64,000 bases of DNA. Origin: Marsupella aquatica. Lineage: Eukaryota; Plantae; Marchantiophyta. The stretch spans positions 2,803,801-2,867,800 of the forward strand of contig OZ316891.1 in assembly GCA_973895155.1 (NCBI GenBank). The letters run 5' to 3'. The notes beneath the pieces were generated by a model that did no database searches, was not told the origin of the DNA, and worked only from the letters and a program-made list of their open reading frames with translations. This document shows positions 1 through 64,000 of the stretch, piece after piece. Positions within the stretch are counted from its first letter, which is position 1, and each line of letters begins with the position of its first letter. The position numbers and the translations under genes were made by a program.

Positions 1-1489
1 CTTGACTACATTTGTTTGCCTGATTGCTTGGAATGAGCTACACATATTTCCAGGAGTTGAAATGTATGAAGGTAGGGCCTGGGTAGGGCAAATTGAATGT
101 GTTGAATTCAATTTTTGGAAACTTTCTCAGTTTGGCAGATTTTCAGTTCCAATAATAAGCAGAGATATATGATGATGAATGTGTGTGCATTGATCTCTTC
201 CATACCATCTGGGTGTCTTCAAGAAAGTCCCACAAGTCTTTGATGAATATAAGACAAAATTTCTCCTGAGATTGTTGCTATTCTATTCATACTGAAATTC
301 AGTTGTTGGAAATTTGCATCTTTCTGGGAAGGTAATGCCCTAGATAAGGAGGAATTTTTGCTTGGATGGACCTCCAAGTTTGAGGTCATGATGAGGATGG
401 ACCAAGCATTTTTGGACACCTACAAGGGGAGCAGTTATTCAAAGGAACTGAAGGTGTTATTAAAGTAAAAAGAAACATTTAAAAGTGGTTCATCCAGATT
501 GGGGTAGTTCATCCAGGCATTTTGTCAAATGTTGTAGTCTATGGGAGTGTCAGTTTGACGTAAGGAGCTTCATTAATAAATTGTTACATAAATCTGCAAT
601 CAACACTACTCAAACACTCATGTACGAAGAGCATGTTCCCAAGATATATAGTGAGGGTCAATGGGTCATTCCTTGCTTTCATCCATCCTTCCCTTTGTAC
701 CGGGTGACCCAACAAAATAGAGGATGTCATGGTGATACAACATAATGTTTGCATGTGATTCTCATAGGGGGCTATGAGCTTATTAGGTCTGAATGCAATG
801 TTGGGGAAAAATTGCATGGCACAACGTCGCATGGAACCATGTACAACGTAAAATTGACACAGACAGAGAGATACATGGTTCACCCCATCTAGGTTACGAC
901 CATGGCAGAGAGAAGAAATCACAATGCAAACCCAATACATCTGCCATATACCATGCTCATCCTGGAACATGTTTTATTGTTTGTCTTGTAGTGATCTGAA
1001 AGTAAATAAAATATGAGAGAATAGAAGTGTTGTTATATAAGTAAAGTGCTAAGAAAAGCACAGTGACCAAAAAAAGGTACAGTCAAACGATGCTACGATG
1101 TGTGCACTTAACTCAGGGTGCCTTATGAATGACACTCCTTTCAATAAAAACCATAAACCTAGGAAAGAAAAACATGAGGAGAACTTAAGAGGCTATGCAT
1201 TCATGTTCTTCAGCATCATTTCTCTCACTCATGGTGGTGGAGTCTTTGGTTCATCTCTAAGGAAACACATACTGTGAAAGGGGGCTAAACACTCTAGAAT
1301 ACCTAAAACTAAAGGGGTCTAAAAATTAATTAAAAAAATTTAGACCCCTTGATAAGGCAGATTGAAATGAGAATACATGACACAACAATCTGAATAAGAC
1401 AAAATCTGAAATGTGCATTCACCATATAGCAGCTTCACAAATCCATAGCCATAGCCTAACAAACTTGCAAGTTAGTTGCTCTATGAGCA

Positions 1490-1758
1490 TTCCTCTCCTC
1501 CCTCTCTCTATCTCATCTCCAACTCCTGAAGACTGATCTCTAGTGTGAGCACAATGAAGTGCTCCTCCAGGGTTATACCCCCTCTCCACTAGTCTAACCT
1601 CAGCAACCTTTCTAGTGTGAGCACAATGAAGTGGGTTCCTCTCCTCCCTCTCTCTATCTCATCTCCAACTCCTGAAGAATGATCTCTAGTGTGAGCACAA
1701 TGAAGTGCTCCTCCAGGGTTATACCCCCTCTCCACTAGTCTAACCTCAGCAACCTTTT
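1490..1758. repeat. Near-identical tandem duplication of a ~120 bp unit
   Basis: TTCCTCTCCTCCCTCTCTCTATCTC...CTCAGCAACCTTT occurs at 1490-1611 and 1636-1758. A partial third copy (TCTAGTGTGAGCACAATGAAGTG) lies between them. Confidence 0.9.
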
Positions 1759-3504
1759 AACTGTGGTTAGGTTGCACCCAAGTTAACCTAACCAAGCACT
1801 AGAGTTAAGTACCAACACATAGCACATGTGGTAAGGCATAATGTTGGGTTGGATGGGAGGGTTATTCAATAACATTTATAACAAATATAAACATCAAAAT
1901 TCACAGATGAGAGGCCCTAGTCTCTTTCACCTGGATTTGTTGGGTCTAATATAATATAGTAGCATTTCAATACAATGACAGAATTTCAAGTTACTTGGAT
2001 ATATATAAATAACTCTTGATGTCTATACCTTTTGCTGGGGTCCATTTGCAGCAAGAGTTATAGTTAGTGAGTTGCTGAAATAATCTAGGCTTAGTGCCTG
2101 TAACTATACCACAACAAAAGCCAACTGATGTGAATCTTAGCCCATTATCTGTGATACAATGAGAATCATTCACCTAGAAAAGGACCACTACATAAGGGAA
2201 GCATATCACAGCCTCAAGCAACACAATTAATAACAAGCATGTGGCCAGTCTACTCAAATAAGGTGTTTATAAATTTTTAATGACTAGCACAATGCTTGTG
2301 CATTGCAAAGTATTGTCAATAATAAGTGATGTTAAGTGGAAGCATAATTGAGCATAAATGAGATGACCAGGCAGTAGGTCACTTGGAGGAGTTGGGCTGG
2401 CCATTTGATTTCAAGGAGTGTGCAGGCTACAGGGAGAGATATAGGTTGGGCATGAAATGGTGCACAATGACACCTTTAGGCCCATCGTATGGTTAGGAAA
2501 ATATTTCACAATAATCCAATAGCCATGGAGGCTTCCCACTAACATGACATTTTGTAGACAGACCATGAGAAAGAAAGAACTAAATTACATGGTATACCTA
2601 GTATTTAGATGACATACCATGCTTGTGGGAGGGAGAATAATGCTTGAAATGTCTCTTCTTCTTGGACTATACATGCAATTCTACAACTATAATAAAGGAA
2701 CCCGCCTTTTTTTGTCCTCCATCCCAATACAAAAAAGGCTCCTAGGTGGGAAGATACACAACAGTTGGATTAGATTGGCTGTTTTCCCTGACCATTGAAG
2801 AAGGAAATGTGCATCCCTGGCACATATGTGCTTCCCTCTGCCCCATAAATGCCCCGGCCCGACTCCCTATGGGCCTGTGCGTGCATAGGGCTCGTCATCC
2901 ATAAATAGAATATAAGATTATATATTTTTTGTGTACATCTTAACCTATCATCTCTCCTGCATGGCAAAGGGACCACATAGCAAAAAGGACTTATATCAGG
3001 AAAAACAATATCAAGATATTCAAAGTTCAGTATTGCTACAATAAGAAAGTTTATTGTTTTTTGGGTCATTTTAATCAATCTAAGCATTCAAAGATAGTCT
3101 TTCAATCTTCTCAGTTGTTCTCAAGTATCTTCTTTGAAAGGATGTCAACTTCGCAAGGATCCCAACTTCGCAAGTGAAATTTTTGATTCTTATGTTGGTC
3201 AATCTAATTATCCTTCTGTCTTACCTTTCTTGGACATACTTTATCACCTATAGCATAAGATAGACATGCTCATCCTTATGAGAACTCATTTATTATGATT
3301 TTCTACACCCAGGAAAATCATGCACAATCTATCATCTTTGGAGAACAATATTTCTATAGATGATGCAAAGGGGAGTTTCATAAATGATATGCAAAGTGCT
3401 TAGCATTGCAGTGAGAGTAATTGTGACCTTGATAATGGGTAGTTGTATCCATCAGTCAAGCCTCTAAAACAAAGCACTATACTGGGAATACAGAATATGC
3501 GTAC

Positions 3505-6500
3505 CTGCAGACTTTTTGAGTGGCTTGGCAGCAAAGGCTTGCGCACAGAAGCCCCTTCAGCTGATTGAGCTATTCGGTCAAGAGCTTTGTCAGCCTGATC
3601 CAAATTCAAAAATGACATGTAAGCAAGAAATGTCCCTTTGCAACCTTTTGCAGTCAGGCAAAGGGGATATATTGCATACTGATGAGTAAAAATAAGCAGA
3701 GACAAATACTATCCAAAGTTTGGCCAGTTGTTCTCATTAAGACTCAAACTGGTGATATCAATGCAAAATGGGGATCAGATCAGCACCATGAATTAAAGCT
3801 TGTGATTAAGGCACTCACCATTCTTCTCCAATTGGTACAGGAAACTAGAGTGAGTACAAAGGAAGTTTGCACAAAAATGGCCAAGACTAGTCCCATCACC
3901 AAACCCTGCAAGGCAAGAACTTTTCAAGTCATGTAAATGGCAAACTACAATATAGTTCAAAGAAATTGTCAACCAGTATGACCTGCAAAATCTCACTTTA
4001 AGAATGTTTTCATCCTGAGATCTACAATAATTTACGATAGCATTAGACAAAGGAGACAAGAGACTACTATTCCTAAAATTGGTGGAGTTTCTTGGAAATT
4101 CCTGGTTTCTATTACACTTATACCTTGCCATTGAGGTGGAGCCAGAAGGCTAAAAAGAGACAAGTTGGAATTCCAACAATATAGTAAGCTGTCAAATTTA
4201 TTGCTGCCCCAAAAGCTTGTCGTCCAGAGCCTCTTATGACACCTATGCCAAATCATTGCAGACAACGGTCAGCTTCAGTTTTACTAAAATCAGATCAATT
4301 CAATGTCTGAAACTGATAAACAAAGTAAACACCTTTTCGCAACCACATGTGCCAAGTTAGATCCCCAAGAAGTCCTACTTACCTGAGCCCACATATTGAA
4401 TGGAATCCATGAGAGTTGAACAAGCTAGAAGAGGTATCATTTCTGTGACATAATCTAAAACCTCTTCAACGTTTGTGAAGGCATGCCCCCAGAAACGGCC
4501 AAAAAGCATCAAAGCCACAAAAACAACACAACCATCAAGGGCTGCAAGACCAAAAGCAACTTTCACTGCCATCTTTGCTGCATCAGGCCTATTGGCTCCA
4601 AGCTCGTTTGAGACTCTGATACTGCACACAAGCAAACCAACAGAAAAGGTTTTGTTGTCCATTAACTCTCAATCAAAGCATGCACACAATACACCTAGCC
4701 AGTTCAAGAAGCACTCATCCTGCACATCTCTCAAATGCATTCAGTTAATAAGGAGAAACTTCAATGGGTTTGGGGATTGTTAGGCTTTTTGGCTGTTTGG
4801 TCTTATTGTGATTTTATTGGCTTTTGTTCTCCTCTTATTGGGTTTCCTACCCTTGGGATCCTGTGTTCCAGTTAGACATTTTTTGCCTTTTGGAAGTGTT
4901 ATGTATACTACAAAAGACCCTTGGACCCCATTCTGTAAGCCTGAGCCTCTTTTGAACTACTCTGCACATATATTCCCATGTCTCTCAACTTACCACTGGT
5001 CTTTTTCCCAAGTAGGTATCCAAGTTAGTCACCCTAGGTTAAATAAGGGATTATTCTCCTAGTCAAGGAGGGGTCCCTTTCCAAAGGACCATTTATGGAG
5101 GAAATGTGAAGAATCCAATCCCCCTTTCAATCTCTATCTCAATCTCTTCTCATCATGGACAAACAAAAAAAATTGCTGTCTATTTGGAAAAGGTTGGTTT
5201 GGCACTGTGGGCAACCACCTACCTAGCTGCGACACACAGGCCCAAAGGGATCATGTCCGTGAGATTGACGGTGTTCAAGGAGATTGTCAATAGTGAGAGT
5301 TCAAGGCTAGGCTTTGGCAGCAGTCCCGACGAGAGCACTAGCAGTTCAAACGACCACCACTCGAAGCAGATCATCACCACGCTAGGCACTGCCAAGCTCA
5401 AATATATTTTGATTGATCCAAATGCATCTCGAATTGCAAACCCGCCCCAACATTGACCTGAGAAATTTACACCAATTGACACGTCCAGTAAGTTTTAAAA
5501 CTTTGTCCTGGGTTGGTGAAAAATAATGCTCCCAATACCAAGAGAAAAAACCTACACTCAAAAATCATGTTCAAGTTTTGTGAGGCCCTGAAGTTCACTG
5601 ATATGGGTGACGGATGTGTGATAGGGTTAACAGCCTCATTCTAAATTTATATTATAGAAAAACTAAAATGGTTTTTTTATCCACTATCCTATTTTAATTT
5701 TCAAACCCAAAACCTTACCTTAATTTTTACCTCAACGGGGAGAGCTTTCTTAGAAGACACCCACCACACTCTCCCAAGGAAATTGTACAGGACACAACAA
5801 GGGGAGAGCTTTTGTACAATACACTCACCACACTCCCCCAAGAAAATCTTCTAATGAAGCACAATAGAAACTAGAATCAGGGCATATGGTCTAGAGTGAA
5901 CCCTCTGGACCATGACTGTTGGGGGCACAGATACCATGTCGGGTGGAACTGCAAACCTGCACTAACCATGTGTTTATGAGCAAAGCTGCGACATTCAAGC
6001 TACTGTAGTTGTGTAGGACACAAAATGGGGAGAGGTTTTGAATAGGACACACTCACCATGTGTTTATGACCAAAGCTGTGACATCGAAGCTAGTTGTGTA
6101 GGACACAAAATGGGGAGAGGTTTTGAGTAAGATAAGTCCTGGTTAGAGGGCATTGTGAGATACATTGCCCCCCAAAACTAGAACCATGGCCCAAGTTTGG
6201 AGGGGCATTATTCTCCTAATGCCCTTAACAAGGGCATTAATATATGTAAAAATGTGAATGAGTTTTTGACACCAGACAAGAAAAATTGAATTTCTAAAAT
6301 ATAAGTTTATAGTTAAACAGCCTTGCAAGATGTGATTTCTATGCAATTGACCAAAAACATGAAAAAATTGATATAATACATGTTTTGTTTTCTATGGCAA
6401 AAGTAAATCTGGGTTTATGCTTAGTACATTTATGTTGTTTTCCACATAACCCCTTATTCAAAAGAGGGGAAATTGTATGGATTTTAATGAACTCAAAAAA

Positions 6501-7856
6501 ATAAAATTATAAATCACATTTTTATATTGAAAACTAATGAATCACAAAAGTATCCAAGTAGAGGAGACTCACCACACTTCCCCGAGAAAATGGTATAGGA
6601 CAGAAGCAGCACAAACAGAAACCAATATGAGGTCACCGCCGCCATAGCCCCACCAACAAGCCCGAACCCAAGATAGTAAATGTACGTCCAGCAGACGAAG
6701 GGGTGGAGAATTGCTGTGGCGAGAGAGCTAAGAAACATTGGCATGACGAGTGACTGTGTTTGGAGGAATTTCACGAGGGGCTGAGTCATTGCGGAGGAGA
6801 GCAAGCCGGGCGAAAGGTGGCGGAGGTATGAGGCGGCGAGGCGGGAGATTTCGGGGTCTTGCCCCACAGCGAGGAGGATCTTCTCCATGTTGAACCAGAT
6901 GGCGAGAATTGGAACGACTGTGGACGTTGTCACCATGATGGACGACTGGAGGTACACTCCCAACAGGTGATACTGCTTCGCCCCGTATGCCTGGCCGCAT
7001 AGCGTCTCCAGCCCCGTCGCCAGGCCCATCTGTATCAGACAAGAAATCGCAGCCAGGCACATATCTCATCTCGGCGTCACCCATGCACAAAGAAATTTTA
7101 CTGTCTAAATAGCATTCACTGGTCAATTGAAACCCTAAGGTGGCATCCCTACGGAGACTGTCGAGAGCCAGCACCTTCCAATGCTCACCGACATCCAAAT
7201 GTCTACATTTTAACTACACATAAAACCGAAATCCAATGGCACAAACTTTTGAAGACATTCACTATCGAATCATGGAGGGAGAGCTGGTGTGGTGTATCAG
7301 AGGTAAAGCCAAAGAGTTTCTCGCATGTGGAGGGAGATGAAGAAAAAAGATTGTGAGAGTGAAGCATTCAGTGCAGAAATCCGAAAGGTCATCAGGAGAC
7401 AGCCCTAAAAATTGTGAGAAGCGAAAAGTGCAGCCCACCACGAGAGAAAGAGCAAAGCATCTCCAATGTCCATTAGACTCTGCACGAGGCAGAGAGCTTT
7501 GCGATGCAATTACATACCATTAAAGAGAAGCCAGAAACTACAGCAAAGGAATTCGCTAAGGAGACACTGGACAGCTCCACCTCGCCCAAGTGACCCACGA
7601 ACATGACAGACATGACGACGATAGAGTAGGTTAGTATGTTGCCAGCCACAATCGGCCCGGCCAGACGGCATTGCAACTTGACTTCCGCAAGCACAACGTT
7701 ACGACCTCCACCTCCACCTTCTCTTCGACTTTCGCCAGTTTTTTGAAGTGTGGTTCCAGAACCAATCCGACCTTCTATTTCTCTGGAATTGTCCTCCTCC
7801 CCCTCCACTCCATTGGATTCGGACCATCCATTCTGTGCTCCCTGTTCGGCAGCCAT
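3505..7856 (-). CDS. MATE/DTX family efflux transporter, at least 7 coding exons
   Basis: Exons joined by phase-compatible GT-AG introns: 7856-7518, 7029-6573, 5457-5223, 4621-4383, 4242-4124, 3905-3819, 3594-~3505. MATE motifs: MFVGHLGEVEL, GLETLCGQAYGAKQY, CFEWWSFELLVL, RVSNELGA, GVIRGSGRQ..GA.INL.AYY.VGIP, TNW. The 3' end is uncertain (donor at 3504 or read-through to the stop at 3400). Confidence 0.93.
5965..6125. repeat. Short tandem duplication in MATE intron 2
   Basis: CCATGTGTTTATGA.CAAAGCTG.GACAT..AAGCTA...GTTGTGTAGGACACAAAATGGGGAGAGGTTTT occurs twice, about 90 bp apart. Confidence 0.75.
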
Positions 7857-8931
7857 TGTATCTCCAGCCACTCTAGACTCTAGAGCTGGAATGTTTCCAC
7901 CCCTGCTGCTAAATCCCAGCTGCAATCTAACTAACAAGTCCAACCCATCACCAAACTGTTCGAGCTCCTGTAGGAATTGGCTCAACCTTTTCACTTTGAT
8001 TTTCACCACCAACAATCCAAGGAGATGGATGAAAAATTGTTGTCCAGTTACCTACCACGAAACAGTGTTCAATTTGCAAATTGTTCAGTGAGAGTGCGGC
8101 ATCAACCATCAGAGATATGAGGAATGCAATGGAATTGTGCTGATCCAAGGCAAGCGATGAAAAATTGCGGTATCGCTAGCTACCATCAGAGACTGTTCAA
8201 TTACCTGCCAAAACTGTTGATTGAGACTGCAGGATCAACACCAGACGTACGAATTACGCAATATCTCTGTGCTGTTTGGCTGGCTACCGTCAGAAAGTAA
8301 GTGGTCTACAATTCATCACATATTAGACAAAAATCAAGAGAAAGTTGTTGACCCTCTACGTCTCTTTAGAGCCAAAAGCCCGGCCAAAGGCAATCGGTCT
8401 GGGAATTCGGAACAACTCAAAAGGTCGTCCATTCAATCTCTCGCTTTCCCAGCACTTTCCTAATCGAAGGACTTCAGTTTTGTAGTTACGATCACAAGAA
8501 GAACAATTGAAGCTCAATCAGCGAATGCCAATTCTGAAGGCAATTTGTTACGCAACAAAATTCGGATGGTCGATGAGTGAGCTCACTTTCTAGGATTAGG
8601 ATTGCATTTTGAGCGTAAGCTTTTAGCACCGTTGCTGGAAACGATTGACTCAAAGGACCTCGAGAGCCCTGTTCTTTCCAAAGAATTTAGATGTCACCAC
8701 TCCCAGCAATGTAGTTGTTTAACTTGACTTTATTATAAGATAGTGACCCTCACAGCTTCATAGTTTCTAATGATGGTTTTTAGCCATAATTTTTTCACAG
8801 GGTGCAAAAAAAAACAACTTTTTCACGAGCTACATCATTATAGAGCTTGACTATTTTAACTTATTGAAAAATATATAAAAAACTAAGTTATACTATATTT
8901 TCTAAATTTATTAAATCACAAACTTTGTATA

Positions 8932-9124
8932 GGGGATGCAGTGGTGGAAAGTGCCCAGATATGTCCTTGAGGTCATGAGTGTAATTTTTCTTTTCCAATC
9001 AACCAACGGCCGAGAAGCAGATCTTGGAGATGCAGTGGTAGAAGAGCCCAGTTGGGTCCTTGAGGTCGTGAGTTCAAATCGAGCATGATGTAGATTTTCT
9101 TTTCCAATCAACTAACCGCCGAGA
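8932..9124 (+). mobile_element. Two tandem tRNA-derived (SINE-like) fragments
   Basis: Two copies of GG.GATGCAGTGGT.GAA...GCCCAG....GTCCTTGAGGTC.TGAGT...TTTTCCAATCAAC.AAC.GCCGAGA. The second has an A-box-like TGCAGTGGTAGA and a B-box-like GAGTTCAAATC. I could not build a full cloverleaf. Confidence 0.45.
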
Positions 9125-9799
9125 CAAGGTGGTAGAGAAATAAATGAAGTTAAAGGGGTTCAATCAATTTCTACATTGAAATAATAAATGAAATATATAT
9201 GGAGGGTTAGAGCATATGATCAATCTTGATGGCAACAAATTATGACTTACTAACTTGGTACTCCATAACTTTTTTAGGTCCCTAAACTTCTCTTAGTAGT
9301 TAAGGTGCATCAAATTTGGAGATTTTATTCCCTATTTTTTTTGTTCAAATCATGACCTAATAAATGTCAACATGATTTTGTTCAATTCCCCTAATGCTGA
9401 AAAAAATAATTTTTTGTCGACATTCAATAGGTCAAAAACACCTTCCCAATATGTTCCACCTGTGCCTCAGCCTCACCCTCTATGCCTCACCTCACCATCT
9501 GTGCCTTGCCCTCCCTAATTGTGCAATGCACAGGCATGGGCTCCTTCCTTATACTAGCATGAATGTTGAGCTTTGTTCATAAATATATGGCAAGTACTGT
9601 CATGCCCAGTTCTGATTCCACCCCCAAACTGTAGTTGTGCCCCTTGAATCAGTGTCTAGAGTCTTCACTCTAGACTTAGGCCCTGTTATCTTGGTTAGCT
9701 TTCAGTTGCACTTTATTAGATAGATTCCCAATTGTAGTCCACCTTTCATGATCTACTCAATACAGTGAAGCAGGTATAATTTATCTGGTAACAAAGAGT

Positions 9800-10690
9800 T
9801 TTGATATTTAGAATATGCTTGCAAGTAGGATTGGGCATGGAAGTTTGGGCATGGGAGCCCCTGTGCATTATAAATCCCAATTGAAGTCTACCCTTCATGT
9901 GCCCTTCCTGCGCACAAGCATGGGGCACTGCATTCTGTTTCAAACATCTTGAGTGGGTAGAATATGTTATAGCCCATGAGGACTTGATGTAGTTGTAAGA
10001 ATGTATATTAAAAAAAACAAAAGATTAGATGGGGAGTTCCCCGCCCAAAGCTTGCTAAAAGGTGGTTTACCCAGTGACACAAGAAAATGTTTGTGCTTAT
10101 AGCATGTGTTTTATTTCAAACTTCTCAGGTTCATACATGAAAAAGTAAATATTCATCTTTCTACATCTCATGTACACATCTGAGTGAATGACAGATACTA
10201 ATATGTATCACAACAAGAGGGATATGACCCAGTTAGAAATAGTTCACTTGATGAGCTCCCATGATACAATTTTTACCAAGTAGACCCCTTCTAAATGAGC
10301 AATACACTGAGCTCATCTTAAAGGCAAAATTGCACAATTTCCTACAGTGCTTTACCATGCCACTGCACACAGTTCCCTTCTGTGCTTGACCATGTCATTG
10401 CGGATCTGGTGGGAGCGATGTAATAAAGTTTCCTACTATCGCACTAAAAGATGTTTGCAAAATGCAATTTATACAACAGAAGACATTCATATGAATGTTA
10501 TCACATCTAACTACCCTAATCTCATAGTTTGGAATCCTCATAAATGCACGGCCTGTCCAAACAACTACTGTAAGAAAATGACCATTGTGCATGCCCAGAG
10601 GTTTGACCAGGCACAATCTCTGGAAATTGAGCAGGGTTTGTGCTGGCAGGGGCTCATCACCACAAATTGTGCACACTTTGCATTTTTTGG
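9800..10690 (-). pseudogene. Possible decayed KDZ/Zisupton-like (CxC-domain) transposase fragment
   Basis: Minus-strand pieces read CTICG..., H....VWTGRAFMRIP, VVRCDNIHMNVFCC.NC, then frameshifted CPAC-like and DFN(x)G motifs, in the order expected for CxC-KDZ proteins. Motif recall only. Confidence 0.28.
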
Positions 10691-11424
10691 CGAACTTTCA
10701 GTTCAGCCTTGTGGTGGGGGCCTGAAAATGTTGCCAATTTTATTTTTTGCACATACTATTCTGCGCAATGATTCTCCAAAATACAGTGTACGTACATACT
10801 AAAGAGAGTGCATTTGCAACAGTTCAGCTTTTGTGACCAAACCTCTTTGGTCACGGGCCTGGTGTTTGCAATCTTGTAAGGTGCCTCCAAGCACTAGGGT
10901 ACAACTTTTGACACAAAGAAAACAATGATGTTGTGATATTAAGAATAAAGTAGCCGTCCTGTTTGGTACCATATGCCCTACCATCTTGCCCATAATGACA
11001 TAAAAAACAGTGTCATAATGATGAAGTTAAAGCCACATGGACCTCCAGGATTGACCAAAAGGACCTGGATGGGCCACACAAGTTTTTTTTGGAAACTGAA
11101 TTATCTCATCCCCAGATGATTTGCAAGGCACTTTGGCCTAACGCACCAACCCCACCCTACCCAGCCCTACCCTGCAATCGGCGAGACTGGGCGACCTTGG
11201 ACCACACAACTTTTGAGATCTAAAATTGCGAGCATTCATACAATGAAAGGTACAATCTAAAAAACATATAACATGTCAAGGGAGTCCATTCAAGTTCTTT
11301 ACCAAATATGGTTCCTAGATGCATTTCAATTGACATAGTCCCCTCATTACTTCCTTCAAACAAATGGACAGATGGGAGGCCTTATTATTATCCAAGAGCC
11401 TTCACTAGCTGGGGAATCACTTGC

Positions 11425-13420
11425 ACATTACTGTTTAATACAAAGATAGTTTCACTGACACTCTATCCAGTGTAGATCTAATTGCACTAACTACAGTCAA
11501 CAGTGTAGACTCTTCAAAATTTATGGTTTAGGCAAATTGTACGATTGATGCTCGTCAAGAATGTTAGCAGTAACACTAATCATTGACAATTAATCTTATT
11601 TACAAATATAGTGTAACTAATACTATTTTCTATGAGGGTCCTAGCTAGTCTCAAGTGGCACACTAAGAGCACTCCCAGTGGACCACTATTAAGTGGCTGG
11701 GAGTGACTTTAGTGAGGGAAGCCTGCAGGAGCCAGTTTTGGAACCCCACTATACACAGCTCAGAACACCCCAGTGTCGGGCCCTCCAATTTCTCCTTCTG
11801 AGGCCAGCAGTCATGTGCTCCAGTATCTAGTAGGACACAGCCAGGCAAGACCAATTGATGGATATGTTTGGCCCCAGTTTTGATTGGGCATCTCTGCAAC
11901 AATTTCAGCTTTTTCTTGTGATGTGAGCAATCAACCTTTGCTCACTTGGTGTGATGAAGGGGGGACCAGTGGGGCAGCGCATTGGATCTGGCCTGAACTA
12001 GGACACACGGGCACCACACGAGCTTGCAAACAGCCCAATGGCGGATCTGCGTGGTGGGTATGAGTGGGAGTGCTGTAACTACGATCAACTCTTCAAGGTT
12101 TAAAGTTCAGGCAAACAAGGTGATTGGCACCCTTCAATTAATGTAACCAGTAACACTACTTTAATCACAGGCAACTACTCTTAATACCAAGATACTTTTG
12201 TGTCCAATGTGGGCCCAATGTTTGGCAAACTGACCTTGTAAATTCTTTAGGGTTTTGGCACATAGTGTCATTGACTCTCTTTAGTTAATGCTAGAGCTAA
12301 CACTAATTTAGTCACTGGCAATTATTCTTCATACCAAGATAGTGTTACTCAAACTATTTTCTGTGTGGGTCCAGTTTTGGTGCGCTAAATCAGCTAAACA
12401 GTGTAAGCCCTTAGGGATTAGGCAGATAGCCTGAATGACGCTCTTCAATTAATGCCACTGGTAACACTAATTTAATCACTGGCAATTCTCACAATATGAA
12501 GATAGTGTTGCTAAAACTATTTTCTATGTGGGTCCAATTTTTGGCTTACCAACTCTGGTAAATTCATAGGTTTTAGGCAAATAATATGATTGACACTCTT
12601 CAATATATTAATGCCACCTTTAAGACTAATTTAATTACTAGCAATTACTCTTAAATTTCCCCTACTCATATAAAAGGGGGAAGAGTCTAGCAAGTCTCCC
12701 ATTTTCATATTCCTTTCATTCTTCTCCTCTCTTGTGCCATTTTGGCTCCACCATTTCAAGAAAGTTTATTATTCATGGTGGATCCATGTTTTGTCACGGC
12801 TAGTGGTGGTTAAATACAAAATGAGTTTTCTGAAAAGTTTTTCTGTGTGGGACCTATTTTTTGGGCACTAACTACTACAAACAGTGTGAACTCTTAGAGT
12901 TTAGGCAAATACTGTATTGACGCTCTTCAATTAACGCCACCTTTGAAATGGTGTTACTAAGACTATTTTCTGTCTAGTCCAATTTTTGGCGCACTAACTA
13001 CGGCTTCTCAAAGCTTGGAAATTATGGATGATGTCATTTAATCATAAAAAATAGGTCATAATTTTTTCATAAGACTTTGTCAAAGTTTTTTCTATTTTCT
13101 CTTTCACAGCTTCTAGAGTGCCTCTAGAGTGATTAATGATTATGGCATAAGACCAAACTTTAATGGTACAAAGTTATACACTATAAATTTTATAGTCCAT
13201 AAATTTTTGTGTGCATAATTTATGTGTGAATAATTTATATTAGTGAGTTAAAGTACATCAAATTGCCAACTTTGAACCCTACACTATAATGTCAGGGTTT
13301 AGGCAAATAGTGTATTGACGCCCTTTAGTGTACCACTAATTCAATCTGGTACTAACACTGTTCCCTGTGGGTCCGATTTTTGCCGCAGTACGTAAATAGT
13401 GTTATCTCTTTAGGGTTTAG
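11425..13420. repeat. Diverged array of about 8 units (~120-165 bp) upstream of NOC2, interrupted by insertions
   Basis: The landmark GG(G)TTTAGGCAAATA followed by ATTGACGCTCTTCAATTAATGCCAC...AACACTAAT...AAGATAGTGTT...CTATTTTCT.TGTGGGTCC recurs near 11526, 12110, 12250, 12413, 12569, 12899, 13295 and 13413. Confidence 0.75.
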
Positions 13421-13654
13421 GTCTCCCACTGATGTTCGTGACATCCAAGATGACATCCAAGATTTATGGTGTCGAAGGATCTGCGATTTCAGTGTTCCCC
13501 GATGTCGTTCGCAAAGGGTTGAGAGGTTTAGGGTTCGGTCCATGTCCTGTCTATGTAACCGAAAGTCTTGGTGCAGAATGAGCAGAATTACATTCCCATT
13601 TGAGTTTTGATCAGGATTTGGCATTGACAGGACATAGGGTTTCAGAGGGTTTAG
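13294..13654. promoter_or_regulatory. Cluster of telo-box-like motifs (AAACCCTA, reverse strand) upstream of NOC2
   Basis: AGGGTTT/TAGGGTTT-type motifs at 13294, 13410, 13528, 13635 and 13646. Telo-boxes are typical of plant ribosome-biogenesis gene promoters. Confidence 0.55.
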
Positions 13655-13827
13655 ATGGGAATTACATCGAAAGGGAATTGCAAAAAGTGGGGAAACGGTG
13701 CTGAAATCCTGCGCTGGGAATCAACACGCAGACCTTGATACCAATTCCCAGCGAAATCCGGAGCGAAATGAGTTCAAATTAACAGTTCTGGTATTTGTTG
13801 CGTTTGGTTGTCTGGTAGGGTGCAGAG

Positions 13828-15864
13828 ATGGGGAAGCCGGCGAAGAAGAGCACGAAAAAGTTTGAGAAGAAGCATCTCGATGCAGGGCTCAAGCATCGCA
13901 AGAAGCTGAAGCCTATGGTCAACGCGCTCAAGCGCAAAAAAGCTGCGTTTAAAGCACATGCCGAAGAGGATGGAGAGGTTGCTCCCGTGCAGCAGCAGCA
14001 GGGTCGGGGTCAGGGCAACCGCAAGAAACAGGAAATCACTTCGGAGGTCTCACAACACAAAGAACAGCTAGGAACACTCAAGGAAAAGGATCCGGAATTT
14101 TACCAGTTTCTGAAGGAACATGACAAGGAGCTGCTGGATTTCAACGACGAGGATGAGGATGAGGATGAAGCGGATGAGGATGAGGATCTGGGGCTGGAGT
14201 CGGATGATGACAAATCTGAAGGCACCGCAAAGAAGGACGGACAACCTGAGACTCTTTCAAGTGCTCTCGTTGATGAGTGGTGTCTTGCATTACGGGAGAA
14301 GCAAAATATTGGAGCGCTCAAGAATTTTCTGCAAGCTTACCGGACCGCTTGCCATTATGGGGATGGCAAAGATGAAGATACCAGCCGTTCTTTCAAGTAC
14401 ATCTGTAGAAGCAGCCATGTCTTCAACAAAATCATGATGTTTGGACTATGCGAAGTCGATGGAATTTTGAGGCAGTTGCTGGGTCTGACTAGTAGGGAAG
14501 AGATGACTGAAAAAAGTAAGGGCTTCTCAGCTGCAGACTTGCAGAAAAACAAGAAATGGAAAAAAATGGAGCCATTTGTGAAGGCATATCTCGGAAACTC
14601 TCTCAATATCTTGAATCAAATGACTGACAACGAGATGATTGCTTTCACACTTCGGAGGCTGAAAGTTTCTATTCCTCTCCTTGGGCCATTTCCCAAATTG
14701 TCCCGGAGATTCCTGAAGGTGGCTCTGCATTTTCTGTGCAGTGGAGATGGAATTCTACCTGTCATATCTTTTTTTTACATTCGAGAAATGGCATTGCGAC
14801 TCGGGGACGACGTAGTGGACGCTGTCTTGAGGGGAGTTTACAGGGAGTTTGCAGCCACCGCTAGATTTGTGAATTCAACAACTTTGCCTCAAATCCAGTT
14901 CAGGGCCAACTGTGCTGTGGAACTGTATGGCATTGACTTGAGGGCGTCGTATCAATTGGCATTCGTCTTCATTCAACAAATGGCTATTGTGCTCAGGAAT
15001 GCCATAACTATGAAAACCAAGACTGCATTCAAGAGCGTGTACTGCTGGCAGTATATCAACTGTCTCCATTTGTGGGTCAAAGTGATTTGCACTTATCCTG
15101 GCGAAGATGGACTGCGACCACTTTTGTATCCCTTGGTCCAGATCATAGAGGGAGTGGCTCAGTTGGTTCCGACAGTCAGATACTTTGCTCTCCGGCTTCA
15201 GTGCGTGAAAATGCTGAATGAGCTGGCAGCTGCTACTGGAGTGTTTACTCCAGTGACCCCCCTACTGCTGGATATGCTACATTGCAAAGAGCTTCATATG
15301 TCGCCGACGGGGGGTGCAGGCAAAGCTATTGATTTTGACACCAACTTGAAAATACCAAAACCGGCTATAAAAACTCGAGAGCTGCAAGAGGGATATGTTG
15401 CAGCTGTTCTTGAGCAACTTGCCAAGCATTTGGCGCAATGGAGCTACTCGGTTGCCTTTCCTGAGCTAGCTACTATCCCTCTCCTGCACCTGCGTCAAAT
15501 TTTTAAGACCATGAATGTAGATAGGTTTGCCAGGAAGGTGAAGCAGCTCGTAGCCCAGATAGAGCACAACATGCAATTCGTTTGGAGTAAGCGAGAAAGA
15601 GCGAACTTTTCTCTGGACGACGCCAAAGCTGTTGCAGCATTCCTTCACACAGAGAAGGAGGCAGGAAGCAGCCCTCTGTCACAGTTCGTTGTCAAGCTGC
15701 AGGAGCAGGCAGATCATCAACGCCACGTTCGTGTCCGAGAGAATAAGGAAACAAAGGATGACAAGGCTCCTATCAAGGAAGACATTAGAGAGTTACATTC
15801 GGACGGTGAAGATGACGGTGACGTGGTTGAGGACCTTTTTGTGTCTTTTGATGGCAAGAAATGA
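13828..15864 (+). CDS. NOC2: Nucleolar complex protein 2 (NOC2/NOC2L) homolog, intronless, 678 aa
   Basis: Single long ORF. Motifs: N-terminal KKSTKKFEKKHL, HKEQL..LKEKDPEFYQFLKEHDKELLDF, acidic tract, YQLAFVFIQQMAIVLRNA, VYCWQYI, LRPLLYPLVQII, WSYSVAFPELA. Confidence 0.93.
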   Translation: MGKPAKKSTKKFEKKHLDAGLKHRKKLKPMVNALKRKKAAFKAHAEEDGEVAPVQQQQGRGQGNRKKQEITSEVSQHKEQLGTLKEKDPEFYQFLKEHDKELLDFNDEDEDEDEADEDEDLGLESDDDKSEGTAKKDGQPETLSSALVDEWCLALREKQNIGALKNFLQAYRTACHYGDGKDEDTSRSFKYICRSSHVFNKIMMFGLCEVDGILRQLLGLTSREEMTEKSKGFSAADLQKNKKWKKMEPFVKAYLGNSLNILNQMTDNEMIAFTLRRLKVSIPLLGPFPKLSRRFLKVALHFLCSGDGILPVISFFYIREMALRLGDDVVDAVLRGVYREFAATARFVNSTTLPQIQFRANCAVELYGIDLRASYQLAFVFIQQMAIVLRNAITMKTKTAFKSVYCWQYINCLHLWVKVICTYPGEDGLRPLLYPLVQIIEGVAQLVPTVRYFALRLQCVKMLNELAAATGVFTPVTPLLLDMLHCKELHMSPTGGAGKAIDFDTNLKIPKPAIKTRELQEGYVAAVLEQLAKHLAQWSYSVAFPELATIPLLHLRQIFKTMNVDRFARKVKQLVAQIEHNMQFVWSKRERANFSLDDAKAVAAFLHTEKEAGSSPLSQFVVKLQEQADHQRHVRVRENKETKDDKAPIKEDIRELHSDGEDDGDVVEDLFVSFDGKK

Positions 15865-16639
15865 ATATAGTTCATTGCCATTTCATAAATGCGGCTGTAG
15901 AGTAGAGAGGAAGATCTTAGAAGGAATCCATAAATTTTCGAGTTCGGTAGACTACATGCAATGTCAATGGTAATTGTTACTATGAAGTCACGTTGCTGGC
16001 GTAAGTGTGACAAGATGGAGCTGTCTCCAAAGTGTTGTGAACCAGACATTCTCAGTTTTCTGGATTTATAGACATCATATTTCTTGCGTTCAAATGAGGA
16101 CAGGGATGTCACTTTTTTTTCGAATGTCAATCACTTTCTTTTGCTCAAAATTTAATACTCTTGGGGGTCCTTTAAATGCCGATCTCTCGTACATACCGAT
16201 GAGATTTTCGGTGGACTTGACCATTTGATATGCCCAAATTAGCGTCCAGCTGACCTCTCAGCCAAAATATTGTGAAAGTGCAAAGGATCTATCACAGTTG
16301 AGACTTGAGAGTGCAAGGGATCTATCGTCGTTGCATGTGTTGGAAGAATATGATGAGTTGCTGTGTAGCTGAATCTATCTTGAACTGTCTGCCGAAAGCT
16401 CTGCAGATATAAGGTCAGAAGTGGTCATTTTACTGAACGTGTTAATCTACACAAGCATTCTAACTAAGTACCAAACGTTGCCATTCGTTACTGAATACGA
16501 GACTGAATGCCCAATCATAGATATTAATAGAGATATGACGAAAAATAATCATATCTAATCACCATTTTGATATACAATACATTTTATTTTGCATTCCATC
16601 CACATACATTTGGTGGGGCCCGGCCCTAGGGGGTTACGG

Positions 16640-16977
16640 TCAGCTTCATCCTAGAAGCCTAAATCCCAAATCTAGGTTCCAGAGGCTTCATTCTAGAATC
16701 TAGAAAGCCAAACCCTAGAAGCATGGACCCCAACTCTATGTTCTAGAGATTTCCCAAATCTAGGTTCCAGAGGCTTCATTCTAGTAAGCCGAATCCTATA
16801 AGCTTAGACCCCGACTCTATGTTCTAGAGATTCACTCTAGAAAACTGAAGCCTAGACCCCAATTATAGGCCCCAATTATAGGCTCTGGTCTAGAGGCTTC
16901 ACCCTAGAAGCCTAGACCCCAACTCTCCACTCTAGAGCCTAGACCCCAACTCTCCACTCTAGAGCCTAGACCCCAAC
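16640..16977. repeat. Degenerate short tandem repeats rich in CTAGA (CTAGAAGCCTAGACCCCAACTCT...)
   Basis: Repeated CCTAGACCCC(A/G)ACTCT and TTCCAGAGGCTTCATTCTAG units, including two adjacent copies of CCTAGACCCCAACTCTCCACTCTAGAG. Confidence 0.8.
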
Positions 16978-17795
16978 CATTTATTAGTAAGATCACCACC
17001 ATAGACTTGACTTTATTCCAAGCTGCCATGCTTGAGCACAACCGGAAGATGGAAACAATTATCTACATGGAACTCAAGTGGCCAAATCGGGGTTCAGTTC
17101 AAAGCATCAAACTAACATTAGAGAGGATATATAGTCCACGTTCGTTTGGACGAAGGGCAGTATACAGTGACAAGGCAACCAATGACCACACACACGAAAT
17201 AGGTTAGGGGTTTGGATACATAGACAAAAGGGGTGTGAGTTTCATTAACGAAATTATTTCGTCTCCCTTCGCCAAAAGAATCCGAACCCCGAGGACCAGA
17301 TGACGATCGACTTGGGACGTAAGCCACTTCTTAAGCACTTTTTATAGTCCACTAACCTAGAAGTACAGCAGTCTCACCCTAAAATGTCTGAACTAATGGC
17401 GAGGGGGTCGAAGGGGAATGACATGCTATGGTGAGCCCCATACAGAAATCGATCAGTCCTGTCTTATCACTGAACAGATACGATTACACCTTCGTGATGA
17501 ATGGGCTCTTTAGTACAAGATGTTATCTCACTTTCGAGGAGTACGTAGAATGGAATTTCGAACATGTAGCCAATTTTGAATACACTCCATTGCTAGTGAG
17601 TCAATTCGGAGCACAATGCTGAATCCATCACTATATTTAGGATAAACTACCGAGCCTCACTTGGGGCCTCCAAATACGGTAATGGTTCCGTTAACCATGT
17701 AGCAACGATGAAATAATGAATGCAATTTTTAGCTTCTAAATACGGATAATCCGCATTAAGATCTGATAACATTGTAATTTTCTAGCTTTTGACTG

Positions 17796-19774
17796 TCAAT
17801 ACTGTGTCTCTAATAGACCATCGATAAGCCCAAACTCCATTGCCTGCATCACATTGAATTGGCATAAGAACTCACAAATTTGAATTTAGCATGCTTCAAA
17901 GTCGACGAGCTTGATAACATGACGAGCGCAATGGAGACCAAATCAATATCCGAATGGATACGGACAATTCTACAAAACAGGATATGCTGAAATGAAATTG
18001 AGCATAGCCAGGGAGAAAAAAAACTCACCTCCGATGCAGCAAAGAAACGGTCACGATCTGTGAATTGCTGTACTCTTTCGAGTGGTTGCCCAGTGAAGGC
18101 TACATACATCTTATCTATTTTCTGCCGGCACAACATCCATCTATCGTAAAGTTAGAGCAGAATAAGAACAGTCCAGCCAAACGTGAAACCTTCCCCTCGA
18201 CTACCAATCCAGAAATGTATTTTGATTCCAAGCAAAACTAAACAGCAAGATATGGCCAACACGAATGATGGCAGGGATAAGAACGTACATCACGTGATTG
18301 CATGATTTCATTCACTTGCCGTCGCACGTCATCAGCTGTTCCCTGCAAAAACACTTAAATCTGAGACTTATATTCTGCAGATACCCTAATGACCATATGT
18401 CCCACTGGAGAATTATCACAGTTCCATCTTCAAACGGGGATATGTCTATTAAAGCATGCAGTAGGGAATGCAGCCAGCTTTGTAGTAACAGCAGAGCTAA
18501 TGTGCACACAATATTCATATCTGCAGGTAGAAGTTTAATCATTACCCCACAACCACCTTGGGGCTGGTGAATCATGATGCGCGCGTTGGGCATTGCAAAG
18601 CGCCTTCCCTTCTCTCCTCCTGCAAGTAATAGTGCCCCTTGACTTGCAGCTATTCCAAAGCACACAGTGCTAACTTTCGGCTTTATCTGCAGCGACGTAA
18701 AATATACACCACAAAAAAACTCAGACAGGTTCGATTTATGTTTCCTTGGTTGTCGAAACAAAATGTGTTAGACAGCCCAAACACGAATGGTTCGCCTTCG
18801 ACTGATAAGTAATTAAAGAAACCTACCTACAGAAGGAAGGAGAGCTTACCCATGCCATGGTATCATAGATAGCTAGAACGGAGTAAGTACTTCCTCCAGG
18901 ACAATTTATGTACATCTGCAAGCAAATGACGTAAGTCGTAGCAAAATTCAGTATTATGGTGGGAGATCGTTTCCTTAAATTGATTCGCATAACATGTATC
19001 GGCCTCGACTATACTACTTTGAAACAAGAAGTTTCGAGTGATATGCACATTGACCACTAAAATGGCTGATTGTTCGTCCAACAAAACTGTCTGGACAGAT
19101 CAAACATTTTCCTTTTGACCCTAGATAATCCTCAGTGTAAAGATGCTGTTAAGAAGCCCCTCACCTTAATTTCCTCGTCCTCATCAATTGCAGCCAAAGT
19201 CAACAACTGTGAGATGACTCGCTGAGCAACCTGTCCATTCACCGGCGATCCAACAAACACTACCCTATTTCTGAGCAGAAACGTGGACAAATCCGTAGGC
19301 CCTGATGGGGTCATCACAGCAGGCATAATCGGTGGAATTCCTTTCCTTGCCGCGCGGATGTTCTCTACACTGCATTTTATCACAGCTGAGGATGATGATG
19401 CCGCAGGCCGCCGAAAATTGACCTGACGGGCTGGAACCTCAATCCTACTAGAGCCCCTGCACAATTTGACACAGGCCACGCCACCAATCGTTAGGACAGA
19501 ATTCCCGAGCTACTGAGGGCTCTAGAGGAATAATAGTTCCGTCCCTAGGCTCCAACAGATGACAACGCCATACATTCCAGATCAAGAATTATTGTCAGGC
19601 AGACCACAGAAACCTTTCTCTTGAATGCCCACTTCTACAACAGAGATACGAACAGAGGAAACCCAGCTGAAATAGAAAGAAAAAAAGTGGGGAACGGCAC
19701 CACAGAATCCTCGAATCTCTCAAAGGGCGCTGGCTATGGCCTCTGATCGAGGTCGTAGCTGAAACCGCGGCCAT
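17796..19774 (-). CDS. CLPP6: Plastid ATP-dependent Clp protease proteolytic subunit 6 (nuclear-encoded)
   Basis: Exons encode [29 protein letters not shown]...[54 protein letters not shown]...[37 protein letters not shown]...[10 protein letters not shown] and [15 protein letters not shown] (stop at 17796-17798). Catalytic Ser/His/Asp are present. The transit-peptide exon boundaries are approximate. Confidence 0.9.
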
Positions 19775-20559
19775 CTCCAGAAACAACAATAACAGCTGCA
19801 ATGAATTGATAACACAGTCGCAAGCCCTGCTCTGCTCTCCTTGGCCGAAAGCAAAGCCTCGTCGCTCTCCTGATTCTCTTGGTACTACTACTGTATGCTA
19901 AACCTGAGCCCAAGCAAAGCACATTCTGCCGTTTTCCTCTGGTGCAGCTAAGGTTTTCATCTTGGATGGTTTACATCTAAACTCCCCAGTCTTGTCGCAA
20001 ATCCTGCCATACGGTTGTCCCCCTCCCTATTTGGGACCAATTTATCTAAGACTTAAATACACTTCTCTGAGGAGAACGTTTTTTTTAATCTTTTTCCTCT
20101 TGTGAAACCCTCTCTTTTTGTGAAACCCTCTCTTTAGGTTTCCTTGAACCCCTTAGAGCACTCCAACCAGTCACCTATTGGGCAGGGCCTGAGGGAGTGT
20201 AGTGGGACAAGCTCACGGGCCTTGTTTTTTAACCCCCACCGTGCCCCCGTCTGTGCACCCCCAATGTTTTGCCTGACATTTTTTCTAACGTAGGCCGGCA
20301 GTCCTGTGTTCCACAACCTACTGTAGTAGGACGTCTCAAATATCTGAATTTTGTGAGCGGGACTATGCCGAGACTGTCCCAGGTCGGGCCAATGGTCCTG
20401 ACTGGTCGGGCACCAAATGTTGCACGCAACCAGTCACCCCCGGGATTTAGAGACCGATAGGGAGGGCCGGCAAAAACATGTAGACTACCTTGCGACGCCG
20501 TGCTTTTTCCCCGGAGGTTGAAAGTCAAGGGTCAGGTTTATGGGTGTTCAATGCAAGCG

Positions 20560-21870
20560 CAGCGACTCCAGTCAATGTTGACTATCCCCCCCAAAAATGC
20601 CCCAGGTGTACCCACTTTCAGTGCGCCCGAGGGCTTTGCAGGCTGCACGTGAGGCCATTTTTTTCTCATATTTGAGACGCCCTGGTGGGGACACAGCCCG
20701 CCAAAATTGATCAACAACTTTTATCAGCCTCCCAGACTTGCCACGAGACGCTTCAGCCCTTGGTGTGGGTGAAAGGCATTGGGCCCTTCACAAACCCAAA
20801 CCTGCAGGTGCCAAACCAGCTGGCTAAACTCCCTAATGGCTGGGTTGTTGGGTGATCACCAGTGGGATTGCTCTTACAGCTCTATCCCATTGGTCCTCAA
20901 GTAGGGTTGTGGTGGATTTTCCTCATCTATCTCCAAAATCCGCCGGGAACATCCCAGCAGTTCAAGACCTTCAACTTTGACTTGGGAGTTGATGTGTCTC
21001 AGGGCCATCCACTCTGCTTTCCTCACCTTGAAGCTTACCCAAATGATCGAGGTTTGTGTCCTGAGTTCCTCTTTGGAGGATGGTTCCTCTCATGAGTTCT
21101 TTGCGAGCGGAGTTCCTAGAACTCTCTTGGCCTGTGCACATCCACCAAAGAAGCTGGTAACCATCAGGCCAGCACTACAGGCGGGGCATGGAATCACTTG
21201 GTCTCTACCCTCAAGTGGCAGTACGGGCCCGGCAGGAATGGGGCAAGGGCTGGAATTGAGGGCGGATGAAAAACAGGCCTTAACATCCCATGCTTTTCTG
21301 TTACAATCTATCACTTCTTCTATTACCTAGTAGTGGGTAGTTCCTAGGTGAGTTTGGTTTCTCTAAACCTTGATGCATGTATTGCAAAGCCAGTGGTAAA
21401 CCTTGATGCATGCGTGGTAAACCCAAGGGTAAAGCCCTTCCATGAGAGTAGTGTTGCAAATAAAGGGTGGGTAGGAGACTTTTAGGAAGCATGCCTCACT
21501 GGACACCTTGCACAGGGCATGTCTCACTTTGGTTTGTCTCTTATTGGGCACCCACCTCCAAGCCTCTAGCCCACAAAACTGGTCACAGCAGTTTCTCCCA
21601 TGAATGTAACATCTCTTTTTGCCTAGAAAGCCATATGTAGATTAGCATCACTAATAAATGACCATCACCAATAGGCGTATGCAATAATGTGGAAAGCCCA
21701 ATTGTGGGGGGTTTGGGGGGGCAACCCAAGGATCCAAAAGGTTTCCTACCATGAGGGAGAGTGGGTTAAACCAGGGTCTTAAAGCCAGGAAACCAATGGC
21801 CAAGGAGATTACCAGTTATTTTGGCTGGCGCTTACTTGCAAGGAGGTGGGTGGCCTTGATATCTGAATGA
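20560..21870 (+). mobile_element. Highly degenerate L1-type LINE remnant
   Basis: Broken motifs VDYPPQKCPRC..H and LGVDVSQG (ORF1-like), then NWSQQFL and KEVGGLDI (resembling the W....LS and K..GGLG motifs C-terminal to LINE RT). Many stops; boundaries are vague. Confidence 0.35.
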
Positions 21871-23251
21871 AACCCCAGCTAAAATTGAGGGTCAATGCAC
21901 ACTGGAGTGGCCTAGGTTTCCTCATTTCCTCATTTCTCTCCATAGATTGAGAAACTGTGCCTGGAGGGGAAGGAGGCGGAGTCAGAGCTCATAGAGGAGG
22001 AGGGTCTGGATAATGATCCAAGTCAATTATATCAACTTGTCTGCCCTCTACCACTGATTGGATGAGCCATGGCTTGGCCATTAAAAATGAACTTTGAATT
22101 CATGAGAGTGAGTTTGAGCAAAGTTGCAAGTGGCCTCCAACCCATGGATCAACACTTTGGCAAGTGTCAATATGGCCAATGATTGACATCTAACCATTGA
22201 ACAGGAGTAAGGCACTAGCGCCCGAATTTTGAACCAGTCAATTTGATTTCTCAGTTCTTTCCTCTTGGTTCAACTTGTTGCAATTTCTGAAGGTTATTCT
22301 TTTCCCTGATCCCTTGACTTGTTTAGTCCTGTGGTCCTCTTCAAGGGTGCTCAAATTCTACCAATCTGAATGCTTTTCTTCGGCCATCAATCTAGACACA
22401 TTTTTTCTCAAATTACTGATGCCCTGTCTGTGGTGGTGGTGGTGCTGGTGGTGGAGGAGGGGCTCCCAGTGGCAACATGGGAAGTGCTTTCCGGGTTTGG
22501 AATCCGTCAATGGGGAGGTTGATGATGATCTAAGCCATCCATGGAAACCCAGCCTATTCATTCAATTGAATCCATTCTTTACTCACCAGAGCTCAAATGG
22601 AGAACAGACAGCTACTCAATACTCTAAACAATGCTTTTATGAGTAATACATAATCTTTTGGTACAATATATTGTTATTCTTTAATCATATATCCTGGATA
22701 TCCAATTTGTGTTGGTTGAAGTAGATAACATTACACTTAAGCCATTATGTATTTTGATGTTGGTGTTATAACTCATATGTGTCAGTGGGATATGTAATCC
22801 GATGTACATCATAGTTATATATACGCAGCATCAACTTAACATATCAAGCCATGTGATACAAAATGATTGTCCAATATACCCGTAGAACTGATGTCAGAAC
22901 CATATCTTAATCCAGCTTATGTGAAATACATATACACCTCAGTTTCGTGATGTATCTTGGTGGAAAGAGATACCAACTCAATACCTGTGTCTTGCATAGT
23001 GCATGGTCTTTATACTAAGTGACGTTGAGTGGAAATGTTATCTAACATAAGTGAGATGGCCAGGAAGTTGGCGAGTCTGGCAACTGGAATTCAAGGAGAG
23101 TGTGAACTACACTGAGAGTGACCGGCTGAACATGACAAAGGTGCACAATATATGACACCTGTAGAACAATCTCATGGCTGGGTAAAAATGTCACCATAAT
23201 TTTAGGATCAGTGAGCCGTCCCACCAAAATGACATTTCATAAACAGATTAC

Positions 23252-23392
23252 AAGCAAAAGAGCCGGATTACATAATATCATGTTTAGATAGATCAGCTTA
23301 TGCAAAAGGGCTGGATTGCATAACATAATGATTAGATAGATGAATTAGGAGCAAAAGAGCAGGATTGCATAATATTATGTTGAGATAAGTAG
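23252..23392. repeat. Three diverged copies of a ~49 bp unit
   Basis: GCAAAAG.GC.GGATT.CATAA.AT.ATG.TT.AGATA repeated three times. Confidence 0.75.
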
Positions 23393-23429
23393 ATACACCA
23401 TACCCATCTTACTATAGAAGCATCAACTG

Positions 23430-23523
23430 AAGCCTACTTTTAAGGGCCTAGGTCTAGAGTGAAGACTCTAGACCACTCAAGCCCACTTTTAAGGGCCTAG
23501 GTCTAGAGTGAAGACTCTAGACC
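23430..23523. repeat. Two copies of a 49 bp unit containing the hairpin GGTCTAGAG-TGAAGA-CTCTAGACC
   Basis: AAGCC.ACTTTTAAGGGCCTAGGTCTAGAGTGAAGACTCTAGACC occurs twice in tandem. Confidence 0.9.
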
Positions 23524-24713
23524 GTACCTCCCAAAACAGATAATGAAATTCAATAAGGTCAAAATTTTAAATGAAGATGGACAAAAATGATATGGACTCC
23601 AAATTTAAATAAAGACAAAATTGAAAAGAGAATGAAAAACAACTAGGGTGGGGCAAAGACTAACCAAAATAACATATAAATTTTATTGCCTAATATTTGT
23701 TTTATTGGCAAGATTTTGTTCAAGGAACGGGTCATTTGGCTAGTAAGCTTGAATGAAAGTCTCAAAGTAAGATTCACAAGGGGCTTTACATGACATGTAA
23801 GACCTGCTACCGTAGAAGTCGGCACTTCAGGATGTGCACCCAGTAGAGCCTATCGACTCCAGTGAAAGCAGCTCAAATCTGTACAGAGATTCGAAGAACC
23901 CAGGCCCCAGGAAGTGTGCACTGCCGCATTGCTACTCGGTGCAAGAAAGCCGCCAGCCACTGCCCTCCGATGTCACCTGACCTTCTCGGATGAAGTGGGC
24001 CAAGTTCTCGTCGCCTTGCACAGAATGAGGTCAGTCAGGGGTTGCTCGGAAGATGATGATCTCCTTATACCCCCGTCGCATACGTCCATTGCCGTAACAT
24101 AGAACTGTTTCAAGTTTGTTTATCTAAATTGTTGTGTGTGTGTGCGTACATTCAGTATTTGTTGACTTGATCAAGAATCGGGTGAATTTCTCAACTGGAC
24201 AGAATTCTCAGACAAGAATAATGAACTGAATGGCTACCGTGTCAATTAATACGGAGCAAAACTAACAAAATCCTGGAATTCTTGATCTCTACTGTAGCTG
24301 TGTAGTAAGCCTTAGGATGTTGAAATACGTCGCAGCTGCGCAAAGCCGCTCAAATGTTTGAGTCAATGCAGATGTAGGGTTAGCGCTGGCACAGTTGAGG
24401 CTCTTTCGTCCTTTGGATTTTGACCCTTTCATTTCTTCCTGTCCGACATAGGGCAATCTCTCTACTGTGAAATTCAAGGATCTACCAGTATCCTATCTCC
24501 AACCTCTTATACGGTATTCAATTTTCTGCGGCGTGAAATTCGCATTTACATGTGAAGAGCCGGGAAAATCTCTGAAACGGAAGGAGGTCCATCCGTCCCG
24601 TGAATGGAGAGCAATGTCGTGATGAAGAACTCAAGCAAGTGGAAGAAAAGTGGAGCTGTGTGTTAAAGTGTGTTAGCTTGCAGTGCTGAATAGATTGGAA
24701 GAAGTGAGGAGAT

Positions 24714-26581
24714 ATGGCAAGTGATATCTTGACGGAAAACAGCACCGCATCTCACGCTCCTCTCAAGTGTAAGGATGCACAGCTGGTGGAGGAAAAAGGT
24801 CTGGAGACAACTCCAGAGGTTTCAGATTCTGGATCTCTTCCCTTGACGATGTTTCCTGCTGCGCATGAATTGCCACCTCGGCCTCCTCCGGCCAACGAAT
24901 GCAACTTTACCCATTATTATGTTTTAGGTTAGGCGGAATCTCTCTTGCCTCAGTAGTAAAGCTCTTGACTTGAATGTTTACTCGATACGGGTGTCTGCAA
25001 GTGCGATACGATGAAGCTCTGCCAGTTTGCTGCCCTGGCGCCGTATAAACCCTAAATCTTAAACCCTGTATCGTAGAAGACAGCTCGTGAAAGCCACCAG
25101 TACTCAGTCATTGTCGGTTTCTATGACTCAATTGTTCACGTTACTGGGACGCTGTTGTTGGTATCAGGCTGGAATTTGAATGAGGTTGGAACCACTGTCG
25201 GGGTGTGCTGAATGTATGGCGTTAATTGCAGATGTCGGCAAAGAGTTTCACGACCAGTATATTTTCAGGCACGCCAATGGGTACGAGCTGTTCTACAACT
25301 GCCTCCGTATATATTTCTTACTTTACCACTTTGCCATCCTGCGAATGAATCTCCATGGAACTGTTTATAAAATTTCTAAATTGGAACCCGGCTAAGAATT
25401 TTGTGGGTTTGATGCGAATTCTTTCATGTCTGAGAATTCTGAATGAAACTGAACTATTTGGTGGTCTATGGTTCTGTTTCTTTCGTGAACATTTTAAAAA
25501 GAGGAGGTTTCAGATAACCTCTTTTTATTTTCATCTAAATTTGTTTCAAGTTGCTTGATGCCTGTCAAATGTTACAGCCTTTGTGTTGTAGGGTTAGCAC
25601 CAACTCATGCAGCTTTCAAGGCCACCGTCGGCGTCACCGCTGTGGACTTTAATGTTGGCAAGTCAAGCCGTGCAGATATGAAGGCAGTAGGGAAACGGAA
25701 AAAGGTGATGATGCATTATTTCATTGAACGTATGAACTAGGGTGCTTGACAAGACTTTCAGATTCAGTCCTTCAAGCGGAATGGATAACACTCGACGCGA
25801 ATTAGGGTTTTAGCATTGCGGAGTTGCGGTTGACCTTCGTTTGCGCTAGCAAGGAGACAGTATGCTCACTGGTTTTTATAATGCGTTCTGCGACAGTGAC
25901 ACGTGCGGTATTGTTGATTTTCAGAATGCAACTGTATTGGAAGGAAACTCAGTCCTCTGCAAAGTAATGACTGGGGAGATGTTTTTCCTGATCAGGTTTT
26001 TCGACTTCCATTATACTCCTGTCCTGGACGTTAGAAACCTCAGTGTGTAAATGTTTGCTGCAGTTGATTGACTTTTCATTTATGTCGTGTCCTTGAGATT
26101 TCCCTCCTATGTACTGATACCATCTTCGGGCTGCCCCTGTTTTAGATGTTGCGTGAGAGGCACGCTCCTTGAGGTGAACCAGCGACTCATACAAAATCCT
26201 CAACTTCTTGTGTCCAATGTATGTATTTATCTATCATGAAGCACAGCCTTGTGCACTGTCCGTTGGTGGGTGATCTTGTGCTGTGTCTGGACGAGAACAT
26301 TCTCCTTTCCTTCTAAGAAATAGTCAAATTTAGGGACGAATTGAAAGAGCATTGCTCATTGTACCTCTCCTAAAGTTTTCCCAGTAAAAGGCTTTAGCGG
26401 TCTGTTTCATCTGCCCATCTAGAAATCTCGCTGACTAAACTTTGTTGTTTTTGAGGATGAGGTGCAGGCGGACAATCAGGGGTATGTTGCTGTTTTGATG
26501 CCGAGATCAGATGACTGGGCAAAAGTAGAAAAGTCTCTGTTAACGCCGGAAGATTACAGAGCACAGCGAGGGCTTCAATAG
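24714..26581 (+). CDS. Abitram/Simiate (FAM206A)-like single hybrid-motif protein, 6 exons
   Basis: Exons 24714-24927, 25232-25280, 25578-25704, 25925-25995, 26146-26218 and ~26468-26581. They give HDQYIFRHANGLCVVGLAPTH, VDFNVGK...VGKRKKNA, CCVRGTLLEVNQRL..NP.LL and GYVAVLMP, which are characteristic of this family. Confidence 0.85.
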
Positions 26582-28673
26582 TGACCCGTTGGAGTCTAAT
26601 ATCAACTTTTTGTTCAATCCTTCGAAAAGTAAACGCTGAGCAAGTATCTTTTCAGCTTGGGATATGGTCACAAACTATTTTCTCCAATGACGGCTGGGCA
26701 AAGAGGTGCATGCTTTCTGAGTCTATGCCAAACGTCGGCACACATCCTAGTTGACAATTCTCACCAGTTTACCATCATGGGTACATTCGAGAGAAACCAG
26801 GCTTGGTCTTTCTCTCCGGAACTCATGACTTCTACATGAATAAAGCAGGAAGGAATTGTTTCGAATCAAAATCTTTCAATTTGTTTCTTGTCGATTGAAA
26901 CACCTGGCCACAGGAGCGTTATCGATCCTCTATTATGGTACATCAATAGACAACCGACTAGAAGAAGGTAGTCGCTGCAATCGGAGGAATTGAGGAGGAA
27001 TATTTACTCTACCTGAACAAGTTCGTGAACTCGTATGATTTGACAGTCGACGCCTCTAATAATACAAACTTTCCTGTCCCCTTGGCCGCGGATTCACTTT
27101 TAAGCTCTTTGGTCCAGTACACGTATTATGTGGGCCATATGAATGGGCAAGGCTTTTGTAAAGCGCCCCCTTTCAGAGAACCTGTTGGCGCGGAAGGGAT
27201 TTGTGGGCCAGGTAGGACATCCCGGACCCAGCTCCGTGCGCTCTATTGTAAATCTGAGAATAAATAGGCAGGCAATGGAGTTAGGTTGCTCGCGCTCCTC
27301 CTGCGCAGCCCGATGTTGTAAATTCAAAACTGCAGCTGGGCTACAAGAATTGACAAAAGTGAAAGCTTCTGAGAAGTTAGACAATCTTGCAGCGCTACGT
27401 GTAATGCAGTACTCCGGAGGGCTTACTTTCGTTGCACTCATTTGCAGTGCTTTCTCTCGACCTGTGTTCAAGCAATCTATGGTCATGGTCAGCACTCCCA
27501 ACTCTTCGGACTTGAATGTCGTTGGGGGAGCCGACTCCTCTCTTATTCGTGCTGCGTCTTTTCCTTTCCAGAGCCTGGAATTTAGTCAGTCGCTATGAGA
27601 ATTTCTGTGTCTCCCGAAAGCAGCTTCAGGCAATTTCTAGGCTGGATTTTCGTCTGCTGTGGGGATGCTTGGACGATTTAGCGGTGTTTGTTTGACCCGG
27701 CATATAGAACAGTGTGAGTGGACTAGCAATTGTTTTTTTCGTGCCGCTTAGAACCAATCATTCCAGAACAGTATTTCTCGTAGCCACTTAGAACTTGAAT
27801 AGTTAGTCAAGTTATAGACTAGTTTTGAGATTATGAGTTGAAAGGCCTCCTTCTGTAGAAATGCAAGTAATTTGAGTTAACCTAGACTTGCATACCGAGT
27901 ACGAAACGTTGGCCACAACTCCATTGGAACGACTTGCGACTTGCCAACGCAGCGCTTTCCGCCATCAAGCATTGCTTCACCGACGACGAGCAAGTGCGGA
28001 CAAGTTGCCAGTGATCATATTCAGTTCAACCAGTGAGCAGACTACAGAGTCGAGTCGGAACAAGTGTTCCGACTATTCACAGAGGTCACCAATCATGCTC
28101 CGGGTCTGTTCAATGAGGATCGACACTGAAATTCCACAAGCCAGCAATCTTTCCCAGCACCCAATATGCCTTGTCCCAATCTGTGGAGGGATAGTGATAA
28201 CATAGACATCCGCTGGAAATTTTTTCCTCAAAAGAATCCTTTGGGGTTAGGGGTTTCAGAGTGACCAGAACGTAGCATCACCAAATTCCGACATTTCAGA
28301 GACATACAGTGAAATAGGGCTTGGGCATAATAAGCAAGCAAACAATCAGAGTGACTTCATAATGAATAAGTGAAAAATTACTTAAGAATTCCTCAGTCAC
28401 CCCATGCCAATTTGCCACATGTGTGCAAGAACAAAGACAACGTGCACTTCGGTCAAAGTTCCCGAACGAGGGCCCTCCTTCAGCCTGGCCGGGCCTAACA
28501 TGAACAAAGATTGTGAACCAACTTCCTTTACGTCACAATAACAATTCTTTGTTCAGAGGATTTTTTTCAGAAAAAGCCTCTGTTGATTATCTCTTCGCAC
28601 CTACTATACCTTCGTCTACTGACATTAAAGCACTGGCTATCAAAATTATGGAGGTAGGAAATTCTTCCGAAAC

Positions 28674-29438
<765 letters not shown>

Positions 29439-29663
29439 GGCCAATTCGAGCTTCTACACAATTGCTCCTGGCGAGCGAGCGAGCAATCGATTAGTCGATC
29501 GAAGGCCCCTCTTCGAGCAAAAGAGAGAAAGATCGAGGGGGCCGCCGAGCTAGTAGGGTATCGAGGAATCGACCGCAAAAGGAAGAGAATGTGGGCGAAA
29601 TCGATTACAAAAGGAAGAAAGGCTTCTTTGGAAATAGACGCATAGTGCGTCGAGAGCTCCTGT

Positions 29664-29672
29664 TTAGGGTTT
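29664..29672 (-). promoter_or_regulatory. Telo-box (AAACCCTAA) in the RPS5 promoter/5' region
   Basis: TTAGGGTTT on the + strand, about 230 bp upstream of the RPS5 ATG. Confidence 0.6.
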
Positions 29673-29699
29673 CCTCCCGAGCCAGCGCGCCACCAGACT

Positions 29700-32600
29700 T
29701 GGGTCAGTTCGATTGCCGAGGCTACGTTTAGCCCGAACCTGGTTTACTCGAGCACAGGTTTTTTGTTCTGAAGGAGGGTTCCTTGATGCTCGGATGGGCC
29801 CCCCACATTGGATGTAAGGACTCTGATGTACCAAACACTTGTTTAAGTGGTTTTTTTAGGGTTTCATCCCAAGCCAGGGCACCACTATCAGTTGGAGAGC
29901 CAAGGCCATGTTTAACCCACCATTGTACCCGGTAGCAAAATTTGGTGGATCCAGGTTACTAAAATAAATTTCAAATGTGCTCAAGAAAGCAATAAAGTGC
30001 TCTCTCTTGTCCTCCCCAAACCTGGTGGATAATGGTGGTTCAAAGCTCCGGTGGCCCCAATGCAAAACCTTGCGGATCCAGGTTACTACAATTTATCCAA
30101 AATGTTTTCAAGAAAATAAAATTACACTCTTTTGTCCTCCCCAAACCCTTATGGCCAATGGCGGTTTAATCCAAACCTTGTTTAATGGAGGGGAGGGCTC
30201 ATTGTGCTCAGATGGGCGCGTATTTTATGTAAGGACTCTGATGGACCATTCACTTTTAACGTGGTCTTGTTTTGGGTTTTTCAAGCTGGGGCGAGCGAAC
30301 CACCAGACCCAGTTTGACAGCTGAGGACAGGTTTTAGTTCTCATAGAGGGTTCCTTTATGCCTGGATGGACTCCACATTTGGTGCAAGGACTCTGATTGG
30401 TTGGCCAGGCACTTTTGAGTGGTCTTGCTTAGAATTTCTTCCCTGGGCCAGCATGCCACTCAACAGCAATCCCCATCCAGTGAGATTCAGGCCAGAAGCA
30501 TTGACAATGGAGGTTGTCCTCGTGAGCAGTCCCATCACAATGACACACCACCAAGCTGCATCAGTCGAGAAAAAGAAGAATAACTCTATTCTCACAAACA
30601 CATGTTTGGCCGATATGAAAATTGCTAATATTGTTCTAAACTCTGTTTACCTCACCAGAACCTCAATGTTGCCTGGAAATGAAAGTAGCCCTTCAGTTGA
30701 ATCAATCTTCATCAGATTGTTACAATCACAAAGATTAATAACTAAAGCCTACCTTTCCCACACAAACCCCTGCTCTAGTTTGGATCAAATATCTATGTTT
30801 AATTGCTTCCCATCATTGGTATGAAGAGGGCAGGCATTATTCTATGTATGGAGCATGTGCCATGTCTTCTCCTTGCACCTACCGCCTCATTTCCTCTAAC
30901 CTTTTTGGCCAGAGTCTAAACAGGGTACTTGAATAACCAATCAATGCCATGGCATGAGAAGTATATATGGAGCCAGAGCCAATCCTGAGATGTAACAATA
31001 TAGACCAGGGACCACATAGTTGAAATTCAAACCTGAGTTGAATTCCAGTTAACCGATCCAGTTAACCAAAGTTTGCAGACTAGAGCTTTAGTGGCATCTG
31101 CCTATCTGGTATACTGGCCATGAAGGATAAGCCCAAAAAAAGAAAAAACAATTCCCCAAACCCTGGCAAGGTCCCATCTATTCTTGGATGCTGGATCCAG
31201 GCAACCAATCCTCCATGCCGCATTTTCACAGGGAATTCTTTTACTCCATCATGTTTACAAATAAATGTCAGATCTTCCCAACTATCATCATTTCTTGACT
31301 CACATTCTACAAAGTACAATCAGAACCGACCCATATCACATGATAGACGATACATCTGTACATTGTTGTAGTGGGAACATCAAGGCTTCTAATTGACAAA
31401 TTCTACTGCAGCCAGGTTAAACATTTGTGTTAATGTGGGGTCCTTATCTGAAAGCGGGCCGCTGAACTTTTTATATTCCTCACAATGCCATTTGTTTATC
31501 GGTTAAGGAAATTAAGTCAAGCTAGCTCTTTCGCATCCTATGGCTGTCATCGCATCGAGTTTCTTGATCAGACGGCCCGAGTCTCCCTCAAGGTGACTTT
31601 GACCACCCTTGGGTCAGTTGACCAAGAGGTGGGTCAGGTGATCCAGTCCTCCCAGCCCAGGCTCTGTCCAGGGCCAACCTGCCCTTGCACACGACTCCGT
31701 CTCTGTCCTACACAGGGTGGTGAAAGTCACCTTGAGAGAGGCCGGAGCAGTCCGATCATGGAATTAGGTTTGATGAGAACCATTGGATGTGAATGAGAGC
31801 CATTGGATGTGAGGGAGCTAATTAACCCAAGTTAATTTTCTTTACCTGCAAATGAAAACAATGGCATTATGATAAACAGAAAGAAAATCAATGGCAGGGT
31901 ATCTATTATGCAGAAAATTAAAAGGGGCAATCTAGTAAATCTCAGTTTCGCAATTATTGGTGTTGTAGTATGAAGCTTGGTATGAAGAGCACATTGAACA
32001 ATAATAGTAACTGCATCATCATTATCTCTAAATGATGTGATTGCTAGCACTCATAGTGTAATCGTATAGACTGATAATCTTGCCATATGTGGCAACTTCC
32101 AATTCATATGGGTCAACAGTCTATGTATCTAATTGATTGATGATTGTGCACATAGAAACATACTCTACAGTGAACTTATATTTGGGCCCTGTGAGTCTGG
32201 TGTACTTCTTGAACAACTAAAAGTTATAGGACGACTATAAGTTCTAGCCTAGAATAGAAACATGAGTTCTAGATTTCAGTTTACATTCCTAAATAGTACC
32301 TAGCAGCATATGAGTCAAATGGTTATCAATACTCAATGTCATCCTCTTCGACAACCTGTTCCACTTGGATACTATATTGCACAAGTAAAGTAACCCATGG
32401 CGCTTGTTGACAAGTACTGGCCGTAGTAAGTTTGATTGCATGTAAAATCTCAACTGAATTCACAACTAAACTCCAACAGGTTTTAGTATTTTATTGTAAG
32501 CAGTTTAGTATGTATCTTAGCCTCCACAAATTATGTTCAACAAATATAGTTCATCGAGTCATGTGGCTAAATAGACAGATTTTTGTGGAGTTAGGAGTTT

Positions 32601-33270
32601 GGTATCTATTGGTCAGACAGTTAGAGACCTTCACAAAATTGTGAAATCAAAGAAAAATACATTTCATCCTCTATTTTGGGTGACCAGTCAGAGGAAATTG
32701 AAGTTCTTGAGTACCTTCACATTTGCCAAAATGCTCAGATGAACTTTCACAACTTGGATGAATTGCAGCAAACCCCCTCTAGTTTCTACTCATATGGTAA
32801 GACGGGTATGAGTGAAATATAGCAAGAACACTAGACAACCATCTTTAGAATGCTAAATGAAACAAGTGAGTCACTAAAACTGAGGGTTGGAAACTAAGAT
32901 ATGATATGACAATTTCTTCAGCCCAAAATGCTTATGGTGTTGCTGTTGTGGCATCAATAGTAGATCTTGGACTTGCAGCAGCAAGGGGAAAGGAAGTGGG
33001 AATCCCTAGCATACCAATGGGAATTACAGTAGAGTAATCCTGGTTGAGTTCAAAGTAAACCCATATGCAGAATGGGGGGACAAGTTGGTAAATCTGGTTA
33101 GTTTAGGGGACAGGTCCCTTAAAAAACAAAAACATCCAAGGTCAGTTTGACAGTTGAGGCACATGTAACTCAAACCTGGTTTAGTCAATGACAGGTTTTT
33201 AATAATTATTTGGGTTCCTTGATGCTTGGATGGAGCACAACTTGTAACTTCAAGACTATGATGGACCAGT
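29700..33270. repeat. Dispersed diverged copies of the RPS5-proximal upstream segment
   Basis: GGTCAGTT.GA..G..GAGG...ACAGGTTTT...GGGTTCCTT.ATGC..GGATGG...AAGGACTCTGATG.ACC occurs at ~29700-29830, ~30190-30247 (partial), ~30305-30405 and ~33140-33268. Confidence 0.65.
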
Positions 33271-33890
33271 GTGACAAAACCCCAAATCCGGTAGTAACTT
33301 AGTGATGACTTATAATTGTGTATATAAGCAGAAAGGCAAGTAGGTGTAGCAAAAGTGTTTGGATTTTCAAAGAAAAGTTGGTAGTTCTAATAAATTGATG
33401 TTGCGACCGGAGGCTCCGTAAAAGGGGCTCCCACATTTTCCCTTCACACTCAGTCTGTAGAAGGGGCCCCCACACTTTCTTCCTTCTTTTTTTTCTCTTT
33501 TCTCACTTGTGGGGTTCCCACCCATACCTAAACCTTAAACTCTTTCTTTGTTGTGCTTGCTTTCAACGTGTGTACGGATCCTGATCGTTTGAACATTATA
33601 TTTTTGACCATCTCAAAATCAGGAGTTTACGGGCTTGTTGGAAAGAGCTCACCACGCTGAATCCAATGATGTGTCACACGACCAAAACAAAACTTAGATG
33701 GAGGAGATACAATGGTTCGCATTTTTTAAGAATACGAGAGTTTTGAGGCCGTACAGACGTCCGTACTGGAGGAGGTCCCAGCTTTCCAAGGGAAGGAAGA
33801 AGTAGCAGCACCTACGGGGATCCATGATCTATGTTTTGCAAAGCCGGGGTTGTGTGTTGTACAGATGGAGAGGAAGGAGATGGTGCCCTT

Positions 33891-34171
33891 GGGGGGTTGA
33901 CTATAAAAAATCTTAGGAACCACGTGCGATCCAAAATAGGTATTTTTGATAGAAATTAACTAAATCTTTAAAAAGCGTAGGAGGCAAAAGAAGGTATTAT
34001 AAACTCATGTTTATAGAATATTCTCTAATATATACTTTTTATAAAATGAAATAGGTTATTAATATTGAAAATGGAGAATATTCTTGGAATATTTTCTTTA
34101 TAAAATAGGTATATTTATATTAGGATAGGATCGCACGTGGTACCCCAAAATATACACTTAGTTAACCCCCC
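33891..34171. repeat. Nested inverted repeats around an AT-rich core (foldback/MITE-like)
   Basis: GGGGGGTTGACT (33891) pairs with AGTTAACCCCCC (~34160-34171). GGAACCACGTGCGATCC (33916-33932) pairs with GGATCGCACGTGGTACC (34128-34144). Confidence 0.6.
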
Positions 34172-36611
34172 GAGATGGTGCCCCAATTATTGTAAAACAT
34201 AAATGGCCGTATCTCGATCGTTTGACCTCCGCTTGTGCATCATTTACGAAGCCGTGATCAGGAAGAGCAGGGTTACCCAAGTATTTTTCAGAAGTGAATT
34301 CTGAGAAAATTATATTTTTGACAATTGTTAGGGGCCCCTCTTTTTGCAGCGGACGGTAGTGGCAATCAGGAGGATGGTGATCGATGAACATGGTTGTTCA
34401 TATCTTAGGGATGGTCTGTGACAAATTGACAGACCCAATGCCTTTGGACACCCATACCTCAAGGTGGAAACAATAACATGCTATCCAAGTGAAAGGTGAC
34501 ATTTTTTGTTTTAATTAGGTGATTATTCCAAAAAGAGAGTTAAAGTATCAAAATCATAAAATTTTAAAATTTTAAAGTTTTTATAAGGCCCTTTAAGCAA
34601 ATTTAAGTTAGTATAAGCTCAAATGGGTAAGGATACCATTGGAAGACGTCAAGGCTACTCTGGTTTTCACATATTGGACGTCCATGGCGGCCGGCAGTAG
34701 GGCGCGAGCTTCGACCCTCAGTGCTCACTTGTTAGACCACCATTCGAGCTCATTTCAATTGCTATAGGAGCGCAACTGCCTAGAGAATGTTCACCCCGAT
34801 TCTGAACTGCCATTGATGAGACGTTGAGGAGTATTGGGTCATCGATGCTCTCTGATTTCTTAGAATTGAAGAAATTGCAATTTCAAGAGCTTCACTTGAT
34901 TAAAGCTCCTTCATTTCTATCTCTTTTCAGTTCATTCCTTCTCCCATAGTAACGCAGCTACCTTAGATCCCTGAGATTTCATTCTTGAGCCTCCATGCTT
35001 AACCATTTTTAGGAGGAGAGCTCTAGAGCCTTCTCAGATTTTCTGACACTAGAAGAAACCGGCCCATTCTGAGACCCTGCCTTAAGTGACTCTAATGAGA
35101 CCTTGCAAAATTTGTGACTCCTAGGTTTTGGGTGTCATTATAGTTACAAGTTGTGGACTGAGTTTTGGAGAATTCTTGGGAAGTCATTTCTATAACTATT
35201 GGGGAAGTTGCAACTATAACTAAGTTCAGCCAACAAGAATGAAGTTGTATAAGTGACTCCCTCTACAATAGAGCGTTATATATGTAAGAGAGCCTTAGGG
35301 TTTAACACCACAATCTAACCACATTTGACCCCGCCCAACACATACCATTTAGGATATATCCTAATTTTCTTAGTTGTCAATGGGACTAAAGGAGATGCCC
35401 TCGGGATATTGTGTGAGTACGCAACTCTACAAGGTAAGTAAAGGTCCTTGGTCAATGTCAATGCTAACAGATCTCAAATATATACTCTACATTAGAGTAG
35501 ACTGAATTACAACATATGTATGCCACAAGTTTACAAGTGTTACAACATAACAAAATAATCCCAACTAGCTAGGGTCCCACAATGGCATGCATGTAATATT
35601 AATTGGACTCATTTTTGTGTCTAAATGGGTACATTTGAAGTTATCTCCTTGGTTATCTCTAACTCTCACATATGCAAGGGCAGGTTATTTTTACTTATTG
35701 CACGCCATGCCATGCATACATACCGTCATGTACCCCCTCCACACATTGTTCCATCTAGATTCCTTTAATTAAAGGTTCAAAATCACCAAGAACTGGGAAT
35801 GCAGCTGGAACCTCCATGTACTTGGCATGTCTACATGTTATAATTAGACATATCTGATAATGGCACCCCACACACTATGCTCATGGAATGAGCATAAGAA
35901 CTTGTGACAGTCCTTACCTTAATTAATCAAGCAAGGATCTGACGGTCGTAAACTTAATCAAAGGATGATCTGACGGTTGAAAACAAATATGGGCACATTA
36001 AACCAGGTTTAGGGTTTAATGGATTCCTTCACGCCAACTCCCATTGCGCCTTGGATTCCTTTGGATTTGCGGACGAGGAGCTGATCGCGCATTCTTTGCG
36101 AGGGAAAAAAGGGGGCAGTTTGTCGATCACTAAGGCTGAAGCTGCATTGACAAATTGCAATCCCGACTGCAATGGGAGTAGTAGGAGGCAAGAAGAGCGA
36201 GTTTAGGGTGTTGCATAGACAAAACAGAATGTGAGTCGTAGGCAACATTCAGCCATTGTATGTGTTTAGCATTGATCATAGGCACTGTGGGAGGCACTGC
36301 AGGAGGCGTTTGCCACTGCGCAAGGCACTGTAGGAGGCACTTGTTCCTTCAAGCTGGGAGAGTCAATTTGACGTTCAGCTGCAACCTGGGATCGAGAACC
36401 AGGAGCTTCTCATTGCGGTTTGGTGTGCATTTGGACTGTTCTTGCAAAGTGGGACTCCAGGCCTGGAGACATTGCATTGATCGCCTTTGGATGTACATTG
36501 CAGTCCGACTAGGAGGCTTTCAAGTGGAGCTGGGTTGGAAGTGAGTTGAAGATTGAGTTGCCATCACATTGCAATAGCGGGGGATTGTTGCTCAGCTTCA
36601 CATACTGCTAC

Positions 36612-38162
36612 GGATTACTACGCAGCTTCAGTTTGAGCGGCTTGGTGCTGCATCAGCCCATGTAAGGCTGCAATCCCCTATCTTTGCTATGTGACCTCGC
36701 GGCTGCAAGTTTGGTTGACTTCTCTGTGCTGTGAAGCTGTTTTTGACTCAGGTTCCGGCCAAGTTTCACCAGCGCAAATTTTTCTAAACATGAGTGTGGG
36801 CTACAACTGGTGAGGTGGAAGGGATAAGAAAATGCGCTACCGTCATTGACAACATCTCAACCTTTTACAGTGAGCGCTATTGACATTCGGCCAGCTGTAA
36901 GTGTATTTCAAGCTTGACTTTAACTTGCCATCTGCATGAACCGGCTTGCAATAGATGTTGTAGCTTTTGCTTAGCTGCATTCACCTCCCAAGATGCCCCG
37001 TGACATCCAGGTTTGCACAATGAGATAATAAGGCTGAAATGATAAGGTAGTGATTGCCAATGGATAAAAAGCTTTATGAGAGTTGCTTCAACGTTCAGCT
37101 GCAAACTAGGATTAGGAACCAGGAACTTGTCGCGGCAGTCCAGCTTGTTTACTTGGAGCCGGAGCTGGAGTCAAGTTTCACATGTTTCTTGTTTAGTGAC
37201 AGAGTACTTCTGAGAAATGTGACAGCCCCTGTGAGAGCTTTCGGCACCAGTGAGGTAAAGGGTGTTCTTACTCATGCAATAGTCACTTTGACCTTCTGAG
37301 TTTCAGCAAATTGAGTTTCAAGTGCGGGCACTGAGAGTTGACCTGTTTGAGCTGGGGTCACTGAGAGTTGAGCTCTTTGAGCTACGGTTACAGAGAGTTG
37401 AGCTGTTTGAGATGCGGTCTCATAAGTGAACTAGATCCTCCCCCGTGTAAACGTCTAGCATAGTCACATGTCCAAGCTTTGCTTTTGACTCTGAATATAT
37501 TCACTGTCAACCATTGAAGGAGCTACGTGCATGAATTGTCTACTTATTGGGTTGTTTAGGGATTCAATATACAAAAATGACAACTTGAGTAAGGCAGTCT
37601 ACGGAGGCGCGAAAGAGTCGCGAGGAGTCGAGTTCAGCTACGGCAGTATTCACTTCAGTTGTCTCAATGTGGTTGGCGTGAGCTGCAGGTGAGCTTAGCT
37701 GTGTGCACATTTCATGTAAGTCAGGTGGTCGGTGTTTTAGGCATTGCGGAACTTGATTGACCACCCCATGGCTAAGGTTTAAGGTGCAGACTACAACAAA
37801 CATGTGTTGTTGCTGAAAGTGTTGGTGGTGAGCGACAACTGGTATTGTTTCAGCTAAAGGGAGCACATTGGAGCTTGTGTATCCATGACCTACGACCGAT
37901 TGCGGTTGCCTGCTGTTACAATTGCCGAATCAATCACGCACCCAATCTTGTGGGCAGACACAACTTTGCGGGAGTGTTGAAGGTTTAGGGTGAGCAACAG
38001 CGGAGAGCTCATTGCTTGGTGGCAGGGTTGAAGGTGGATGATCGGGCTGCAAGGCCAACCGGGGACTTGTTTTGCATTGAGCGATTGCTGCGGATTGCTA
38101 CGCAGCTTCAGTTAGGGCGGCTTGGTGCTACATCGGCACAGGTAAGGCTGCAATCCCCTATC
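36612..38162. repeat. Internal direct duplications in the CACTA leader region
   Basis: A ~70 bp segment GGATT.CTACGCAGCTTCAGTT...GTAAGGCTGCAATCCCCTATC occurs at 36612 and 38092. A 30 bp unit C.GAGAGTTGA.CT.TTTGAG occurs three times at ~37331-37420. Confidence 0.75.
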
Positions 38163-38716
38163 GACGCGGACTCACCTCGTGACTGCAAGTATAGTTGTCT
38201 AGGTGATGTATGCATTGCGTGTTTAGGGTCTAGGTGACATCGCTGCTAAGCAAAATTTGTGAGCTGCCTAGGTCCATTGCCGAATGTTGCTTCCTTTAAA
38301 TTACCTGGTGCCTGCTGTTACAATCGCCTGCTCAATCATGCACCCAATCGCCTGGAGCTCATTTGCCTGGAGCTTCATCCGTCAGATTCAAACTGTTATT
38401 GCTGCTCTGCCCTTTTGCCATGGGTTGCCGGCCTACCGGATGCTATCAACAGATTAAGAACAAGTCATATCCTAAGTCCCGGTGTTGCAGTGATGTCCCC
38501 GACCCTAAGATGCTTTCCAAACTCATCTTTCTTGTTTCCTGTTGCTGCTGATGTATGTATGTTCTCCCCTATTTTTGCTTACAGATTGGTCTCTCCACAC
38601 TTCTTGCTTGACATGATTGTTTTGCTCCTCCCTGTATCAGAACATGCCTTGTGCCCGGCGGTGGGGTGGGGGGGTGAACAGACGACCTTAAGGTTCACTA
38701 CATTTCTAGGAACTGT

Positions 38717-38877
38717 GCATCTTTCAGCTGATTTTAGCCGCAAGTTCCCTTGCTTTCCCCTGTTTTTGCTAAGATCCCTCCCACTAATCACATGCATCTT
38801 TCAGCTGATTTTAGCCGCAAGTTCCCTTGCTTTCCCCTGCTTTTGCTAAGATCCCTCCCCACTAATGACATGCATCC
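38717..38877. repeat. Two ~76 bp tandem copies
   Basis: GCATCTTTCAGCTGATTTTAGCCGCAAGTTCCCTTGCTTTCCCCTG.TTTTGCTAAGATCCC..CCCACTAAT.ACAT occurs twice. Confidence 0.9.
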
Positions 38878-40066
38878 TTTACTTTTCTCGGTGGCCCGTG
38901 CGCCTGCCTTCCTACTTTCGTTCTTATGGACTCTCCTTAGGTTTTCATTCACCTGGTTTTGGACTTTTTGCTCCGGTGGAATCTGTCTTGACAACTTGTG
39001 TTTGTTCTAATTGTTAATATCTCAAGAGGGTCGTCAACTAAGCTGAAAGGAGTCAAAGCTAACTACAAGCTAGCAAAATAATACAGAGAATGCTCCCAAG
39101 TCGAGTCAGGAGGAAGTTACTAAAACTAGACCTTCACAACTCTCGAAACTGGAAAGTGAAATTCAGCGTGAGACACGTAGCTGAAGGCCACAAGGATAAC
39201 TATATGGCCACGCTGTCCCCCATTCAAGTCCAAAGTCCTCTTCAGATTGTCTGAACTCCTATTGAATGTATTGAATAATTATTTCATCACAGAAATTTTC
39301 AGAACAAACACGGAAGCACCAGGGGGCTGAGGATTAGGTATTGAGGCTGAAGACATTGAGGTCATAAACTAGGTGTGGTTCGGGTGACAATGTTAGCAAC
39401 TGATGCTTCTTCAGGGGAACTTCCCATGTGCAGTTTATCCACACATGATTGACTTTGGTTCTTGCTGTTTTTCTTTTGGTGTACTCTTGAGTTTGGTGTC
39501 ACTCTATCCTTTCCTGTAGCCTCGAAATAGGAACACACCTGCTTAGTGGTCCCCAATCGCCCAATGATTTATAATGACTGTGTCTAGGTGATGTATGCAT
39601 TGCGTGTTCATTCCAGAAGAATGAATATGTACACTTTGCACAAACCTGGACAGATTTTGAATGTTATTTATCTGAGTTTCTGTTTGTGAGCTCTGACTTG
39701 GAGCCTTAACATTTGTGTTTCTGTGGGGCTGAGCAGAGTTTGTTCAGTCTAGAAGCTGCTGTACTGAAGTGATCAGCCTCCGGCTTGGAGGTGAATCTTC
39801 AATTTTTTGTGGATCCGAGTGACTTCTGTCCAACTGAGTTTTGCTTTGTCGGGACGATTGTGTTTGGCTAAGATGCTAGATTGTGGCTTGTCTTCTTGCT
39901 TCCAGCTTGTGTATTTTCAATTAATAGAAGTTGGGAACGAAGTGATAATTGAATTTCCTTATATTAAGCATCTTCACCTAGAAACTCAATACATAAACTC
40001 CAGGATTCCCTCGGGACATAAAATGAGCCAAATTGTCTCAAAATTGGGAACCTGCACCCGCACTAC

Positions 40067-40409
40067 TCAAACAATTGTGTTGGGCTTGGTGGCCTTGTAA
40101 GTCTTCTTTAGCTTTCGCAATGGAGGTTGAATCTTGCAGTACGTCAAGGGGAACTTGATCTTTGAATCATGGAACTGCTTGGTACTTTCTCGCTTGCACA
40201 GAGAGACAGGGACTGTCGTAGTCTTCATGATCTAGATGCAAGGGAACCGAACTCTATGACAAGAAGCCATCTCATCATACATCTGCTCTGCAGCTCCGTT
40301 TCTTGTGGTATCACAATATTCCTTGTACATGTTGTGATAACCTGTACGACTCTGATACGTGGACCCAGATACCGAAGTTCTTAATTGTGGTGGGCTTCTT
40401 TTTGAAGAT
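40067..40409 (-). pseudogene. RPL18A: Captured last exon of 60S ribosomal protein L18a (eL20), decayed
   Basis: Reads [15 protein letters not shown], then a frameshift, then [70 protein letters not shown]...[15 protein letters not shown]. One frameshift and one internal stop. Confidence 0.9.
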
Positions 40410-41417
40410 TTGGTAGACACATTATTCAGCATTTGCTAACTTCGAAACTAGAAGGGTAACACATTAAACAACAGAGAAACTCACAACATCCTCCTTTGGT
40501 CCTTCAGAGTCTGTACTTTGATTCTGAAGTTTGACTGAGTTTTTGTTTACTAAAAGAATGTGACTGTGTAAGAGTTCCGTTTGGCAGTGGATTGGTTGAA
40601 GCACTTCATGCTAGTGTGTTGTCCACAGCTCTTCAACCAGCTTTCGTCTTCCTTGTCTTTCACCACTTACGATGACATCAATTCAGCTAAGACCATAGAA
40701 GGTTCCAAAGCATCTAACTTGTAAAATCGCATTCTGTTACATCAAGGACTAAGGTGTTGGGTGCCAAAGGAGACAGCACAACAAACACGCTGAAAAGACT
40801 TCAGGACTGGGTTCAACAAGGTAGTGAAGGTGCTTAGAGCCATAGTAAGTATGCATTCTGTATCTTTCTCTATTGATGTGAGCTTGTGCATAATGGGAGT
40901 TGTAGTTGGCAAGAGTTCCAAATATGAATAGATCCAGAAGTATGTGATCATGTACTTGCTCTATAAAGTTCTGAAGATATAAGCATTTTCTGTTAGACCA
41001 GGCAACTTGGGAGTTGGTAAGTGTCACCTGCATCTGAGGGGCTACACCGGGGCATCAGTGGAGGTTCACTTGCACAACACGACAACCAGTGAATTTTCTC
41101 TCTGCTGCAACCTGCAAGGTGAGACTTTCGGTCTTTCTGGATGAAAAAACAGGAGTTTAATATGATTGATATACATGTCCGTCGAGAATATGGGTTTATC
41201 ACCAAGCTCTTTGTCTTAGGAAACTCATAAACTCAGAATCAAATATGTACTATGCACGTTTCATGCTATGTGTATACTATGACCTGTAGTTGGAACCAAG
41301 ACAATGAGTGGGAACTGATTAGTTTAGGTGGTTGCTGTTGGCGAGGCAAGTCGACCTCCTGCTCACCTTGCTCATCAAAGGACGTGAACAGAGGACATCA
41401 CAACGAAAGCAACACTT

Positions 41418-41867
41418 ATGGTGAGGACCCGCAACGCTGAACATGTGCGACTTGCACGCAAGGCAGAGATGTTGCGCCTTGAGTATGTCAGACTTGGGAT
41501 CCTTCCAGCCCAGTCTGCATGGTACTTTGAGTACCCTGTTGTTTCTAGGAACAACTACAGCCGGCCTCTACCTGCTTCAGTACCCTTCCCGACATCCTTG
41601 GTATTTGTGTCTCTTGTACATGACCCGCCACAAATTAGGTGCCAAGGGTGTGTACACAGTTGCCAATATGACTGTCCTGCCTGTAGGGCTTCTGGCCCAG
41701 AATTGGATGACCGTTCTCTTGGATGCCGATTTTTGCACAGAGCACAATGTATCATCTGGAACCACTTGCCATCCTGCAGTGTGCCTGGTGATGTCACTTG
41801 TCCTGCCCTCCCAGACCCCACCACCGGTGACTTTGGTGTCTACACATGTTTGGATCACATGCTCTAG
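41418..41867 (+). CDS. Cys/His-rich atypical PHD-like zinc-finger protein (149 aa), CACTA cargo
   Basis: ATG-started intact ORF with CQGC..CxxxCPAC...GC-x7-CIIWNHLPSC...YTCLDH, which fits a C4-H-C-C-x2-H PHD-like spacing with a WxH motif. Confidence 0.55.
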   Translation: MVRTRNAEHVRLARKAEMLRLEYVRLGILPAQSAWYFEYPVVSRNNYSRPLPASVPFPTSLVFVSLVHDPPQIRCQGCVHSCQYDCPACRASGPELDDRSLGCRFLHRAQCIIWNHLPSCSVPGDVTCPALPDPTTGDFGVYTCLDHML

Positions 41868-42564
41868 AGGACCACTTGTCACACCGCATGCACAGACCAG
41901 ATACCATTGACCTATAGCTTAACACTCTGACTTCAACACAGAGGATATTTACTTAAAATTTTGATGTATGAGCAATTTTGGGTCCAGGGTTTAGGGTCAA
42001 CAGTACATAACTTATATCCTATTATGCCTGCACTAAGCAAAATATCCTAATTTAAGAGGCTAGCAAACTCGCATAAAAGTCTCTATTGAAAGACTGCTTT
42101 CATGACTGCTTTAACCTGTGAACATTGCAACGTTGAATGAATTAATGGGCCATGTGATAATATGCAAAATGATTTATGCCTCACTTATTTGTCTCAGCCA
42201 CTATCATAACCTATTTAGGATGTATAAATTTCAACCCTTATGACACTGCTTCATACCAATCCTCTTCGAAGAATGCCTGTTTTACATGTCACGACTATTG
42301 TATGTGATTCAAATGCATGAAATGTTGTTGCAGATCTCCTTTGGTGAATCATAGCCACAATTAAAATTGAGGTGTTGGTGGAGAAATTGTATTAGGGGAT
42401 CAGTTTTGTGTGTGGGCTCAACATACCAAAAGTATGTGTGCTCTGCATCCTTGTGTGGCCATTCCAATTCATTGCAGTAGCAAATGCCTTTGTACCTTAA
42501 ATGCTAAATATATTTTACTTTCTGTGCAGTCTGCTAAATTGTAGAGTCTATCTCATGCGCAGGC

Positions 42565-43245
42565 ATGGCACGGCCTAAAATTCAAGCCAAAAAGCGTGTG
42601 ACAGAGGTGAGAAACACAGGTGTACTTGGGGCAGATGCTACTAACTTCTCTGCAAGTCAGATTTTCCAGAAGGCAGCTCATTGTTGTGCCATTTGTGACG
42701 ATGGTGGGGGCCTGGTCATTTGTGAGGGCCCTTGCATGAGGCATTTCCACCTCAACCCGGAGTCTGACCTTGCTGCAGAAAACAACTGTCCAGGGGTGGG
42801 CCTCCCGTCAACACACCAGGGAGACTGGATGTGCACTGATTGTTTGGAGAAGCAGGCTAAGTGTGCACAGTGTGGGAAGTTGGGGTCCTATGAGGGCTCT
42901 GTTGATGCTGCAGCAAATGTTAGGAAATGTCCAGACCGTTTTTGTGTGAGATTTTTCTGTTTTGAGTGTTTGCCTGCTCATGCCACAGCTTGCCCACTTC
43001 ATAGGTGCAAGGCATGTGGTGAGCATGATGATGACTACTGGACTGACATAGTCCACTGTGCTAGGTGTCCCACTATGTGGCACTATCATTGCCTGAAAGA
43101 TCATCAAGCAGAGGGTTATGCTTGTGACAGAGAAATCTATGATCACTCTGCACATGGTGTTGATCGATGGATATTTTATTGTCATCGCCATGCCATTGAT
43201 CCTACCTCGCGCACTCCTGTGAGAGATCACATATCTTGGCTGTGA
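42565..43245 (+). CDS. Stand-alone EDM2-like triple-PHD finger protein (226 aa), CACTA cargo
   Basis: Intact ORF with CAICDDGG.LVICEGPCMRHFH, WMCTDC...AKCAQCGKLGS, CPLHRCKAC, CARCP..WHYHCL and FYCHRHAIDP...TPVRDH. This is colinear with the EDM2 PHD region as I recall it (CAICDNGG..CEGSCLRSFH...LGSS...CPLHKC...CRRCPKSYH...YC..HEID...TPVRDH). Confidence 0.85.
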   Translation: MARPKIQAKKRVTEVRNTGVLGADATNFSASQIFQKAAHCCAICDDGGGLVICEGPCMRHFHLNPESDLAAENNCPGVGLPSTHQGDWMCTDCLEKQAKCAQCGKLGSYEGSVDAAANVRKCPDRFCVRFFCFECLPAHATACPLHRCKACGEHDDDYWTDIVHCARCPTMWHYHCLKDHQAEGYACDREIYDHSAHGVDRWIFYCHRHAIDPTSRTPVRDHISWL

Positions 43246-43837
43246 AGCTGAACATTGTACATGCACAGTGCACCTGATGTGGATGTACTATTTTTTGAGA
43301 TTGCAGAGATTCCAATTTTGAAAAGGAGTTGGGTAGGCGAGTTTATATAGGCAGCACTTATCTTGTGCTCTGGCGTCAGTGGCTGGGTACATGCCTATAC
43401 AAACTTATCCTTACAAGCCTTCTTGGAAGTATTTAGGCTGAGTGGTCATTTTCATAAACACTTTCATCACACTGCTAAATTAAAACAGGACTTCTAAATT
43501 GTAAGCGTATAAATTATCAGGCATGCAATTAATCAAATTGCCCTATAAGTTTGTCATTGAATGTATCCTCCTTTACAACAAAATATGTATGTGCCATGAC
43601 AAGTTGGTTGCACTTCATTTCACCACGGATATGGATTTTGTAGTATATATTCAAACAATGTCCTGCATCCGTGCAGGTGCCTAGTACGTATTGTTCACAT
43701 ATCCCTTGTACCTATCAAAATCGGACCTGAGCACCAGTGGGCCAGATCAACTCAAAAAGCAGGAATTTTGTTGTCCTTGTATTGTCAGGTGAACCCATTC
43801 TTCCAAAATTCACTGTCATCACGTAGGGTGTGTGTAC

Positions 43838-44710
43838 ATGGAGCCTGGTAAACGTAGAAAGTGTGACCACCCAGCAGTGTTTACAGGGGTCAGAGCGATT
43901 TTGGTCCATGGCCAGCATGGGTTGACCAAAGTGCATTGGCCAACTGTACAGAAACGATTCTCTGAGCTCCATGGCACTGTAGTTCAAGACATCACTCCAG
44001 AGACTACACATGTTGTTGCAGGGACATGGCTATCAGTGATAAAGAAGTGGTCATGGTCCTACATGAATTCTGCAATTACTAAGCAAGGCCTAAAAGTAGT
44101 TGAGGCCTCTTGGATCACAGATTCCATAGCACATAAGATTGTACAGGATACTGAGCAATATGAGTTGTGGGAGGATGAAGAAGCTACTGCATCAGCTTGG
44201 GCTGAACAAGAAGTCTGGGAAGCAAAGGCACGGCTTGCTGATCTCCAATATGGACCTGTACTCAACAAAGGACAGAGCTCTACAAGGCTGAAGAGTATGT
44301 TGGCTGAGGAGACGAAGCAACCAACCCCCATTCTGAAAGGGCTGAGCATGGTATTTGTGGAGGCGGGAATTGGAGAGGTTAAGTGCAAAGTGTACAAGTC
44401 CACAGTGCTTGACCTAGGTGGGACAGTGGAGGAGAATATAACAGAGGACACCACTCATGTCATTACTAAGTCATATCCCAAAGCCTGCCGCAAGTTTGGG
44501 AAGGGAGACATTCGCTTTTATGTCATGTCCCATAATGTGTTTGTGGTTTCATATGCTTGGCTTGTGGAATCAGTAGCAGCTGGGAAGCGTCAAAACCCAA
44601 TGGACTATGATCTTTTTGAGGCCTGGCCACGGAAGGGTCAGGATCCTTACAGAGAGGACTATGAGACAACAAGTGAGGAATGGGTCATTAGCGATTCTGA
44701 ATCAGAGTGA
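43838..44710 (+). CDS. Tandem BRCT-domain protein (290 aa), CACTA cargo
   Basis: Two BRCT repeats: FTGVRAILV...LHGTV...TTHVV...VVEASWITDSI...YEL and LKGLSMVFVE.G...LGGTVEE...TTHVI...KFGK...VVSYAWLVESV.AG...YDL, followed by an acidic tail. Confidence 0.85.
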   Translation: MEPGKRRKCDHPAVFTGVRAILVHGQHGLTKVHWPTVQKRFSELHGTVVQDITPETTHVVAGTWLSVIKKWSWSYMNSAITKQGLKVVEASWITDSIAHKIVQDTEQYELWEDEEATASAWAEQEVWEAKARLADLQYGPVLNKGQSSTRLKSMLAEETKQPTPILKGLSMVFVEAGIGEVKCKVYKSTVLDLGGTVEENITEDTTHVITKSYPKACRKFGKGDIRFYVMSHNVFVVSYAWLVESVAAGKRQNPMDYDLFEAWPRKGQDPYREDYETTSEEWVISDSESE

Positions 44711-45143
44711 GGAGTAGTAGCATCAGTTTGGACACAAGTTTTTTTGTATAAATCAGATCATTGAAATAAATGTGATCTTTGAACTAATGTACCTTGTTAT
44801 GGTTGGTGGCAGTTGGGCTTATTTTACTGTTGGCGGATTGTTGTTTCCTGCTGCCTGGGGGTGTCACTGTAAACGTACATGCAGAGGCGGTACATTTGAG
44901 GACAGCGGAGGAGGTGGTGACACCCTCCAACATTTAGAAATTTTGTGTCATTCACTTGACAATAGGTACACTACTTGCGAACCTGTTTTTTTCTTTTGGG
45001 GTGGTTTAGGGTTTGTGAGAATTTAGTACACGTTATGTTAACTCTTTTGGCAGATACAGTCAGGGATATATGGAACACAAATACCACCATTAGGCATCCT
45101 TGTTCACTGCTGTCCATGACTGCAGAGCTCCCAGCCTGTTACA

Positions 45144-48100
45144 ATGCACCCTGGTCACCACCCTCCCCAGACCCAGCCCAGGGCACAGGCACTGCCTTTG
45201 CATCATCCCACAAGGATATCACGCCATGATAATAAGCTTTGGCAGCGTGAAAGGTTACGAACCAGACTTTCAGGAGCCAGTAGGATGAGATGTCCTTGTG
45301 CAATCTGCCAAGGATCCCGTACCAGGGGTCTGAATGAGGTTTGGCGGCATATCGCGGTTCATGGAAGAGATCCACGACATCGAGTTTGGAATGATCCTGC
45401 AGAGGAAGATTCTTCCGACGAGGAGTGGAGGTTAGAATTTGATGCTGCCAATGCTGCAAGACGGGCAAGTAAGGTTCTGCCTGGTGCATTTGAAAATGTT
45501 GTAGCTGGTCTCTGTGGGTTGTCAGCTCTCCAACGGGATGGTGCTCAGGCAGCACCACGTGATGAAGGAATTCATGTGGAAGAGATGGTGAGAGACATCT
45601 TCCAAGACTTGGATGCATTTCATGATGGGCTGGACAATGAAGAGGATACGGTTGCAAATGCAAGTGTGCCCCCTGTCAAAGAGCCTCTTGATGAGTTTGA
45701 GATAGGGCAGGAAACCCCTGGGCATGATGGGATGTTTGGCTCTCCCCTGCAAATACAGGAAGGCAGGAAGTCTTTGTACCCCGGTAGCAAATGTTCTAAA
45801 CTGGGATTTGTCATCATGTTCCTGAACATTTGCGGCAACCACAATGTCCCCAACGTTTTGGTTTCTGAGTTGTTGGCATTCTTGCGAACAACTGTGCTAC
45901 CAGATGGTAATATTTTGCCCAAGAACATGTACGAGGCAAAAAGATGCATATCTAATCTTGGATTGAACTATGATTCGATCCATGCCTGTCCTGATGGGCA
46001 TGTTCTTTTCAGAAAGGAGTATAAAGAATCGTTGACATGCCCTAAGTGTGGGAAGCACAGGTATCGGAACTCAGGAAAGTCTATGGTTCCCGCCAAGGTA
46101 CTTCGTCATTTTCCACTCATTCCCAGACTTCAGCGGATGTTCAGAAGCCGTGCCATCTCGGAGATGATGACTTGGGCAACTGACAAGAAAAGTGATGATG
46201 GGCTACAACGACATGCTGCAGATTCAAGGCAATGGAAACTCATAGATGAGATGTATCCCGAATTTGCTGCTGAGCCGAGGAATGTCAGACTTGGGCTGTC
46301 ATTGGATGGGGTAAACCCATTTGGAGACAAGAACAACAAATTTTCATGCTGGCCTGTAACTATTTTGAATTATAACCTTCCTCCTTGGATGACTACAAAG
46401 CGATTTTTTGTTCTGATGGTCCTACTGATACCAGGGCCAGACAGTGCTGTATCTGCCAACATAGATGTGTTTCTGGCTCCCCTAGTGGAGGAATTGAGAA
46501 ATCTTTGGGAGGAAGGAGTTCTCACATATGATGTCCTACAGAGGCTTGGGAGGTTAAACCCATTCATCCTTAGAGCCATTGTCATTCTGACTATAGCTGA
46601 CTACCCAGCCCATGGGATGATATCAGGCCAAACAACAAAAGGATATTGTGCTTGTACTATCTGTGGGCGCAATGTCACCAGTGAGTACTCCAGAGCCCTG
46701 CAGAAAGTGATATACATGGGCCATCGTCGTTTTCTAAAGACAGATCACCCTTACAGAGAAAGACAGGCACTGATTGCACACTTTGGCAATGAGATTGAGC
46801 AACGTGGACCCCCGGCACGAGTGACCAAAGAGGAGATCAGGCAGTGGGGAGCACTAAGGGATGACTATATCAAACGAGGGGGCAGGGAAGATGGAGTGAG
46901 TGATCCAATAAAGCGATATGGTGTAAAAAGACTGAGCATATTGGACTTGGAGCTCAAGTACTGGAGGGTAAGCCTCTTGGAGTTGATGCTAATTGGGATA
47001 CATGTTTTGGTTCAGAGCATGTGCATTCATTTCGAAGAGAGAGACTAAACTTGAGGCATTTCCTGACGCTTTTGCATTGCAACGATGCAGGAGTTTGAGC
47101 CAAGCAAACATAACATTGATGTTATGCACATTGAAAAGAATATTTGTGAGAGTCTACTCAGATTCTTGTGTGGAGAGAAAGACACTGGTTCAGTGAGATT
47201 GGATCTTGAACAGAGGGGAATGAAACCCCATCTTTGGTTGAGGCCACATGCCCACAGAGCTGATGTGCTCTTGAAGTACCAAGCGCCCTATGTTCTGACA
47301 GACACAGAGTGGGAACTATTTGTGCAGAGGTTGAGTTCTTTGAAGGTTCCTTCAAACTATGGCAGTGCTTTCAAGAAGCATATCATGACTAGAAAGCTTG
47401 GTAGTATGAAAAGCCATGACTACCATATGTTGATGCAACAGGTGTTGCCTTTATGCCTGAGGGGCCTGTTGCAGAAGCCTGTTCGTACTGTGATCATGCG
47501 ACTCAGTGATGTGTTTCGTCGTATTTGTGTGAAGGTTTGGGATGAAACACACTTCCCACAACTGACAGAAGATGTCGCTCAGGTGCTGTGTGACCTGGAG
47601 ATTTATTTTCCTCCCGCATTTTTTGATGTCATGACCCACCTACTTGTCCATGTTGTGGAAGAGCTACACCAATTTGGGCCTGTGAGTGCTCGTTGGTTGT
47701 ACCCTTTGGAACGGTACATGAAGCTACTCAAAGGTCACGTGAGAACATATTACAAACCTGAAGCAAGCATGGCTAAAGGTTACATCAAGGATGAGACTCT
47801 GGGATTTCTGACCGAATACATAGCACAATATGAGCATGTGAAGACCAGGGTGTGGAATTCTGATGAGGAGGAAGGGGTGGTAGGTGAAGTACTGGAAGGG
47901 GCTGCAACCACAAAGAACCTGACCATATCTATGAGAGACTTGGCACATGACTTTGTATTGCACAACACTGTGGTGATGGAACCCTGGATACAGTGAGTGC
48001 ATACATGTGCTATAATCCAGTTCATGAGCTTAAATGTTGTGTTCGTGTGGTTTTCTCCTTCAGCCTGTTCATGTTTACCCAAGCTAATGCTGTGTGGTTG

Positions 48101-48875
48101 TTCGTTCAGGGAGTATGAGTCATTGAAGGCGGCCCATCCCACTGCAGGAACAACTTTTCCAGGTTTCATGGAGTGGATCAGAGTGGCAATTAGAGAGCAT
48201 CACGAGACCCACCCAGACATGGATGCAGATGTTTACCTACTGTCTAATGCCCCTAGCCTGAAAGTGAAGACTTACAAACGGATGAGAGCATATGGGAATC
48301 ACTTCCGAGTGAAGGATGGTGACAGTGCCTACAGGGTGACGAATGACTGCGGGCTCATCACTGTATTTGAGCAACAGAGCCACAATCACAACAGGGCCTG
48401 GATGGAGATGGGATATGTGGGAGAATTAGTTGACATATGGGCTCTGGACTATGGGGCGGTGTCCAGTCCTGTGATTCTTATGAAAGGTTCATGGGTGCGG
48501 CAGGATTGGCTTGCTAACAGGGCTACCATGAAGAGAGACAACGACGGTTTCTTGCTGGCCAATTTCAGAGGGAAATTGCCCGAATGGTCTGAGCCATTTG
48601 TGTTTCCTAGTCAGGTGGAGCAAGCTTTCTTCCTGGATGTGGAAGACTCCCCAGGTTGGCGTGTAGTGTGTCATAAACAGGCCAGGCAACGCCGGATGGA
48701 AGGATCAAACCTTGAGTTTCATTTACACTCTCATAGTGCCTTTGATCGTCGGCGTTCAGACCAAGTGCCTGTAGTTCATGATAGCGGGGACTTCATTCCT
48801 GTGACAAGGGTAGATGCATTTGCTGAAGGAGGCGAATTCAGAGATGCAGATGCCAACAGTGTGCCTGTGCCATGA
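45144..48875 (+). CDS. CACTA TnpD/TNP2-type DDE transposase (~1160 aa, 3 exons), apparently intact
   Basis: Exons 45144-46967, 47091-47992 and 48110-48875 are phase-compatible. Motifs: N-terminal CPCAIC..HIAVHG, IHACP..CPKCG, LRHFPLIPRLQRMF, LSLDGVNPF, IADYPAHG, HNIDVMHIEKN, MKSHDYH, FPPAFFDVMTHL, YPLERY, EPFVFPSQVEQAFF. The exact start codon is uncertain. Confidence 0.95.
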
Positions 48876-49031
48876 GTAATGTAAATTGTTTGCATAGACA
48901 TTAGTGAGGGGAAGGATGTGTAATAAAGTAATTCTGAAGCAACACAGATGTATGGATGGATGCCTGGTGATTGTGGTTGCATTGTGTTATACGGGGTGAC
49001 CATAGATGACATGTTTTTGTGGTCCAGTAGG

Positions 49032-52000
49032 ATGGAACAGAGTGACACAGAGATGTGTGAGTATGAAAGGAAAGCTATGGAACAACGAGCATACGTGAAA
49101 GCCAAAATCGCAGAACTGGATCTGGAAAAGGATGTGGCTGAATTGTAAGGGAACGATTCTCAACTACACCCCTCCGCTGAGTTTGTGTGACATGAATAGT
49201 TCAATGTGGCACTGAAATTGTGACTGTATTCTCATATTGGAATGTCGCAGAGCCACAACATTTTCAAAGAAACAAAAGGAGTACGCAAGAAGGGTGACCA
49301 GCACTATCTCTGGGCCTGTGCGTCGGAGTGACAGGTTGAGCAAGAAGGTCGTACCTACAATGGCAGAATGTGGAGATGACATTGATGCTGCACAGGTGGG
49401 TGCAGACACTAGACAAGAAGATGCAGATGATGAGTATTTTCCAGAGGAAATGGATGAGGATGGGGGTTATGAAGATGAATACATTGCAGAGCAGCCCCAA
49501 AAGAAACATGTAAGTAGTTTTCCCAACAAGGTTTTGAGTTAAAAACTCTTGTTTAGAGGTTTCATATGTTCAGTACTACACATATGTACCTTGCTTAGTT
49601 CCTGACATTGTAGTTGGTGATGTGATGCAGCGTCCTGCCAGTTCTGTTTTGCCTTCGAAGCCTGTGCATGCACCATACCAGCAGGGGGGGCTGACCTCTG
49701 ATCAAGGTTGGCGAGGTGGTAGTAGTGGTAGATCCCAGGCTGGTGCCCAATACTATGGCAGGGGGCAAGCTCTAGGTTATGCCCGTGGTAGAGGCAGAGC
49801 AGGTCCAAACCCACAATCTCGTGGGTATGGACGTCCACCTCAACCGTGGGGATGTGAGTATATATCTATATGCCAGTTCTTTGTGAAGGCATGGCACTCC
49901 TGAATTTCAGACTGCATATCAATTTTTGACATTGTTTGGGATGTATTGGATTCAGACAACATGAAATTCTGTCCACCTGCCATTGCATGCAGATTCTGCC
50001 CAACCTGATTGGGCAAATGCTAGTAATGATCAGTTCCAATGTCCACAAGGACAGACATGGGTTGAACCAGGTTGGGAGGATGGTGGTGGGTCGTGGAATG
50101 AACAAGGTTGGGAAGGTGGTGAAGGTAATTGGCAGGGATATCAAAATACAGTACCTACAAACGCTGGAAGAGGAGCAGGTAATGTCTGATCTTGTCAGCA
50201 ATGGAAGAACTCATTATATGTGGAGTCCATTCACGTGGGGGGGACTCTGCACATGTATAATGATAGAAAATGTATGTGTGCAGGTTGGACAGTTGAACCA
50301 TCGACTCAAGTATTCACTAATGCCCCTATGCAGATGCAGCACGGAAGGGGGACAGGTATGTCGGTGAATGTTCAGTTGTTTTCCTACAGTTTGTACTTAG
50401 TTTTCAGTACATATGTTTGCACACACATACCTAGAAAGTGACATCATCCGGCCCCTGTACTAGGCTGGACAGGTGGTCCAGGGTCGCAACAATTTTAGAG
50501 TGCAGTCCCTGCACAGGCATCTACAGGCAGAGCTACAGGTATGTATGTTTGAAGAATTTTTCTTGAAGTGAAGCATTGAATGTTGCCGTCATCCATTCTG
50601 CTATATGTAGTTCTCAAGCATGAATGGCATTGTATTTTCCCAGGTGGCTTCAGAACCCCAGGTAGGGTGAATGAAGGGGTGGCCAATACAACGCCCAGTA
50701 CTACCGAGAGCAGTGCACGAGGGGAGGTGACAAAGAAAGGGAACGTAAAGTTGAATGAGAGACAATGGGTGGATGCTGAGTGTCCTCGCAAGAACCGATG
50801 GCATGCTGATTTGAAAGCTGAAGTATTGCGTTGGTTAGATGTGAGTGTTATTAATTTTAAAAAACAGCATCCAAAAGATTGGAAGACTGTATGTGAAAAT
50901 GTTGCTGCCAAATGGAATTATGTGGGCAGTGATGATGGCGTGGACATAGGTTGCCTAGAGAGTACAGCAGGTAAAATTATCAAGCAAGAGAGGTGGAGAA
51001 TGCATAAGGCTTGGAAGGAAGGTGGGGAGAAGCCAGATATGCCTCCACCAGCCAGTTGTGATGATAAAGTGTGGGCAAGGTTAGTAGCTTATTTTGTAAC
51101 AGATGCTTCAAAAAAGAAGAGTTCACAGATGACCGAGGCCAGGTTGAGTGTTCAGAACCCTAATCTGACAGGAAGGACCGGCACTGCACCGACAGCTAAA
51201 CGTTTGGTAAGAATGAATGGCCTAGCTATGTAATTTATGCTACACTATGTACTATTTTTTAGTGTAAACCCATACATGTAAACTTTGTTTTTTAGTGTAC
51301 GTTCCCTGAATATTGATCGATAACTTGTGTTTGCCATGCATGTGCAGAAAGCCCAATTGGGGCAAAGCCCTTCAAAAGAAGAGTTGAGGGCTGAAATTGT
51401 GAACACCTGGGCTCAAGAGGGTGCATCTGAATCCTCCAAGCATGTAAGTTATATGAGTTCTGATTGGTAATTGAATGACCTGCGTTGAATTTCAGGTGTA
51501 CACTGTATATAACATTGATTGTGCATATATTGCCCAACATTTCATATGGAGTGATTGAACCTATACCCCTGTGTCATGTAGGGAGGTGGATCTTCACTTA
51601 CAGAGATAAGTGGTCGTTTGAAGGCTGTCGAAACATGTCTTCCAGAGATCAATGAACGTTTGAATTCATTGACTGACTTGTTCCATGTGAACTTCAAGAC
51701 ATTAATGGAAGCTGTTGTGTCGGTGAGAGATAAAATTGATTCCAATTCTGCAGGAGTTCCACCATCACCACTTGAGGTGGCAAAGTTGATGCACTCTTCT
51801 GGCATGCCAACGACATGTAGGCTTGAAGGTAAGGCCTTTACAACTGTGTGGGATATGATTATTAAATGTATAGTTTGAATTGACATTGTTTGTTGAATGT
51901 GTTATTTTCAGTAACATATATTGTGGTTGTTGTGTCCATAGAGAATAAGACAGGTGCTACAGAGAAGAAGTATGAGAACCTGGCAAATACTCGCTGTAAT

Positions 52001-52738
52001 TTAGAGGCAACAAAGTTGCAGTCTGTACAAGCAACTTGTTTGACAGAGGGCAGTCAACCATGTTTGGATGAGGATGACATTGGCAAGGGAGTGGATGATA
52101 TCAATGTTGGGGCAAATGAGGATATCAGCAAGCATGACAATGATACCATTGAGCCAGATTCATGCTATGTAGATCTTGACTCCATTGCAGAGATAAATGA
52201 TTTGCAGAATGTATCATTCTCAATGACAGGTGTGCCTCTTGTTGAGATAAATCCAACCAAAGAGCTAGTTGGTATGACACTCCCAGGTGATGAACCTGCT
52301 ACTGTGACAGTCCTAACAGAGGAACCTACTGAGCCTAGCTTCACTACTGTGAAGAGAGGAAGCATGCGCACACGAAGCAAGTCTGCTGGTGGGAGCAGAG
52401 TCACGTCAAAGGTTTCATACAAACCTCCAAGAACAGTGCTGGCAGAAAGATCTAAGGTGGAAGTGGGGAAAGCACCTAATGCTGAGGGACAAAGTGGCTT
52501 GTTAGTTGTTGATGAGAGTGGAACACGAGTAGGATTTGCCAGAGTGCAGGTTGGTTCCACAACGTTCCATGGCAAGAGGATTCCCCCAGGTTATTCAGTA
52601 GTGTTAGTCACATTACTAGTGAAACCTAAAGCTGTCCTTCCCATTCCAAACACAAATGATGATCCTCCTCAAAAGACACTTGGAGATGCTGCAGGTTCTT
52701 TGGTATTATGGCCAAGCAAGTTCATAGAGGATCCATAA
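49032..52738 (+). CDS. CACTA TnpA/TNP1-like protein (Ptta/En/Spm-type domain), 10 exons, ~876 aa, with one in-frame stop in exon 6
   Basis: Exons 49032-49144, 49251-49509, 49631-49853, 49993-50178, 50284-50355, 50464-50538, 50644-51206, 51348-51443, 51582-51828 and 51942-52738 are all phase-compatible. Motifs: EYERK...L.L start, W..LV.YF.T...KKKS...EAR..V.NP..TGR, and C-terminal HGKRIPPGY..V...LP.P..DD....LGDA.G..VLWP. TAG at 50496-50498. Confidence 0.8.
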
Positions 52739-53593
52739 CAATGTCATGCCATTATTTGTTTGTAGTGTGAGTCATGTTATGTAGATTTTAGATGTCAAGA
52801 AGCAGTACAAGAATCATGTCCTCTTGGAGATTCATAGTATCATGCATGTGCTTTCAGTTATCTCATCCTACAGTCATCAATTATGAGTTCCTGTTTTGTC
52901 TAAATTACATTGATCACATTGTAAACTATTCCATTGGAATTCAAATGATCTTCATTTTTTAGCAAGATTGTGATTGTGTTTAATTCTTATGAATGTTTTA
53001 TGTAGGATCTGCTTATATGATGCTTTGTTTCATGTGGATGTCATTCATGCTATGTTCATTTCTTGTATTCAATGTGTTATATTTCTAAAGTTAGAACATC
53101 AGGTTTCTATGTATTGTAATGTCGAGTGCTCTCTCTTCTTATGAACTGTCCCTCTGTGTTCATTAGTCATGGTTATAACTTGCATGTGAACCTTATTAGT
53201 TATAAACATGAGTATATAGAGTCCCAAATGGTTCTGTTGTGTGACGCGGGCCAGGGTCTCCATTGGTCTCTCCTGTGACACTAAATAGTCACACGCTAGT
53301 CGTTGTTGAATGCGGGTAAGTCATGTATGTGACTTACGATGTGACTCGCTGAAGTCATATTGCAGTCACGTCGAAACAAGGCTAGACTCCACAATAAAGT
53401 CACAGATCAGTCACAAATGGGTATCAAGCAAGTTGCAAAGCCCAGTATCAATAGTGACTTCCATTTTTTGGTCTCAACTTTTGCAACTCCAAGGGTCACA
53501 GCGTGGGTCAAGTCACGTTGAGTCACAATGAAGTCACATGAGCCAAAATGAGTCATATATTGCGGTCTCAGTTCACCTCGGATTCTTCTAGTG

Positions 53594-54074
53594 CTCGTAG
53601 GGGTCTGCAACTGAGGGTCAATCGTATGGAGGTGGCAATACAAAAACCACCTATCAACCCCGTGTGCAGAGTGGGAATAAATTTGGCGGTCACATGCATA
53701 CCCTTCTACCTCAAGGGCTAGTAAACACTCATGGTGCCAGGCTGTGGGACATCTGGGACAATGGACCATGTCTATCCAGTAGTCATCATCAGGCTCCCCA
53801 CAAGCAGGACAAATATGTAGTGGGCAAAGGGAGTTATCATGGGGCAGCCATGTCAAACAAAAAAAACGAACACAAAACCTGTCAGGACATTTCCACAGCT
53901 CTGGTTGATCCCCCCCAACAGTGCCATTTGTGCCACATTGAGCACACGTGCTGATATTAGTGGCACAATCAAAGCAAGTCCAAGCACCCCGATCGTCCCC
54001 CCGGACCCCAGGGCATGCATTTTGTGGTGCATAAGTGGACCAGGAATTGACATGGAATTGTCTCAGACAGGGAC
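53594..54074 (-). pseudogene. Second copy of the EDM2-like PHD cargo gene, frameshifted and truncated
   Basis: Reads PCLRQFHVN...NACPGV...WTCFDC...TCAQCG, then a frameshift, then KCPDRFCVRFFC...CPLHICPACGEPDDDYWIDMVHCPRCPTAWHHECL...EGYACDRQIYSHSAHGVDRWFLYCHLHTIDP..QTP. It stops at the TIR of element A. Confidence 0.9.
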
Positions 54075-54174
54075 ATAAAATCCAATCAAATATCCCAAAT
54101 AACCCCTAGCCTATCAACCCAACCCAGCCTTAACATCCTATCCACCACATCCTGTAAATTGGTTTGTCTTGTCA

Positions 54175-55545
54175 CACAGACCGAGAGAGAGCAAGGAGAG
54201 AATTTAGCAAGGAGAAAATTCTGCTCAGTGTTGAAGTAGTCCAACCGAAGCTGGTATAGACGTGCCACAAGACCCAGGACTCTAAGATTGGACACTCGAT
54301 TGCTAATCCTAAAAGATTGTGTAGAATAAAAGTGGACAATTGTTGGGCTAGCATTTTCATAGTTGAATAAAGGAATTCACAAGTCAGAGAACCCAGTACT
54401 TCCGCACAACACTTCCGCACACTAGAATACTAGTGTATGACATTAGAGCAATTGAAGCTCCACAGTCGAGGCAGAATGAAAGTGCCGACACTATACTATG
54501 ATCCAGTCTACACTTCCATAGTGAAATCCTGGCTCGACCCTGGCCCCGACCTGAGATTGCTATAGTGATGGGCATGCATAAGAGAGGGAGAGATTTCTGT
54601 ACATACTTGAGTATTGAGAGAGAGAGAATTCTGCAGCAAAGAAGATGATGGTGAGCAAAGACAAACAAACAGAGTACTGACAAAGTGGAGAGAGACACAC
54701 GGACGGAGAGAGAGCAAGGAGAGAATTAAGCAAGGAGAAAATTCTGCTCAGTGTTGAAGTAGTCAAACCAAAGCTGGTACAGACGTGCGAGAAGACCCAG
54801 GACTCTAAGATTGGACACTCGATTGCTAATCCTGAAAGATTGTGTGGAATAAAAGTGGACAATTGTTGGGCTAGCATTTTCACAGTTGAATAAAGGAATT
54901 CACAAGTCAAAGAACCCAGTAGAACTTAGTTGTAGAGTAGCATATTGAAGCAAACATGCGAGTCTACGAGCAGCAAATTAAAATATTGGCAATGGCAACA
55001 CAAACGCCCGACCCTGAGACCACCAGTGAAGACAAAGCAATGACAATGCAGAGGGCTCTGAGTGATTGCAGACCTCAGGAGTTGAGAAACCCTGGAATGA
55101 TTTCTTTGTGCCTAGCTTGGCAAAAGAGAAAGCTCTCGAACGGGTGGAAAATTGATCTGTAAGTGCCACAGACAGAGTGTGGCTCATCAATTCTGTGGCT
55201 CATCCGTTGTCCATGGAGGAGTACATTATAGAGTATCACATTTGACTAATGTCCTATACATGGAATACAGGACCGTTGAGTTGAAATCGCAGCTCAGCAA
55301 AGGCAAAGAAAAACCCCCCGCACCCCACCTTAGTTCTGCACAACACTTCCGCACACTAGAATACTAGTGTATAAGGATGGTGGGGATTCAAGCTTCACAG
55401 CCAAAGTAGAATAAAAGTGCCGACAATATACTTTGATCTACATTTCCATAGTGAAATCCAAGTTTGACCCCGGCCCCGACCTCAGATTGCTATAGTGATG
55501 GGCGTGCATAAGAGAGGGAGAGATTTTGTACGTGCTTGAGATTTT
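54175..55545. repeat. Mosaic direct duplications inside CACTA B
   Basis: A ~225 bp block at 54175-54399 is repeated at ~54697-54921. A ~200 bp block beginning CACAACACTTCCGCACACTAGAATACTAGTG at ~54405 is repeated at ~55339. Confidence 0.85.
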
Positions 55546-56494
55546 GTCTGCAGGAGAGAGGACAATGAAGAGCGGAGACGATGGACGAGCGAGACCGAGA
55601 GAGAGGGCGAGAGAGAGCGAGGAGAGAATTGAGCAAGAGAGGAAACCCTGTAGAACTCAGGGAACCCAGTAGAACTTAGCCCTACCGTAGCATATCAAAG
55701 AGAAAGAAAGCAAGGCAATAGCAGCAATCAGACCCTACCGAGAGACGGAGATGACCAGCACCGCAGCTCAACTTTGTAGAGGTGTTGGAGACTACGATGA
55801 CCACAGCTTAACACGAGCTTTGCCAAAGTCAACAAAGTAGCAACCCGCTCCTCCTGCTAAGCCGCGCTGCACCCTAGCTGATTCACAAAGACTACGGCAC
55901 CTTAGCTTCACGGATTGAGGTGGATTCAACAGCCATAGCGCAACGTGATAGACCTCAACTCCAATGCTACACAAGGCTTCGCGCAAGGCAAAGAGTAAGT
56001 CTAGGGCGCATTTGCGCATTGTCACTTTCTACAGGGAGCAAGCATTGTGATAGCAGACATGCAAAGCTCCATTCCAATGCTGCGCATGGCAAAGTCAGAG
56101 GTAAGTACTTACAAAGCAGATGGCGGAAGACGGACCCCCACACCACAAACTTATGCTCCGACCCTAAAATAACTGACCGCAATGCCCCCGCAATGCCTTC
56201 GGGGAGCACTCGCTCTCGCACTTAGCACTCGACTGAAAATCGCTGCCGTTGCGCTTCAAGTGTGGTCGTAAACACTTCCGCCTTCCTAAAAGCTCTAGTA
56301 AGAGTGGTAGCGAGAAGAAATCCCGACACACTCCTCATTTGCTCCTCCTCCCTCCTTGATCAATCGACTATCAACTATCGATAGTCACCTCATTCGCTCC
56401 TCCTCCCCTCCCCTCCCCTCGCTAAACCCTCTCTGCGGACGAAGACCTTAAACTTTCGCTCCCGCGCACAAGGGTGGAGAGTACTAATGTACTC

Positions 56495-56652
56495 AGCCAG
56501 TGACATGTAAGGGAGCCAGTTACATGCAAGGGGCTCATATAAAGGAGCCAATGACATGTAAGGGGCTGATGTAAAGGAGCCAATGACATGTAAGGGAGCC
56601 AGTGACATGCAAGGGGCTCATGTAAAGGAGCCAGTGACATGTAAGGGGCTCA
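56495..56652. repeat. Minisatellite built from GAGCCA(G/A)TGACATG(T/C)AAGG units
   Basis: Six copies of AGCCARTKACATGYAAGGG, interspersed with GCTCATGTAAAGG-like spacers. Confidence 0.9.
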
Positions 56653-56927
56653 CCTAATACCTCTACTATTTGAGACTTTCTCACATTAAAAGCTTGAATG
56701 TTTGGCAATTGGTGATTAGCACTCACTCACATAAGTACTTAGCACTAAGACATTTGGCTTGGATAGTGGACCTGCCATTTTCCTTATGAAGGAGTCGCAA
56801 CAAATGAGTGGATAGTTTGTAGAAGTGATACTTAAGATATATGTAGTGATAACTCCCTAAACTTCCATAACCTTGTCACATTAGTCAATAGTGGTTTGGT
56901 CAAAAATAGGGGGTACTTCTACTAGTG

Positions 56928-57559
56928 CATGATTCACATTCAAGGTAGCACCAGATGATGATGCTATCTAGGCTTGACCCATTTCTTTTATGCATCATCT
57001 GACAGCAAAGAACTTACCACCTCATCGTATGAAATAGACTTCAGGTCTCTACACAAGAGAACTTGCTTCAAACCCTGATAAGATGGGGGTAAGGATTTGA
57101 GAAGAAGCAAGGCCTTGTCCTCTTCTTCAACGCCCTTACCGAGATTAGATAAATCAATAGCTAGGCTGTCAAATTCATCCAAGTGACCGTGGAGCTTGTT
57201 CCTCTTTTGAGCCTAAGGCTCATCGAGAGAGACCTCTTGTACAATCGATCTGATGCATCTGACTTCTCCCTTAGGGCTTTGAATAGAGATGCACAATCCG
57301 CGTAGTTATCCAACTTCTTGATGATATATATGCGGCTTTAGATAAAGCATCATCCAATTCACTACAATTACTTATTCTTGCCTCCACCTCTTGAGTGGAA
57401 TCTCCTCCTCATCATCGTATACATCTCTCGTGTAGAGAGAAGATGATCTAGGCCCATAGCGCAAAGAACTTCTTTCACTTGCTTCTCCCAGAGCAAGTAG
57501 TCCGTACGCCCATCATACTTTTCCACCTCAAACTTGACACCTCCAAACTTGGATGTCAT
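56928..57559 (-). mobile_element. Ty1/Copia gag N-terminal fragment
   Basis: Reads KFEVEKYDGRTDYLLWEKQVKEVL and DEFDSLAIDLSNLG..VEEEDKALLLLKSLPPSYQGLKQVLL. It is the same family as the gag at 62435-62820 and is broken by the CACTA B terminus. Confidence 0.85.
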
Positions 57560-58199
57560 TTGTTTGTCCTTCACAATCCCCTCTACTTGTTGCATCGGTG
57601 ATCATACTGGTGTCACGTGCGCTTACTTCTACTCCTCTCTCTCCTCCTCAAACCGTTGTGATGATCCTCGTGCTTCACGATCCACTTCTTCAAAAATCTC
57701 ATCTGAATCACTCATGTGAGAATGCAAGAAAAAATGACGTTTTTTCAACTTTAAAAAAAAACTCAAAAATTATCACCATCGCGTAGCCCACAAGCCTAGC
57801 CCAATGCTGAAAACCAAAATCAAAACAGAACTCCGACGTAAAACTTATTCACTTTTTGGTCGGGGTGGGTAAAACTTAAAATTCTCCCCCGTTTTGACCA
57901 CCTCAGGGAATAACCAAAATATGAACGAGTACTCAACGTTGGAAACATAATTCAATTGGTGCACCGCATGGCCAACTCCGATGGCTACCTCCTTGCCAAA
58001 GATGAACAAAAAAGTTATCATTCGGAGGACGGAATCTTTGATGGACGGCCAAAAACACGCTCTCTGTTTTTGGGGGAATATTCTTGCATAGAGCAACAGG
58101 GCTCACAAGGGGCCGTTCCCTCTGTCCAAGTGGTTAAAGTAGAGGGCGGTAGGTCCCAAAATATGGCTACCAATAAAAAACTAGGGAAAACTACTCAAG

Positions 58200-58523
58200 G
58201 TCTAGGGTTATGACATGTAACCATAGTTAGACTAACCATAGTCGGAGACGTGATTAGGTTAACTAGGATGCACCCTATATGCCAAGCGGTGTTTGCTTGG
58301 ATAAGTGGAACTTAGGCTCATTGTTATAGAGCCACTTGAGAGATGAGGAGAGCTTACACTGTGAAAACTTGGTATGGCGAACGGACTTAGAGTTCTGTAA
58401 AGCTCTCTTGTGTGTTCCCGTGGACGTAGCCTCGAAGAGGTGAATCACATATCTCTTGTGTCAACTACTTGCGCGTTGGATGTGTCATGTGCTTACCGTT
58501 GCCATCATCGTCTATGCTTAACA
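58200..58523 (+). repeat. 5'-eroded Copia LTR (probably solo), homologous to 59629-59972 but inverted
   Basis: Shares AACCATAGTTAG.CTAAC, GTGGAACTTAGGCTCATTGTTA, CTTGGTATGGC, GTAAAGCTCT, CGTGGAC.TAG and the terminal GTCTATGCTTAACA with the reverse complement of 59629-59972. No PBS follows it. Confidence 0.8.
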
Positions 58524-59160
58524 AATGCACAACAAAATTGATGTATACATGTTATTCAAATCAAAATACAAAATAATTGTATTCATTAAAACTGGAATTA
58601 TAAAGGATATAGGGAAATTTGGATATTTAAAAACATAGTTTTAGACATGAAAATTGTGAATTTGGAAGATGAAAAATGAAAATTCAAGCATCATTAAATG
58701 TAAATTTGTGGACAAAAAATGAAATTTTGGGGACAATAAAATATTAAATTGGATTATATTAGAAAACATTTGGGTGATAAAAGTGTTCATTTGGTTGGAA
58801 AATAGATAGAATCTAGTAATAACATATAAACTTGGATATCATTATCTTCAAAACATTTAGCTTGGGTAAGATATCTAACTAAGCAACAATGCAATGGAAT
58901 AACTATACTGTCTAGACAAAGTTAACTAGGATGATATCCAACCTACTAGAAGGAATGATATGGCATATTTTCAAGAATTAAAATGTACTAAGACAAATAA
59001 AATATTAATTATAAGAAAGTCCATTCAATAACTTTGAGAGATCATAGAGTACTAATTTGATTACAGTCTTGTTCTCTCACTTTAGTCAAATGCATGGAAA
59101 TCAACTCGACCCTCTTAATCACAAGTCATTGAGTGGAGACTTGTGGCCTACTCTATCAAT

Positions 59161-59628
59161 CTACTCATCAATACCGTCTATGTAAATTTTGAGAGTTTAC
59201 AAAACATTCTTGGGAATTGTCAAACTTCTATCCATAATATTATGTTCTTTAGCACATGACTTAAACCCATACATTACAGAATTTGCAAACTACCAACTTT
59301 GAGCAACATTGTCAAACCCAGGGATCCAACTCCCAAGTCGTAGTGGTCTGAAAGCAATGTTCATATCGAACATCATCCTTTGCATCATGCTTACCATGTT
59401 TAGGCCTCCACCATTGTACTTGGAACATAGGAGCATTTCTCTCAGGGATGCTCTCAACAGACATTGAAGAAGACCCTTCAATATGTTGCAAATCTGTTGA
59501 TGAAACTTCATGGTTTGGATTCACAACACCCAAAGCTCGAACCAACCAAAAATGCCCTTTGCCATTTTCCTGTTCCCATTCTTTCTCTGGACGTAAAAAA
59601 ACAAAGTGACCTTTTTGAATATCTTGTA
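59161..59628 (-). pseudogene. Decayed C-terminal fragment of an uncharacterised, probably DNA-transposon-encoded protein
   Basis: Reads IQKGHFVFLRP...HFWLVRA...FQVQWWRP...YEHCF...WELDP, then a frameshift, then GFDNVAQSW*..SVMYGF...LTIPK. It is cut by the Copia LTR at 59629. The resemblance to tails of DUF7869-type transposon proteins is from memory only. Confidence 0.4.
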
Positions 59629-62600
59629 TGTTAAGCATAGACGACATTCGCAATGGCAAGCCCATGAACCATCCAACGCACAATAGTCGACACATAGAGA
59701 TACGTGGTTCACATCCACATGAGACTATGTCCACGAGAACACACCAGAGCTTTACTGCACTCTAGGCCGACCGGCCATACCAAGCATCCACAGCACAAGC
59801 TCTCCCTATCTCTCAACTAGCTCCGTAACAATGAGCCTAAGTTCCACCAGGGTCTGGCATCAGCCCTGGCTATATGCACAACAGCACTACCGCTAACATT
59901 AGCTAAGTCCTAACCAAAGTTAGACTAACTATGGTTAGCTCATGAGTCACAAGACTAGAGCAATATCTAACAAACTCCCCCTTGACTCTTGTCTTGGGGA
60001 CTGAACTAAATGCTACCATATGGAATCCTCAGCAGGAAGTTCTAGACAATCACCAAACCAGGTCTCCCCCTAAAAACCATAAGGGTTAACTAAGGGTTAA
60101 CTAGAACTAAGCCAAACAGGAATGAGTAATCCATATACAAATAGTCACACATTGCTAAATAACTCTACTTGCACTACAACTGCAAAACCTATAAAGTAGC
60201 ACGGTGTCTTGAGAAACTCTCCAAAGGATACACTTTGGTAAAGGCATCAACGGGATTGAGTTTTCCATCAATCTTGACTAGCTCAAAAATTTTAAAATTT
60301 TTATCAGACACTGCTTGCCTAATAAAATGATACCTGATATCAATGTGCTTCATCCTGATATCCATCACTTGGTTAGCAGCCAAGTGAAGAGCACTCTGAC
60401 CCATCTCCGCGATCAATTTGTCCAACCAAATTGCCAAATTGGGGAATACTTAGCTATCGGTGAAAAAACCAGACCAAAAAACACAACAAGCTGACACAAG
60501 ATCCAAATTGTGGAATACTTAGCCACCGGTGAAAAAACCTCATTATAATCAACTCCTTTCTCTTGAGTGAATCCCTTGGCAACAAGCCTTGCCTTGTAGA
60601 TCTTATCTCCACCCTCTGAAGGACTGTCCTTTAACTTGTAAATCCACTTGCTGTCCATCACTTGCTGACCTCTTGGAAGCTCCACGAGCTCCTATGTCTT
60701 GTTGTCACTCAAAGATTGCAACTCCCTCTGCATTGTTGCATTCCGCTCATGCTATACTCTGAAGCACAAGCCTCACTGTACGAAGAAGGCTCTCCTTCTT
60801 CCAAGATCAAAGCCATATCATCTTCATTAGGTACAATATCAATATCATCTAACTTAGATGAGTCTACCCATTGACCATACCTGGTAGGAGCTCTAGTAGA
60901 ATGACTGGAAGTTCTTCTAGTAGATGACTCAGGCTGATCTGCGCTGCTGCTGGCTGAATTTGAGGTACCCCAGCAACAATCTGCTCCTTTTGTTCCATCA
61001 CAGGAACCAGCTCCAAGCCCGGAGCTTCTGCATCTCTCCTGTCATGAACAACATCATGACTAATCTCCCCTTCAACCCGGTCCGGGATGGGAGATTTCCC
61101 CTTGTCAATATGGGAGTCCTGAGAACTCTCCCCCTCTTTTGATGATCTGGATTCATTAAAGGACATATCTCTACTGACCATTAGTTTACAGGTTACTGGA
61201 TCCCATAACCTATAACCCTTCACAGCTTTCTGATAGCCAAGGAAAATGCACTTTTTTGACTTGGACTCCAACTTGGATCAAAGCTGGGAAGGTGTAAGCA
61301 CATAAGCATCACATCCAAAAATCCTCAGATGTGAGTAATCCATTGGACGCACGTACCTCATTTCAAATGGCGTCTTGAATCTAATAGAACTGGATGGAGA
61401 AAAATTTACCAAATAAGCTGTAGTGCTGACAGCTTCAACCCAAAACTCATGTGGTAAATATGATTGACTTAACATACTCCTCAAGCGGTCCAATAGTGTT
61501 CGATTGAGTCTCTCAGAAACACCATTCTGCTGAGGAATATAACTTGTTGTGAGATGGCGGGTAATCCCCTGCTCCTTACAATACATTCCAAATTCCTTGG
61601 AACTGTATTCACCGCCGTTATTTGATCAAAGATATCTCACCTTATTACTAGTTTGATTCTCAACTTGGGCTTTCCACTCTTTAAAGGTGGCAAAAACATC
61701 AGACTTACTATGTAGAAAGTATATCCACACATACCTTGACTATTCGTCTATGAACGTGACATAGTATAACCGTCCAGAATGTGAGGGAGTAGGGGCTGGA
61801 CCCCACACATCACTATGTACGTACTCAAGTACCTCATTGCTGGTTTGAGTTCCAACTCTAAAGGGTTTCCTATGCTGCTTCCCAAGCACACAATGCTCAC
61901 AGAATTCCAACTTACAAGATTGCAAATTAGAAAGTAATCCTTTCTTCTGAAGAATAACCAAACCTTTTTCACTCATGTGGCCCAAACGGAAGTGTCGTAG
62001 GCCGTCTCCTCATGAGACAAGGTTACATTGGCTTTATCACAGACTACATTGCCCTCCAAAACGTATAGATTATTATGTCTCTTTCCCTTCAATACAACTT
62101 TAGTACCAGTTGAAACCTGAAGGACACCATTAGTAGAACTCCACTGATGGCCATTTGCTTCTAAAACTCCAAGTGAAATGAGATTTTCCATCATGCTGAG
62201 AATATGTCTCACATTCCTCAACGTTCTTACAGCACCATCAAACATCTAAAATCTTACAGATCCAAGTCCAACAACTTGACATGGGATTCCATTTCCCATC
62301 AACACTGACCCGTTGGAAACCATGTAAGAACTGAAAAAATCTCTCCTAGAGCAAATGTGAAAAGTACATGCACTATCTAGAATCTAGTCATCACTACCTG
62401 GATTTGACACTACGTTGAGAGCATAACCTTGGCATCACAATATGTCATCATCATCGAGTAAATCTACCTCATGCGAGCTTGATGCTGCATTTGCTGATGC
62501 AATAGGGTTTTTTACTCGACAATCCCTTTTCATGTGGCTAGGCTTGCCACAATTCCAACATGCAAGAGGCTTCCTTTCTTGCAATTTTGCTCTAGATTTA

Positions 62601-62820
62601 GATGTCCTCCGTGATGTAGATCTAAACCTGTTCTGCCCATTTGAGCGCTGCACTGCTCTCCCACGGTTCACGTTCAGCGTAGTGCCAGAAGAAGATGCTG
62701 TCTGTGATTGACCCAACTTCTTCTGAGCATTATCAAACAATAAAGAGCTCACCACCTCATTATACAAATGGACTTCAGATTTCTGTATAAGAGCACCTGT
62801 TTCAAGCCCTGGTATGACGG
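59629..62820 (-). mobile_element. Decayed Ty1/Copia LTR retrotransposon (gag-PR-INT-RT-RH plus 3' LTR), 5'-truncated
   Basis: Zinc knuckle CWNCGKPSHMKRDC, protease ILDSACTFH, HMSEKGL..CEHC, integrase VHSDVWGPA / NGGEY / PQQNGVSER, RT YKARLVAKGFTQEKGVDYNEVFSPV, RNase H KHIDIRYHFIR. PPT AAGGGGGAG lies next to the TG...CA LTR at 59972-59629. Many stops and frameshifts; most of RT is deleted. Confidence 0.93.
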
Positions 62821-62948
62821 CGATGTCATAATTTTCTCTTAAGTTATAAAAAATTGTTTGTTTTAATATGCTATAGATTATATAAGTAATTTAGTAGTTA
62901 GATTATTAAGTTTAGATTTTATTAAAACTCTTTAGCTATATTAACGGA

Positions 62949-63180
62949 CTATAGTAGTTCCACCAATGCATATGAGTAGTTCCACCAACTACAATAATAT
63001 TTACCAACGCATAGTAGTTCTACCAACGCACAGTAGGTCCACCAGCGCATAGTAGTTCTACCAACTACAGTAGTTTTACCAACGCACAGTAGTTCTACCG
63101 ACGCACAGTAGGTCCACCAACGTATAGTAGTTCCACCAACGCATGATAGTTCCACCTACTAAAAGTAGTTTCACCAACTA
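62949..63180. repeat. ~19 bp minisatellite (ATAGTAGTTCCACCAACGC-like)
   Basis: About 11-12 diverged tandem copies of AGTAG(T/G)T(C/T)(C/T)ACCAAC. Confidence 0.9.
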
Positions 63181-63417
63181 TGAACAATACTAGCACACTC
63201 TTAGGTATTAGATGTTTGACACTTGGCCTTCATCCAAGTGCTTGGGCTTGATCCATGCCCTCTTGGTGTGCACTATAAATAAAGTGGTGAGGGGCACTCT
63301 CCCCTCATTCCGCAGTGTTTATCATTCAAGATTGGGAAGCTCTTTTGTGCCTTGAACATAGTAGTGGGGCGTCCTTTGGCCCGGATAGCAAAGGAATGAG
63401 TGGTAGACTTATAGATG

Positions 63418-64000
63418 CACTAGTAGAAACCGGGGCAATTTAGACCATACCTTATAGGACTAAGCCCACTAAGTCCTTTTTCCATACTTGAAACGACTCG
63501 CACCCATTGCACCGGTTTTGTTGAAGACTACAAAAGACTATTAGTGTTTTATGGTTCACTAAAAGACTATGAGAAGTAACCTTGCTACTTTGTGAACGGT
63601 GAATAGTCTAGCACATCATGGGTAATGTTCACTTATGTTGAGGAGGGGTAATTCTGTAAAGAGGGAGATAGCAAGGGGCATAACTCAATAAATGGCCTTA
63701 TTTGTGACAAAAAAGGTTTTGGAGTGAGGTTCATGGAGGGTGGACTACGGAGGGATCGATTACTAACTCCATCAATAAAAGGCCGAGATGCACAAAGGTA
63801 GATTTGTACCGGTCTCAAGGGGGTGTGGGTTTAGGGTTAGGGGGTTGTCCAGGCGAAGAACACTCGATTGAAATAGTGACGCAATGGTTTAGGGTAAAGG
63901 AACATGTTTAGGGACCCTAACTTGTTTGCTGCCTTGGGAGGATCTTGAGAGCCTGAGCTTGCAAGCGGCATGCACTCTAAAAATGGCCCTTGGCATTGCA
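63418..64000 (+). mobile_element. Terminus of a third CACTA element (C), running out of the window
   Basis: CACTAGTAGAAACCGG at 63418 has one mismatch to the left TIR of element A (CACTAGAAGAAACCGG). AGACTA/GGACTA/AGTC subterminal-type motifs follow it. Confidence 0.75.

What the first reader, a model, noticed from the sequence alone, without database searches (positions are those of the whole stretch)
35047..53593. CACTA transposon carrying a candidate accessory kit: PHD readers, BRCT adaptor and GW-motif TnpA
Seen: between matching CACTA TIRs lie five co-oriented genes in a row: an atypical PHD-like ORF, an EDM2-like triple PHD, a tandem BRCT, TnpD and TnpA. The three cargo ORFs are stop-free, whereas the neighbouring captured RPL18a exon is decayed. 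Established: canonical CACTAs encode TnpA/TnpD, and transposon-encoded anti-silencing factors exist (VANC of VANDAL Mutator elements; Spm TnpA promotes demethylation of its element). Inference: this family has recruited host chromatin-reader and repair-adaptor domains to counter silencing, choose targets or steer excision repair. I do not know of a described CACTA with this combination.
Basis: partly seen in the sequence, partly recalled or inferred. Interest (0 to 1): 0.92.

Follow-up and report, generated by a model that had tools for sequence, protein, structure and literature searches.

The report
CACTA transposon with three accessory genes
A plant jumping gene, apparently present in about ten near-identical copies, carries three extra intact genes (a histone-reader-type zinc-finger protein, a DNA-repair-type adaptor and a small unknown protein) that are conserved in distant relatives and likely help it keep working after the host has silenced it.

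Summary
The element is real. It has CACTA ends with shared subterminal repeats, an intact three-exon TnpD, a TnpA-like gene and three intronless upstream ORFs. The cargo is not one-off debris. Unnamed full-length relatives exist for the PHD protein (5; 37-82%), the BRCT protein (2; 54-60%) and ORF1 (7; 31-58%). A second PHD copy in the window gives dN/dS 0.22. Contig depths in public runs put the PHD-to-TnpA stretch at about ten times single-copy depth.

There is no target-site duplication, and the left 2.6 kb is near single-copy. The GW motifs do not exceed composition (p=0.18). TnpA has a stop in a skippable exon. The RPL18a stop is private to this copy.

New lead: all six PHD proteins begin M-A-R, four with K4 and K9, like the histone H3 tail. 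Expression, gene order in other copies and function are untested. My paper searches found no CACTA described with this set. Verdict: new variant of a known kind; anti-silencing likely but unproven.

The parts
35047..35076 (+). Left terminal inverted repeat (CACTAG type) and start of the subterminal repeats
   Evidence: Exact 11-bp match to the right end, 22 of 30 bases identical; preceded by TGA
35077..35346 (.). Left subterminal region with GTGACT motifs
   Evidence: 3 GTGACT in the first 300 bases against 0.2 per 400 bases inside the element
35261..37900 (.). Near single-copy segment with internal duplications; probably copy-specific
   Evidence: Contig depth 164-166 in X1 and 304-311 in X2, against about ten times that in the core; repeats 36606-36720/38086-38200
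40060..40445 (-). Captured, damaged RPL18a coding piece behind an AG acceptor; frameshift near 40362, stop at 40232-40234
   Evidence: PF01775 E 3.7e-15; three-frame translation; stop base not shared by laid contigs
41418..41867 (+). ORF1, 149 aa: unnamed family with M-[VP]-R-[TM]-R start and invariant C78-x-H80-x5-C86-x2-C89, N115, C128; not a PHD
   Evidence: 7 full-length homologs among 11 hits; no Pfam match below E 0.04 in 8 members; hhalign to the PHD alignment probability 0.04
42565..43245 (+). Stand-alone EDM2/NSD-type triple PHD protein, 226 aa, with an H3-like N-terminus (A1, R2, K4, A7, K9)
   Evidence: PF23011, PF23004 and PF22908 below cut-off; 5 homologs of 217-245 aa; best longer hit P0008, E 2.2e-15; NSD2 E 9.5e-12
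43838..44710 (+). Stand-alone two-BRCT protein with acidic tail, 290 aa
   Evidence: PF00533 E 2.6e-13, two stretches; 2 homolog clusters of 294-295 aa, 54-60% identical
45144..48875 (+). TnpD transposase; exons 45144-46967, 47091-47992, 48110-48875; 1163 aa, open
   Evidence: PF13963, PF02992 (E 1.8e-70), PF13960, PF13952; GT-AG model without internal stop
49032..52738 (+). TnpA-like gene; predicted ten exons, 876 codons; G/W-rich low-complexity region; TAG at 50496-50498 in a 75-bp exon whose skipping leaves 851 aa open
   Evidence: PF03004 E 1.5e-4, below cut-off; splice model
53194..53593 (-). Right subterminal repeats and right terminal inverted repeat
   Evidence: 10 GTGACT in 400 bases; followed by CTC
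53596..54072 (-). Outside the element: truncated second copy of the PHD gene (diverged subfamily), cut by the right TIR about 7 codons before its stop and lacking its 5' part
   Evidence: 56% amino-acid and 71% nucleotide identity; dN/dS 0.22; HMM positions 47-210 of 217 only

Best explanation
This is a CACTA DNA transposon with an intact transposase gene and three extra intact genes that are likely long-standing, selected parts of the family and likely act as a chromatin-and-repair accessory kit that keeps silenced copies usable. Shown: the ends, the five reading frames, the diverged full-length homologs and dN/dS below 1 for the PHD pair. Inferred: TnpA binds the GTGACT subterminal repeats and TnpD cuts, as in Spm. 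Inferred: the PHD protein is the histone-reader module of a host EDM2-like gene, stripped of its other domains. It would dock on H3 tails of the element's own heterochromatin, as EDM2 does on H3K9me2, and so allow the five-gene unit to be transcribed and processed despite silencing marks. Inferred: the two-BRCT protein would engage host break-repair factors at excision or insertion sites. ORF1 is predicted to be a small zinc-binding partner that travels with the PHD gene. This particular copy looks rearranged at its left side, so it is a view of the family, not a clean insertion.
For: Selection. PHD versus the second window copy: 158 codon pairs, pN/pS 0.42 (bootstrap 0.31-0.55), dN/dS 0.22. 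18 Cys/His positions are invariant in all 7 aligned PHD sequences. BRCT homologs keep length and both repeats at 54-60% identity. ORF1 homologs keep length and motif at 31-58%. Of the 12 indels listed (171 found), 10 fall in the cargo span and 0 of these 10 in the ORFs, which cover 61% of it. Family membership. Single near-identical contigs in run X1 have 9.4-10.8 times the depth of 35962-37484, both at 43299-43847 (PHD-BRCT spacer) and in TnpD; X2 gives 10-14 times for TnpD and the 3' end. All 30 bins are covered in runs of three organism labels, 27 of 30 in a fourth. CpG observed/expected is 0.23-0.36 in the cargo ORFs, like TnpD (0.39) and below the host gene at 13828-15861 (0.63). A second CACTA end at 56927 points towards the second PHD copy, 2.9 kb away. 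Reader chemistry. E54 (Asp in the five homologs) aligns with AIRE D312, which binds H3R2, and the G-x-W before the last zinc pair is invariant. Precedent (passages read). EDM2 binds H3K9me2 and suppresses proximal polyadenylation (PMC7529245). Spm TnpA activates elements while H3K9me persists (bioRxiv 10.64898/2026.08.24.746577).
Against: No contig spans the element or bridges two cargo genes by 31 letters on each side among the 32 pieces shown (5470 not shown), so gene order in other copies is inferred from depth, which the tool warns is no copy number; X1 may be the window's own sample. The genomic context of all homologous proteins is unknown, so some could be host genes. The K4-binding AIRE D297 position is His in 5 of 6 proteins, and the acidic stretch that precedes the PHD in P0008 is absent, so the mark read may differ from EDM2's. 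The protein lacks all other EDM2 domains, so it may be unable to recruit the polyadenylation partners. The indel count uses only the best-supported 12 of 171 rows. The TnpA model of this copy has a stop, and 6 of the 8 listed differences from laid contigs in TnpD/TnpA change a residue. No target-site duplication.
Confidence: 0.45

Rival explanations
1. The PHD protein is a targeting factor: it would tether the TnpA/TnpD complex to a chromatin state and so choose insertion sites, with no effect on silencing.
For: A reader with no effector domain suits a tether. The element's right end sits inside another copy of the PHD gene, and other CACTA ends lie at 56927 and 63418, which fits insertion into transposon-rich chromatin. 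PHD domains occur in 5 of 1846 active MULE transposase clusters (PMC12973397 Table S6).
Against: One insertion site is no distribution, and host genes lie within about 6 kb to the left. No interaction with TnpA or TnpD is known.
Confidence: 0.25
2. The PHD protein (and perhaps ORF1) works mainly through a histone-H3-like tail, as a decoy or switch for host H3K9/H3K4 writers and readers.
For: All 6 PHD proteins have M-A-R at the start (internal Met in P0003); 4 of 6 have K4 and K9, in three lineages only about 40% identical, with shuffle chances of 0.04, 0.04 and 0.13. ORF1 starts M-[VP]-R-[TM]-R in 8 of 10 sequences.
Against: The pattern was noticed after the fact; P0002 and P0003 lack K4 and K9; basic N-termini are also ordinary nuclear localisation signals.
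Confidence: 0.13
3. Pack-CACTA: the three ORFs are passively carried copies of host genes, and the signal of selection comes from host gene families or from the time before capture.
For: The element does capture host DNA (RPL18a piece), and that piece lacks the stop in laid contigs. Pack-CACTA capture is described (review PMC13317346, passages). The context of the homologs is unknown.
Against: None of the cargo homologs (5 PHD, 2 BRCT, 7 ORF1 representatives) carries a functional name; all come from Logan or JGI contigs under 3 kb. The second, selected PHD subfamily is itself at high depth in X2. The ORFs run from their own ATG to their own stop, with lengths kept across 30-80% identity.
Confidence: 0.1
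4. The 18.5-kb unit is a composite: an ORF1+PHD module that moves with several families, joined here to a BRCT-TnpD-TnpA element.
For: Summed depth over ORF1 and PHD (X1 7492 and 5889; X2 31481 and 36603) is well above that over BRCT and TnpD (X1 1820-3632; X2 7463-13457). There is no target-site duplication and the left segment is near single-copy.
Against: Both ends carry the same subterminal motif. The contig starting 54 bases after the PHD stop and reaching the BRCT start has the same depth as TnpD contigs. Extra depth could come from deletion derivatives or from related families that lack close TnpD matches.
Confidence: 0.07

Closest known systems
En/Spm (CACTA) elements with separate head-to-tail TnpD and TnpA genes, e.g. 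Arabidopsis EN/SPM2, 5, 6, 9 (PMC13547354, passages)
   Same: CACTA ends, subterminal repeats, TnpD domain set, TnpA-like gene downstream in the same orientation
   Different: Three further stand-alone genes upstream of TnpD. In a survey of 775 active plant CACTA clusters, Table S6 lists no PHD row and one BRCT-type row (RTT107_BRCT_5, a singleton) for CACTA (PMC12973397)
VANDAL Mutator elements with VANB/VANC and KIU (Ulp1) accessory genes (PMC13547354, PMC13317346, passages)
   Same: A DNA transposon keeping extra genes co-opted from host chromatin proteins (VANC resembles MAIN)
   Different: Different superfamily; VANC recognises DNA motifs, whereas this cargo is a predicted histone reader plus a BRCT pair; no function tested here
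EDM2 (Arabidopsis ASI1-AIPP1-EDM2 complex)
   Same: Atypical PHD repeat; the match to P0008 includes the C-terminal YC-x-H-x-ID-x5-TP-x-RDHI stretch
   Different: Only the PHD module is present (226 aa against 1339 aa in P0008); no RFD, acidic, PGR or methyltransferase-like part; new H3-like N-terminus. Calling P0008 EDM2-like is my inference from its domains
Pack-CACTA / transduplicating CACTA elements (PMC13317346, passages)
   Same: Carries a damaged host fragment (RPL18a)
   Different: The three main cargo ORFs are complete, conserved in length and, for the PHD gene, under purifying selection

Membership tests
CACTA/En-Spm superfamily | Short TIRs starting CACTA/CACTG | tested here: met
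   CACTAGAAGAA at both ends
CACTA/En-Spm superfamily | Subterminal repeats at both ends | tested here: met
   AGTCAC 13 times in 800 terminal bases, 0.5 expected
CACTA/En-Spm superfamily | TnpD transposase (Transposase_21 with DUF4218, DUF4216) | tested here: met
   PF02992 E 1.8e-70, PF13960 E 4.8e-28; open 1163-aa model
CACTA/En-Spm superfamily | TnpA-like second gene | tested here: inconclusive
   PF03004 E 1.5e-4, 22 bits against a cut-off of 28.7; no PDB match; tandem HTH not modelled
CACTA/En-Spm superfamily | 3-bp target-site duplication | tested here: inconclusive
   Flanks TGA and CTC differ, but they are not two halves of one target: the right flank is a cut PHD gene whose remainder was not found left of 35047. 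No other copy with flanks was available
EDM2 protein family | Repeat of atypical (EDM2/NSD-type) PHD fingers | tested here: met
   Three sets of zinc ligands; P0008 E 2.2e-15 against an NSD-like protein at 9.2e-5; NSD2/3 best in PDB
EDM2 protein family | Acidic, PGR and methyltransferase-like (ELP) domains | tested here: not met
   All six proteins end a few residues after the PHD module; the protein is EDM2-derived, not an EDM2
EDM2 protein family | Binding to H3K9me2 | not testable with these tools
   Needs peptide binding assays
PHD finger (ORF1) | C4HC3-type set of eight zinc ligands | tested here: not met
   Only C78, H80, C86, C89 and C128 are invariant in 8 sequences; C74, C103, C122 and C146 are not; no PHD Pfam hit; hhalign probability 0.04
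Tandem phosphopeptide-binding BRCT | Two BRCT repeats | tested here: met
   PF00533, two stretches in 3 of 3 proteins
Tandem phosphopeptide-binding BRCT | Phosphate pocket and packed tandem fold | tested here: inconclusive
   The Lys of RKFGK in repeat 2 aligns with the Lys of BRCA1 ERTLK and is kept in 3 of 3; the model failed (pLDDT 36.5)
GW/WG Argonaute-hook proteins (TnpA N-terminal region) | Excess of GW/WG dipeptides in a G-rich low-complexity region | tested here: inconclusive
   6 in 186 residues, shuffle mean 4.0, p=0.18; 10 Trp in the region
VANC-like anti-silencing factors | Element-specific loss of silencing when expressed | not testable with these tools
   Needs transgenic tests

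The most novel reading that the evidence does not exclude
A plant CACTA family has turned the host's own heterochromatin reader EDM2 into a transposon-encoded anti-silencing protein, fitted with a histone-H3-mimicking tail, and ships it with a dedicated repair adaptor and a new zinc-protein family: a five-gene transposon with histone-level counter-defence.
Probability: 0.2. Interest if true: 0.92.

Novelty: new variant of a known kind. Interest (0 to 1): 0.72.

Why it matters
The transposon counter-defences in the papers I read (VANC, Spm TnpA) act through DNA motifs, and one of those papers calls such adaptations rare. A CACTA family that keeps a histone-reader module, a BRCT pair and an unnamed protein under selection would show a transposon acting at the level of histone tails and break repair. 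It gives three small, intronless genes that are easy to test. It could also explain how a multi-gene element is expressed while still carrying H3K9 methylation, and might supply a chromatin-guided insertion or de-silencing tool.

Tried and rejected
No genome is held for this window, so copies could not be collected. No RNA holder was listed; this says nothing on expression. A second read-laying on the cargo region did not complete. Metagenome scans with the PHD and ORF1 alignments found no locus, nor did a TnpD scan of viral contigs. The BRCT model failed. The ORF1 model (pLDDT 64) gave no Foldseek match at E 0.001 and a best Z of 4.7 among 48,161 chains; the Atlas gave no usable hit for ORF1 and generic BRCT clusters below 0.9 for BRCT repeat 2. 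Complex prediction for PHD plus ORF1 was not available. From memory, BRCT repeat 2 resembles the BRCT of plant DNA polymerase lambda, which binds XRCC4 and LIG4 (PMC4444747, passages). PDB searches to E 10 listed Rtt107, BRCA1, TopBP1, microcephalin and REV1 but no polymerase lambda, so the donor stays unknown. Four of the 11 ORF1 hits (P0014, P0016, P0018, P0019; short Cys-rich stretches in repetitive or very long proteins) were left out of the alignment. Three EDM2 primary papers were not held. Exact look-ups of the three cargo proteins found none in the collection. Look-ups in earlier scan notes by sequence and place were empty. Rejected: ORF1 as a PHD; the GW count as evidence for an Argonaute hook; the RPL18a stop as a family-wide control.
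Full report
1. The observation. The window holds exactly two perfect matches to CACTAGAAGAA, at 35047 (+) and 53583-53593 (-). The first 30 bases of the two ends agree at 22 places. Both ends are rich in one motif, AGTCAC/GTGACT: 13 copies in the 800 terminal bases against 0.5 expected; 3 in the left 300 and 10 in the right 400 bases. The ends therefore belong to one family. The flanks are TGA and CTC, so there is no 3-bp duplication. The right flank is a second, diverged PHD gene on the minus strand, cut about seven codons before its stop, and its remainder was not found left of the element. This copy has thus been rearranged at one side or is a recombinant.

2. The transposon core. TnpD has three exons with GT-AG ends and is open for 1163 codons, with PF13963, PF02992, PF13960 and PF13952. 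Downstream, a ten-exon model gives a TnpA-like protein of 876 codons with a weak PF03004 match. It has one in-frame TAG (50496-50498) in a 75-bp exon; skipping that exon leaves 851 open codons. The G-rich N-terminal region has 6 GW/WG pairs in 186 residues; shuffles give 4.0 on average (p=0.18). Ten tryptophans in such a region remain unusual, so an Argonaute hook is neither shown nor excluded.

3. The PHD gene. It encodes 226 aa without introns. Five stand-alone homologs of 217-245 aa were found among 123 candidates (37-82% identity). Eighteen Cys/His positions are invariant in the seven aligned sequences. Among longer proteins the best hit is P0008, a Zizania protein with RFD, PHD and methyltransferase-like domains (E 2.2e-15), ahead of an NSD-like protein (9.2e-5). 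The match to P0008 includes the distinctive C-terminal stretch. I read P0008 as EDM2-like from its domains; the source does not name it so. Against the second copy in the window, 158 codon pairs give pN/pS 0.42 (0.31-0.55) and dN/dS 0.22. In the first finger, E54 aligns with AIRE D312, which binds H3R2, while the K4-binding D297 position is His. All six proteins begin M-A-R (internal Met in P0003), and four have Lys at positions 4 and 9, as histone H3 does (A1, R2 and K4 from PMC2261226; K9 by nomenclature; A7 recalled). Shuffle chances are 0.04, 0.04 and 0.13 in three lineages about 40% identical; two proteins lack the pattern. This was noticed after the fact and is a lead only.

4. The BRCT gene. 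It encodes 290 aa with two BRCT repeats. Two homolog clusters (5 sequences) of 294-295 aa are 54-60% identical over the whole length. PDB and Atlas searches give only generic BRCT matches, and the model failed, so donor and ligand are unknown.

5. ORF1. A full HMMER search gave 11 hits; seven are full-length relatives of 144-200 aa (31-58%), and four were left out as repeat-like short matches. Invariant positions include C78-x-H80-S81-x4-C86-x2-C89-R90, N115 and C128; four other cysteines of the window's copy are not kept. It has no Pfam family and no likeness to the PHD alignment. It is an unnamed, probably zinc-binding family and not a PHD. Eight of ten sequences start M-[VP]-R-[TM]-R.

6. 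Copy number and linkage. Four of eleven listed runs were laid (four studies, four organism labels). In X1, single near-identical contigs have depth 164-166 at 35962-37484, 859 at 39259-39675 and 1554-1782 at the PHD-BRCT spacer and in TnpD, a ratio of about ten; X2 gives 10-14. The tool warns that depth is no copy number, and X1 may be the window's own sample. Summed depth over ORF1 and PHD is higher than over the rest, which suggests more families or derivatives carrying that pair. No listed piece spans two genes, so order in other copies is inferred. Of 12 indels listed (171 found), ten lie in the cargo span and none in its ORFs. A joint from 42729 to 54072 (depth 184 in X1, 2108 in X2) suggests that the second PHD subfamily has intact 5' ends elsewhere. 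The RPL18a piece has a frameshift and a stop here, but all laid depth in the four runs shows another base at the stop, so it is a weak control.

7. Mechanism. Shown: anatomy, conservation and selection on the PHD pair. Inferred from Spm: TnpA binds the subterminal repeats and TnpD cuts. Passages of bioRxiv 10.64898/2026.08.24.746577 report that TnpA activates elements through host demethylases while H3K9me persists. Passages of PMC7529245 report that EDM2 binds H3K9me2 and suppresses early polyadenylation. A five-gene element with an AG acceptor in front of each ATG (TnpA start corrected) needs read-through in such chromatin. I therefore think it most likely (0.45) that the PHD protein keeps silenced copies expressible and that the BRCT protein handles repair factors. 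Target choice (0.25), a histone-mimic decoy (0.13), passive capture (0.10) and a composite unit (0.07) are the rivals. That the cargo genes are selected members of the family, whatever they do, I put at about 0.8.

8. What is known. Searches for CACTA + PHD finger + transposase + captured and CACTA + BRCT + PHD + transposon found no paper. Listings for EnSpm + PHD, transposon-encoded + PHD + CACTA, EDM2 + CACTA + PHD and histone mimic + transposon showed no title on this; I read passages of five of those papers, and one more is also on the list; none described it. One legend lists a PHD among domains of active Chlamydomonas elements without my seeing which. Table S6 of PMC12973397 lists, for 775 active CACTA clusters, no PHD and one BRCT-type singleton (section 2.3 read). 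PMC13547354 and the Spm preprint have no occurrence of PHD or BRCT in their main text; the preprint surveyed 962 Spm proteins, and its supplements could not be seen. Repbase and most subscription journals were not searchable. The element works like a CACTA with VANDAL-style accessory genes; it is not an EDM2 gene, and no function is shown.

9. Verdict. A real, apparently recently amplified CACTA family with three conserved accessory genes; new variant of a known kind; interest 0.72.

Noticed in passing
window 53596-56927: A second CACTA end (CACTAGTAGAAG, minus strand at 56927) points towards the truncated second PHD gene 2.9 kb away; the DNA between has duplicated segments and no match to the main element. 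Possibly a relic of a related PHD-bearing element.
   Followed up: partly
window 63418-64000: Left end of a third CACTA element; its first 37 bases are 79% like the main left end. It runs off the window.
   Followed up: partly
window 41288-49031: Each of the five start codons has a pyrimidine-rich AG acceptor shortly upstream, and N-terminal extensions of P0003 and P0020 contain F-L-Q, as a translated acceptor would. Suggests one leader spliced to five genes.
   Followed up: partly
window 60400-62900: Decayed Copia-type retrotransposon coding fragments on the minus strand (integrase, reverse transcriptase and zinc-knuckle-like ORFs; named from recall), next to a 19-bp tandem array at 62950-63197.
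   Followed up: no
window 58305-59847: Inverted repeats (109 nt, 79%; 55 nt, 82%) enclosing about 1.3 kb with a 149-codon ORF at 59312-59761 that has no Pfam match.
   Followed up: no
window 6500-29450: Host genes recognised from their translations (names recalled): a MATE transporter, an intronless 678-aa NOC2-like gene at 13828-15864, a ClpP subunit and RPS5.
   Followed up: no
window 49032-52738: If the host is not a flowering plant (not determined here), this TnpA-like gene would bear on statements in PMC13547354 and the Spm preprint that TnpA-like proteins are restricted to flowering plants.
   Followed up: no

What the first reader, a model, noticed from the sequence alone, without database searches (positions are those of the whole stretch)
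42565..43245. Stand-alone EDM2-like triple-PHD module encoded by a transposon
Seen: an intronless 226 aa ORF consisting of a short basic N-terminus (RPKIQAKKR, NLS-like) plus three PHD-type fingers ending TPVRDH. Established: Arabidopsis EDM2 uses this region to read H3K9me2-containing marks and, with ASI1/IBM2 and AIPP1/EDM3, promotes full-length transcription through intronic heterochromatin. Inference: a reader-only version could mask H3K9me2, act as a decoy or recruiter of that complex, or tether the transposase to heterochromatin.
Basis: partly seen in the sequence, partly recalled or inferred. Interest (0 to 1): 0.87.

Follow-up and report, generated by a model that had tools for sequence, protein, structure and literature searches.

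The report
Transposon-borne EDM2-type histone reader gene
A cut-and-paste (CACTA) transposon in a leafy-liverwort genome carries its own small gene for the three-finger "reading head" of the plant EDM2 protein family, which likely binds histone tails and would let the element read or mask chromatin silencing marks.

Summary
42565..43245 (+) is an intact 226-aa ORF. It has a disordered basic N-terminus followed by three colinear NSD/EDM2-type PHD fingers, and it ends TPVRDHISWL.

Its closest long relatives are proteins that sources name ENHANCED DOWNY MILDEW 2. Its closest relatives overall are about a dozen unnamed stand-alone proteins of 187-245 aa. These share the same end, and most share the MAR.. 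start. They form one strongly supported clade on a long stem.

The ORF lies inside an 18.5-kb CACTA element (35047..53593), upstream of a tandem-BRCT ORF, a Transposase_21/DUF4218/DUF4216 transposase and a weak TnpA-like ORF. The block is a high-copy repeat family in public runs labelled as several organisms. The host is a leafy liverwort: the neighbouring Noc2 gene is 87% identical to that of Calypogeia fissa.

A second, truncated and diverged PHD copy abuts the right terminus. dN/dS between the two copies is 0.14-0.30.

Function is inferred, not shown. I read it as a selected transposon accessory gene: a reader-only H3-tail binder that likely competes with host EDM2-type proteins. No RNA evidence, binding test or target-site duplication was obtained. 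I found no description of such an element in four literature searches.

The parts
35047..53593 (+). CACTA (En/Spm-type) transposon, 18,547 bp, carrying all parts below except the last
   Evidence: Both ends read CACTAGAAGAA (first 11 of 11 bases identical, 22 of 30 in all); this is the best pair in the TIR scan. GTGAC/GTCAC subterminal motifs occur 13 times in the first 350 bp of the right end and 3 times in the first 210 bp of the left end, against 1.4 per 700 bp in the window. Summed contig depth in run X1 is 2000-7750 from 39912 to 53855 and falls to 222 beyond; 35264-37919 is low at about 230. No matching 3-bp target-site duplication: TGA versus CTC.
35047..35076 (+). left terminal inverted repeat (candidate)
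   Evidence: CACTAGAAGAAACCGG...CTGAGACC. This is the weaker of the two ends.
42565..43245 (+). stand-alone PHD-module gene (226 aa), the finding
42565..42642 (+). basic N-terminal tail (aa 1-26, MARPKIQAKKR...), predicted disordered
   Evidence: pLDDT below 50 for residues 1-26. MARPK or a close variant starts several relatives.
42679..42843 (+). PHD finger I (aa 39-93), Cys4-His-Cys3
42850..43002 (+). PHD finger II (aa 96-146)
   Evidence: PHD_NSD hit. The family has Cys132 where EDM2-type proteins have His (FFC/FYC versus FYH), and it lacks their 14-20-residue insert.
43006..43191 (+). variant PHD finger III (aa 148-209), followed by the conserved TPxRDHISW(L/I) end
43838..44710 (+). tandem-BRCT ORF (290 aa), second accessory gene
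   Evidence: BRCT E 2e-13 in two stretches, BRCT_2 E 2e-11. Lies in the same high-depth block. An acceptor-like cag lies 50 nt before its ATG, and AATAAA lies about 55 nt after its stop.
45120..48875 (+). CACTA transposase (TnpD-like); three open stretches in one frame
   Evidence: Transposase_21 E 1.8e-70, DUF4218 E 4.8e-28, DUF4216 E 1.3e-4. The stop at 47994 lies inside a GTGAGT donor, so the breaks may be introns.
50580..52738 (+). TnpA-like region (two ORFs)
   Evidence: Weak Transposase_24 hit, E 1.5e-4, below the cut-off.
53564..53593 (-). right terminal inverted repeat
   Evidence: Read on the minus strand: CACTAGAAGAATCCGAGG...CTGAGACC, followed by dense GTGACT repeats.
53594..54072 (-). 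second, diverged PHD-gene fragment just outside the right terminus (matches aa 56-219 of the finding; lacks both start and end)
   Evidence: 56% amino-acid identity, E 5e-58. Homology stops at the base next to the CACTA terminus. dN/dS against the finding is 0.135-0.30.

Best explanation
The 226-aa ORF is an accessory gene of an 18.5-kb CACTA transposon of a leafy liverwort and encodes nothing but the three-finger PHD module of the EDM2 family, which is predicted to bind histone H3 tails and would likely act as a reader-only competitor of host EDM2-type proteins at the element's own silenced copies.

Shown: the ORF, its domain make-up, its place inside the element, the repeat status of the block, a family of stand-alone relatives with the same end (most with the same start), and purifying selection between diverged copies.

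Inferred: (1) the module binds H3 tails, as EDM2 and NSD modules do; (2) because it lacks the RFD-like N-terminus and every C-terminal domain of host EDM2-type proteins, it can occupy marks but cannot do what those domains do, so it acts by occupancy or competition; (3) the benefit goes to the element, as anti-silencing or as help in transcribing its long genes through its own heterochromatin.

Origin: most likely the 3' part of a liverwort RFD+PHD gene. Those host proteins also end 2-4 residues after the RDH..FP motif.
For: ORF and fingers.

EDM2 kinship: phmmer hits at E 1e-20 to 1e-15 cover query residues 40-224 in 1000-1400-aa proteins. Of the 16 long hits scanned, 9 have Pfam DNMT1-RFD in front of the same three PHD models. 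Source names include EDM2.

Stand-alone family: 5 of 5 word-search hits are 217-245 aa and cover 97-100% of the query at 37-82% identity. All 5 contain RDHISW: four end at RDHISWL or RDHISWI, and P0004 runs 9 residues further. All 7 hits at E<=1e-30 are 166-245 aa. The 12 short rows form one clade at 100/99 support (99).

Transposon. On the 1.3 kb around the ORF, 109, 641, 293 and 120 contigs were laid in four runs, spread over identity classes from 99+ to under 90. The whole block has high summed depth.

Selection: dN/dS 0.135 (ML), 0.17 (NG86) and 0.30 (LWL85) over 159 codons between the two window copies; differences by codon position are 51/41/82. All 12 listed indels among copies lie outside the ORF, which is 52% of the laid stretch.

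Background: EDM2 binds H3K9me2 chromatin and recruits ASI1/IBM2 and EDM3/AIPP1 (passages of PMC7529245).

Host proteins that end right after the module.
Against: No expression evidence: no listed holder is on record as RNA.

No binding test of any kind.

Among near-identical copies the signal of selection is weak. Of the 23 listed substitutions in the ORF, 9 are synonymous against 0.21 expected (p 0.037), and codon positions are flat at 7/8/8. A further 100 rows were not shown.

The element has no matching target-site duplication. Its left end is weaker than its right, and 35264-37919 is low-copy.

Which part of EDM2 contacts its partners is unknown to me (PMC5584460 is not held), so 'reader-only means competitor' is an assumption. 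The EDM2 pathway is characterised in Arabidopsis, and I found nothing on it in liverworts.

Genomic context of the other family members could not be read, so it is not shown that they too are transposon-borne.
Confidence: 0.4

Rival explanations
1. Targeting or tethering factor. The PHD protein, alone or with the neighbouring tandem-BRCT protein, binds the element's transposase or TnpA-like protein and steers excision or integration to chromatin that carries particular H3 marks, much as retrotransposon integrases use chromodomains (that comparison is recalled).
For: Two chromatin/repair-type accessory ORFs (PHD, then BRCT) sit side by side, in the same orientation and directly upstream of the transposase, inside one high-copy block. 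The module's fold matches H3-tail binders.
Against: No evidence of any contact between these proteins; no complex prediction was run. No integration-site data. The module has no extra domain that could serve as an adaptor, apart from a 26-residue disordered basic tail.
Confidence: 0.2
2. Not a stand-alone protein. The ORF is one exon of an alternatively spliced element transcript, as with En/Spm TnpA/TnpD. The functional product would be a PHD-BRCT or PHD-transposase fusion in which the stop is spliced out.
For: Acceptor-like ...cag sites lie shortly before both the PHD and BRCT start codons, which suggests a shared upstream leader. The last codons CTG TGA AG contain GTGAAG, a possible donor that would remove the stop; metagenome copy L001 has CTG TAG GC at the same place. 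All element genes are on one strand.
Against: The stop directly after ISW(L/I) is kept in 4 of 5 word-search relatives, down to 37% identity; P0004 runs 9 residues further. Some end in Ile, where no GT arises. Host liverwort homologues also end at this point. The 'longer' word search found no fused form (weak evidence).
Confidence: 0.15
3. Neutral passenger. A host gene fragment picked up by the element (transduplication) that is copied along with it but does nothing.
For: CACTA elements are known to capture host fragments (recalled). Several database relatives are frameshifted or truncated: P0009, P0086, P0116, P0014. Near-identical copies show little codon-position bias.
Against: dN/dS is 0.135-0.30 between diverged copies. 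The ORF is intact, and zinc ligands are kept down to 37% identity, with the end kept in all 5 and the MAR.. start in most. Indels cluster just outside the ORF and none of the 12 listed is inside. The long stem and deep subclades of the family show long persistence as an open frame.
Confidence: 0.08
4. A host gene (domesticated or original) that merely lies between transposon remnants.
For: Triticeae have host-annotated short EDM2-like proteins of 252-339 aa, and Marchantia has a 280-aa one (P0047). So short forms can be host genes.
Against: The ORF and its flanks are a multi-version repeat in four runs: 109-641 contigs per 1.3 kb across all identity classes. It lies between matching CACTA ends together with the transposase. 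A second diverged copy lies 10 kb away.
Confidence: 0.04

Closest known systems
Arabidopsis EDM2 and its plant orthologues (PHD module, about residues 220-430)
   Same: The same three colinear fingers (PHD-1st_NSD, PHD_NSD, PHDvar_NSD) and the same closing motif TPxR(D/N)H. phmmer alignments span query residues 40-224.
   Different: No RFD-like N-terminus and no C-terminal ELP/methyltransferase-like or proline-rich parts. 226 aa against about 1300. Cys replaces His at one finger-II ligand, and the finger-II insert is missing. Sits on a separate long branch. Carried by a transposon.
Liverwort-only RFD+PHD proteins (Calypogeia fissa P0015/P0031, Marchantia polymorpha P0020/P0047, M. paleacea P0030, Riccia sorocarpa P0019)
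   Same: Same host lineage. Four of the six (P0015, P0031, P0030, P0047) end 2-4 residues after RDH(L/V)(R/K)FP, just as the transposon protein ends at RDHISWL. They are joined to the transposon clade in the best tree.
   Different: That join has only 56/79 support: not shown, not rejected. Five of the six are 619-768 aa with an RFD-like N-terminus by my own profile; Pfam's model did not reach E 0.001 in P0015 or P0020. They are annotated as host genes.
NSD1/2/3 PHD fingers (PHD1-3 and PHD5-C5HCH)
VANC anti-silencing proteins of VANDAL (Mutator) transposons in Arabidopsis (PMC5735166 and PMC10398659; titles and abstracts seen)
   Same: A DNA-transposon accessory protein, separate from the transposase, that serves the element against epigenetic silencing. 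This is what I propose the protein works like.
   Different: No sequence relation was tested or expected. VANC binds DNA motifs of its own element, whereas this protein is a histone-reader module. The superfamily (CACTA) and host (liverwort) are also different.
Short host EDM2-like proteins of Triticeae (P0040 cluster, 252-339 aa)
   Same: Little more than the PHD module; named EDM2(-like) by sources.
   Different: They nest inside the angiosperm EDM2 crown (100/100 with P0045 and P0069), far from the transposon clade. They keep the FYH ligand and a long insert.

Membership tests
EDM2 family (full-length) | Three colinear atypical PHD fingers of NSD type, ending TPxR(D/N)H | tested here: met
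   Alignments to EDM2-named proteins cover residues 40-224.
EDM2 family (full-length) | N-terminal DNMT1-RFD-like domain | tested here: not met
   No such hit in the ORF, and only 38 residues precede finger I. It is present in 9 of 16 long relatives scanned.
EDM2 family (full-length) | C-terminal ELP / N6-adenine-methyltransferase-like domain and proline-rich tail (as listed in PMC7529245) | tested here: not met
   The protein stops 17 residues after the last zinc ligand.
EDM2 family (full-length) | Binds H3K9me2-bearing chromatin; works with ASI1/IBM2 and EDM3/AIPP1 | not testable with these tools
   Needs peptide arrays, ChIP and co-IP.
Pfam NSD-type PHD models (PF23011, PF22908, PF23004) | Score at or above each model's gathering cut-off | tested here: not met
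   23.9 against 27, 17.9 against 23.9, and 23.2 against 27 bits. The order and spacing still fit, and relatives P0004, P0005 and P0012 pass single models.
CACTA / En-Spm transposons | Transposase with Transposase_21 (tnp2) plus DUF4218/DUF4216 | tested here: met
   E 1.8e-70, 4.8e-28 and 1.3e-4.
CACTA / En-Spm transposons | Terminal inverted repeats starting CACTA | tested here: met
   CACTAGAAGAA at 35047 and, reverse-complemented, at 53593; 22 of 30 bases match.
CACTA / En-Spm transposons | Subterminal short repeats | tested here: met
   GTGAC/GTCAC occurs 13 times in 350 bp at the right end and 3 times in 210 bp at the left, against a background of 1.4 per 700 bp.
CACTA / En-Spm transposons | 3-bp target-site duplication | tested here: not met
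   TGA on the left, CTC on the right. The right flank is itself a fragment of a related element's gene, so this may be a nested or rearranged site.
CACTA / En-Spm transposons | Second, TnpA-like gene | tested here: inconclusive
   Transposase_24 E 1.5e-4, 22.3 bits against a cut-off of 28.7.
CACTA / En-Spm transposons | Repeated in the genome | tested here: met
   Hundreds of contigs of graded identity in four runs. No whole genome was available for a copy count.
VANC-type anti-silencing factors | Loss of DNA methylation or silencing at the factor's own element copies when it is expressed | not testable with these tools
   Works-like comparison only.

The most novel reading that the evidence does not exclude
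A CACTA transposon lineage of liverworts has taken the heterochromatin-reading head of the EDM2 family and keeps it under selection as a reader-only protein that blinds or hijacks the host's reading of silencing marks at the element's copies. That would be a transposon-encoded anti-silencing factor acting at the level of histone-mark reading, paired with a BRCT protein. Its conserved N-terminus (after Met removal: ARPK.., ARTK.. in relative P0009) may even mimic the histone H3 tail and gate its own first finger or decoy host enzymes.
Probability: 0.2. Interest if true: 0.85.

Novelty: new variant of a known kind. Interest (0 to 1): 0.62.

Why it matters
Plant DNA transposons are known to carry accessory genes, and one class (VANC) is known to defeat silencing. 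A transposon that owns a histone-mark reader from the very family the host uses to deal with heterochromatin inside genes would be a new move in the host-transposon conflict.

It would also give a natural "minimal" EDM2-type module for working out what these atypical PHD fingers read.

The case is directly testable: the protein is small, the liverwort Marchantia is transformable, and the element family is abundant enough for a copy-by-copy census.

Tried and rejected
- **Own genome:** none is held, so there is no copy census, no empty-site test and no count of intact ORFs.
- **Earlier findings of the scan:** three look-ups returned nothing.
- **Word search among longer proteins:** 340 candidates, none scored. 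The tool itself calls this weak evidence.
- **RNA evidence:** no RNA holder is listed among 11 runs, so expression and splicing stay open.
- **Target-site duplication:** not found.
- **Nested-insertion idea:** if the element had inserted into the second PHD copy, the rest of that gene should lie left of 35047. Neither the sequence there nor tblastn/blastn shows it.
- **Alternative terminus at 56927 (CACTAGTAGAAG):** rejected. It is followed by a different tandem repeat, not GTGACT repeats.
- **Codon-position test on variants among near-identical copies:** flat at 7/8/8, with only a weak excess of synonymous changes; 100 variant rows were not shown.
- **Metagenome scan for family loci:** 147 pattern matches gave one confirmed locus, L001 (1867 bp). 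It is too short for context and has no in-frame ATG before residue 28 of the match.
- **PDB by sequence:** only E 0.0034 or weaker.
- **H3-mimic tail docking in cis:** the AF2 model leaves residues 1-26 unstructured, so it gives no support. Part of the family has FTSR(P/K)K further inside the protein rather than at the start.
- **Papers:** PMC5584460 (the ASI1-AIPP1-EDM2 complex) is not held. Searches 'CACTA+EDM2+PHD', 'CACTA/PHD finger/BRCT', 'EDM2-like+transposon-encoded' and 'liverwort+CACTA+PHD' found no paper on a transposon-borne EDM2-type reader (passages checked). Subscription journals are mostly not covered.
- **Complex prediction:** not run. I claim no specific protein contact, and neighbourhood alone was not reason enough.

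Full report
**1. The observation**

The window has an ATG-to-TGA ORF of 226 aa at exactly 42565..43245 on the + strand. It starts MARPKIQAKKR and ends TPVRDHISWL.

Pfam finds three colinear matches:
- PHD-1st_NSD at residues 39-93 (E 4.6e-5)
- PHD_NSD at 96-140 (E 0.0039)
- PHDvar_NSD at 148-180 (E 7e-5)

All three are below the curated cut-offs, but they fall in the order in which NSD and EDM2 proteins carry them. Reading the Cys/His spacing as three eight-ligand fingers (my reading), 23 of the 24 ligand positions are invariant or at least 90% conserved in an alignment of 11 family members.

**2. Relatives**

A word-indexed search among proteins of similar length found 5 hits among 123 candidates. 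All are 217-245 aa, cover 97-100% of the query at 37-82% identity, and contain RDHISW. Four end at RDHISWL or RDHISWI, and P0004 runs 9 residues further. Four begin MAR.., and P0004 has MARP at an internal Met. The same search among longer proteins scored nothing (weak evidence).

A full HMMER scan of 1.84 billion cluster representatives gave 249 proteins at E<=1e-3, 116 at E<=1e-10 and 7 at E<=1e-30. All seven are 166-245 aa. Below them come many 1000-1400-aa proteins that match at about residues 220-430.

I scanned 16 such long hits with Pfam. Nine carry DNMT1-RFD at the N-terminus in front of the same PHD models. Sources name members ENHANCED DOWNY MILDEW 2 or EDM2-like, from Aristolochia, Neltuma, Selaginella, Physcomitrium and Triticeae.

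By sequence, PDB holds only weak matches: AIRE PHD1 at E 0.0034 and NSD2 661-794 at E 0.011. The language-model atlas puts the protein next to Streptophyta clusters in which 98% of members carry PHD_NSD (score 0.92). So 'EDM2-like' is right, and NSD is the more distant relative.

**3. Phylogeny**

Tree 1 had 127 rows. These were the 130 of 163 session sequences whose match spans query residues <=50 to >=205, minus 4 isoforms that I dropped, plus the truncated second window copy. The 12 short stand-alone rows lie on one side of a branch with SH-aLRT 99.

Tree 2 was a careful run on 49 rows: all 12 short rows plus 37 that I picked for taxonomic spread. The short clade has 100/99 support and a stem of 1.9 changes per column. 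Rooted on four chlorophyte sequences, it falls inside the streptophyte side (99/96), in an unresolved fork.

The best tree joins the short clade to a clade of six liverwort proteins, from Calypogeia fissa, Marchantia polymorpha, M. paleacea and Riccia sorocarpa. Support is only 56/79, so this is neither shown nor rejected. Four of those host proteins end 2-4 residues after RDH(L/V)(R/K)FP, the same point at which the transposon protein ends. That makes capture of the 3' part of such a gene the most economical origin (inference).

Short host-annotated EDM2-like proteins of Triticeae are a separate case. They nest in the angiosperm crown.

**4. The transposon**

Downstream on the same strand lie:
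- a tandem-BRCT ORF at 43838..44710 (BRCT E 2e-13)
- a transposase at 45120..48875 (Transposase_21 E 1.8e-70, DUF4218 E 4.8e-28, DUF4216 E 1.3e-4)
- a weak TnpA-like ORF (Transposase_24 E 1.5e-4)

The three transposase stretches share one frame. The stop at 47994 lies inside a GTGAGT donor, so the breaks may be introns.

A scan for CACTA-type ends gave one clear pair: 35047 and 53593. Both read CACTAGAAGAA, with 22 of 30 bases matching. The right end is followed by 13 GTGAC/GTCAC motifs in 350 bp and the left by 3 in 210 bp, against 1.4 per 700 bp in the window. The flanking triplets differ (TGA and CTC), so no target-site duplication is seen.

**5. Repeat status**

No genome is held for the window. 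Public runs are, however. Nine runs hold part of 42300-45200, and five of them hold 65-82% of its sampled words under three organism labels. One of these may be the source sample.

Contigs of four runs were laid on 34600-54500. They give summed word depths in X1 of about 230 at 35264-37919, 950-1370 at 37920-39911, 2000-7750 from 39912 to 53855, and 222 beyond. In X1, 1246 contigs were spread over all identity classes.

On the 1.3 kb around the ORF, 109, 641, 293 and 120 contigs were laid. The tool warns that depth is not copy number. What I take from it is that many diverged versions of this block exist, that the block ends near 53.6 kb, and that this copy's left 2.9 kb is rarer.

**6. Selection**

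A second PHD copy lies on the minus strand at 54072..53594. It is 56% identical over residues 56-219, lacks start and end, and stops at the base next to the right CACTA terminus. Between the two copies, dN/dS is 0.135 (ML), 0.17 (NG86) and 0.30 (LWL85) over 159 codons. dS is near saturation, and differences by codon position are 51/41/82.

Among the copies in the runs, all 12 listed indels (2 more were not shown) lie outside the ORF. Ten lie within 206 bp upstream and two within 51 bp downstream, although the ORF is 52% of the laid stretch.

The 23 listed substitutions inside the ORF are 9 synonymous and 14 not. The expected synonymous share is 0.21, giving p 0.037, and codon positions are flat at 7/8/8. 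That is weak, as expected if close copies decay neutrally after insertion. None of the 14 replacements touches a Cys or His ligand.

Several database relatives are frameshifted or truncated, as in any transposon family.

**7. Structure**

AlphaFold2 on a 23-row alignment gives mean pLDDT 82.1 and pTM 0.76. Residues 1-26 are disordered.

**8. Host**

The neighbouring intronless Noc2 ORF (13819..15864) is 87% identical over its full length to a Calypogeia fissa protein and 56% to Marchantia. The window is therefore from a leafy liverwort related to Calypogeia.

**9. Mechanism**

The transposon protein keeps only the reading module. My best reading, at confidence 0.4, is a selected accessory protein that binds H3 tails at silenced chromatin. 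Lacking every other EDM2 domain, it would act by occupancy: it competes with host EDM2-type or RFD+PHD proteins to the element's benefit. In what it does, it would be an analogue of the VANC anti-silencing proteins of VANDAL elements (abstracts seen).

The rivals are:
- a targeting tether with the BRCT protein or the transposase (0.2)
- an exon of a spliced fusion protein (0.15); acceptor-like sites precede both accessory ORFs, and a possible donor overlaps the stop
- a neutral passenger (0.08)
- a host gene (0.04)

**10. Novelty**

Four literature searches, plus passage checks, found no description of a transposon-borne EDM2-type reader (80, 83, 84). The library lacks most subscription journals.

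I rate it a new variant of a known kind: a transposon accessory gene of host origin. Interest is 0.62. The anatomy and selection are solid, while function, expression and the left border remain open.

Noticed in passing
window 43838..44710 (+): A 290-aa tandem-BRCT ORF sits between the PHD gene and the transposase, in the same high-depth block. It has its own acceptor-like site before the ATG and an AATAAA after the stop, making it a second chromatin/repair-type accessory gene of the element. Only generic BRCT relatives were found (BRCA1 BRCT E about 0.007; atlas scores <=0.88).
   Followed up: partly
window 53594..54072 (-): A diverged fragment of a second PHD gene (56% aa identity) lies directly outside the right CACTA terminus and is cut at both ends. 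Contigs in runs X1 and X3 join 42729 to 54072 on opposite strands, so other copies have this gene body behind a start like that of the finding. The rest of the gene is not at the left flank, and there is no target-site duplication. How this arrangement arose is unexplained.
   Followed up: partly
window 42565..42600 and relatives P0005, P0006, P0009, P0011, P0014, P0116, P0119: The N-terminus MAR(P/T)K followed by Lys-rich residues is conserved (P0009 has MARTK at an internal Met, P0014 starts MTRTKQ). After Met removal it would resemble the histone H3 tail ARTKQ. It could be a nuclear-localisation signal or an H3 mimic. Other relatives have FTSR(P/K)K further inside the protein, which speaks against a strict N-terminal mimic.
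   Followed up: partly
window 13819..15864 (+): A 681-aa stop-to-stop frame holds a complete Noc2 domain without introns. It is 87% identical to a 676-aa Calypogeia fissa protein. It is the only clear host gene I saw in the window.
   Followed up: partly
window 35264..37919: This part of the element has roughly ten-fold lower summed contig depth than the rest. Contigs in X1 and X3 skip 36412->38085, and 36606-36720 is repeated at 38086-38200 (82%). It is a copy-specific or rare internal segment.
   Followed up: no
window 58218..59937: Inverted repeats with arms of about 220 bp (58305-58523 and 59629-59847, about 80% complementary), bracketed by a 19-nt pair at 58218 and 59919. Looks like a foldback or MITE-like element.
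   Followed up: no
window 54173..55540 and 56495..56650: Direct repeats: 54173-54398 with 54696-54921 (95%) and 54397-54611 with 55331-55540 (83%). There is also a tandem array of an approximately 40-bp unit (...cccttacatgtcactggctc...) near 56500-56650.
   Followed up: no
proteins P0015, P0031, P0019, P0020, P0030, P0047: Liverworts have a clade of their own of EDM2-like proteins. Five of the six are 619-768 aa and P0047 is 280 aa. They appear to consist of an RFD-like N-terminus plus the PHD module, with no C-terminal EDM2 domains; four of the six end right after the module. I saw no paper on them.
   Followed up: partly
L001 594..1200: A metagenome contig holds a 41%-identical family member ending HDHISWL. 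The frame is open from a stop at 591 but has no in-frame ATG until residue 83 of the open frame, and ...gctgtag lies just before it. In this subfamily the first about 27 residues may come from an upstream exon, or the copy is dead. No BRCT ORF follows within 670 bp.
   Followed up: partly

Follow-up and report, generated by a model that had tools for sequence, protein, structure and literature searches.

Transposons of the cut-and-paste type create double-strand breaks that the host has to repair, and for plants little is known about the ways in which such elements bias the repair pathway and hence their own copy number. The locus described here lies in a 64-kb stretch of leafy liverwort DNA (the whole of which is referred to as the window) and raises the question of what a protein made up of two BRCT repeats may do when its gene is located beside the transposase gene of a CACTA element.

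The twin-BRCT gene and its position in a CACTA element

The gene consists of an open reading frame which runs from an ATG at 43838 to a TGA ending at 44710 on the plus strand and requires no intron, and its product of 290 residues has a computed mass of 32.9 kDa and a pI of 5.8. Pfam recognizes both BRCT (PF00533; E 2e-13, 50.8 bits at a cut-off of 21.3) and BRCT_2 (PF16589; E 2.1e-11, 44.4 bits at a cut-off of 27.3), each in two stretches, and detects no other domain type and no catalytic domain in this frame, the 8-kDa, fingers, palm, and thumb domains of the X-family polymerases being absent. An hhalign comparison of a repeat 1 profile with a repeat 2 profile returned a probability of 99.2%, an E-value of 2.3e-19, and 23% identity across 100 aligned columns. 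Repeat 1 is thus a relative of repeat 2, yet each carries its own, separately conserved signature. The gene is composed of the following parts:

43838..44710, plus strand: twin-BRCT accessory gene, 290 residues, with the stop codon counted in
43850..43861, plus strand: KRRK basic stretch, residues 5-8, kept in the closest relative P0001 as judged from the alignment
43871..44167, plus strand: BRCT repeat 1, spanning residues about 12-110 and marked by the motif TH[VI][VI]A..W..V...WSW
44177..44251, plus strand: acidic linker helix of the predicted model, residues 114-138, conserved across the family alignment
44252..44314, plus strand: disordered linker, residues 139-159, pLDDT <50
44318..44623, plus strand: BRCT repeat 2, spanning residues about 161-262 and closer than repeat 1 to polymerase lambda
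44624..44707, plus strand: acidic C-terminal tail, residues 263-290, conserved, with a Y.TTSEE-type Ser/Thr-acidic motif and directly preceded by FEAWP
44765..44770, plus strand: AATAAA, a candidate polyadenylation signal read from the sequence, 55 bases past the stop

The KRRK stretch is likely to serve as a nuclear localization signal. Downstream of the stop codon, 433 bases separate the gene from the ATG (45144) of the Transposase_21 (tnp2/TnpD) open reading frame on the same strand, and a PHD-finger gene precedes it, giving the order PHD-finger gene, twin-BRCT gene, TnpD transposase gene on the plus strand. The surrounding features are:

35047..53593, plus strand: CACTA (En/Spm-type) DNA transposon of about 18.5 kb, right end firm, left end tentative
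35047..35061, plus strand: candidate left terminal inverted repeat, from the inverted-repeat search and the subterminal motifs
42565..43245, plus strand: PHD accessory open reading frame of 226 residues with an NSD-like zinc-finger cluster, from weak Pfam matches and from PDB and Atlas matches
45144..48875, plus strand: TnpD-type transposase gene (Transposase_21, DUF4218, DUF4216), from Pfam and predicted introns
50580..51233, plus strand: TnpA-like open reading frame, with weak, sub-threshold Pfam similarity to the beginning of Transposase_24 (E 1.5e-4)
51884..52738, plus strand: open reading frame of 284 residues within the element, for which no family was found in Pfam
53579..53593, minus strand: right terminal inverted repeat, located in an older PHD gene copy, with a lower-depth contig beginning at 53594
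53594..54105, minus strand: remnant of the related PHD gene of an older element (protein 56% identical), truncated exactly at the insertion point

The ends of the element were recovered by a wide search for terminal inverted repeats, while a narrow search with CACTAC/GTAGTG ends gave nothing convincing. They share the 11-mer CACTAGAAGAA, which occurs in exactly two copies in the 64 kb, inverted, at 35047 (plus) and 53593 (minus), and agree at 12 of their 13 first bases, with GTGACT/AGTCAC motifs clustering at both ends. A 3-base target-site duplication is absent from the flanks (TGA vs CTC): either the true partner of the right end lies elsewhere than at 35047, or a rearrangement has altered one flank. 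Comparing the flanks with the element by blastn retrieved only the PHD inverted repeat and detected no remnant of the older element left of 35047. In a profile that covers positions 40000 onward, the word depth of two runs stays in the thousands as far as about 53800 and drops to 130-500 beyond, and the stretch is covered by contigs that carry four organism codes. The twin-BRCT gene lies inside a high-copy CACTA element of a leafy liverwort; a second BRCT copy was not found within the window by tblastn. The depth is similar across the BRCT and transposase genes, and contig depth cannot rank genes.

Among the other genes, the PHD-finger open reading frame stays below the Pfam cut-offs (PHD-1st_NSD 4.6e-5, PHDvar_NSD 7e-5, PHD_NSD 0.0039), with NSD2 appearing at 0.011 in a PDB search and a streptophyte PHD_NSD family as the nearest Atlas cluster (score 0.92). 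The transposase gene is recognized by Pfam via Transposase_21 (E 1.8e-70), DUF4218 (E 4.7e-28), and weakly DUF4216 (E 1.3e-4); two predicted GT-AG introns (46968-47090 and 47993-48109) keep the frame and remove in-frame stops, and with these the gene appears readable as intact. A Pfam search of 46 further open reading frames inside the element yielded only the weak Transposase_24 match. Taken by its parts, the element resembles En/Spm in its CACTA ends, TnpD-type transposase, weak TnpA-like open reading frame, subterminal repeats, and possession of extra element proteins, but these extras are a twin-BRCT and a PHD-finger protein, unlike the accessory proteins TnpA, MURB, and VANC.

The preliminary description had presented the gene as transposon cargo with two related BRCT repeats and no catalytic domain, immediately upstream of the transposase. 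All of this is borne out: its open reading frame coordinates are exact, the two Pfam stretches and the hhalign result agree with the repeats, the short gap and shared strand with the position, and the CACTA ends, the high-depth repeat, and the adjoining TnpD gene with the status as cargo.

Precedents for such a gene are rare in the searched literature. A survey of 1007 plant genomes lists an RTT107_BRCT_5 accessory protein in one of 775 active CACTA clusters in its supplementary table, while its main text, as accessible, is silent on BRCT (PMC12973397). A term search of the accessible text of PMC12730594 found neither BRCT nor PHD mentioned, and a full-text literature search for BRCT together with CACTA, EnSpm, or transposon-encoded returned nothing relevant. 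Within these sources, BRCT accessory genes of CACTA elements are represented by that one supplementary-table row (PMC12973397).

A small family of stand-alone proteins

A search of 1.84 billion representative proteins returned 60 matches at E <= 1e-3, 12 of them at E <= 1e-10, and no fusions to catalytic domains were found, all of these 12 having 313 residues or fewer. Full-length members with two repeats are P0001, P0005, P0007, P0009, and P0012, joined by P0002 from a separate search. Together with these the twin-BRCT protein makes up a small family with a BRCT-helix-BRCT layout and nothing fused to it, with one named relative (P0026) from the liverwort Riccia fluitans, where it is annotated as an ordinary gene. 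The contig behind relative P0009 is 13.4 kb long. Other searches added little: a word-indexed search with the family alignment retrieved four proteins, a metagenome scan with P0206 one contig of 1404 bases, and a metagenome scan with a smaller family alignment (A1) no relatives.

The proteins of P0001 and P0002 are unbroken at 60 and 54% identity to the twin-BRCT protein, with 126 invariant columns, and the relatives share the start methionine, the conserved acidic tail, and the stop. Variation among the copies of the element points in the same direction. For the 173 repeat-copy contigs on the twin-BRCT open reading frame neither indels nor joints are listed, and none of the 12 indels listed along the element falls within the PHD, BRCT, or transposase open reading frame. 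There are 63 variant sites in the frame, and the 40 that are listed are distributed over codon positions 3, 1, and 2 as 21, 12, and 7 (chi-square p 0.023). Seventeen of these 40 are synonymous, where synonymous sites make up 22% of the total (binomial p 0.003), and a crude estimate of dN/dS is 0.38, values which have to be read with the variants being linked within few contigs, with 40 of the 63 sites being listed, and with p rising to 0.063 at a synonymous expectation of 30%. The open reading frame looks to be held intact by selection across diverged copies. It is unlike a Pack-type fragment, because it is complete, has a conserved start, stop, and tail, shows no listed indels, and exhibits a crude dN/dS of 0.38.

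Relatedness of the repeats to other BRCT domains

The preliminary description had likened repeat 2 to the BRCT domain of polymerase lambda, and a view on the per-domain scores of a repeat 2 HMM supports this in part. Three X-family polymerases confirmed by Pfam score 44.1-48.7 bits and the protein of a cluster named 'DNA polymerase lambda-like' 53.5 bits, compared to 32.1 for REV1, 28.8 for PARP, and 31.6 for the best domain of a multi-BRCT protein. However, the BRCA1-like row P0036 reaches 45.6 bits, and in pairwise BLASTP the BRCA1-like row P0023 scores 48.9 bits vs 49.7-51.2 for the polymerase lambda rows. A profile search of the PDB even ranks BRCA1 (35.6 bits) and Rtt107 (35.4) above human polymerase lambda (32.1), and in the Protein Atlas the twin-BRCT protein matches only generic BRCT clusters, at scores <0.9. 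In a careful tree, both repeats and all six named polymerase lambda BRCTs fall on one side of a branch with a bootstrap value of 80 and an SH-aLRT value of 98, and all three trees place the polymerase lambda BRCTs with the twin-BRCT repeats at the main split and the BRCA1-like rows opposite, in a sampling that is biased, since the outgroup rows are themselves matches of the family profile. One quick tree supports the split with 77 only and shifts a plant polymerase lambda-like row to the opposite side. A MAFFT alignment adds that both repeats and the plant polymerase lambda rows lack three residues after TH[VI] which are present in the animal and fungal rows; the identity to polymerase lambda BRCTs amounts to 22-34%. 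As judged from the per-domain HMM scores and the three trees, the polymerase lambda-type BRCT appears to be the nearest named class with moderate support and by a small margin. An origin from LIG4 was set aside, as either repeat resembles the other more than it resembles LIG4. Plant BRCA1 and BARD1 combine a PHD with two BRCTs, and an origin from these proteins was likewise rejected, as the BRCA1-like rows fall across the main split in the trees.

An AlphaFold2 model computed with a family alignment of 16 sequences (mean pLDDT 84.7, pTM 0.47) was used for the fold comparison, a 3-sequence alignment having given an unusable model (pLDDT 33). It contains BRCT folds, i.e., a four-stranded sheet with flanking helices, at residues 19-108 and 170-257, with pLDDT >90 over both repeats, and a linker of about residues 109-169 which forms a helix (114-138) and is then disordered (139-159). 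Solved chains with at least two BRCTs cover both repeats (model residues about 10-263), but the TM-scores of the model with solved tandem BRCTs are 0.24-0.29 (rmsd 12.7-19.8 A), and the predicted model may miss the packing. Among solved single BRCT domains, repeat 2 is best matched by PARP4 (Z 15.0, with 93 residues superposed at an rmsd of 1.5 A), ahead of XRCC1 (13.7) and polymerase lambda (11.0). The fold comparison of this model does not single out the polymerase lambda BRCT. The initial assignment of repeat 2 is therefore upheld by the HMM scores and the careful tree and called into question by the nearly equal scores of BRCA1-like rows and the PDB and fold rankings; similarly, the fold and phylogeny check envisaged at the outset came out divided, with trees that place the repeats with polymerase lambda, a quick tree that does so with a support of only 77, and Z-scores that favor PARP4 and XRCC1.

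Compared with known BRCT proteins, the twin-BRCT protein combines features of several systems. It shares with polymerase lambda a single, non-tandem type of BRCT preceded by a basic N-terminal stretch, but carries the domain twice, ends in an acidic tail, and lacks the polymerase domains. The BRCT-linker-BRCT arrangement with a long linker, apparently not packed head-to-tail in the model and in a region without an enzymatic part, recalls XRCC1 and the C-terminus of LIG4, with LIG4 tandem BRCT chains among the top Foldseek matches (9cq3_f, E 1.4e-11; 3ii6_Y, E 1.5e-9) and BRCT2 of XRCC1 as the second-best fold family for single domains (Z 13.7), whereas the sequence likeness to LIG4 is weak and confined to one repeat (E 2.3e-5). 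Its Ser/Thr-acidic tail presumably resembles the CK2 sites of the XRCC1 and LIG4 scaffolds. Like the BRCA1/MDC1 tandem readers it carries two BRCTs per chain, BRCT1 of BRCA1 being the top PDB match of the single sequence (E 0.0065), and the lysine in KFGK of repeat 2 aligns to the lysine of the BRCA1 phosphate pocket. Unlike in these readers, the linker is about 50-60 residues long and composed of a long helix plus a disordered part, and the domain packing is not confident (pTM 0.47). The pocket of such readers combines a Ser/Thr-Gly that follows strand 1 with a Lys from the first repeat's helix 2. As judged by eye, repeat 1 shows His-Gly here and has Trp in place of the Lys, while repeat 2 has Ala-Gly and a Lys; the Ser/Thr-Gly appears to be missing in both repeats, and family members differ in the residue that precedes the conserved Gly.

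Possible functions of the twin-BRCT protein

We tentatively favor a reading as an intronless CACTA accessory gene, the product of which would be an adaptor docking the transposase or DNA breaks onto host end-joining or gap-filling factors. The basic N-terminus would carry the protein into the nucleus, and the polymerase lambda-type BRCTs would bind the end-joining core (XRCC4, LIG4). This binding is suggested by the repeats being nearest to the polymerase lambda BRCT, together with the binding of LIG4 and XRCC4 reported for the BRCT of Arabidopsis polymerase lambda in the accessible text of PMC4444747 (citing Roy 2013), which also credits this polymerase with a role at the sites that transposons leave on excision (citing Huefner 2011). 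The adaptor would bridge at least two different partners, and such a bridge is preferred over a competitor for a single site because two diverged, conserved types of repeat and a conserved acidic Ser/Thr tail are present. A homodimer prediction of the protein (score 0.21 vs a mark of 0.32) weighs neither way on binding. The net effect may be either a faster resealing of the donor or target site or a shift in repair pathway. The idea of an end-joining adaptor or decoy put forward in the preliminary description appears plausible, with a link to repair that would follow from a remote likeness at 25-34% identity, and no observation made here speaks against it.

A role in chromatin or silencing together with the PHD protein is conceivable, though unlikely. 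The protein would then read chromatin or phospho-proteins and steer integration or counter silencing, for which the NSD-like PHD gene directly upstream on the same strand, the PHD gene carried by a related element, and the generic docking character of the BRCT fold, with its nearest folds in PARP4 and XRCC1, may be quoted; anti-silencing accessory proteins are indeed described for VANDAL elements in the accessible text of PMC12973397. However, adjacency alone connects the PHD and BRCT genes, the nearest named sequences are BRCTs of repair polymerases rather than of chromatin readers, and the Ser/Thr-Gly of the phosphate pocket appears, by eye, to be missing in both repeats.

Quite unlikely in our view is a decoy which takes the Ku/XRCC4-LIG4 site of polymerase lambda and hinders fill-in end joining, such that templated repair from the sister chromatid restores the donor and raises the number of copies. 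Polymerase lambda-like BRCTs without a catalytic domain would fit such a function, as would the very high copy number of the element in two runs and the plant polymerase lambda BRCT reported on XRCC4/LIG4 and at excision sites in the accessible text of PMC4444747. Yet a single BRCT would suffice for this purpose, and two distinct repeats, a helix, and an acidic tail are all conserved. Moreover, a blocked polymerase site need not stop ligation. We also regard as doubtful that a family of liverwort CACTA elements has acquired a break-repair factor of its own, in which a duplicated polymerase lambda module would sit on Ku/XRCC4-LIG4 at breaks made by the element and steer their repair, e.g., by excluding polymerase lambda; if true, the donor site would be restored from the sister copy and a cut-and-paste element would gain copies.

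It is improbable as well that the element captured a BRCT gene, from the host or of older origin, as a passenger that spreads without serving transposition. Captured genes are frequent in CACTA elements and the Riccia fluitans relative is annotated as an ordinary gene, but the complete open reading frame with its conserved start, stop, and tail is intact in relatives at 54-60% identity, no indels are listed among the copies, the variants are skewed to the third codon position, and a close host-type protein with a catalytic domain was not found. That the frame is merely an upstream exon, joined by splicing to the coding sequence of the PHD or transposase gene and yielding no separate protein, is highly improbable: TnpA and TnpD of En/Spm do share a transcription unit that is alternatively spliced and the transposase gene has short predicted GT-AG introns, but the relatives begin at an equivalent methionine and end at the conserved acidic tail and stop, all 12 family matches at E <= 1e-10 have at most 313 residues, and AATAAA follows 55 bases beyond the stop.

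The twin-BRCT and PHD-finger proteins represent two unusual additions to the accessory repertoire of CACTA elements, in a poorly studied plant lineage. With the adaptor as the preferred reading, a constrained docking protein of the repair type, encoded beside the transposase of an abundant element, would provide a direct handle on the choice of repair pathway.

The CACTA element and its surroundings

The element, tentatively placed at 35047-53593 (+) of the window, carries four genes on one strand, namely a PHD-finger ORF, the BRCT gene, a TnpD-type CACTA transposase gene and a TnpA-like ORF, with the following coding parts.

Coding parts of the element
42565-43245, + strand: PHD-finger accessory ORF, 226 residues (weak NSD-like PHD matches, all below the Pfam cut-offs)
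43838-44710, + strand: BRCT gene, 290 residues from ATG to TGA, intron not needed
45144-47048, + strand: Transposase_21 ORF (Pfam, E 1.8e-70)
47085-47996, + strand: DUF4218 ORF of the transposase gene (Pfam)
47997-48875, + strand: DUF4216 ORF of the transposase gene (Pfam)
50580-51233, + strand: TnpA-like ORF (weak Transposase_24 match)

The BRCT gene is separated from the transposase by 433 bases. Two predicted introns, canonical GT-AG and frame-preserving (46968-47090 and 47993-48109), contain the in-frame stops that separate the three transposase ORFs, so the gene can be read as intact once both introns are removed. A 284-residue ORF that follows the TnpA-like ORF (51884-52738, +) has no Pfam family match and may represent additional exons of the TnpA-like gene.

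At 53593, the right end of the element is firm. Within the window there are only two exact copies of the 11-mer CACTAGAAGAA, at 35047 and 53593 and inverted relative to each other, and GTGACT-type subterminal motifs are found next to both ends. The right end cuts, to the base, a minus-strand PHD ORF (53594-54105) sharing 56% identity with the first one, indicating that the element inserted into the PHD gene of a related, older element, of which no other part was found left of 35047 in the window. Contig word depth in two sequencing runs, followed from 40000 rightwards, also falls at this end, from thousands to 130-500. The left end, at 35047, is tentative; a three-base target duplication is absent at the candidate ends (TGA at 35044-35046 versus CTC at 53594-53596), which means that either the left end is that of another copy or one flank has been rearranged. 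The BRCT gene lies 3.8 kb within the high-depth stretch, and it is covered at at least 90% identity by contigs whose runs carry four different organism codes. In run X2, one contig links 43901 directly to 47711, skipping 3809 bases that include the greater part of the BRCT gene and a large portion of the transposase, and this junction looks like the internal-deletion type of non-autonomous derivatives.

To the right of the element, 54100-56830 is a repeat region of lower depth, rich in contig joints and carrying direct repeats of 226 and 90 bases; it probably consists of remains of older elements. Two short tandem arrays are present at 56495-56657 (four copies of 32/19-base units) and 62962-63197 (19-base units, nine overlapping 66-base copies). 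The window also contains an intronless host gene for Noc2 (nucleolar complex protein 2), a single 681-residue ORF at 13819-15864 (+). Its product shares 87% identity with a protein from Calypogeia fissa, a leafy liverwort, and 54-56% with proteins from Marchantia and Riccia, which assigns the window to a leafy liverwort or something closely related. Two gene fragments lie nearby.

6514-8051, - strand: MatE fragment
18312-18767, - strand: ClpP fragment

The BRCT protein, its relatives and its likely constraint

As judged from the ORF bounds and a Pfam scan, the preliminary description had placed and characterized the BRCT ORF correctly: its product matches BRCT (PF00533, E 2e-13) and BRCT_2 (E 2.1e-11) in two stretches each, and the scan detected no other domain. 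The proposed relatedness of the two repeats was likewise borne out, since the profiles of repeat 1 (window plus five partial relatives) and repeat 2 (window plus three) align with an hhalign probability of 99.2% (E 2.3e-19, 23% identity, 100 columns). The two modules have diverged from each other, the signature of each being conserved separately, and the acidic helix between them is conserved, as is an acidic Ser/Thr-rich tail; the N-terminus is basic and nuclear-type. The tail includes a Ser/Thr-acidic motif, Y.TTSEE (window 44651-44671, residues 272-278), which is kept in close relatives and may resemble the casein kinase 2 sites by which the repair scaffolds XRCC1 and XRCC4 recruit FHA-domain proteins.

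A word-indexed search retrieved two close relatives with full-length identities of 60% and 54%; their alignment is unbroken and has 126 invariant columns. HMMER searches against 1.84 billion representative proteins gave 60 matches at E <= 1e-3, among them 12 at E <= 1e-10, none of which exceeds 313 residues. The BRCT-helix-BRCT layout is common to the window protein and the matches P0005, P0007, P0009, P0012 and P0018 (22-27% identity), and one single-BRCT relative comes from the liverwort Riccia fluitans.

Across 173 contigs of four runs aligned to the BRCT ORF at at least 80% identity, no insertions, deletions or joints are listed; in the wider stretch, the 12 indel rows listed (the full set has 51 more) all avoid the ORFs for the PHD protein, the BRCT protein and the transposase. 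The 40 listed variants of 63 are distributed 21/12/7 over codon positions 3/1/2 (chi-square p 0.023), 17 of them being synonymous versus 22% synonymous sites (binomial p 0.003; 0.063 assuming 30%), with a crude dN/dS of 0.38; since these sites are linked within few contigs, the bias is a hint and no measurement. One variant that looks like a stop belongs to a three-base change co-occurring in the same contigs and yielding Asp. Taken together, the variant hint and the intact relatives argue for purifying selection on the ORF.

Affiliation of the BRCT repeats

An AlphaFold2 model obtained with a 16-sequence family alignment (mean pLDDT 84.7) contains two BRCT folds (residues 19-108 and 170-257; block-mean pLDDT >90 across most of each), a long acidic helix at 114-138 and a disordered stretch at 139-159; with a pTM of 0.47, the model does not predict how the domains lie relative to each other. 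The Foldseek matches are chains with at least two BRCT domains (Rad4, LIG4, BRCA1, TopBP1, Rtt107), with E-values down to 9e-12, yet TM-scores of only 0.24-0.29 and rmsd values of 12.7-19.8 A. The modelled fold of repeat 2 is that of a plain BRCT domain and uninformative on class. By eye, both repeats lack the Ser/Thr-Gly that belongs to the phosphate pocket in BRCA1-type readers, so a classic phosphopeptide-reading tandem seems unlikely.

Comparisons of repeat 2 with known BRCT domains
PDB profile search: BRCA1 BRCT1 35.6 bits (partial coverage); Rtt107 35.4; human polymerase lambda 32.1 (full length); Rad4 29.3; REV1 28.5
Repeat-2 HMM, per domain: polymerase lambda rows 44.1-53.5 bits; protein row P0036 45.6; BRCA1-like rows 34.2-38.9; REV1 32.1; best domain of any multi-BRCT protein 31.6; PARP 28.8; the family's own repeat 1 domains 28-67
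VIA-align: PARP4 BRCT Z 15.0 (rmsd 1.5 A, 93 residues); XRCC1 BRCT2 Z 13.7; REV1 Z 11.9; polymerase lambda Z 11.0

The likeness of repeat 2 to the polymerase lambda BRCT, as initially proposed, is moderately backed by the HMM scores and three trees, but not by the fold or the unspecific PDB ranking, in which repeat 1 gave weaker and mixed matches; the margin in pairwise BLASTP is likewise small, a BRCA1-like row (48.9 bits) coming close to the polymerase lambda rows (41.2-51.2; repeat 1, 43.5). According to Pfam, 23 scanned out-of-family matches comprise three X-family polymerases, each containing polymerase lambda fingers, one REV1-like protein, one PARP, 15 BRCT-only proteins, mostly multi-BRCT, and three without a family; one further match belongs to a cluster named 'DNA polymerase lambda-like', and a Solanum match has a cluster-mate with BRCT, HHH_8 and polymerase lambda fingers. 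By HMM score, the polymerase lambda-type domains are roughly as distant from either repeat as the repeats are from each other. In all three trees (72-76 domain rows), both repeats share a side of the main split with animal and fungal polymerase lambda rows, opposite to multi-BRCT, BRCA1-like and PARP rows. This split received an SH-aLRT of 94 in a quick tree and a value of 77 in one built after removal of four long rows, where the plant polymerase lambda-like row and REV1 lie opposite to the family. In the careful tree (bootstrap 80, SH-aLRT 98), six of six named polymerase lambda rows are on the family's side and the window repeat-2 clade adjoins the animal and fungal polymerase lambda group (88/86). 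None of these branches is starred; the alignment has only 105 columns, and its outgroup rows are themselves profile matches. Among the named classes, we read the polymerase lambda type as the closest by a narrow margin; 'duplicated polymerase lambda-like BRCT' appears fair as a description, with descent unproven.

Possible roles of the BRCT gene

The Arabidopsis polymerase lambda BRCT binds LIG4 and XRCC4, and the polymerase has been implicated in the repair of transposon excision sites, according to passages in PMC4444747. By analogy, the transposon protein would dock onto end-joining factors at the element's own breaks, and its two modules would make it a bridging adaptor. As a whole, this reading of the sequence is tentatively put forward as possible. 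A chromatin or anti-silencing role exercised jointly with the PHD protein is rather unlikely; the PHD-finger ORF is directly upstream, the Atlas cluster closest to it is a PHD_NSD family of streptophytes (score 0.92), and its product may read chromatin marks for the element. A pure decoy competing for the same factors is unlikely: one repeat would be enough for a competitor, yet two different conserved repeats are kept, which favors the bridging adaptor. Slightly less probable still is a mere passenger; the gene is carried and maintained by the transposon. That the ORF is an exon of a larger transcript is very improbable, and an AATAAA is found 55 bases 3' of its stop.

A BRCT-class CACTA accessory protein appears, for one of 775 active CACTA clusters, in a supplementary table of PMC12973397, whose main text gave no hit for BRCT in a term search of text and supplement; beyond this table, full-text literature searches turned up no account of a BRCT gene carried by a CACTA element. 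As a CACTA element, the one in the window is ordinary; its BRCT accessory gene, conserved and of repair type, is unusual.

Follow-up and report, generated by a model that had tools for sequence, protein, structure and literature searches.

The Argonaute hooks of NRPE1, SPT5L/KTF1, SPT6L and GW182 are dense in Trp, rich in Gly, Ser, Asn and Asp, poor in aliphatic residues and composed of degenerate tandem repeats. A low-complexity linker encoded by a transposon gene of the liverwort Marsupella aquatica shares these properties. It is much shorter and weaker than the platforms of NRPE1 and KTF1 (8-10 Trp and a composition score of 37, versus 170 for NRPE1 and 586 for KTF1) and, unlike the plant and animal hook platforms, it is carried by a transposon rather than by a host silencing factor and is a candidate hook known from sequence alone. 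Pathogen suppressors of silencing offer a second comparison, as they too are parasite-encoded proteins with GW motifs of a kind that could target host Argonaute. TCV P38 and SPMMV P1 are GW-mimic silencing suppressors, and WSMV P1 and Pseudomonas HopT1-1 are described as such in the parts of the literature consulted. In these suppressors a small number of GW motifs have a proven function, whereas the motifs described here are read from DNA and their carrier is a DNA transposon. The linker also resembles FUS/hnRNP-type and Arabidopsis RGGA domains in its RG dipeptides, Tyr-Gly pairs and Gly-rich spacers (RGGA scores 38.9 on the same scale), but its core is dominated by Trp instead of Tyr/Phe and it lies, without an RNA-recognition domain, in a transposon protein of DNA-binding type.

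The gene that encodes the linker, ORF2, is most similar in arrangement to maize En/Spm TnpA and Transposase_24 proteins, with which it shares its place as second gene after a TnpD-type transposase, a coiled-coil and short subterminal repeats; its match to Transposase_24 is weak and under the Pfam cutoff, and its conserved domain is without a solved structural match. TnpA has a role in demethylation. To our knowledge, plant transposons have few ways of opposing silencing, namely VANC, the demethylation linked to Spm TnpA and a CACTA-borne microRNA directed at a methyltransferase. VANC of the Mutator-like VANDAL elements is the precedent, in the portion of the source consulted, for a plant DNA transposon that encodes its own anti-silencing factor (PMC12859917), although it uses sequence-specific DNA binding rather than GW motifs and has no sequence relation to ORF2. 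Full-text literature searching, judged mostly on less than whole papers, returned no transposon-encoded GW hook, and a literature search for CACTA elements or TnpA in liverworts was without result.

ORF2 as the second gene of a CACTA element

The window analysed here is a stretch of 64,000 nucleotides. A CACTA TnpD-type transposase gene lies on its plus strand at 45120..48875 and matches the profiles Transposase_21 (1.8e-70) and DUF4218 (4.8e-28), with weak matches to DUF4216 (1.3e-4) and a Transposase-associated domain. ORF2 (49032-52738) follows on the same strand, and this setting agrees with the first-pass annotation, which had called its product TnpA-like. A candidate terminal pair, CACTAGAAGAA(A/T)CCG, is present at 35047 and 53593 and agrees at 15 of the first 16 bases; the triplets flanking the candidate ends differ (TGA versus CTC), and the right end possibly falls within a PHD-like reading frame. 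GTGAC[T/C] motifs are concentrated at 53001-53500 (8 per 500 nt versus a window mean of 0.53) and could be repeated binding sites on which the ORF2 protein assembles. A second GW-rich stretch, found by six-frame translation on the minus strand at 16730-17287, was dismissed as a non-coding tandem DNA repeat with many stops.

The exon model is a GT-AG splicing prediction from DNA in which all borders are GT-AG. One frame runs unbroken over 10 predicted exons (876 codons), apart from a single stop private to the copy in the window. Predicted exons 1 and 2 (49032-49144 and 49251-49509) encode a helical N-terminal part and then an acidic part; by eye, the Riccia relatives P0020 and P0022 start with a helix resembling this N-terminal one. 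Predicted exon 3 (49631-49853, phase 0 to 1, AG/GT borders) is RG/YG-rich, contains QGWRGG, QPWG and 2 Trp, and uses the sole open frame of that interval. Predicted exon 4 (49993-50178, phase 1 to 1) encodes the Trp-dense core with 6 Trp, including PGWEDGGGSWNEQGWEGGEGNWQG. Predicted exons 5 (50284-50355, 72 nt) and 6 (50464-50538, 75 nt) are both phase 1-1 and encode the units (G)WT...GRGT(G) and (G)WT...GRAT(G), so that their earlier description as small symmetric exons with shared starts and ends was accurate. Exon 7 (50644-51206) encodes the family's conserved helical domain, the end of which matches the start of Pfam Transposase_24, and predicted exons 8, 9 and 10 (51348-51443, 51582-51828 and 51942-52738) encode a coiled-coil part and a C-terminal domain.

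The later part of this model is supported by relatives. Alignment of the spliced model with the Calypogeia protein P0003 runs uninterrupted over the exon 7/8/9 junctions (query 344-585), and the C-terminus of ORF2 aligns with P0014, P0038 and P0040. The splicing of exons 3-6 we infer from DNA, and their junctions received no support from any relative in BLAST searches of the linker against 11 of them. Contigs from four public DNA runs (X1, X2, X5 and X6) extend over the introns; of 12 contig joints listed, none has GT..AG ends at a predicted intron, and 3 further contig joints likewise match none. These results leave room for a reading in which exons 3-6 are mis-predicted or skipped and their motifs arise by chance from G-rich DNA. 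We regard this as very improbable because the splice sites are canonical, the phases match, the frame is continuous, the synonymous excess reported below is specific to the ORF2 frame, and in annotated liverwort relatives the same two flanking domains likewise enclose low-complexity sequence of a comparable kind.

Exon 7 defines a large family, with 62 relatives at E <= 0.001, the nearest named being liverwort proteins of at most 51% identity. Its AlphaFold2 model has a mean pLDDT of 89. Foldseek against the PDB gave a best E of 0.91, and VIA-align against all representatives gave a best Z of 5.4, with three-helix DNA-binding domains at Z ~4, within noise. Scanned alone, exon 7 scores 21.5-22.3 bits against Transposase_24 (cutoff 28.7) over profile positions 1-50 of 138; the remainder of the profile would fall in the later exons, which were scanned singly. 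At E <= 0.01, the same profile matches 22 of 61 family members, the strongest at 1.4e-7. Word-based protein searches gave no match for exon 7 among longer proteins or for exon 4 among proteins of similar or greater length, and thus revealed neither a close family member nor a host gene that might have supplied the linker. A protein-language-model atlas queried with exon 4 returned no usable match.

Composition and origin of the linker

Exons 3-6 (49631-50538) encode 186 residues, 10 of them Trp; the five GW and one WG among them are as counted in the first-pass annotation. All of the motifs it listed (QGWRGG, YGRG...RGRGR, QPWG, PGWEDGGGSWNEQGWEGGEGNWQG, AGW and TGW) are encoded by the model, AGW and TGW only in spliced form because each junction interrupts a Gly codon. 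That account stands as to the motifs; it overlooked the in-frame TAG in exon 6, and the splicing that it described is a prediction. The linker contains 19.9% G, 12% Gln, 21% P+Q, 41% G+P+Q and 10.8% aromatics (10 Trp and 7 Tyr). From its composition alone, with L/I/V/M at 6.5% of the linker and 2.3% of the core, we infer a disordered region, as had been proposed. Trp density is 5.4% in the linker and 9.3% in the core, and exons 1, 2 and 7 encode 8 Trp in 311 residues. RGG/RG proteins are recognised by RG or RGG repeats set close together in Gly-rich sequence, and the linker has such repeats: seven RG dipeptides by hand count of the translation, with one full RGG, within WRGG, YGRG, ARGRGRAG and SRGYGR of exon 3 and at the ends of later units (GRGAG and GRGTG). 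It equally has the clustered GW/WG peptides by which Argonaute hooks are defined (five GW, one WG).

These features permit several functional readings, the first of which is an Argonaute hook, in which Trp residues among Gly, Ser, Asn, Asp and Glu would enter the Trp-binding pockets of a host AGO4- or AGO1-type Argonaute. By titrating Argonaute off Pol V/SPT5L-type platforms, or else by recruiting it, the protein would weaken RNA-directed DNA methylation of the element. We scored the protein with a re-implementation of the domain score (dos) of Karlowski 2010, using the published matrix and decay; the original program may differ in details. The core (aa 177-262, 86 aa, 8 Trp) reaches 37.3 half-bits by this re-implementation, above the published threshold of dos >= 6.99, and two flanking segments reach 17.4 and 18.9; the score is dos alone, the published scheme having a second filter of ics <= 2.14. 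None of 2000 whole-protein shuffles reaches the score of the core (28.3 at most). Six-frame translation of the window yields unrelated segments of up to 15.5 half-bits, and the top value among 70 relatives and cluster members is 10.0. In its dos component, the GW-motif scoring that had been put forward as a check on the hook exceeds the published threshold.

The score is also shared with proteins of another kind. The 20 published Arabidopsis candidates range from 10.8 to 586 (NRPE1 170, KTF1 586), and those scoring near the linker include RGGA (38.9), an hnRNP (27.7), eIF4B and glycine-rich proteins (Karlowski 2010). As RGG and hnRNP proteins occur at like scores, dos does not tell hooks and Gly-rich RNA binders apart. 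Furthermore, the 86-aa core is shorter than the published domains, which span 92-654 aa (Karlowski 2010). In shuffles, GW/WG dipeptides are no more numerous (P = 0.19), and Trp adjoins Gly no more often (P = 0.10), than composition gives, and four Trp out of ten lack a Gly neighbour, all of which counts against a hook. The true signal is the density of Trp within a stretch rich in Gly, Gln, Ser and Asn rather than GW adjacency. On the other side, the share of GW/WG peptides in the region is 6.5%, which is inside the range of NRPE1 platforms. According to the portion of the source consulted, these platforms vary from <2.5% to >10% in GW/WG peptides, have no alignable homology and evolve by repeat expansion, and liverwort NRPE1 has a WG/GW C-terminal domain (PMC4476159); on this partial view, the target system of a hook is present in the lineage.

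The second functional reading, which we favour with a probability of about 0.4, is that exons 3-6 encode a disordered, multivalent RG/aromatic linker of the TnpA-like protein. Tandem exon duplication built this Gly/Gln/Arg/Trp-rich stretch of the second CACTA protein. The duplication itself is well documented, as had been suspected for exons 5 and 6. Their DNA alignment scores 15 versus -9.4 +/- 4.0 in shuffles (0 of 2000 reach it) and their protein alignment 55 versus -4.9 +/- 7.7 (0 of 5000), exon plus following intron measures 180 nt in both units, and the tail of exon 4 is a further tandem duplicate. Loose contig ends in other copies suggest an additional GRG unit. The 24-residue repeats of P0003 were rejected as homologues of these units (best z = 2.5, with only the tetrapeptide GWTV shared), as was linker-to-linker homology with P0003 (score 58 versus 64 +/- 10 in shuffles). 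In the favoured linker reading, non-specific contacts with nucleic acid would be made by the RG/RGG-type part, and the evenly spread aromatics (10 Trp, 7 Tyr) would promote self-association, which may help many protein molecules assemble on the repeated subterminal sites of the element. In maize, the TnpA of En/Spm binds to subterminal repeats and draws the two ends of the element together.

Comparison with relatives bears on the hook and linker readings. Homology of the linker to 11 relatives by BLAST was rejected, the matches being compositional only. Among 25 relatives with upstream sequence, each has 0-5 Trp and 0-2 GW/WG, and none of the 25 shows the Trp cluster; Trp density in 15 compared relatives is 0-4.5%, so that the 5.4% of the linker in the window is the highest. 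The Trp cluster looks like a lineage-specific gain. Closer relatives have a Gly-rich stretch before the conserved domain, where Trp is replaced by Tyr/Phe or aromatics are missing altogether (pre-domain stretches: P0003, G 17% and aromatics 14%; P0016, G 24.5%; P0010, G 12%), while some relatives lack Gly-rich and aromatic-rich stretches alike. This wide variation means that no single linker property is conserved family-wide. Since the relatives' Gly-rich stretches do without Trp, a composition-level role fits better than a Trp-specific one, and the low GW/WG counts among relatives speak against a hook. A gain of Trp specific to a very high-copy family speaks, in turn, for a hook; the use of Trp instead of Tyr/Phe is unusual for a generic linker, which would not need such a gain, and the sequence fits an Argonaute hook equally.

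In distant relatives, we noted by eye TWVPG, LWVPG, MWVPG, QWVP and GWIP upstream of the domain; the window has QTWVEPGW. A Trp-Val/Ile-Pro motif in several distant relatives is one of the points in favour of a docking region for another host or element partner, engaged through Trp- or methyl-arginine-based short motifs. Examples would be GRG/GRA sites that are methylated and read by Tudor proteins, binding of the element's own transposase, or nuclear import. The unit ends GRGAG, GRGTG and GRATG and the purifying selection on the exons described below are compatible with docking. We nevertheless consider it unlikely, as the sequence points to no nameable partner, the linker aligns with relatives by composition only, and the motif was read by eye.

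Family copies, selection and significance

The element belongs to a very high-copy CACTA family, as judged by depth in public DNA runs, and we compared its copies in the four runs named above. The in-frame TAG of exon 6 (50496-50498) is private to the copy in the window, nearly all other copies in the four runs having CAG (Gln): by depth, C at 50496 accounts for 1884/1907 in X1, 7919/7919 in X2, 57.5/57.5 in X5 and 2.6/2.6 in X6. Of two more distant runs, X8 has one contig touching 49993-50031 and X9 none. Part of the copies have a 1-nt frameshifting deletion in an eight-G run at 49691 (50.7/127.8 in X5, 1184/14562 in X2), which counts against the favoured linker.

Common variants were defined by a share of at least 25% in run X2 or X5, and 40 of 45 such variants were analysed. 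Among these 40, the 556 exon bases hold 15 and the 352 intron bases 25, an exon depletion with an odds ratio of 0.36 (P = 0.0024, or P = 0.027 if the remaining 5 are all exonic). The 15 exonic variants comprise 8 synonymous, 6 missense and 1 at the stop codon of the window; the other 14 give dN/dS of ~0.23-0.29 (binomial P = 0.007-0.019), from few counts and copies that are not independent. Within the same 40, exon 3 has 4 variants (2 synonymous, 2 missense) and exon 4 has 8 (4 synonymous, 4 missense), 7 of the latter 8 being non-synonymous in the other open frame. That alternative frame, at 49930-50367 over exon 4, was ruled out by 18 non-synonymous changes (2 stops) versus 3 synonymous. The synonymous excess and the depletion of exon variants together support translation in the ORF2 frame in the history of the family, and this signature fits translation of exons 3-6 in the model frame, given the predicted splicing.

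The same figures weigh on a further reading, in which the region is tolerated filler, a slippage-prone G-rich repeat that became duplicated and needs only to keep frame and flexibility between two functional domains. Fast turnover of the region among relatives, unit numbers that vary among copies (from loose contig ends), DNA strongly skewed towards purines and G (GC skew of 0.19-0.23 over 48-52 kb) and a composition that accounts for GW adjacency would all suit filler. A dN/dS of ~0.25 with exon variant depletion indicates more constraint than frame-keeping, albeit from the few, non-independent counts noted, and we give filler a low probability. As regards a hook, none of the 10 TGG codons has a common variant among the 40 of 45, but ~0.8 would be expected by chance, which leaves this comparison without power.

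Taken with the score, the GW/WG content, the Trp gain and the precedent of pathogen mimicry (GW mimicry is used by viral P38 and P1 and, at the level of abstracts, by bacterial HopT1-1), an Argonaute hook is possible but rather doubtful. The fuller proposal, that a liverwort DNA transposon evolved its own hook by exon duplication and titrates an AGO4-type Argonaute from Pol V, protecting the element from RNA-directed DNA methylation, we hold to be unlikely. If true, a transposon Argonaute hook would be a new form of counter-defence, convergent with the GW mimics of viruses and bacteria, and a hook that titrates AGO4 would help to explain the very high copy number of the family. If the region is a flexible linker only, the locus documents a large, uncharacterised liverwort family of TnpA-like proteins whose conserved domain is predicted with confidence yet matches no solved fold, and in which exon duplication is seen building a repeat linker within a very successful element.

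The CACTA element and its second gene

The window is of eukaryotic origin, and its CACTA region contains a series of reading frames and genes at ~42.5-52.7 kb, all on the + strand. Its CACTA-type transposase (45120-48875, +) matches Transposase_21 (1.8e-70) and DUF4218 (4.8e-28), and weakly DUF4216 and Transposase-associated. ORF2, the TnpA-like gene downstream, was built manually, by joining open frames at GT-AG splice borders, into a model of 876 codons over ten predicted exons, all + strand (49032-49144, 49251-49509, 49631-49853, 49993-50178, 50284-50355, 50464-50538, 50644-51206, 51348-51443, 51582-51828 and 51942-52738). Its splicing is predicted; DNA contigs of other copies span the ORF2 introns without joints at these positions.

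A HMMER search with exon 7 detected 62 relatives at E <= 0.001 (top identity 51%), and the five named ones among ten looked up belong to the liverworts Calypogeia fissa and Riccia sorocarpa, which makes a liverwort, or some other bryophyte, the probable host. The Calypogeia relative P0003 aligns unbroken with the spliced model over the exon 7/8/9 junctions, and the C-terminal ~85 residues (52400-52738, +) have about 40% identity to the ends of relatives P0014, P0038 and P0040, the last labelled DUF8039 by its source; a Pfam scan of the exon encoding this C-terminus gave no match. These alignments support the predicted downstream exons. The exon 7 domain (50644-51206, +) yielded a confident helical AlphaFold2 model (pLDDT 89, pTM 0.76), and comparison by Foldseek (best E = 0.91) and VIA-align (best Z = 5.4) gave nothing clear among solved structures. 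The end of exon 7 weakly matches the start of Pfam Transposase_24 (E = 1.5e-4; 22.3 bits versus a cutoff of 28.7), the Ptta/En/Spm family, which is also matched by 22 of 61 members of the exon 7 family (best 1.4e-7).

Directly upstream of the transposase and on its strand are reading frames with NSD-type PHD fingers (42538-43245, +) and two BRCT domains (43793-44710, +; BRCT 2.6e-13). A 301-nt PHD piece recurs as an inverted copy at 53594-53894 (70% identity), inside a 232-codon minus-strand frame (53407-54105, -). A chromatin-reader gene may thus be part of the element, whose candidate right end adjoins a fragment of a related one. Candidate termini CACTAGAAGAA(A/T)CCG at 35047-35062 and 53578-53593 imply an element of about 18.5 kb; their flanking triplets are unlike (TGA versus CTC), and the inverted PHD-like frame may include the right-hand one. 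At 53001-53500, GTGAC[T/C] motifs number 8 in 500 nt, where the mean is 0.53, a clustering that would be expected of subterminal repeats. Elsewhere in the window are ordinary host genes (MatE transporter exons, 6514-8051, -; a Noc2 family gene, 13819-15864, +, 7e-105; a Clp protease exon, 18312-18767, -), a zinc-knuckle (gag-like) frame of another element near the window's right end (62435-62890, -) and, outside genes, a 226-nt direct repeat (54173-54921; 523 nt spacing, 95% identity), a tandem array of 32/51/83-nt period (56495-56657) and a 77-nt tandem duplication (38716-38876).

Composition and origin of the linker

ORF2 exons 3-6 (49631-50538, +) encode a 186-residue linker (Gly 37, Gln 22, Pro 17, Ala 17, Ser 15, Arg 12, Thr 11, Trp 10) that joins an acidic N-terminal part to the conserved domain. 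The first-pass annotation had described a GW/WG- and RG-rich segment here, and all of its listed motifs, including five GW and one WG with GSW and GNW, are found in the translation of the predicted model. Shuffles gave no excess over linker composition of GW/WG dipeptides (P = 0.19) or of Trp beside Gly (P = 0.10). The real signal is the density of Trp (5.4% of the linker, 9.3% of its 86-residue core) within a Gly/Gln/Ser/Asn-rich, aliphatic-poor stretch.

The proposal that exons 5 (72 nt) and 6 (75 nt) are duplicates also stood: each is a symmetric phase-1 exon with (G)WT at its start and GRGT (exon 5) or GRAT (exon 6) at its end, and their alignment scores exceed those of shuffles for DNA (15 versus -9.4 +/- 4.0, reached by 0/2000) and protein (55 versus -4.9 +/- 7.7, reached by 0/5000). 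Exon plus following intron measures 180 nt in both cases, and the tail of exon 4 aligns to them, GW start and GRGxG end included. Loose contig ends at 50083-50184 in X2, one of four public DNA runs (X1, X2, X5 and X6) whose contigs give other copies of the element, reveal some copies with a different exon 4 upstream of 50083, one of them once more encoding K-W-G in frame (an anecdotal case), and some with an extra unit ending GRG after 50171. This suggests further variation in unit number among copies.

Alignment of the linker to relatives found nothing beyond composition. Upstream of the domain, 25 relatives have 0-5 Trp and 0-2 GW/WG, and among the 15 whose upstream parts are long, Trp makes up 0-4.5%; closer relatives have Gly-rich stretches with Tyr/Phe (P0003) or without aromatics (P0016). 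This family has therefore gained its Trp cluster as an innovation, and the cluster is not conserved.

Coding signal among copies

Contig word depths run into thousands (about 2,000-6,000 in X1; about 5,600-26,000 in X2) and many contigs are at least 99% alike (128/293 and 292/775, respectively), which marks a young repeat family of very high copy number that occurs in several related organisms. We examined 40 of the 45 common differences among copies (share of at least 25% in X2 or X5). Exons held 15 variants in 556 bases, and introns 25 in 352 (odds ratio 0.36, P = 0.0024; P = 0.027 with the five remaining variants all assigned exonic), counts that are small and drawn from copies that are non-independent events. 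The exonic variants comprised eight synonymous changes, six missense changes (R176H, G177S, Q217P, G218A, Y248F, T251S) and one at the window's stop codon, giving a dN/dS of about 0.23-0.29 (131 synonymous and 422 non-synonymous sites; binomial P = 0.007-0.019). An alternative open frame across exon 4 (49930-50367) was rejected, with 18 non-synonymous variants, two stops among them, versus 3 synonymous. The deficit of exon variants and the synonymous excess fit a linker translated in the predicted frame under moderate constraint, and it is very improbable that the region goes without translation. None of the 40 common variants examined fell in the ten TGG codons, which says little because only about 0.8 would be expected by chance.

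The window copy has an in-frame TAG in exon 6 (50496-50498), absent from the first-pass annotation. Other copies have C at 50496 and thus CAG (Gln) at nearly all depth in the four runs (X1 1884/1907, X2 7919/7919, X5 57.5/57.5, X6 2.6/2.6), so this stop is private to the window copy, whose ORF2 is predicted to be defective if exon 6 is retained in the transcript. Position 50495 is likewise C in much of the family. Part of the copies have a 1-nt deletion within an eight-G run of exon 3 (49683-49691; depth 50.7/127.8 in X5, 1184/14562 in X2), a further caveat to the coding reading, which reflects either a true frameshift in those copies or errors in assembling the homopolymer.

Possible roles of the linker

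The first-pass annotation had raised a possible Argonaute hook and suggested scoring with a GW-motif predictor. We re-implemented the domain score of Karlowski et al. 2010 (PMC2910046), one of two filters published there alongside ics, using the matrix, extension rule and thresholds given in that paper. The linker core (aa 177-262, 86 aa, 8 Trp) scored 37.3 half-bits, above the published threshold of 6.99 and within the 10.8 to 586 of 20 Arabidopsis candidates (PMC2910046); flanking segments scored 17.4 and 18.9. No shuffle of the whole protein reached the core score (0/2000, maximum 28.3), the top unrelated six-frame segment in the window scored 15.5, and the top score among 70 relatives and cluster members was 10.0. 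Liverwort NRPE1 has a WG/GW-rich tail, and such platforms are described as lacking an alignable common sequence and evolving by repeat expansion, with hook peptides forming <2.5% to >10% of their length (Huang et al. 2015, PMC4476159), compared with 6.5% of the ORF2 linker. However, the published list gives comparable scores to an RGG RNA-binding protein (38.9), an hnRNP (27.7), eIF4B and secreted glycine-rich proteins, and each of its domains, at 92-654 aa, is longer than the ORF2 core (PMC2910046). A true Argonaute hook is a candidate that we consider rather unlikely.

The data fit a repeat-built, disordered-type RG/Trp-rich linker of a TnpA-like protein that is probably translated and constrained, and we favour, at a probability of roughly 0.4, a multivalent role for it. 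RG residues would contact nucleic acid, aromatic residues would mediate self-association of the ORF2 protein, and both contacts would promote assembly of the protein at the subterminal cluster of GTGAC[T/C] motifs. Alternatively, the linker may serve some other docking role or may be filler that is tolerated by the protein, each of which seems improbable. These five readings, absence of translation included, are not mutually exclusive.

A full-text literature search, judged mostly from listings, found no description of a transposon-encoded GW hook. Spm TnpA is linked to demethylation. VANC provides a plant precedent for transposon-encoded anti-silencing (PMC12859917). As predicted from its sequence, ORF2 is a CACTA protein with a gained GW-type repeat linker, whose status as an Argonaute hook is that of a candidate only.

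Follow-up and report, generated by a model that had tools for sequence, protein, structure and literature searches.

The segment at positions 53594-54072 of the window (the whole stretch of 64,000 nucleotides analyzed here) is best read as a dead fragment of an old lineage of PHD-finger genes, which we call B-type, and the low dN/dS between this fragment and an intact relative in the same window probably reflects selection on a working gene family carried by transposons. The intact gene, copy A, lies inside a CACTA transposon, element A, and the fragment, copy B, lies immediately beyond the right terminus of that element. The features of the region are collected in Table 1.

Table 1. Features of the window around copies A and B, in positional order
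Feature	Positions	Strand	Basis or remark
Left terminus of element A, CACTAGAAGAAACCGG	35047..35062	(+)	terminus search; GTGACT motifs just inside; flank TGA
Copy A, intact single-exon ORF, 226 aa, three PHD-like zinc fingers	42565..43245	(+)	MARPK...RDHISWL, then stop
BRCT-domain ORF, element A	43793..44707	(+)	Pfam BRCT 2.6e-13; weak BRCA1 BRCT match
TnpD-type transposase ORFs, element A	45120..48872	(+)	Pfam Transposase_21, DUF4218, weak DUF4216
TnpA-like ORF, weak, element A	50580..51230	(+)	Transposase_24 below Pfam cut-off
Right terminus of element A, CACTAGAAGAATCCGA	53578..53593	(-)	terminus search; adjoins copy B directly
Copy B, fragment of a B-type PHD gene	53594..54072	(-)	479 bases, both ends cut, one open frame
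Non-coding stretch, direct and tandem repeats; possibly 5' region of element B remnant	54073..56916	(-)	
Fourth CACTA-type terminus, CACTAGTAGAA, candidate end of element B	56917..56927	(-)	pattern search; aligns with the other three
Terminus of a further like element, CACTAGTAGAAACCGG	63418..63433	(+)	pattern search; element runs out of the window

An intact PHD gene and a diverged fragment of its relative

A sequence-only reading of this DNA had proposed that copy B is a second, diverged copy of an EDM2-like gene, and the protein comparison bears this out: BLASTP aligns the copies with 92 of 164 residues identical (56%, E 1e-65), pairing residues 12-170 of the copy B ORF (54072-53596) with residues 56-219 of copy A. 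On the minus strand, a single open frame (54105-53407, 232 codons) takes in all of the copy B homology, and tblastx recovers three collinear pieces, 42730-43218 versus 54072-53599, in the one frame that starts from 54105. At the nucleotide level, a repeat finder reported a 301-nt inverted repeat without gaps, at 70% (42923-43223 / 53594-53894), and identity over the 159 aligned codons is 303 of 477, with two alignment gaps, both in frame, of 2 and 3 codons. No nucleotide homology was found upstream of about 54085.

Differences between the copies fall on first, second, and third codon positions 51, 41, and 82 times, respectively, and different codons are used at 45 of the 92 identical residues. 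All eight of the synonymous codon pairs listed in the sequence-only reading are present (GCT/GCA, AGA/CGC, ATC/ATT, CAT/CAC twice, GGT/GGG, CGA/AGG, and TGT/TGC), and the retention of zinc ligands that it described is seen in 17 of the 18 Cys and 8 of the 14 His of copy A. The frameshift that it assigned to copy B is absent, since a single open frame holds all 159 aligned codons; the truncation is real but affects both ends. Against a profile HMM of the short-protein family described below, copy A scores 341 bits over positions 2-215, and the copy B homology runs from 54072 (HMM position 47 of 215) to 53594 (position 209). The breakpoint at 54072/54073 takes away the first 46 HMM positions, and the terminus of element A at 53593/53594 cuts the gene seven codons short of the usual end of the family. 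A search of the window in six frames found none of the missing copy B exons.

Short PHD proteins and EDM2-like modules

A word-index search returned five stand-alone relatives of 217-245 aa, at 82, 75, 53, 37, and 38% identity; four end in DHISWL or DHISWI, and P0005 extends past DHISWF. Longer relatives did not appear in the word-index search and were found by HMMER search. A phmmer search of 1.84 billion representatives gave 249 matches at E ≤ 0.001, and among the best 150 of these the short proteins stand on top, at 128-253 bits, and the long proteins follow with no more than 101 bits, their match lying near residues 220-430. Two of the five long clusters examined (P0035 and P0058) are named ENHANCED DOWNY MILDEW 2, and the other three are called hypothetical or "Zinc finger PHD-type"; our label "EDM2-like" for the long group is based on the two cluster names together with the common position of the match. 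A search with the core of copy B returned no relative closer than P0004 (53%). A metagenome scan yielded one locus, L001, which encodes a stand-alone member ending in DHISWL and shows no transposon feature in its 1867 bases, and a search of a protein atlas returned PHD/NSD-type clusters only.

The short stand-alone triple-PHD family comprises P0003-P0008, P0013, P0158, and L001; the full-length proteins have 217-245 aa and mostly end in DHISW. Copy A has the length, the Cys pattern, and the C-terminal DHISW of this family and falls in its clade. Copy B shares the clade and, with the one Cys missing, the Cys pattern, and in the window it lacks both ends.

For phylogenetic analysis, the HMM was built from nine short proteins, and the module was cut out of every protein whose match began at HMM position 50 or before and reached at least position 195. 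By this rule 133 of 162 proteins passed, and dropping six near-duplicate cluster members left 127 rows. The columns were limited to the span of copy B; the trees are unrooted, and P0006 forms a long branch. In a quick tree of all 127 rows, the 10 short rows, both window copies included, are split from the rest by a branch of length 0.98 with an SH-aLRT value of 99. A more careful tree of 46 rows, made up of the 10 short rows and 36 of the 117 long rows picked to span the deep groups, separates short proteins from EDM2-like modules at 100/99. Within the short group, copy A joins P0003 and P0004 (99/97), copy B joins P0005 (98/89), and these five come together at 98/90. The split between A and B is thus older than that of copy A from P0003/P0004.

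Both copies fall in one clade of short proteins, outside the EDM2-like clade, which excludes two recent captures from EDM2 proper. The three motifs that the sequence-only reading had listed as unfamiliar from host EDM2, here in the forms DDDYW, HSAHG, and CPD.FC.RF[FY]C, occur in none of the 117 EDM2-like modules; of the 10 short proteins, 2, 4, and 4, respectively, have them.

Element A, a candidate element B, and their junctions

Element A spans 35047-53593 (18,547 bases), with termini CACTAGAAGAA. CACTA-type terminal inverted repeats are present at both ends, and subterminal AGTCAC/GTGACT motifs cluster at 35000-35500 and 53000-53593. On the plus strand the order is the PHD ORF, the BRCT ORF, the Transposase_21/DUF4218/DUF4216 ORFs, and the weak Transposase_24 ORF. 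The transposase matches PF02992 at 1.8e-70 and PF13960 at 4.8e-28, with PF13952 below the cut-off; the PF03004 (Transposase_24) match, at 22.3 bits, falls below the cut-off of 28.7. The placement of a PHD gene beside a BRCT gene may echo the architecture of plant BRCA1/BARD1, and another, weaker BRCT-like stretch covers residues 51-114 of the BRCT ORF. No 3-bp target-site duplication is seen at element A, where TGA (35044-35046) faces CTC (53594-53596); from these unmatched triplets, the two flanks were probably never contiguous.

The pattern CACTAGNAGAA has four matches in the window against 0.16 expected: the two ends of element A, 63418 (+), and 56927 (-). All four termini also align further inward. 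The terminus at 56927 faces copy B, and the copy B gene reads away from it, just as the copy A gene reads away from the left terminus of element A; the distance from gene to terminus is 2855 bases for copy B and 7518 bases for copy A. Neither a second terminus nor a transposase for an element B remnant (53594-56927) was found within the window, and blastn and tblastx detected no similarity to element A beyond the PHD gene in 53594-64000. In the window, the support for a CACTA element B is this one terminus at 56927, and we infer that copy B lay in an element ending there. A composite element spanning 35047-56927 was considered and rejected, as TGA at one end differs from CAT at the other.

Several other features of the neighborhood were recorded. 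The DNA separating copy B from the 56927 terminus contains two pairs of direct repeats, 54173-54398/54696-54921 (226 bases, 95%) and 54397-54611/55331-55540 (216 bases, 83%), a tandem array of ~30-base units at 56495-56650, and a 16-base palindrome, CACTAGAATACTAGTG, at 54420 and 55354; many length-variant joints are seen in public sequencing runs across the repeats at 54173-55540 and 56495-56650. Between the termini at 56927 and 63418 lie Copia-type pieces (56933-57200, 60867-61625 on the minus strand, and 62438-62890 on the minus strand), with gag-like stretches that are 74% alike and with integrase and SH3_retrovirus domains. Host-like genes in the window include a Noc2 homologue at 13819-15861 (+) with an uninterrupted frame of 681 codons (PF03715, 7e-105), a MatE exon at 6517-7065 (-), and a ribosomal S5/S7 exon at 29058-29453 (-).

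Five public runs with three organism codes, none recorded as RNA, contain 0.62-0.83 of the sampled words of the PHD-BRCT stretch of element A. The contigs of all four runs chosen from these cover element A throughout, PHD gene included (41000-57000 compared). Summed word depth, which is a measure of words and not of copy number, drops more than tenfold at 53816. In three of the runs, here X1, X2, and X3, at least 9, 5, and 8 contigs, respectively, leave 53593 into unlike flanks; the right terminus of element A therefore sits at many sites. Contigs of the same runs continue leftward from 53594 (for 255 letters in X1) with one common sequence which, translated by eye, extends the copy B frame into RDHLTWL, the C-terminal motif of the family. 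Contigs of X1 (107 letters) and X2 likewise continue rightward at 54072, and the letters behind that point, again read by eye, give DGGDLVMCDG before PCLRQFH, the first half of finger 1 that the window copy lacks. Because B-type sequence continues past both cuts, B-type genes that are whole at both ends exist, in several copies: X1 has at least two distinct B-type contigs and X3 as many as 15 at one place, and A-type genes are likewise present as several distinct contigs. A mixed contig of X3 links 42735 with 54066, the two parts lying on opposite strands. A B-type contig in X1 and X2 skips 75 bases (25 codons, in frame) at 53668-53744 and is another damaged B-type copy located elsewhere. The continuations past 53594 and before 54073 were not found elsewhere in the window, which means that the left flank of element A is not the other half of copy B.

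These contigs bear on whether the family belongs to transposons at all. The short PHD proteins could instead be a host family from which two CACTA lineages captured different paralogs, so that the low dN/dS was earned in hosts. The grouping of A with P0003/P0004 and of B with P0005, which are different unnamed database proteins, would suit such an origin, as would the relatives at 37-44% identity, which are stand-alone ORFs on short contigs without a visible transposon feature. Yet the contigs of all four runs cover element A in full, its PHD gene included, the B-type gene is present in several distinct contigs per run, and both copies read away from their nearest CACTA terminus. We consider a host family unlikely, although it is the strongest of the alternatives to a transposon-borne one.

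An assembly join through repeats would be a different explanation of why fragment B lies beside the terminus of element A, and its position, its truncation points, and the missing duplication would then all be artifacts. Element A is highly repeated in the public runs, no 3-bp duplication matches, and the points where the X1-X3 contigs part from the window are precisely 53593/53594 and 54072/54073. In all three runs, different letters adjoin the flank that lies right of 54073, and among the contigs listed none bridges either junction as in the window, so that the local arrangement is without independent support. Against a mis-join, no shared repeat that could have caused it is visible at either junction, the best run has only 0.83 of the sampled words and may not include the source genome, and the window copy carries private substitutions, as expected of a separate locus. 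An artifact of this kind appears improbable, more so than a host origin of the family.

If the junctions are genuine, element A may have inserted into, or become joined to, an older element B inside its PHD gene, with the remainder of element B then lost. Recombination between two copies of element A, or aberrant transposition with deletion of adjacent DNA, could have produced this arrangement; either route fits the lack of a target-site duplication and the left flank of element A, which does not continue element B. A review (PMC13317346) describes comparable events in the formation of Pack-CACTA elements; in the capture route proposed there, elements lie close together and excision is aberrant, with deletions at the termini.

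Selection, decay, and predicted function

Four estimates of omega between copies A and B are available: 0.17 by NG86 (dN 0.35, dS 2.04), 0.30 by LWL85 (dN 0.33, dS 1.13), 0.135 by the Biopython ML method (dN 0.32, dS 2.36), and 0.128 by a GY94 F3x4 pairwise fit. Since dS is saturated (1.1-2.4), the values are imprecise and omega is a rough figure, but there is no doubt about its direction; in the GY94 fit, omega=1 is rejected (2dlnL 58.8, p 1.7e-14). With the conserved Cys/His codons removed, NG86 still gives 0.446/1.637 = 0.27. The protein-level constraint proposed from the codon differences is therefore upheld by dN/dS values far from 1. A pairwise omega averages over the whole path between the copies and does not indicate the compartment in which selection acted; the low value likely reflects purifying selection on working copies, fragment B itself excepted. 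That copy B is a neutral relic whose synonymous excess came from chance or composition is hardly credible and was already ruled out by the test of omega=1: dS is indeed saturated and the letter composition of the window copy was flagged as unlike the rest of the alignment, but third-position differences outnumber those at second positions by 82 to 41, and a given frame remained stop-free, as the 159-codon frame does, in just 2 of 20,000 shuffles of the 479 bases of copy B.

The window copy is itself under no constraint and is a decaying fragment. At least 17 variant places lie within copy B among the contigs listed, and at 6 of these 17 the window copy differs from nearly all other contigs. 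Five of the six private differences are nonsynonymous (window residue first: V>A, E>Q, W>C, W>R, and T>K), and at all five the other contigs carry the residue of copy A, which identifies the window state as derived; one of the five derived changes is the loss of a zinc-ligand Cys. The probability of at least five nonsynonymous changes in six is 0.014 under omega 0.128 and 0.61 under omega 1. The other 11 listed variants among B-type copies, 8 nonsynonymous and 3 synonymous, look neutral, as for transposon copies drifting after insertion, and give no sign of constraint.

The protein encoded by copy A resembles known chromatin readers to different degrees. Pfam gives sub-threshold matches of NSD-type PHD families to all three fingers, and PHD families only; phmmer gives weak matches to AIRE PHD1 and, over query residues 32-174, to NSD2. 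The AF2 model of copy A, with a mean pLDDT of 70.6, matches the PZP module of JADE1/BRPF1 (Foldseek E about 1e-4) and the PHD5-C5HCH module of NSD1-3 (target TM about 0.6), histone readers of solved structure, but with a sequence identity of 18-22% and a low whole-model TM of 0.19-0.29. The N-terminus is basic (MARPKIQAKKR) and would suit a nuclear protein.

The closest resemblance is to EDM2 of Arabidopsis and its plant orthologues, whose module of three PHD-like fingers aligns with copy A residues 39-224 at ~35-38% identity (E 1e-16 to 1e-20); the two share the TPxRDH module end and the same NSD-type PHD families in Pfam. EDM2 has about 1200-1400 aa, whereas the copy A protein stops right after the module. 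EDM2 is a host reader of H3K9me2 at transposons inside genes and sets transcript ends. According to one report (PMC7529245), it has further domains (ELP and PGR), binds to chromatin that carries H3K9me2, and represses proximal polyadenylation, with ASI1/IBM2 and EDM3/AIPP1 as the partners that it recruits; another report (PMC3632883) describes that it alters transposon silencing states. Pfam found neither ELP (methyltransferase-like) nor any other non-PHD domain in the 226-aa ORF.

The 226-aa protein may act in the nucleus, reading histone H3 tails with the same specificity as the PHD module of EDM2 while lacking the other domains of EDM2. It would bind the H3K9me2-marked chromatin of its own element and there compete with, or replace, host EDM2, favoring transcription of the element. 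With low confidence, we regard such a decoy or stand-in role on the chromatin of the element as the most likely function. A wider proposal can be put forward quite tentatively: that this CACTA family gene is a cut-down, PHD-only EDM2 acting as a decoy or stand-in against silencing or premature termination, and that two ancient versions of it were kept by selection.

In the literature searched, no CACTA element was reported to carry an EDM2-like gene, and neither "PHD" nor "EDM2" appears in the 2026 review (PMC13317346). Transposon-borne genes of host origin under selection are a known kind of finding; as far as this literature goes, an EDM2-module gene in CACTA elements, in two old lineages, is new. 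Extra transposon genes that selection maintains offer an uncommon view of how mobile elements cope with host silencing. A transposon-borne EDM2-module gene in two old lineages would lead to a testable idea, namely, that the element mimics the host heterochromatin reader or competes for it; if this is true, two selected versions in different element lineages would speak for a long-running conflict over one host pathway. For annotation, a short plant ORF labeled "EDM2-like" or "NSD-like PHD" can turn out to be a gene of a transposon or the remains of one.

Two known systems invite comparison. VANC is the main known plant example of a selected extra transposon gene; the subject of Fu et al. 2013 and Sasaki et al., it is reportedly an additional gene of an autonomous DNA transposon, kept by selection, that counters host silencing. 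The same role may apply to copy A, but VANC is neither a PHD protein nor a derivative of EDM2. Pack-CACTA elements are likewise CACTA elements with host-related coding sequence, and the capture route proposed for them resembles the arrangement of element A and the element B remnant without a target-site duplication. Pack-type elements, however, are non-autonomous and carry gene fragments, whereas element A looks autonomous and the ORF within it is complete and conserved, with a paralog in a second lineage.
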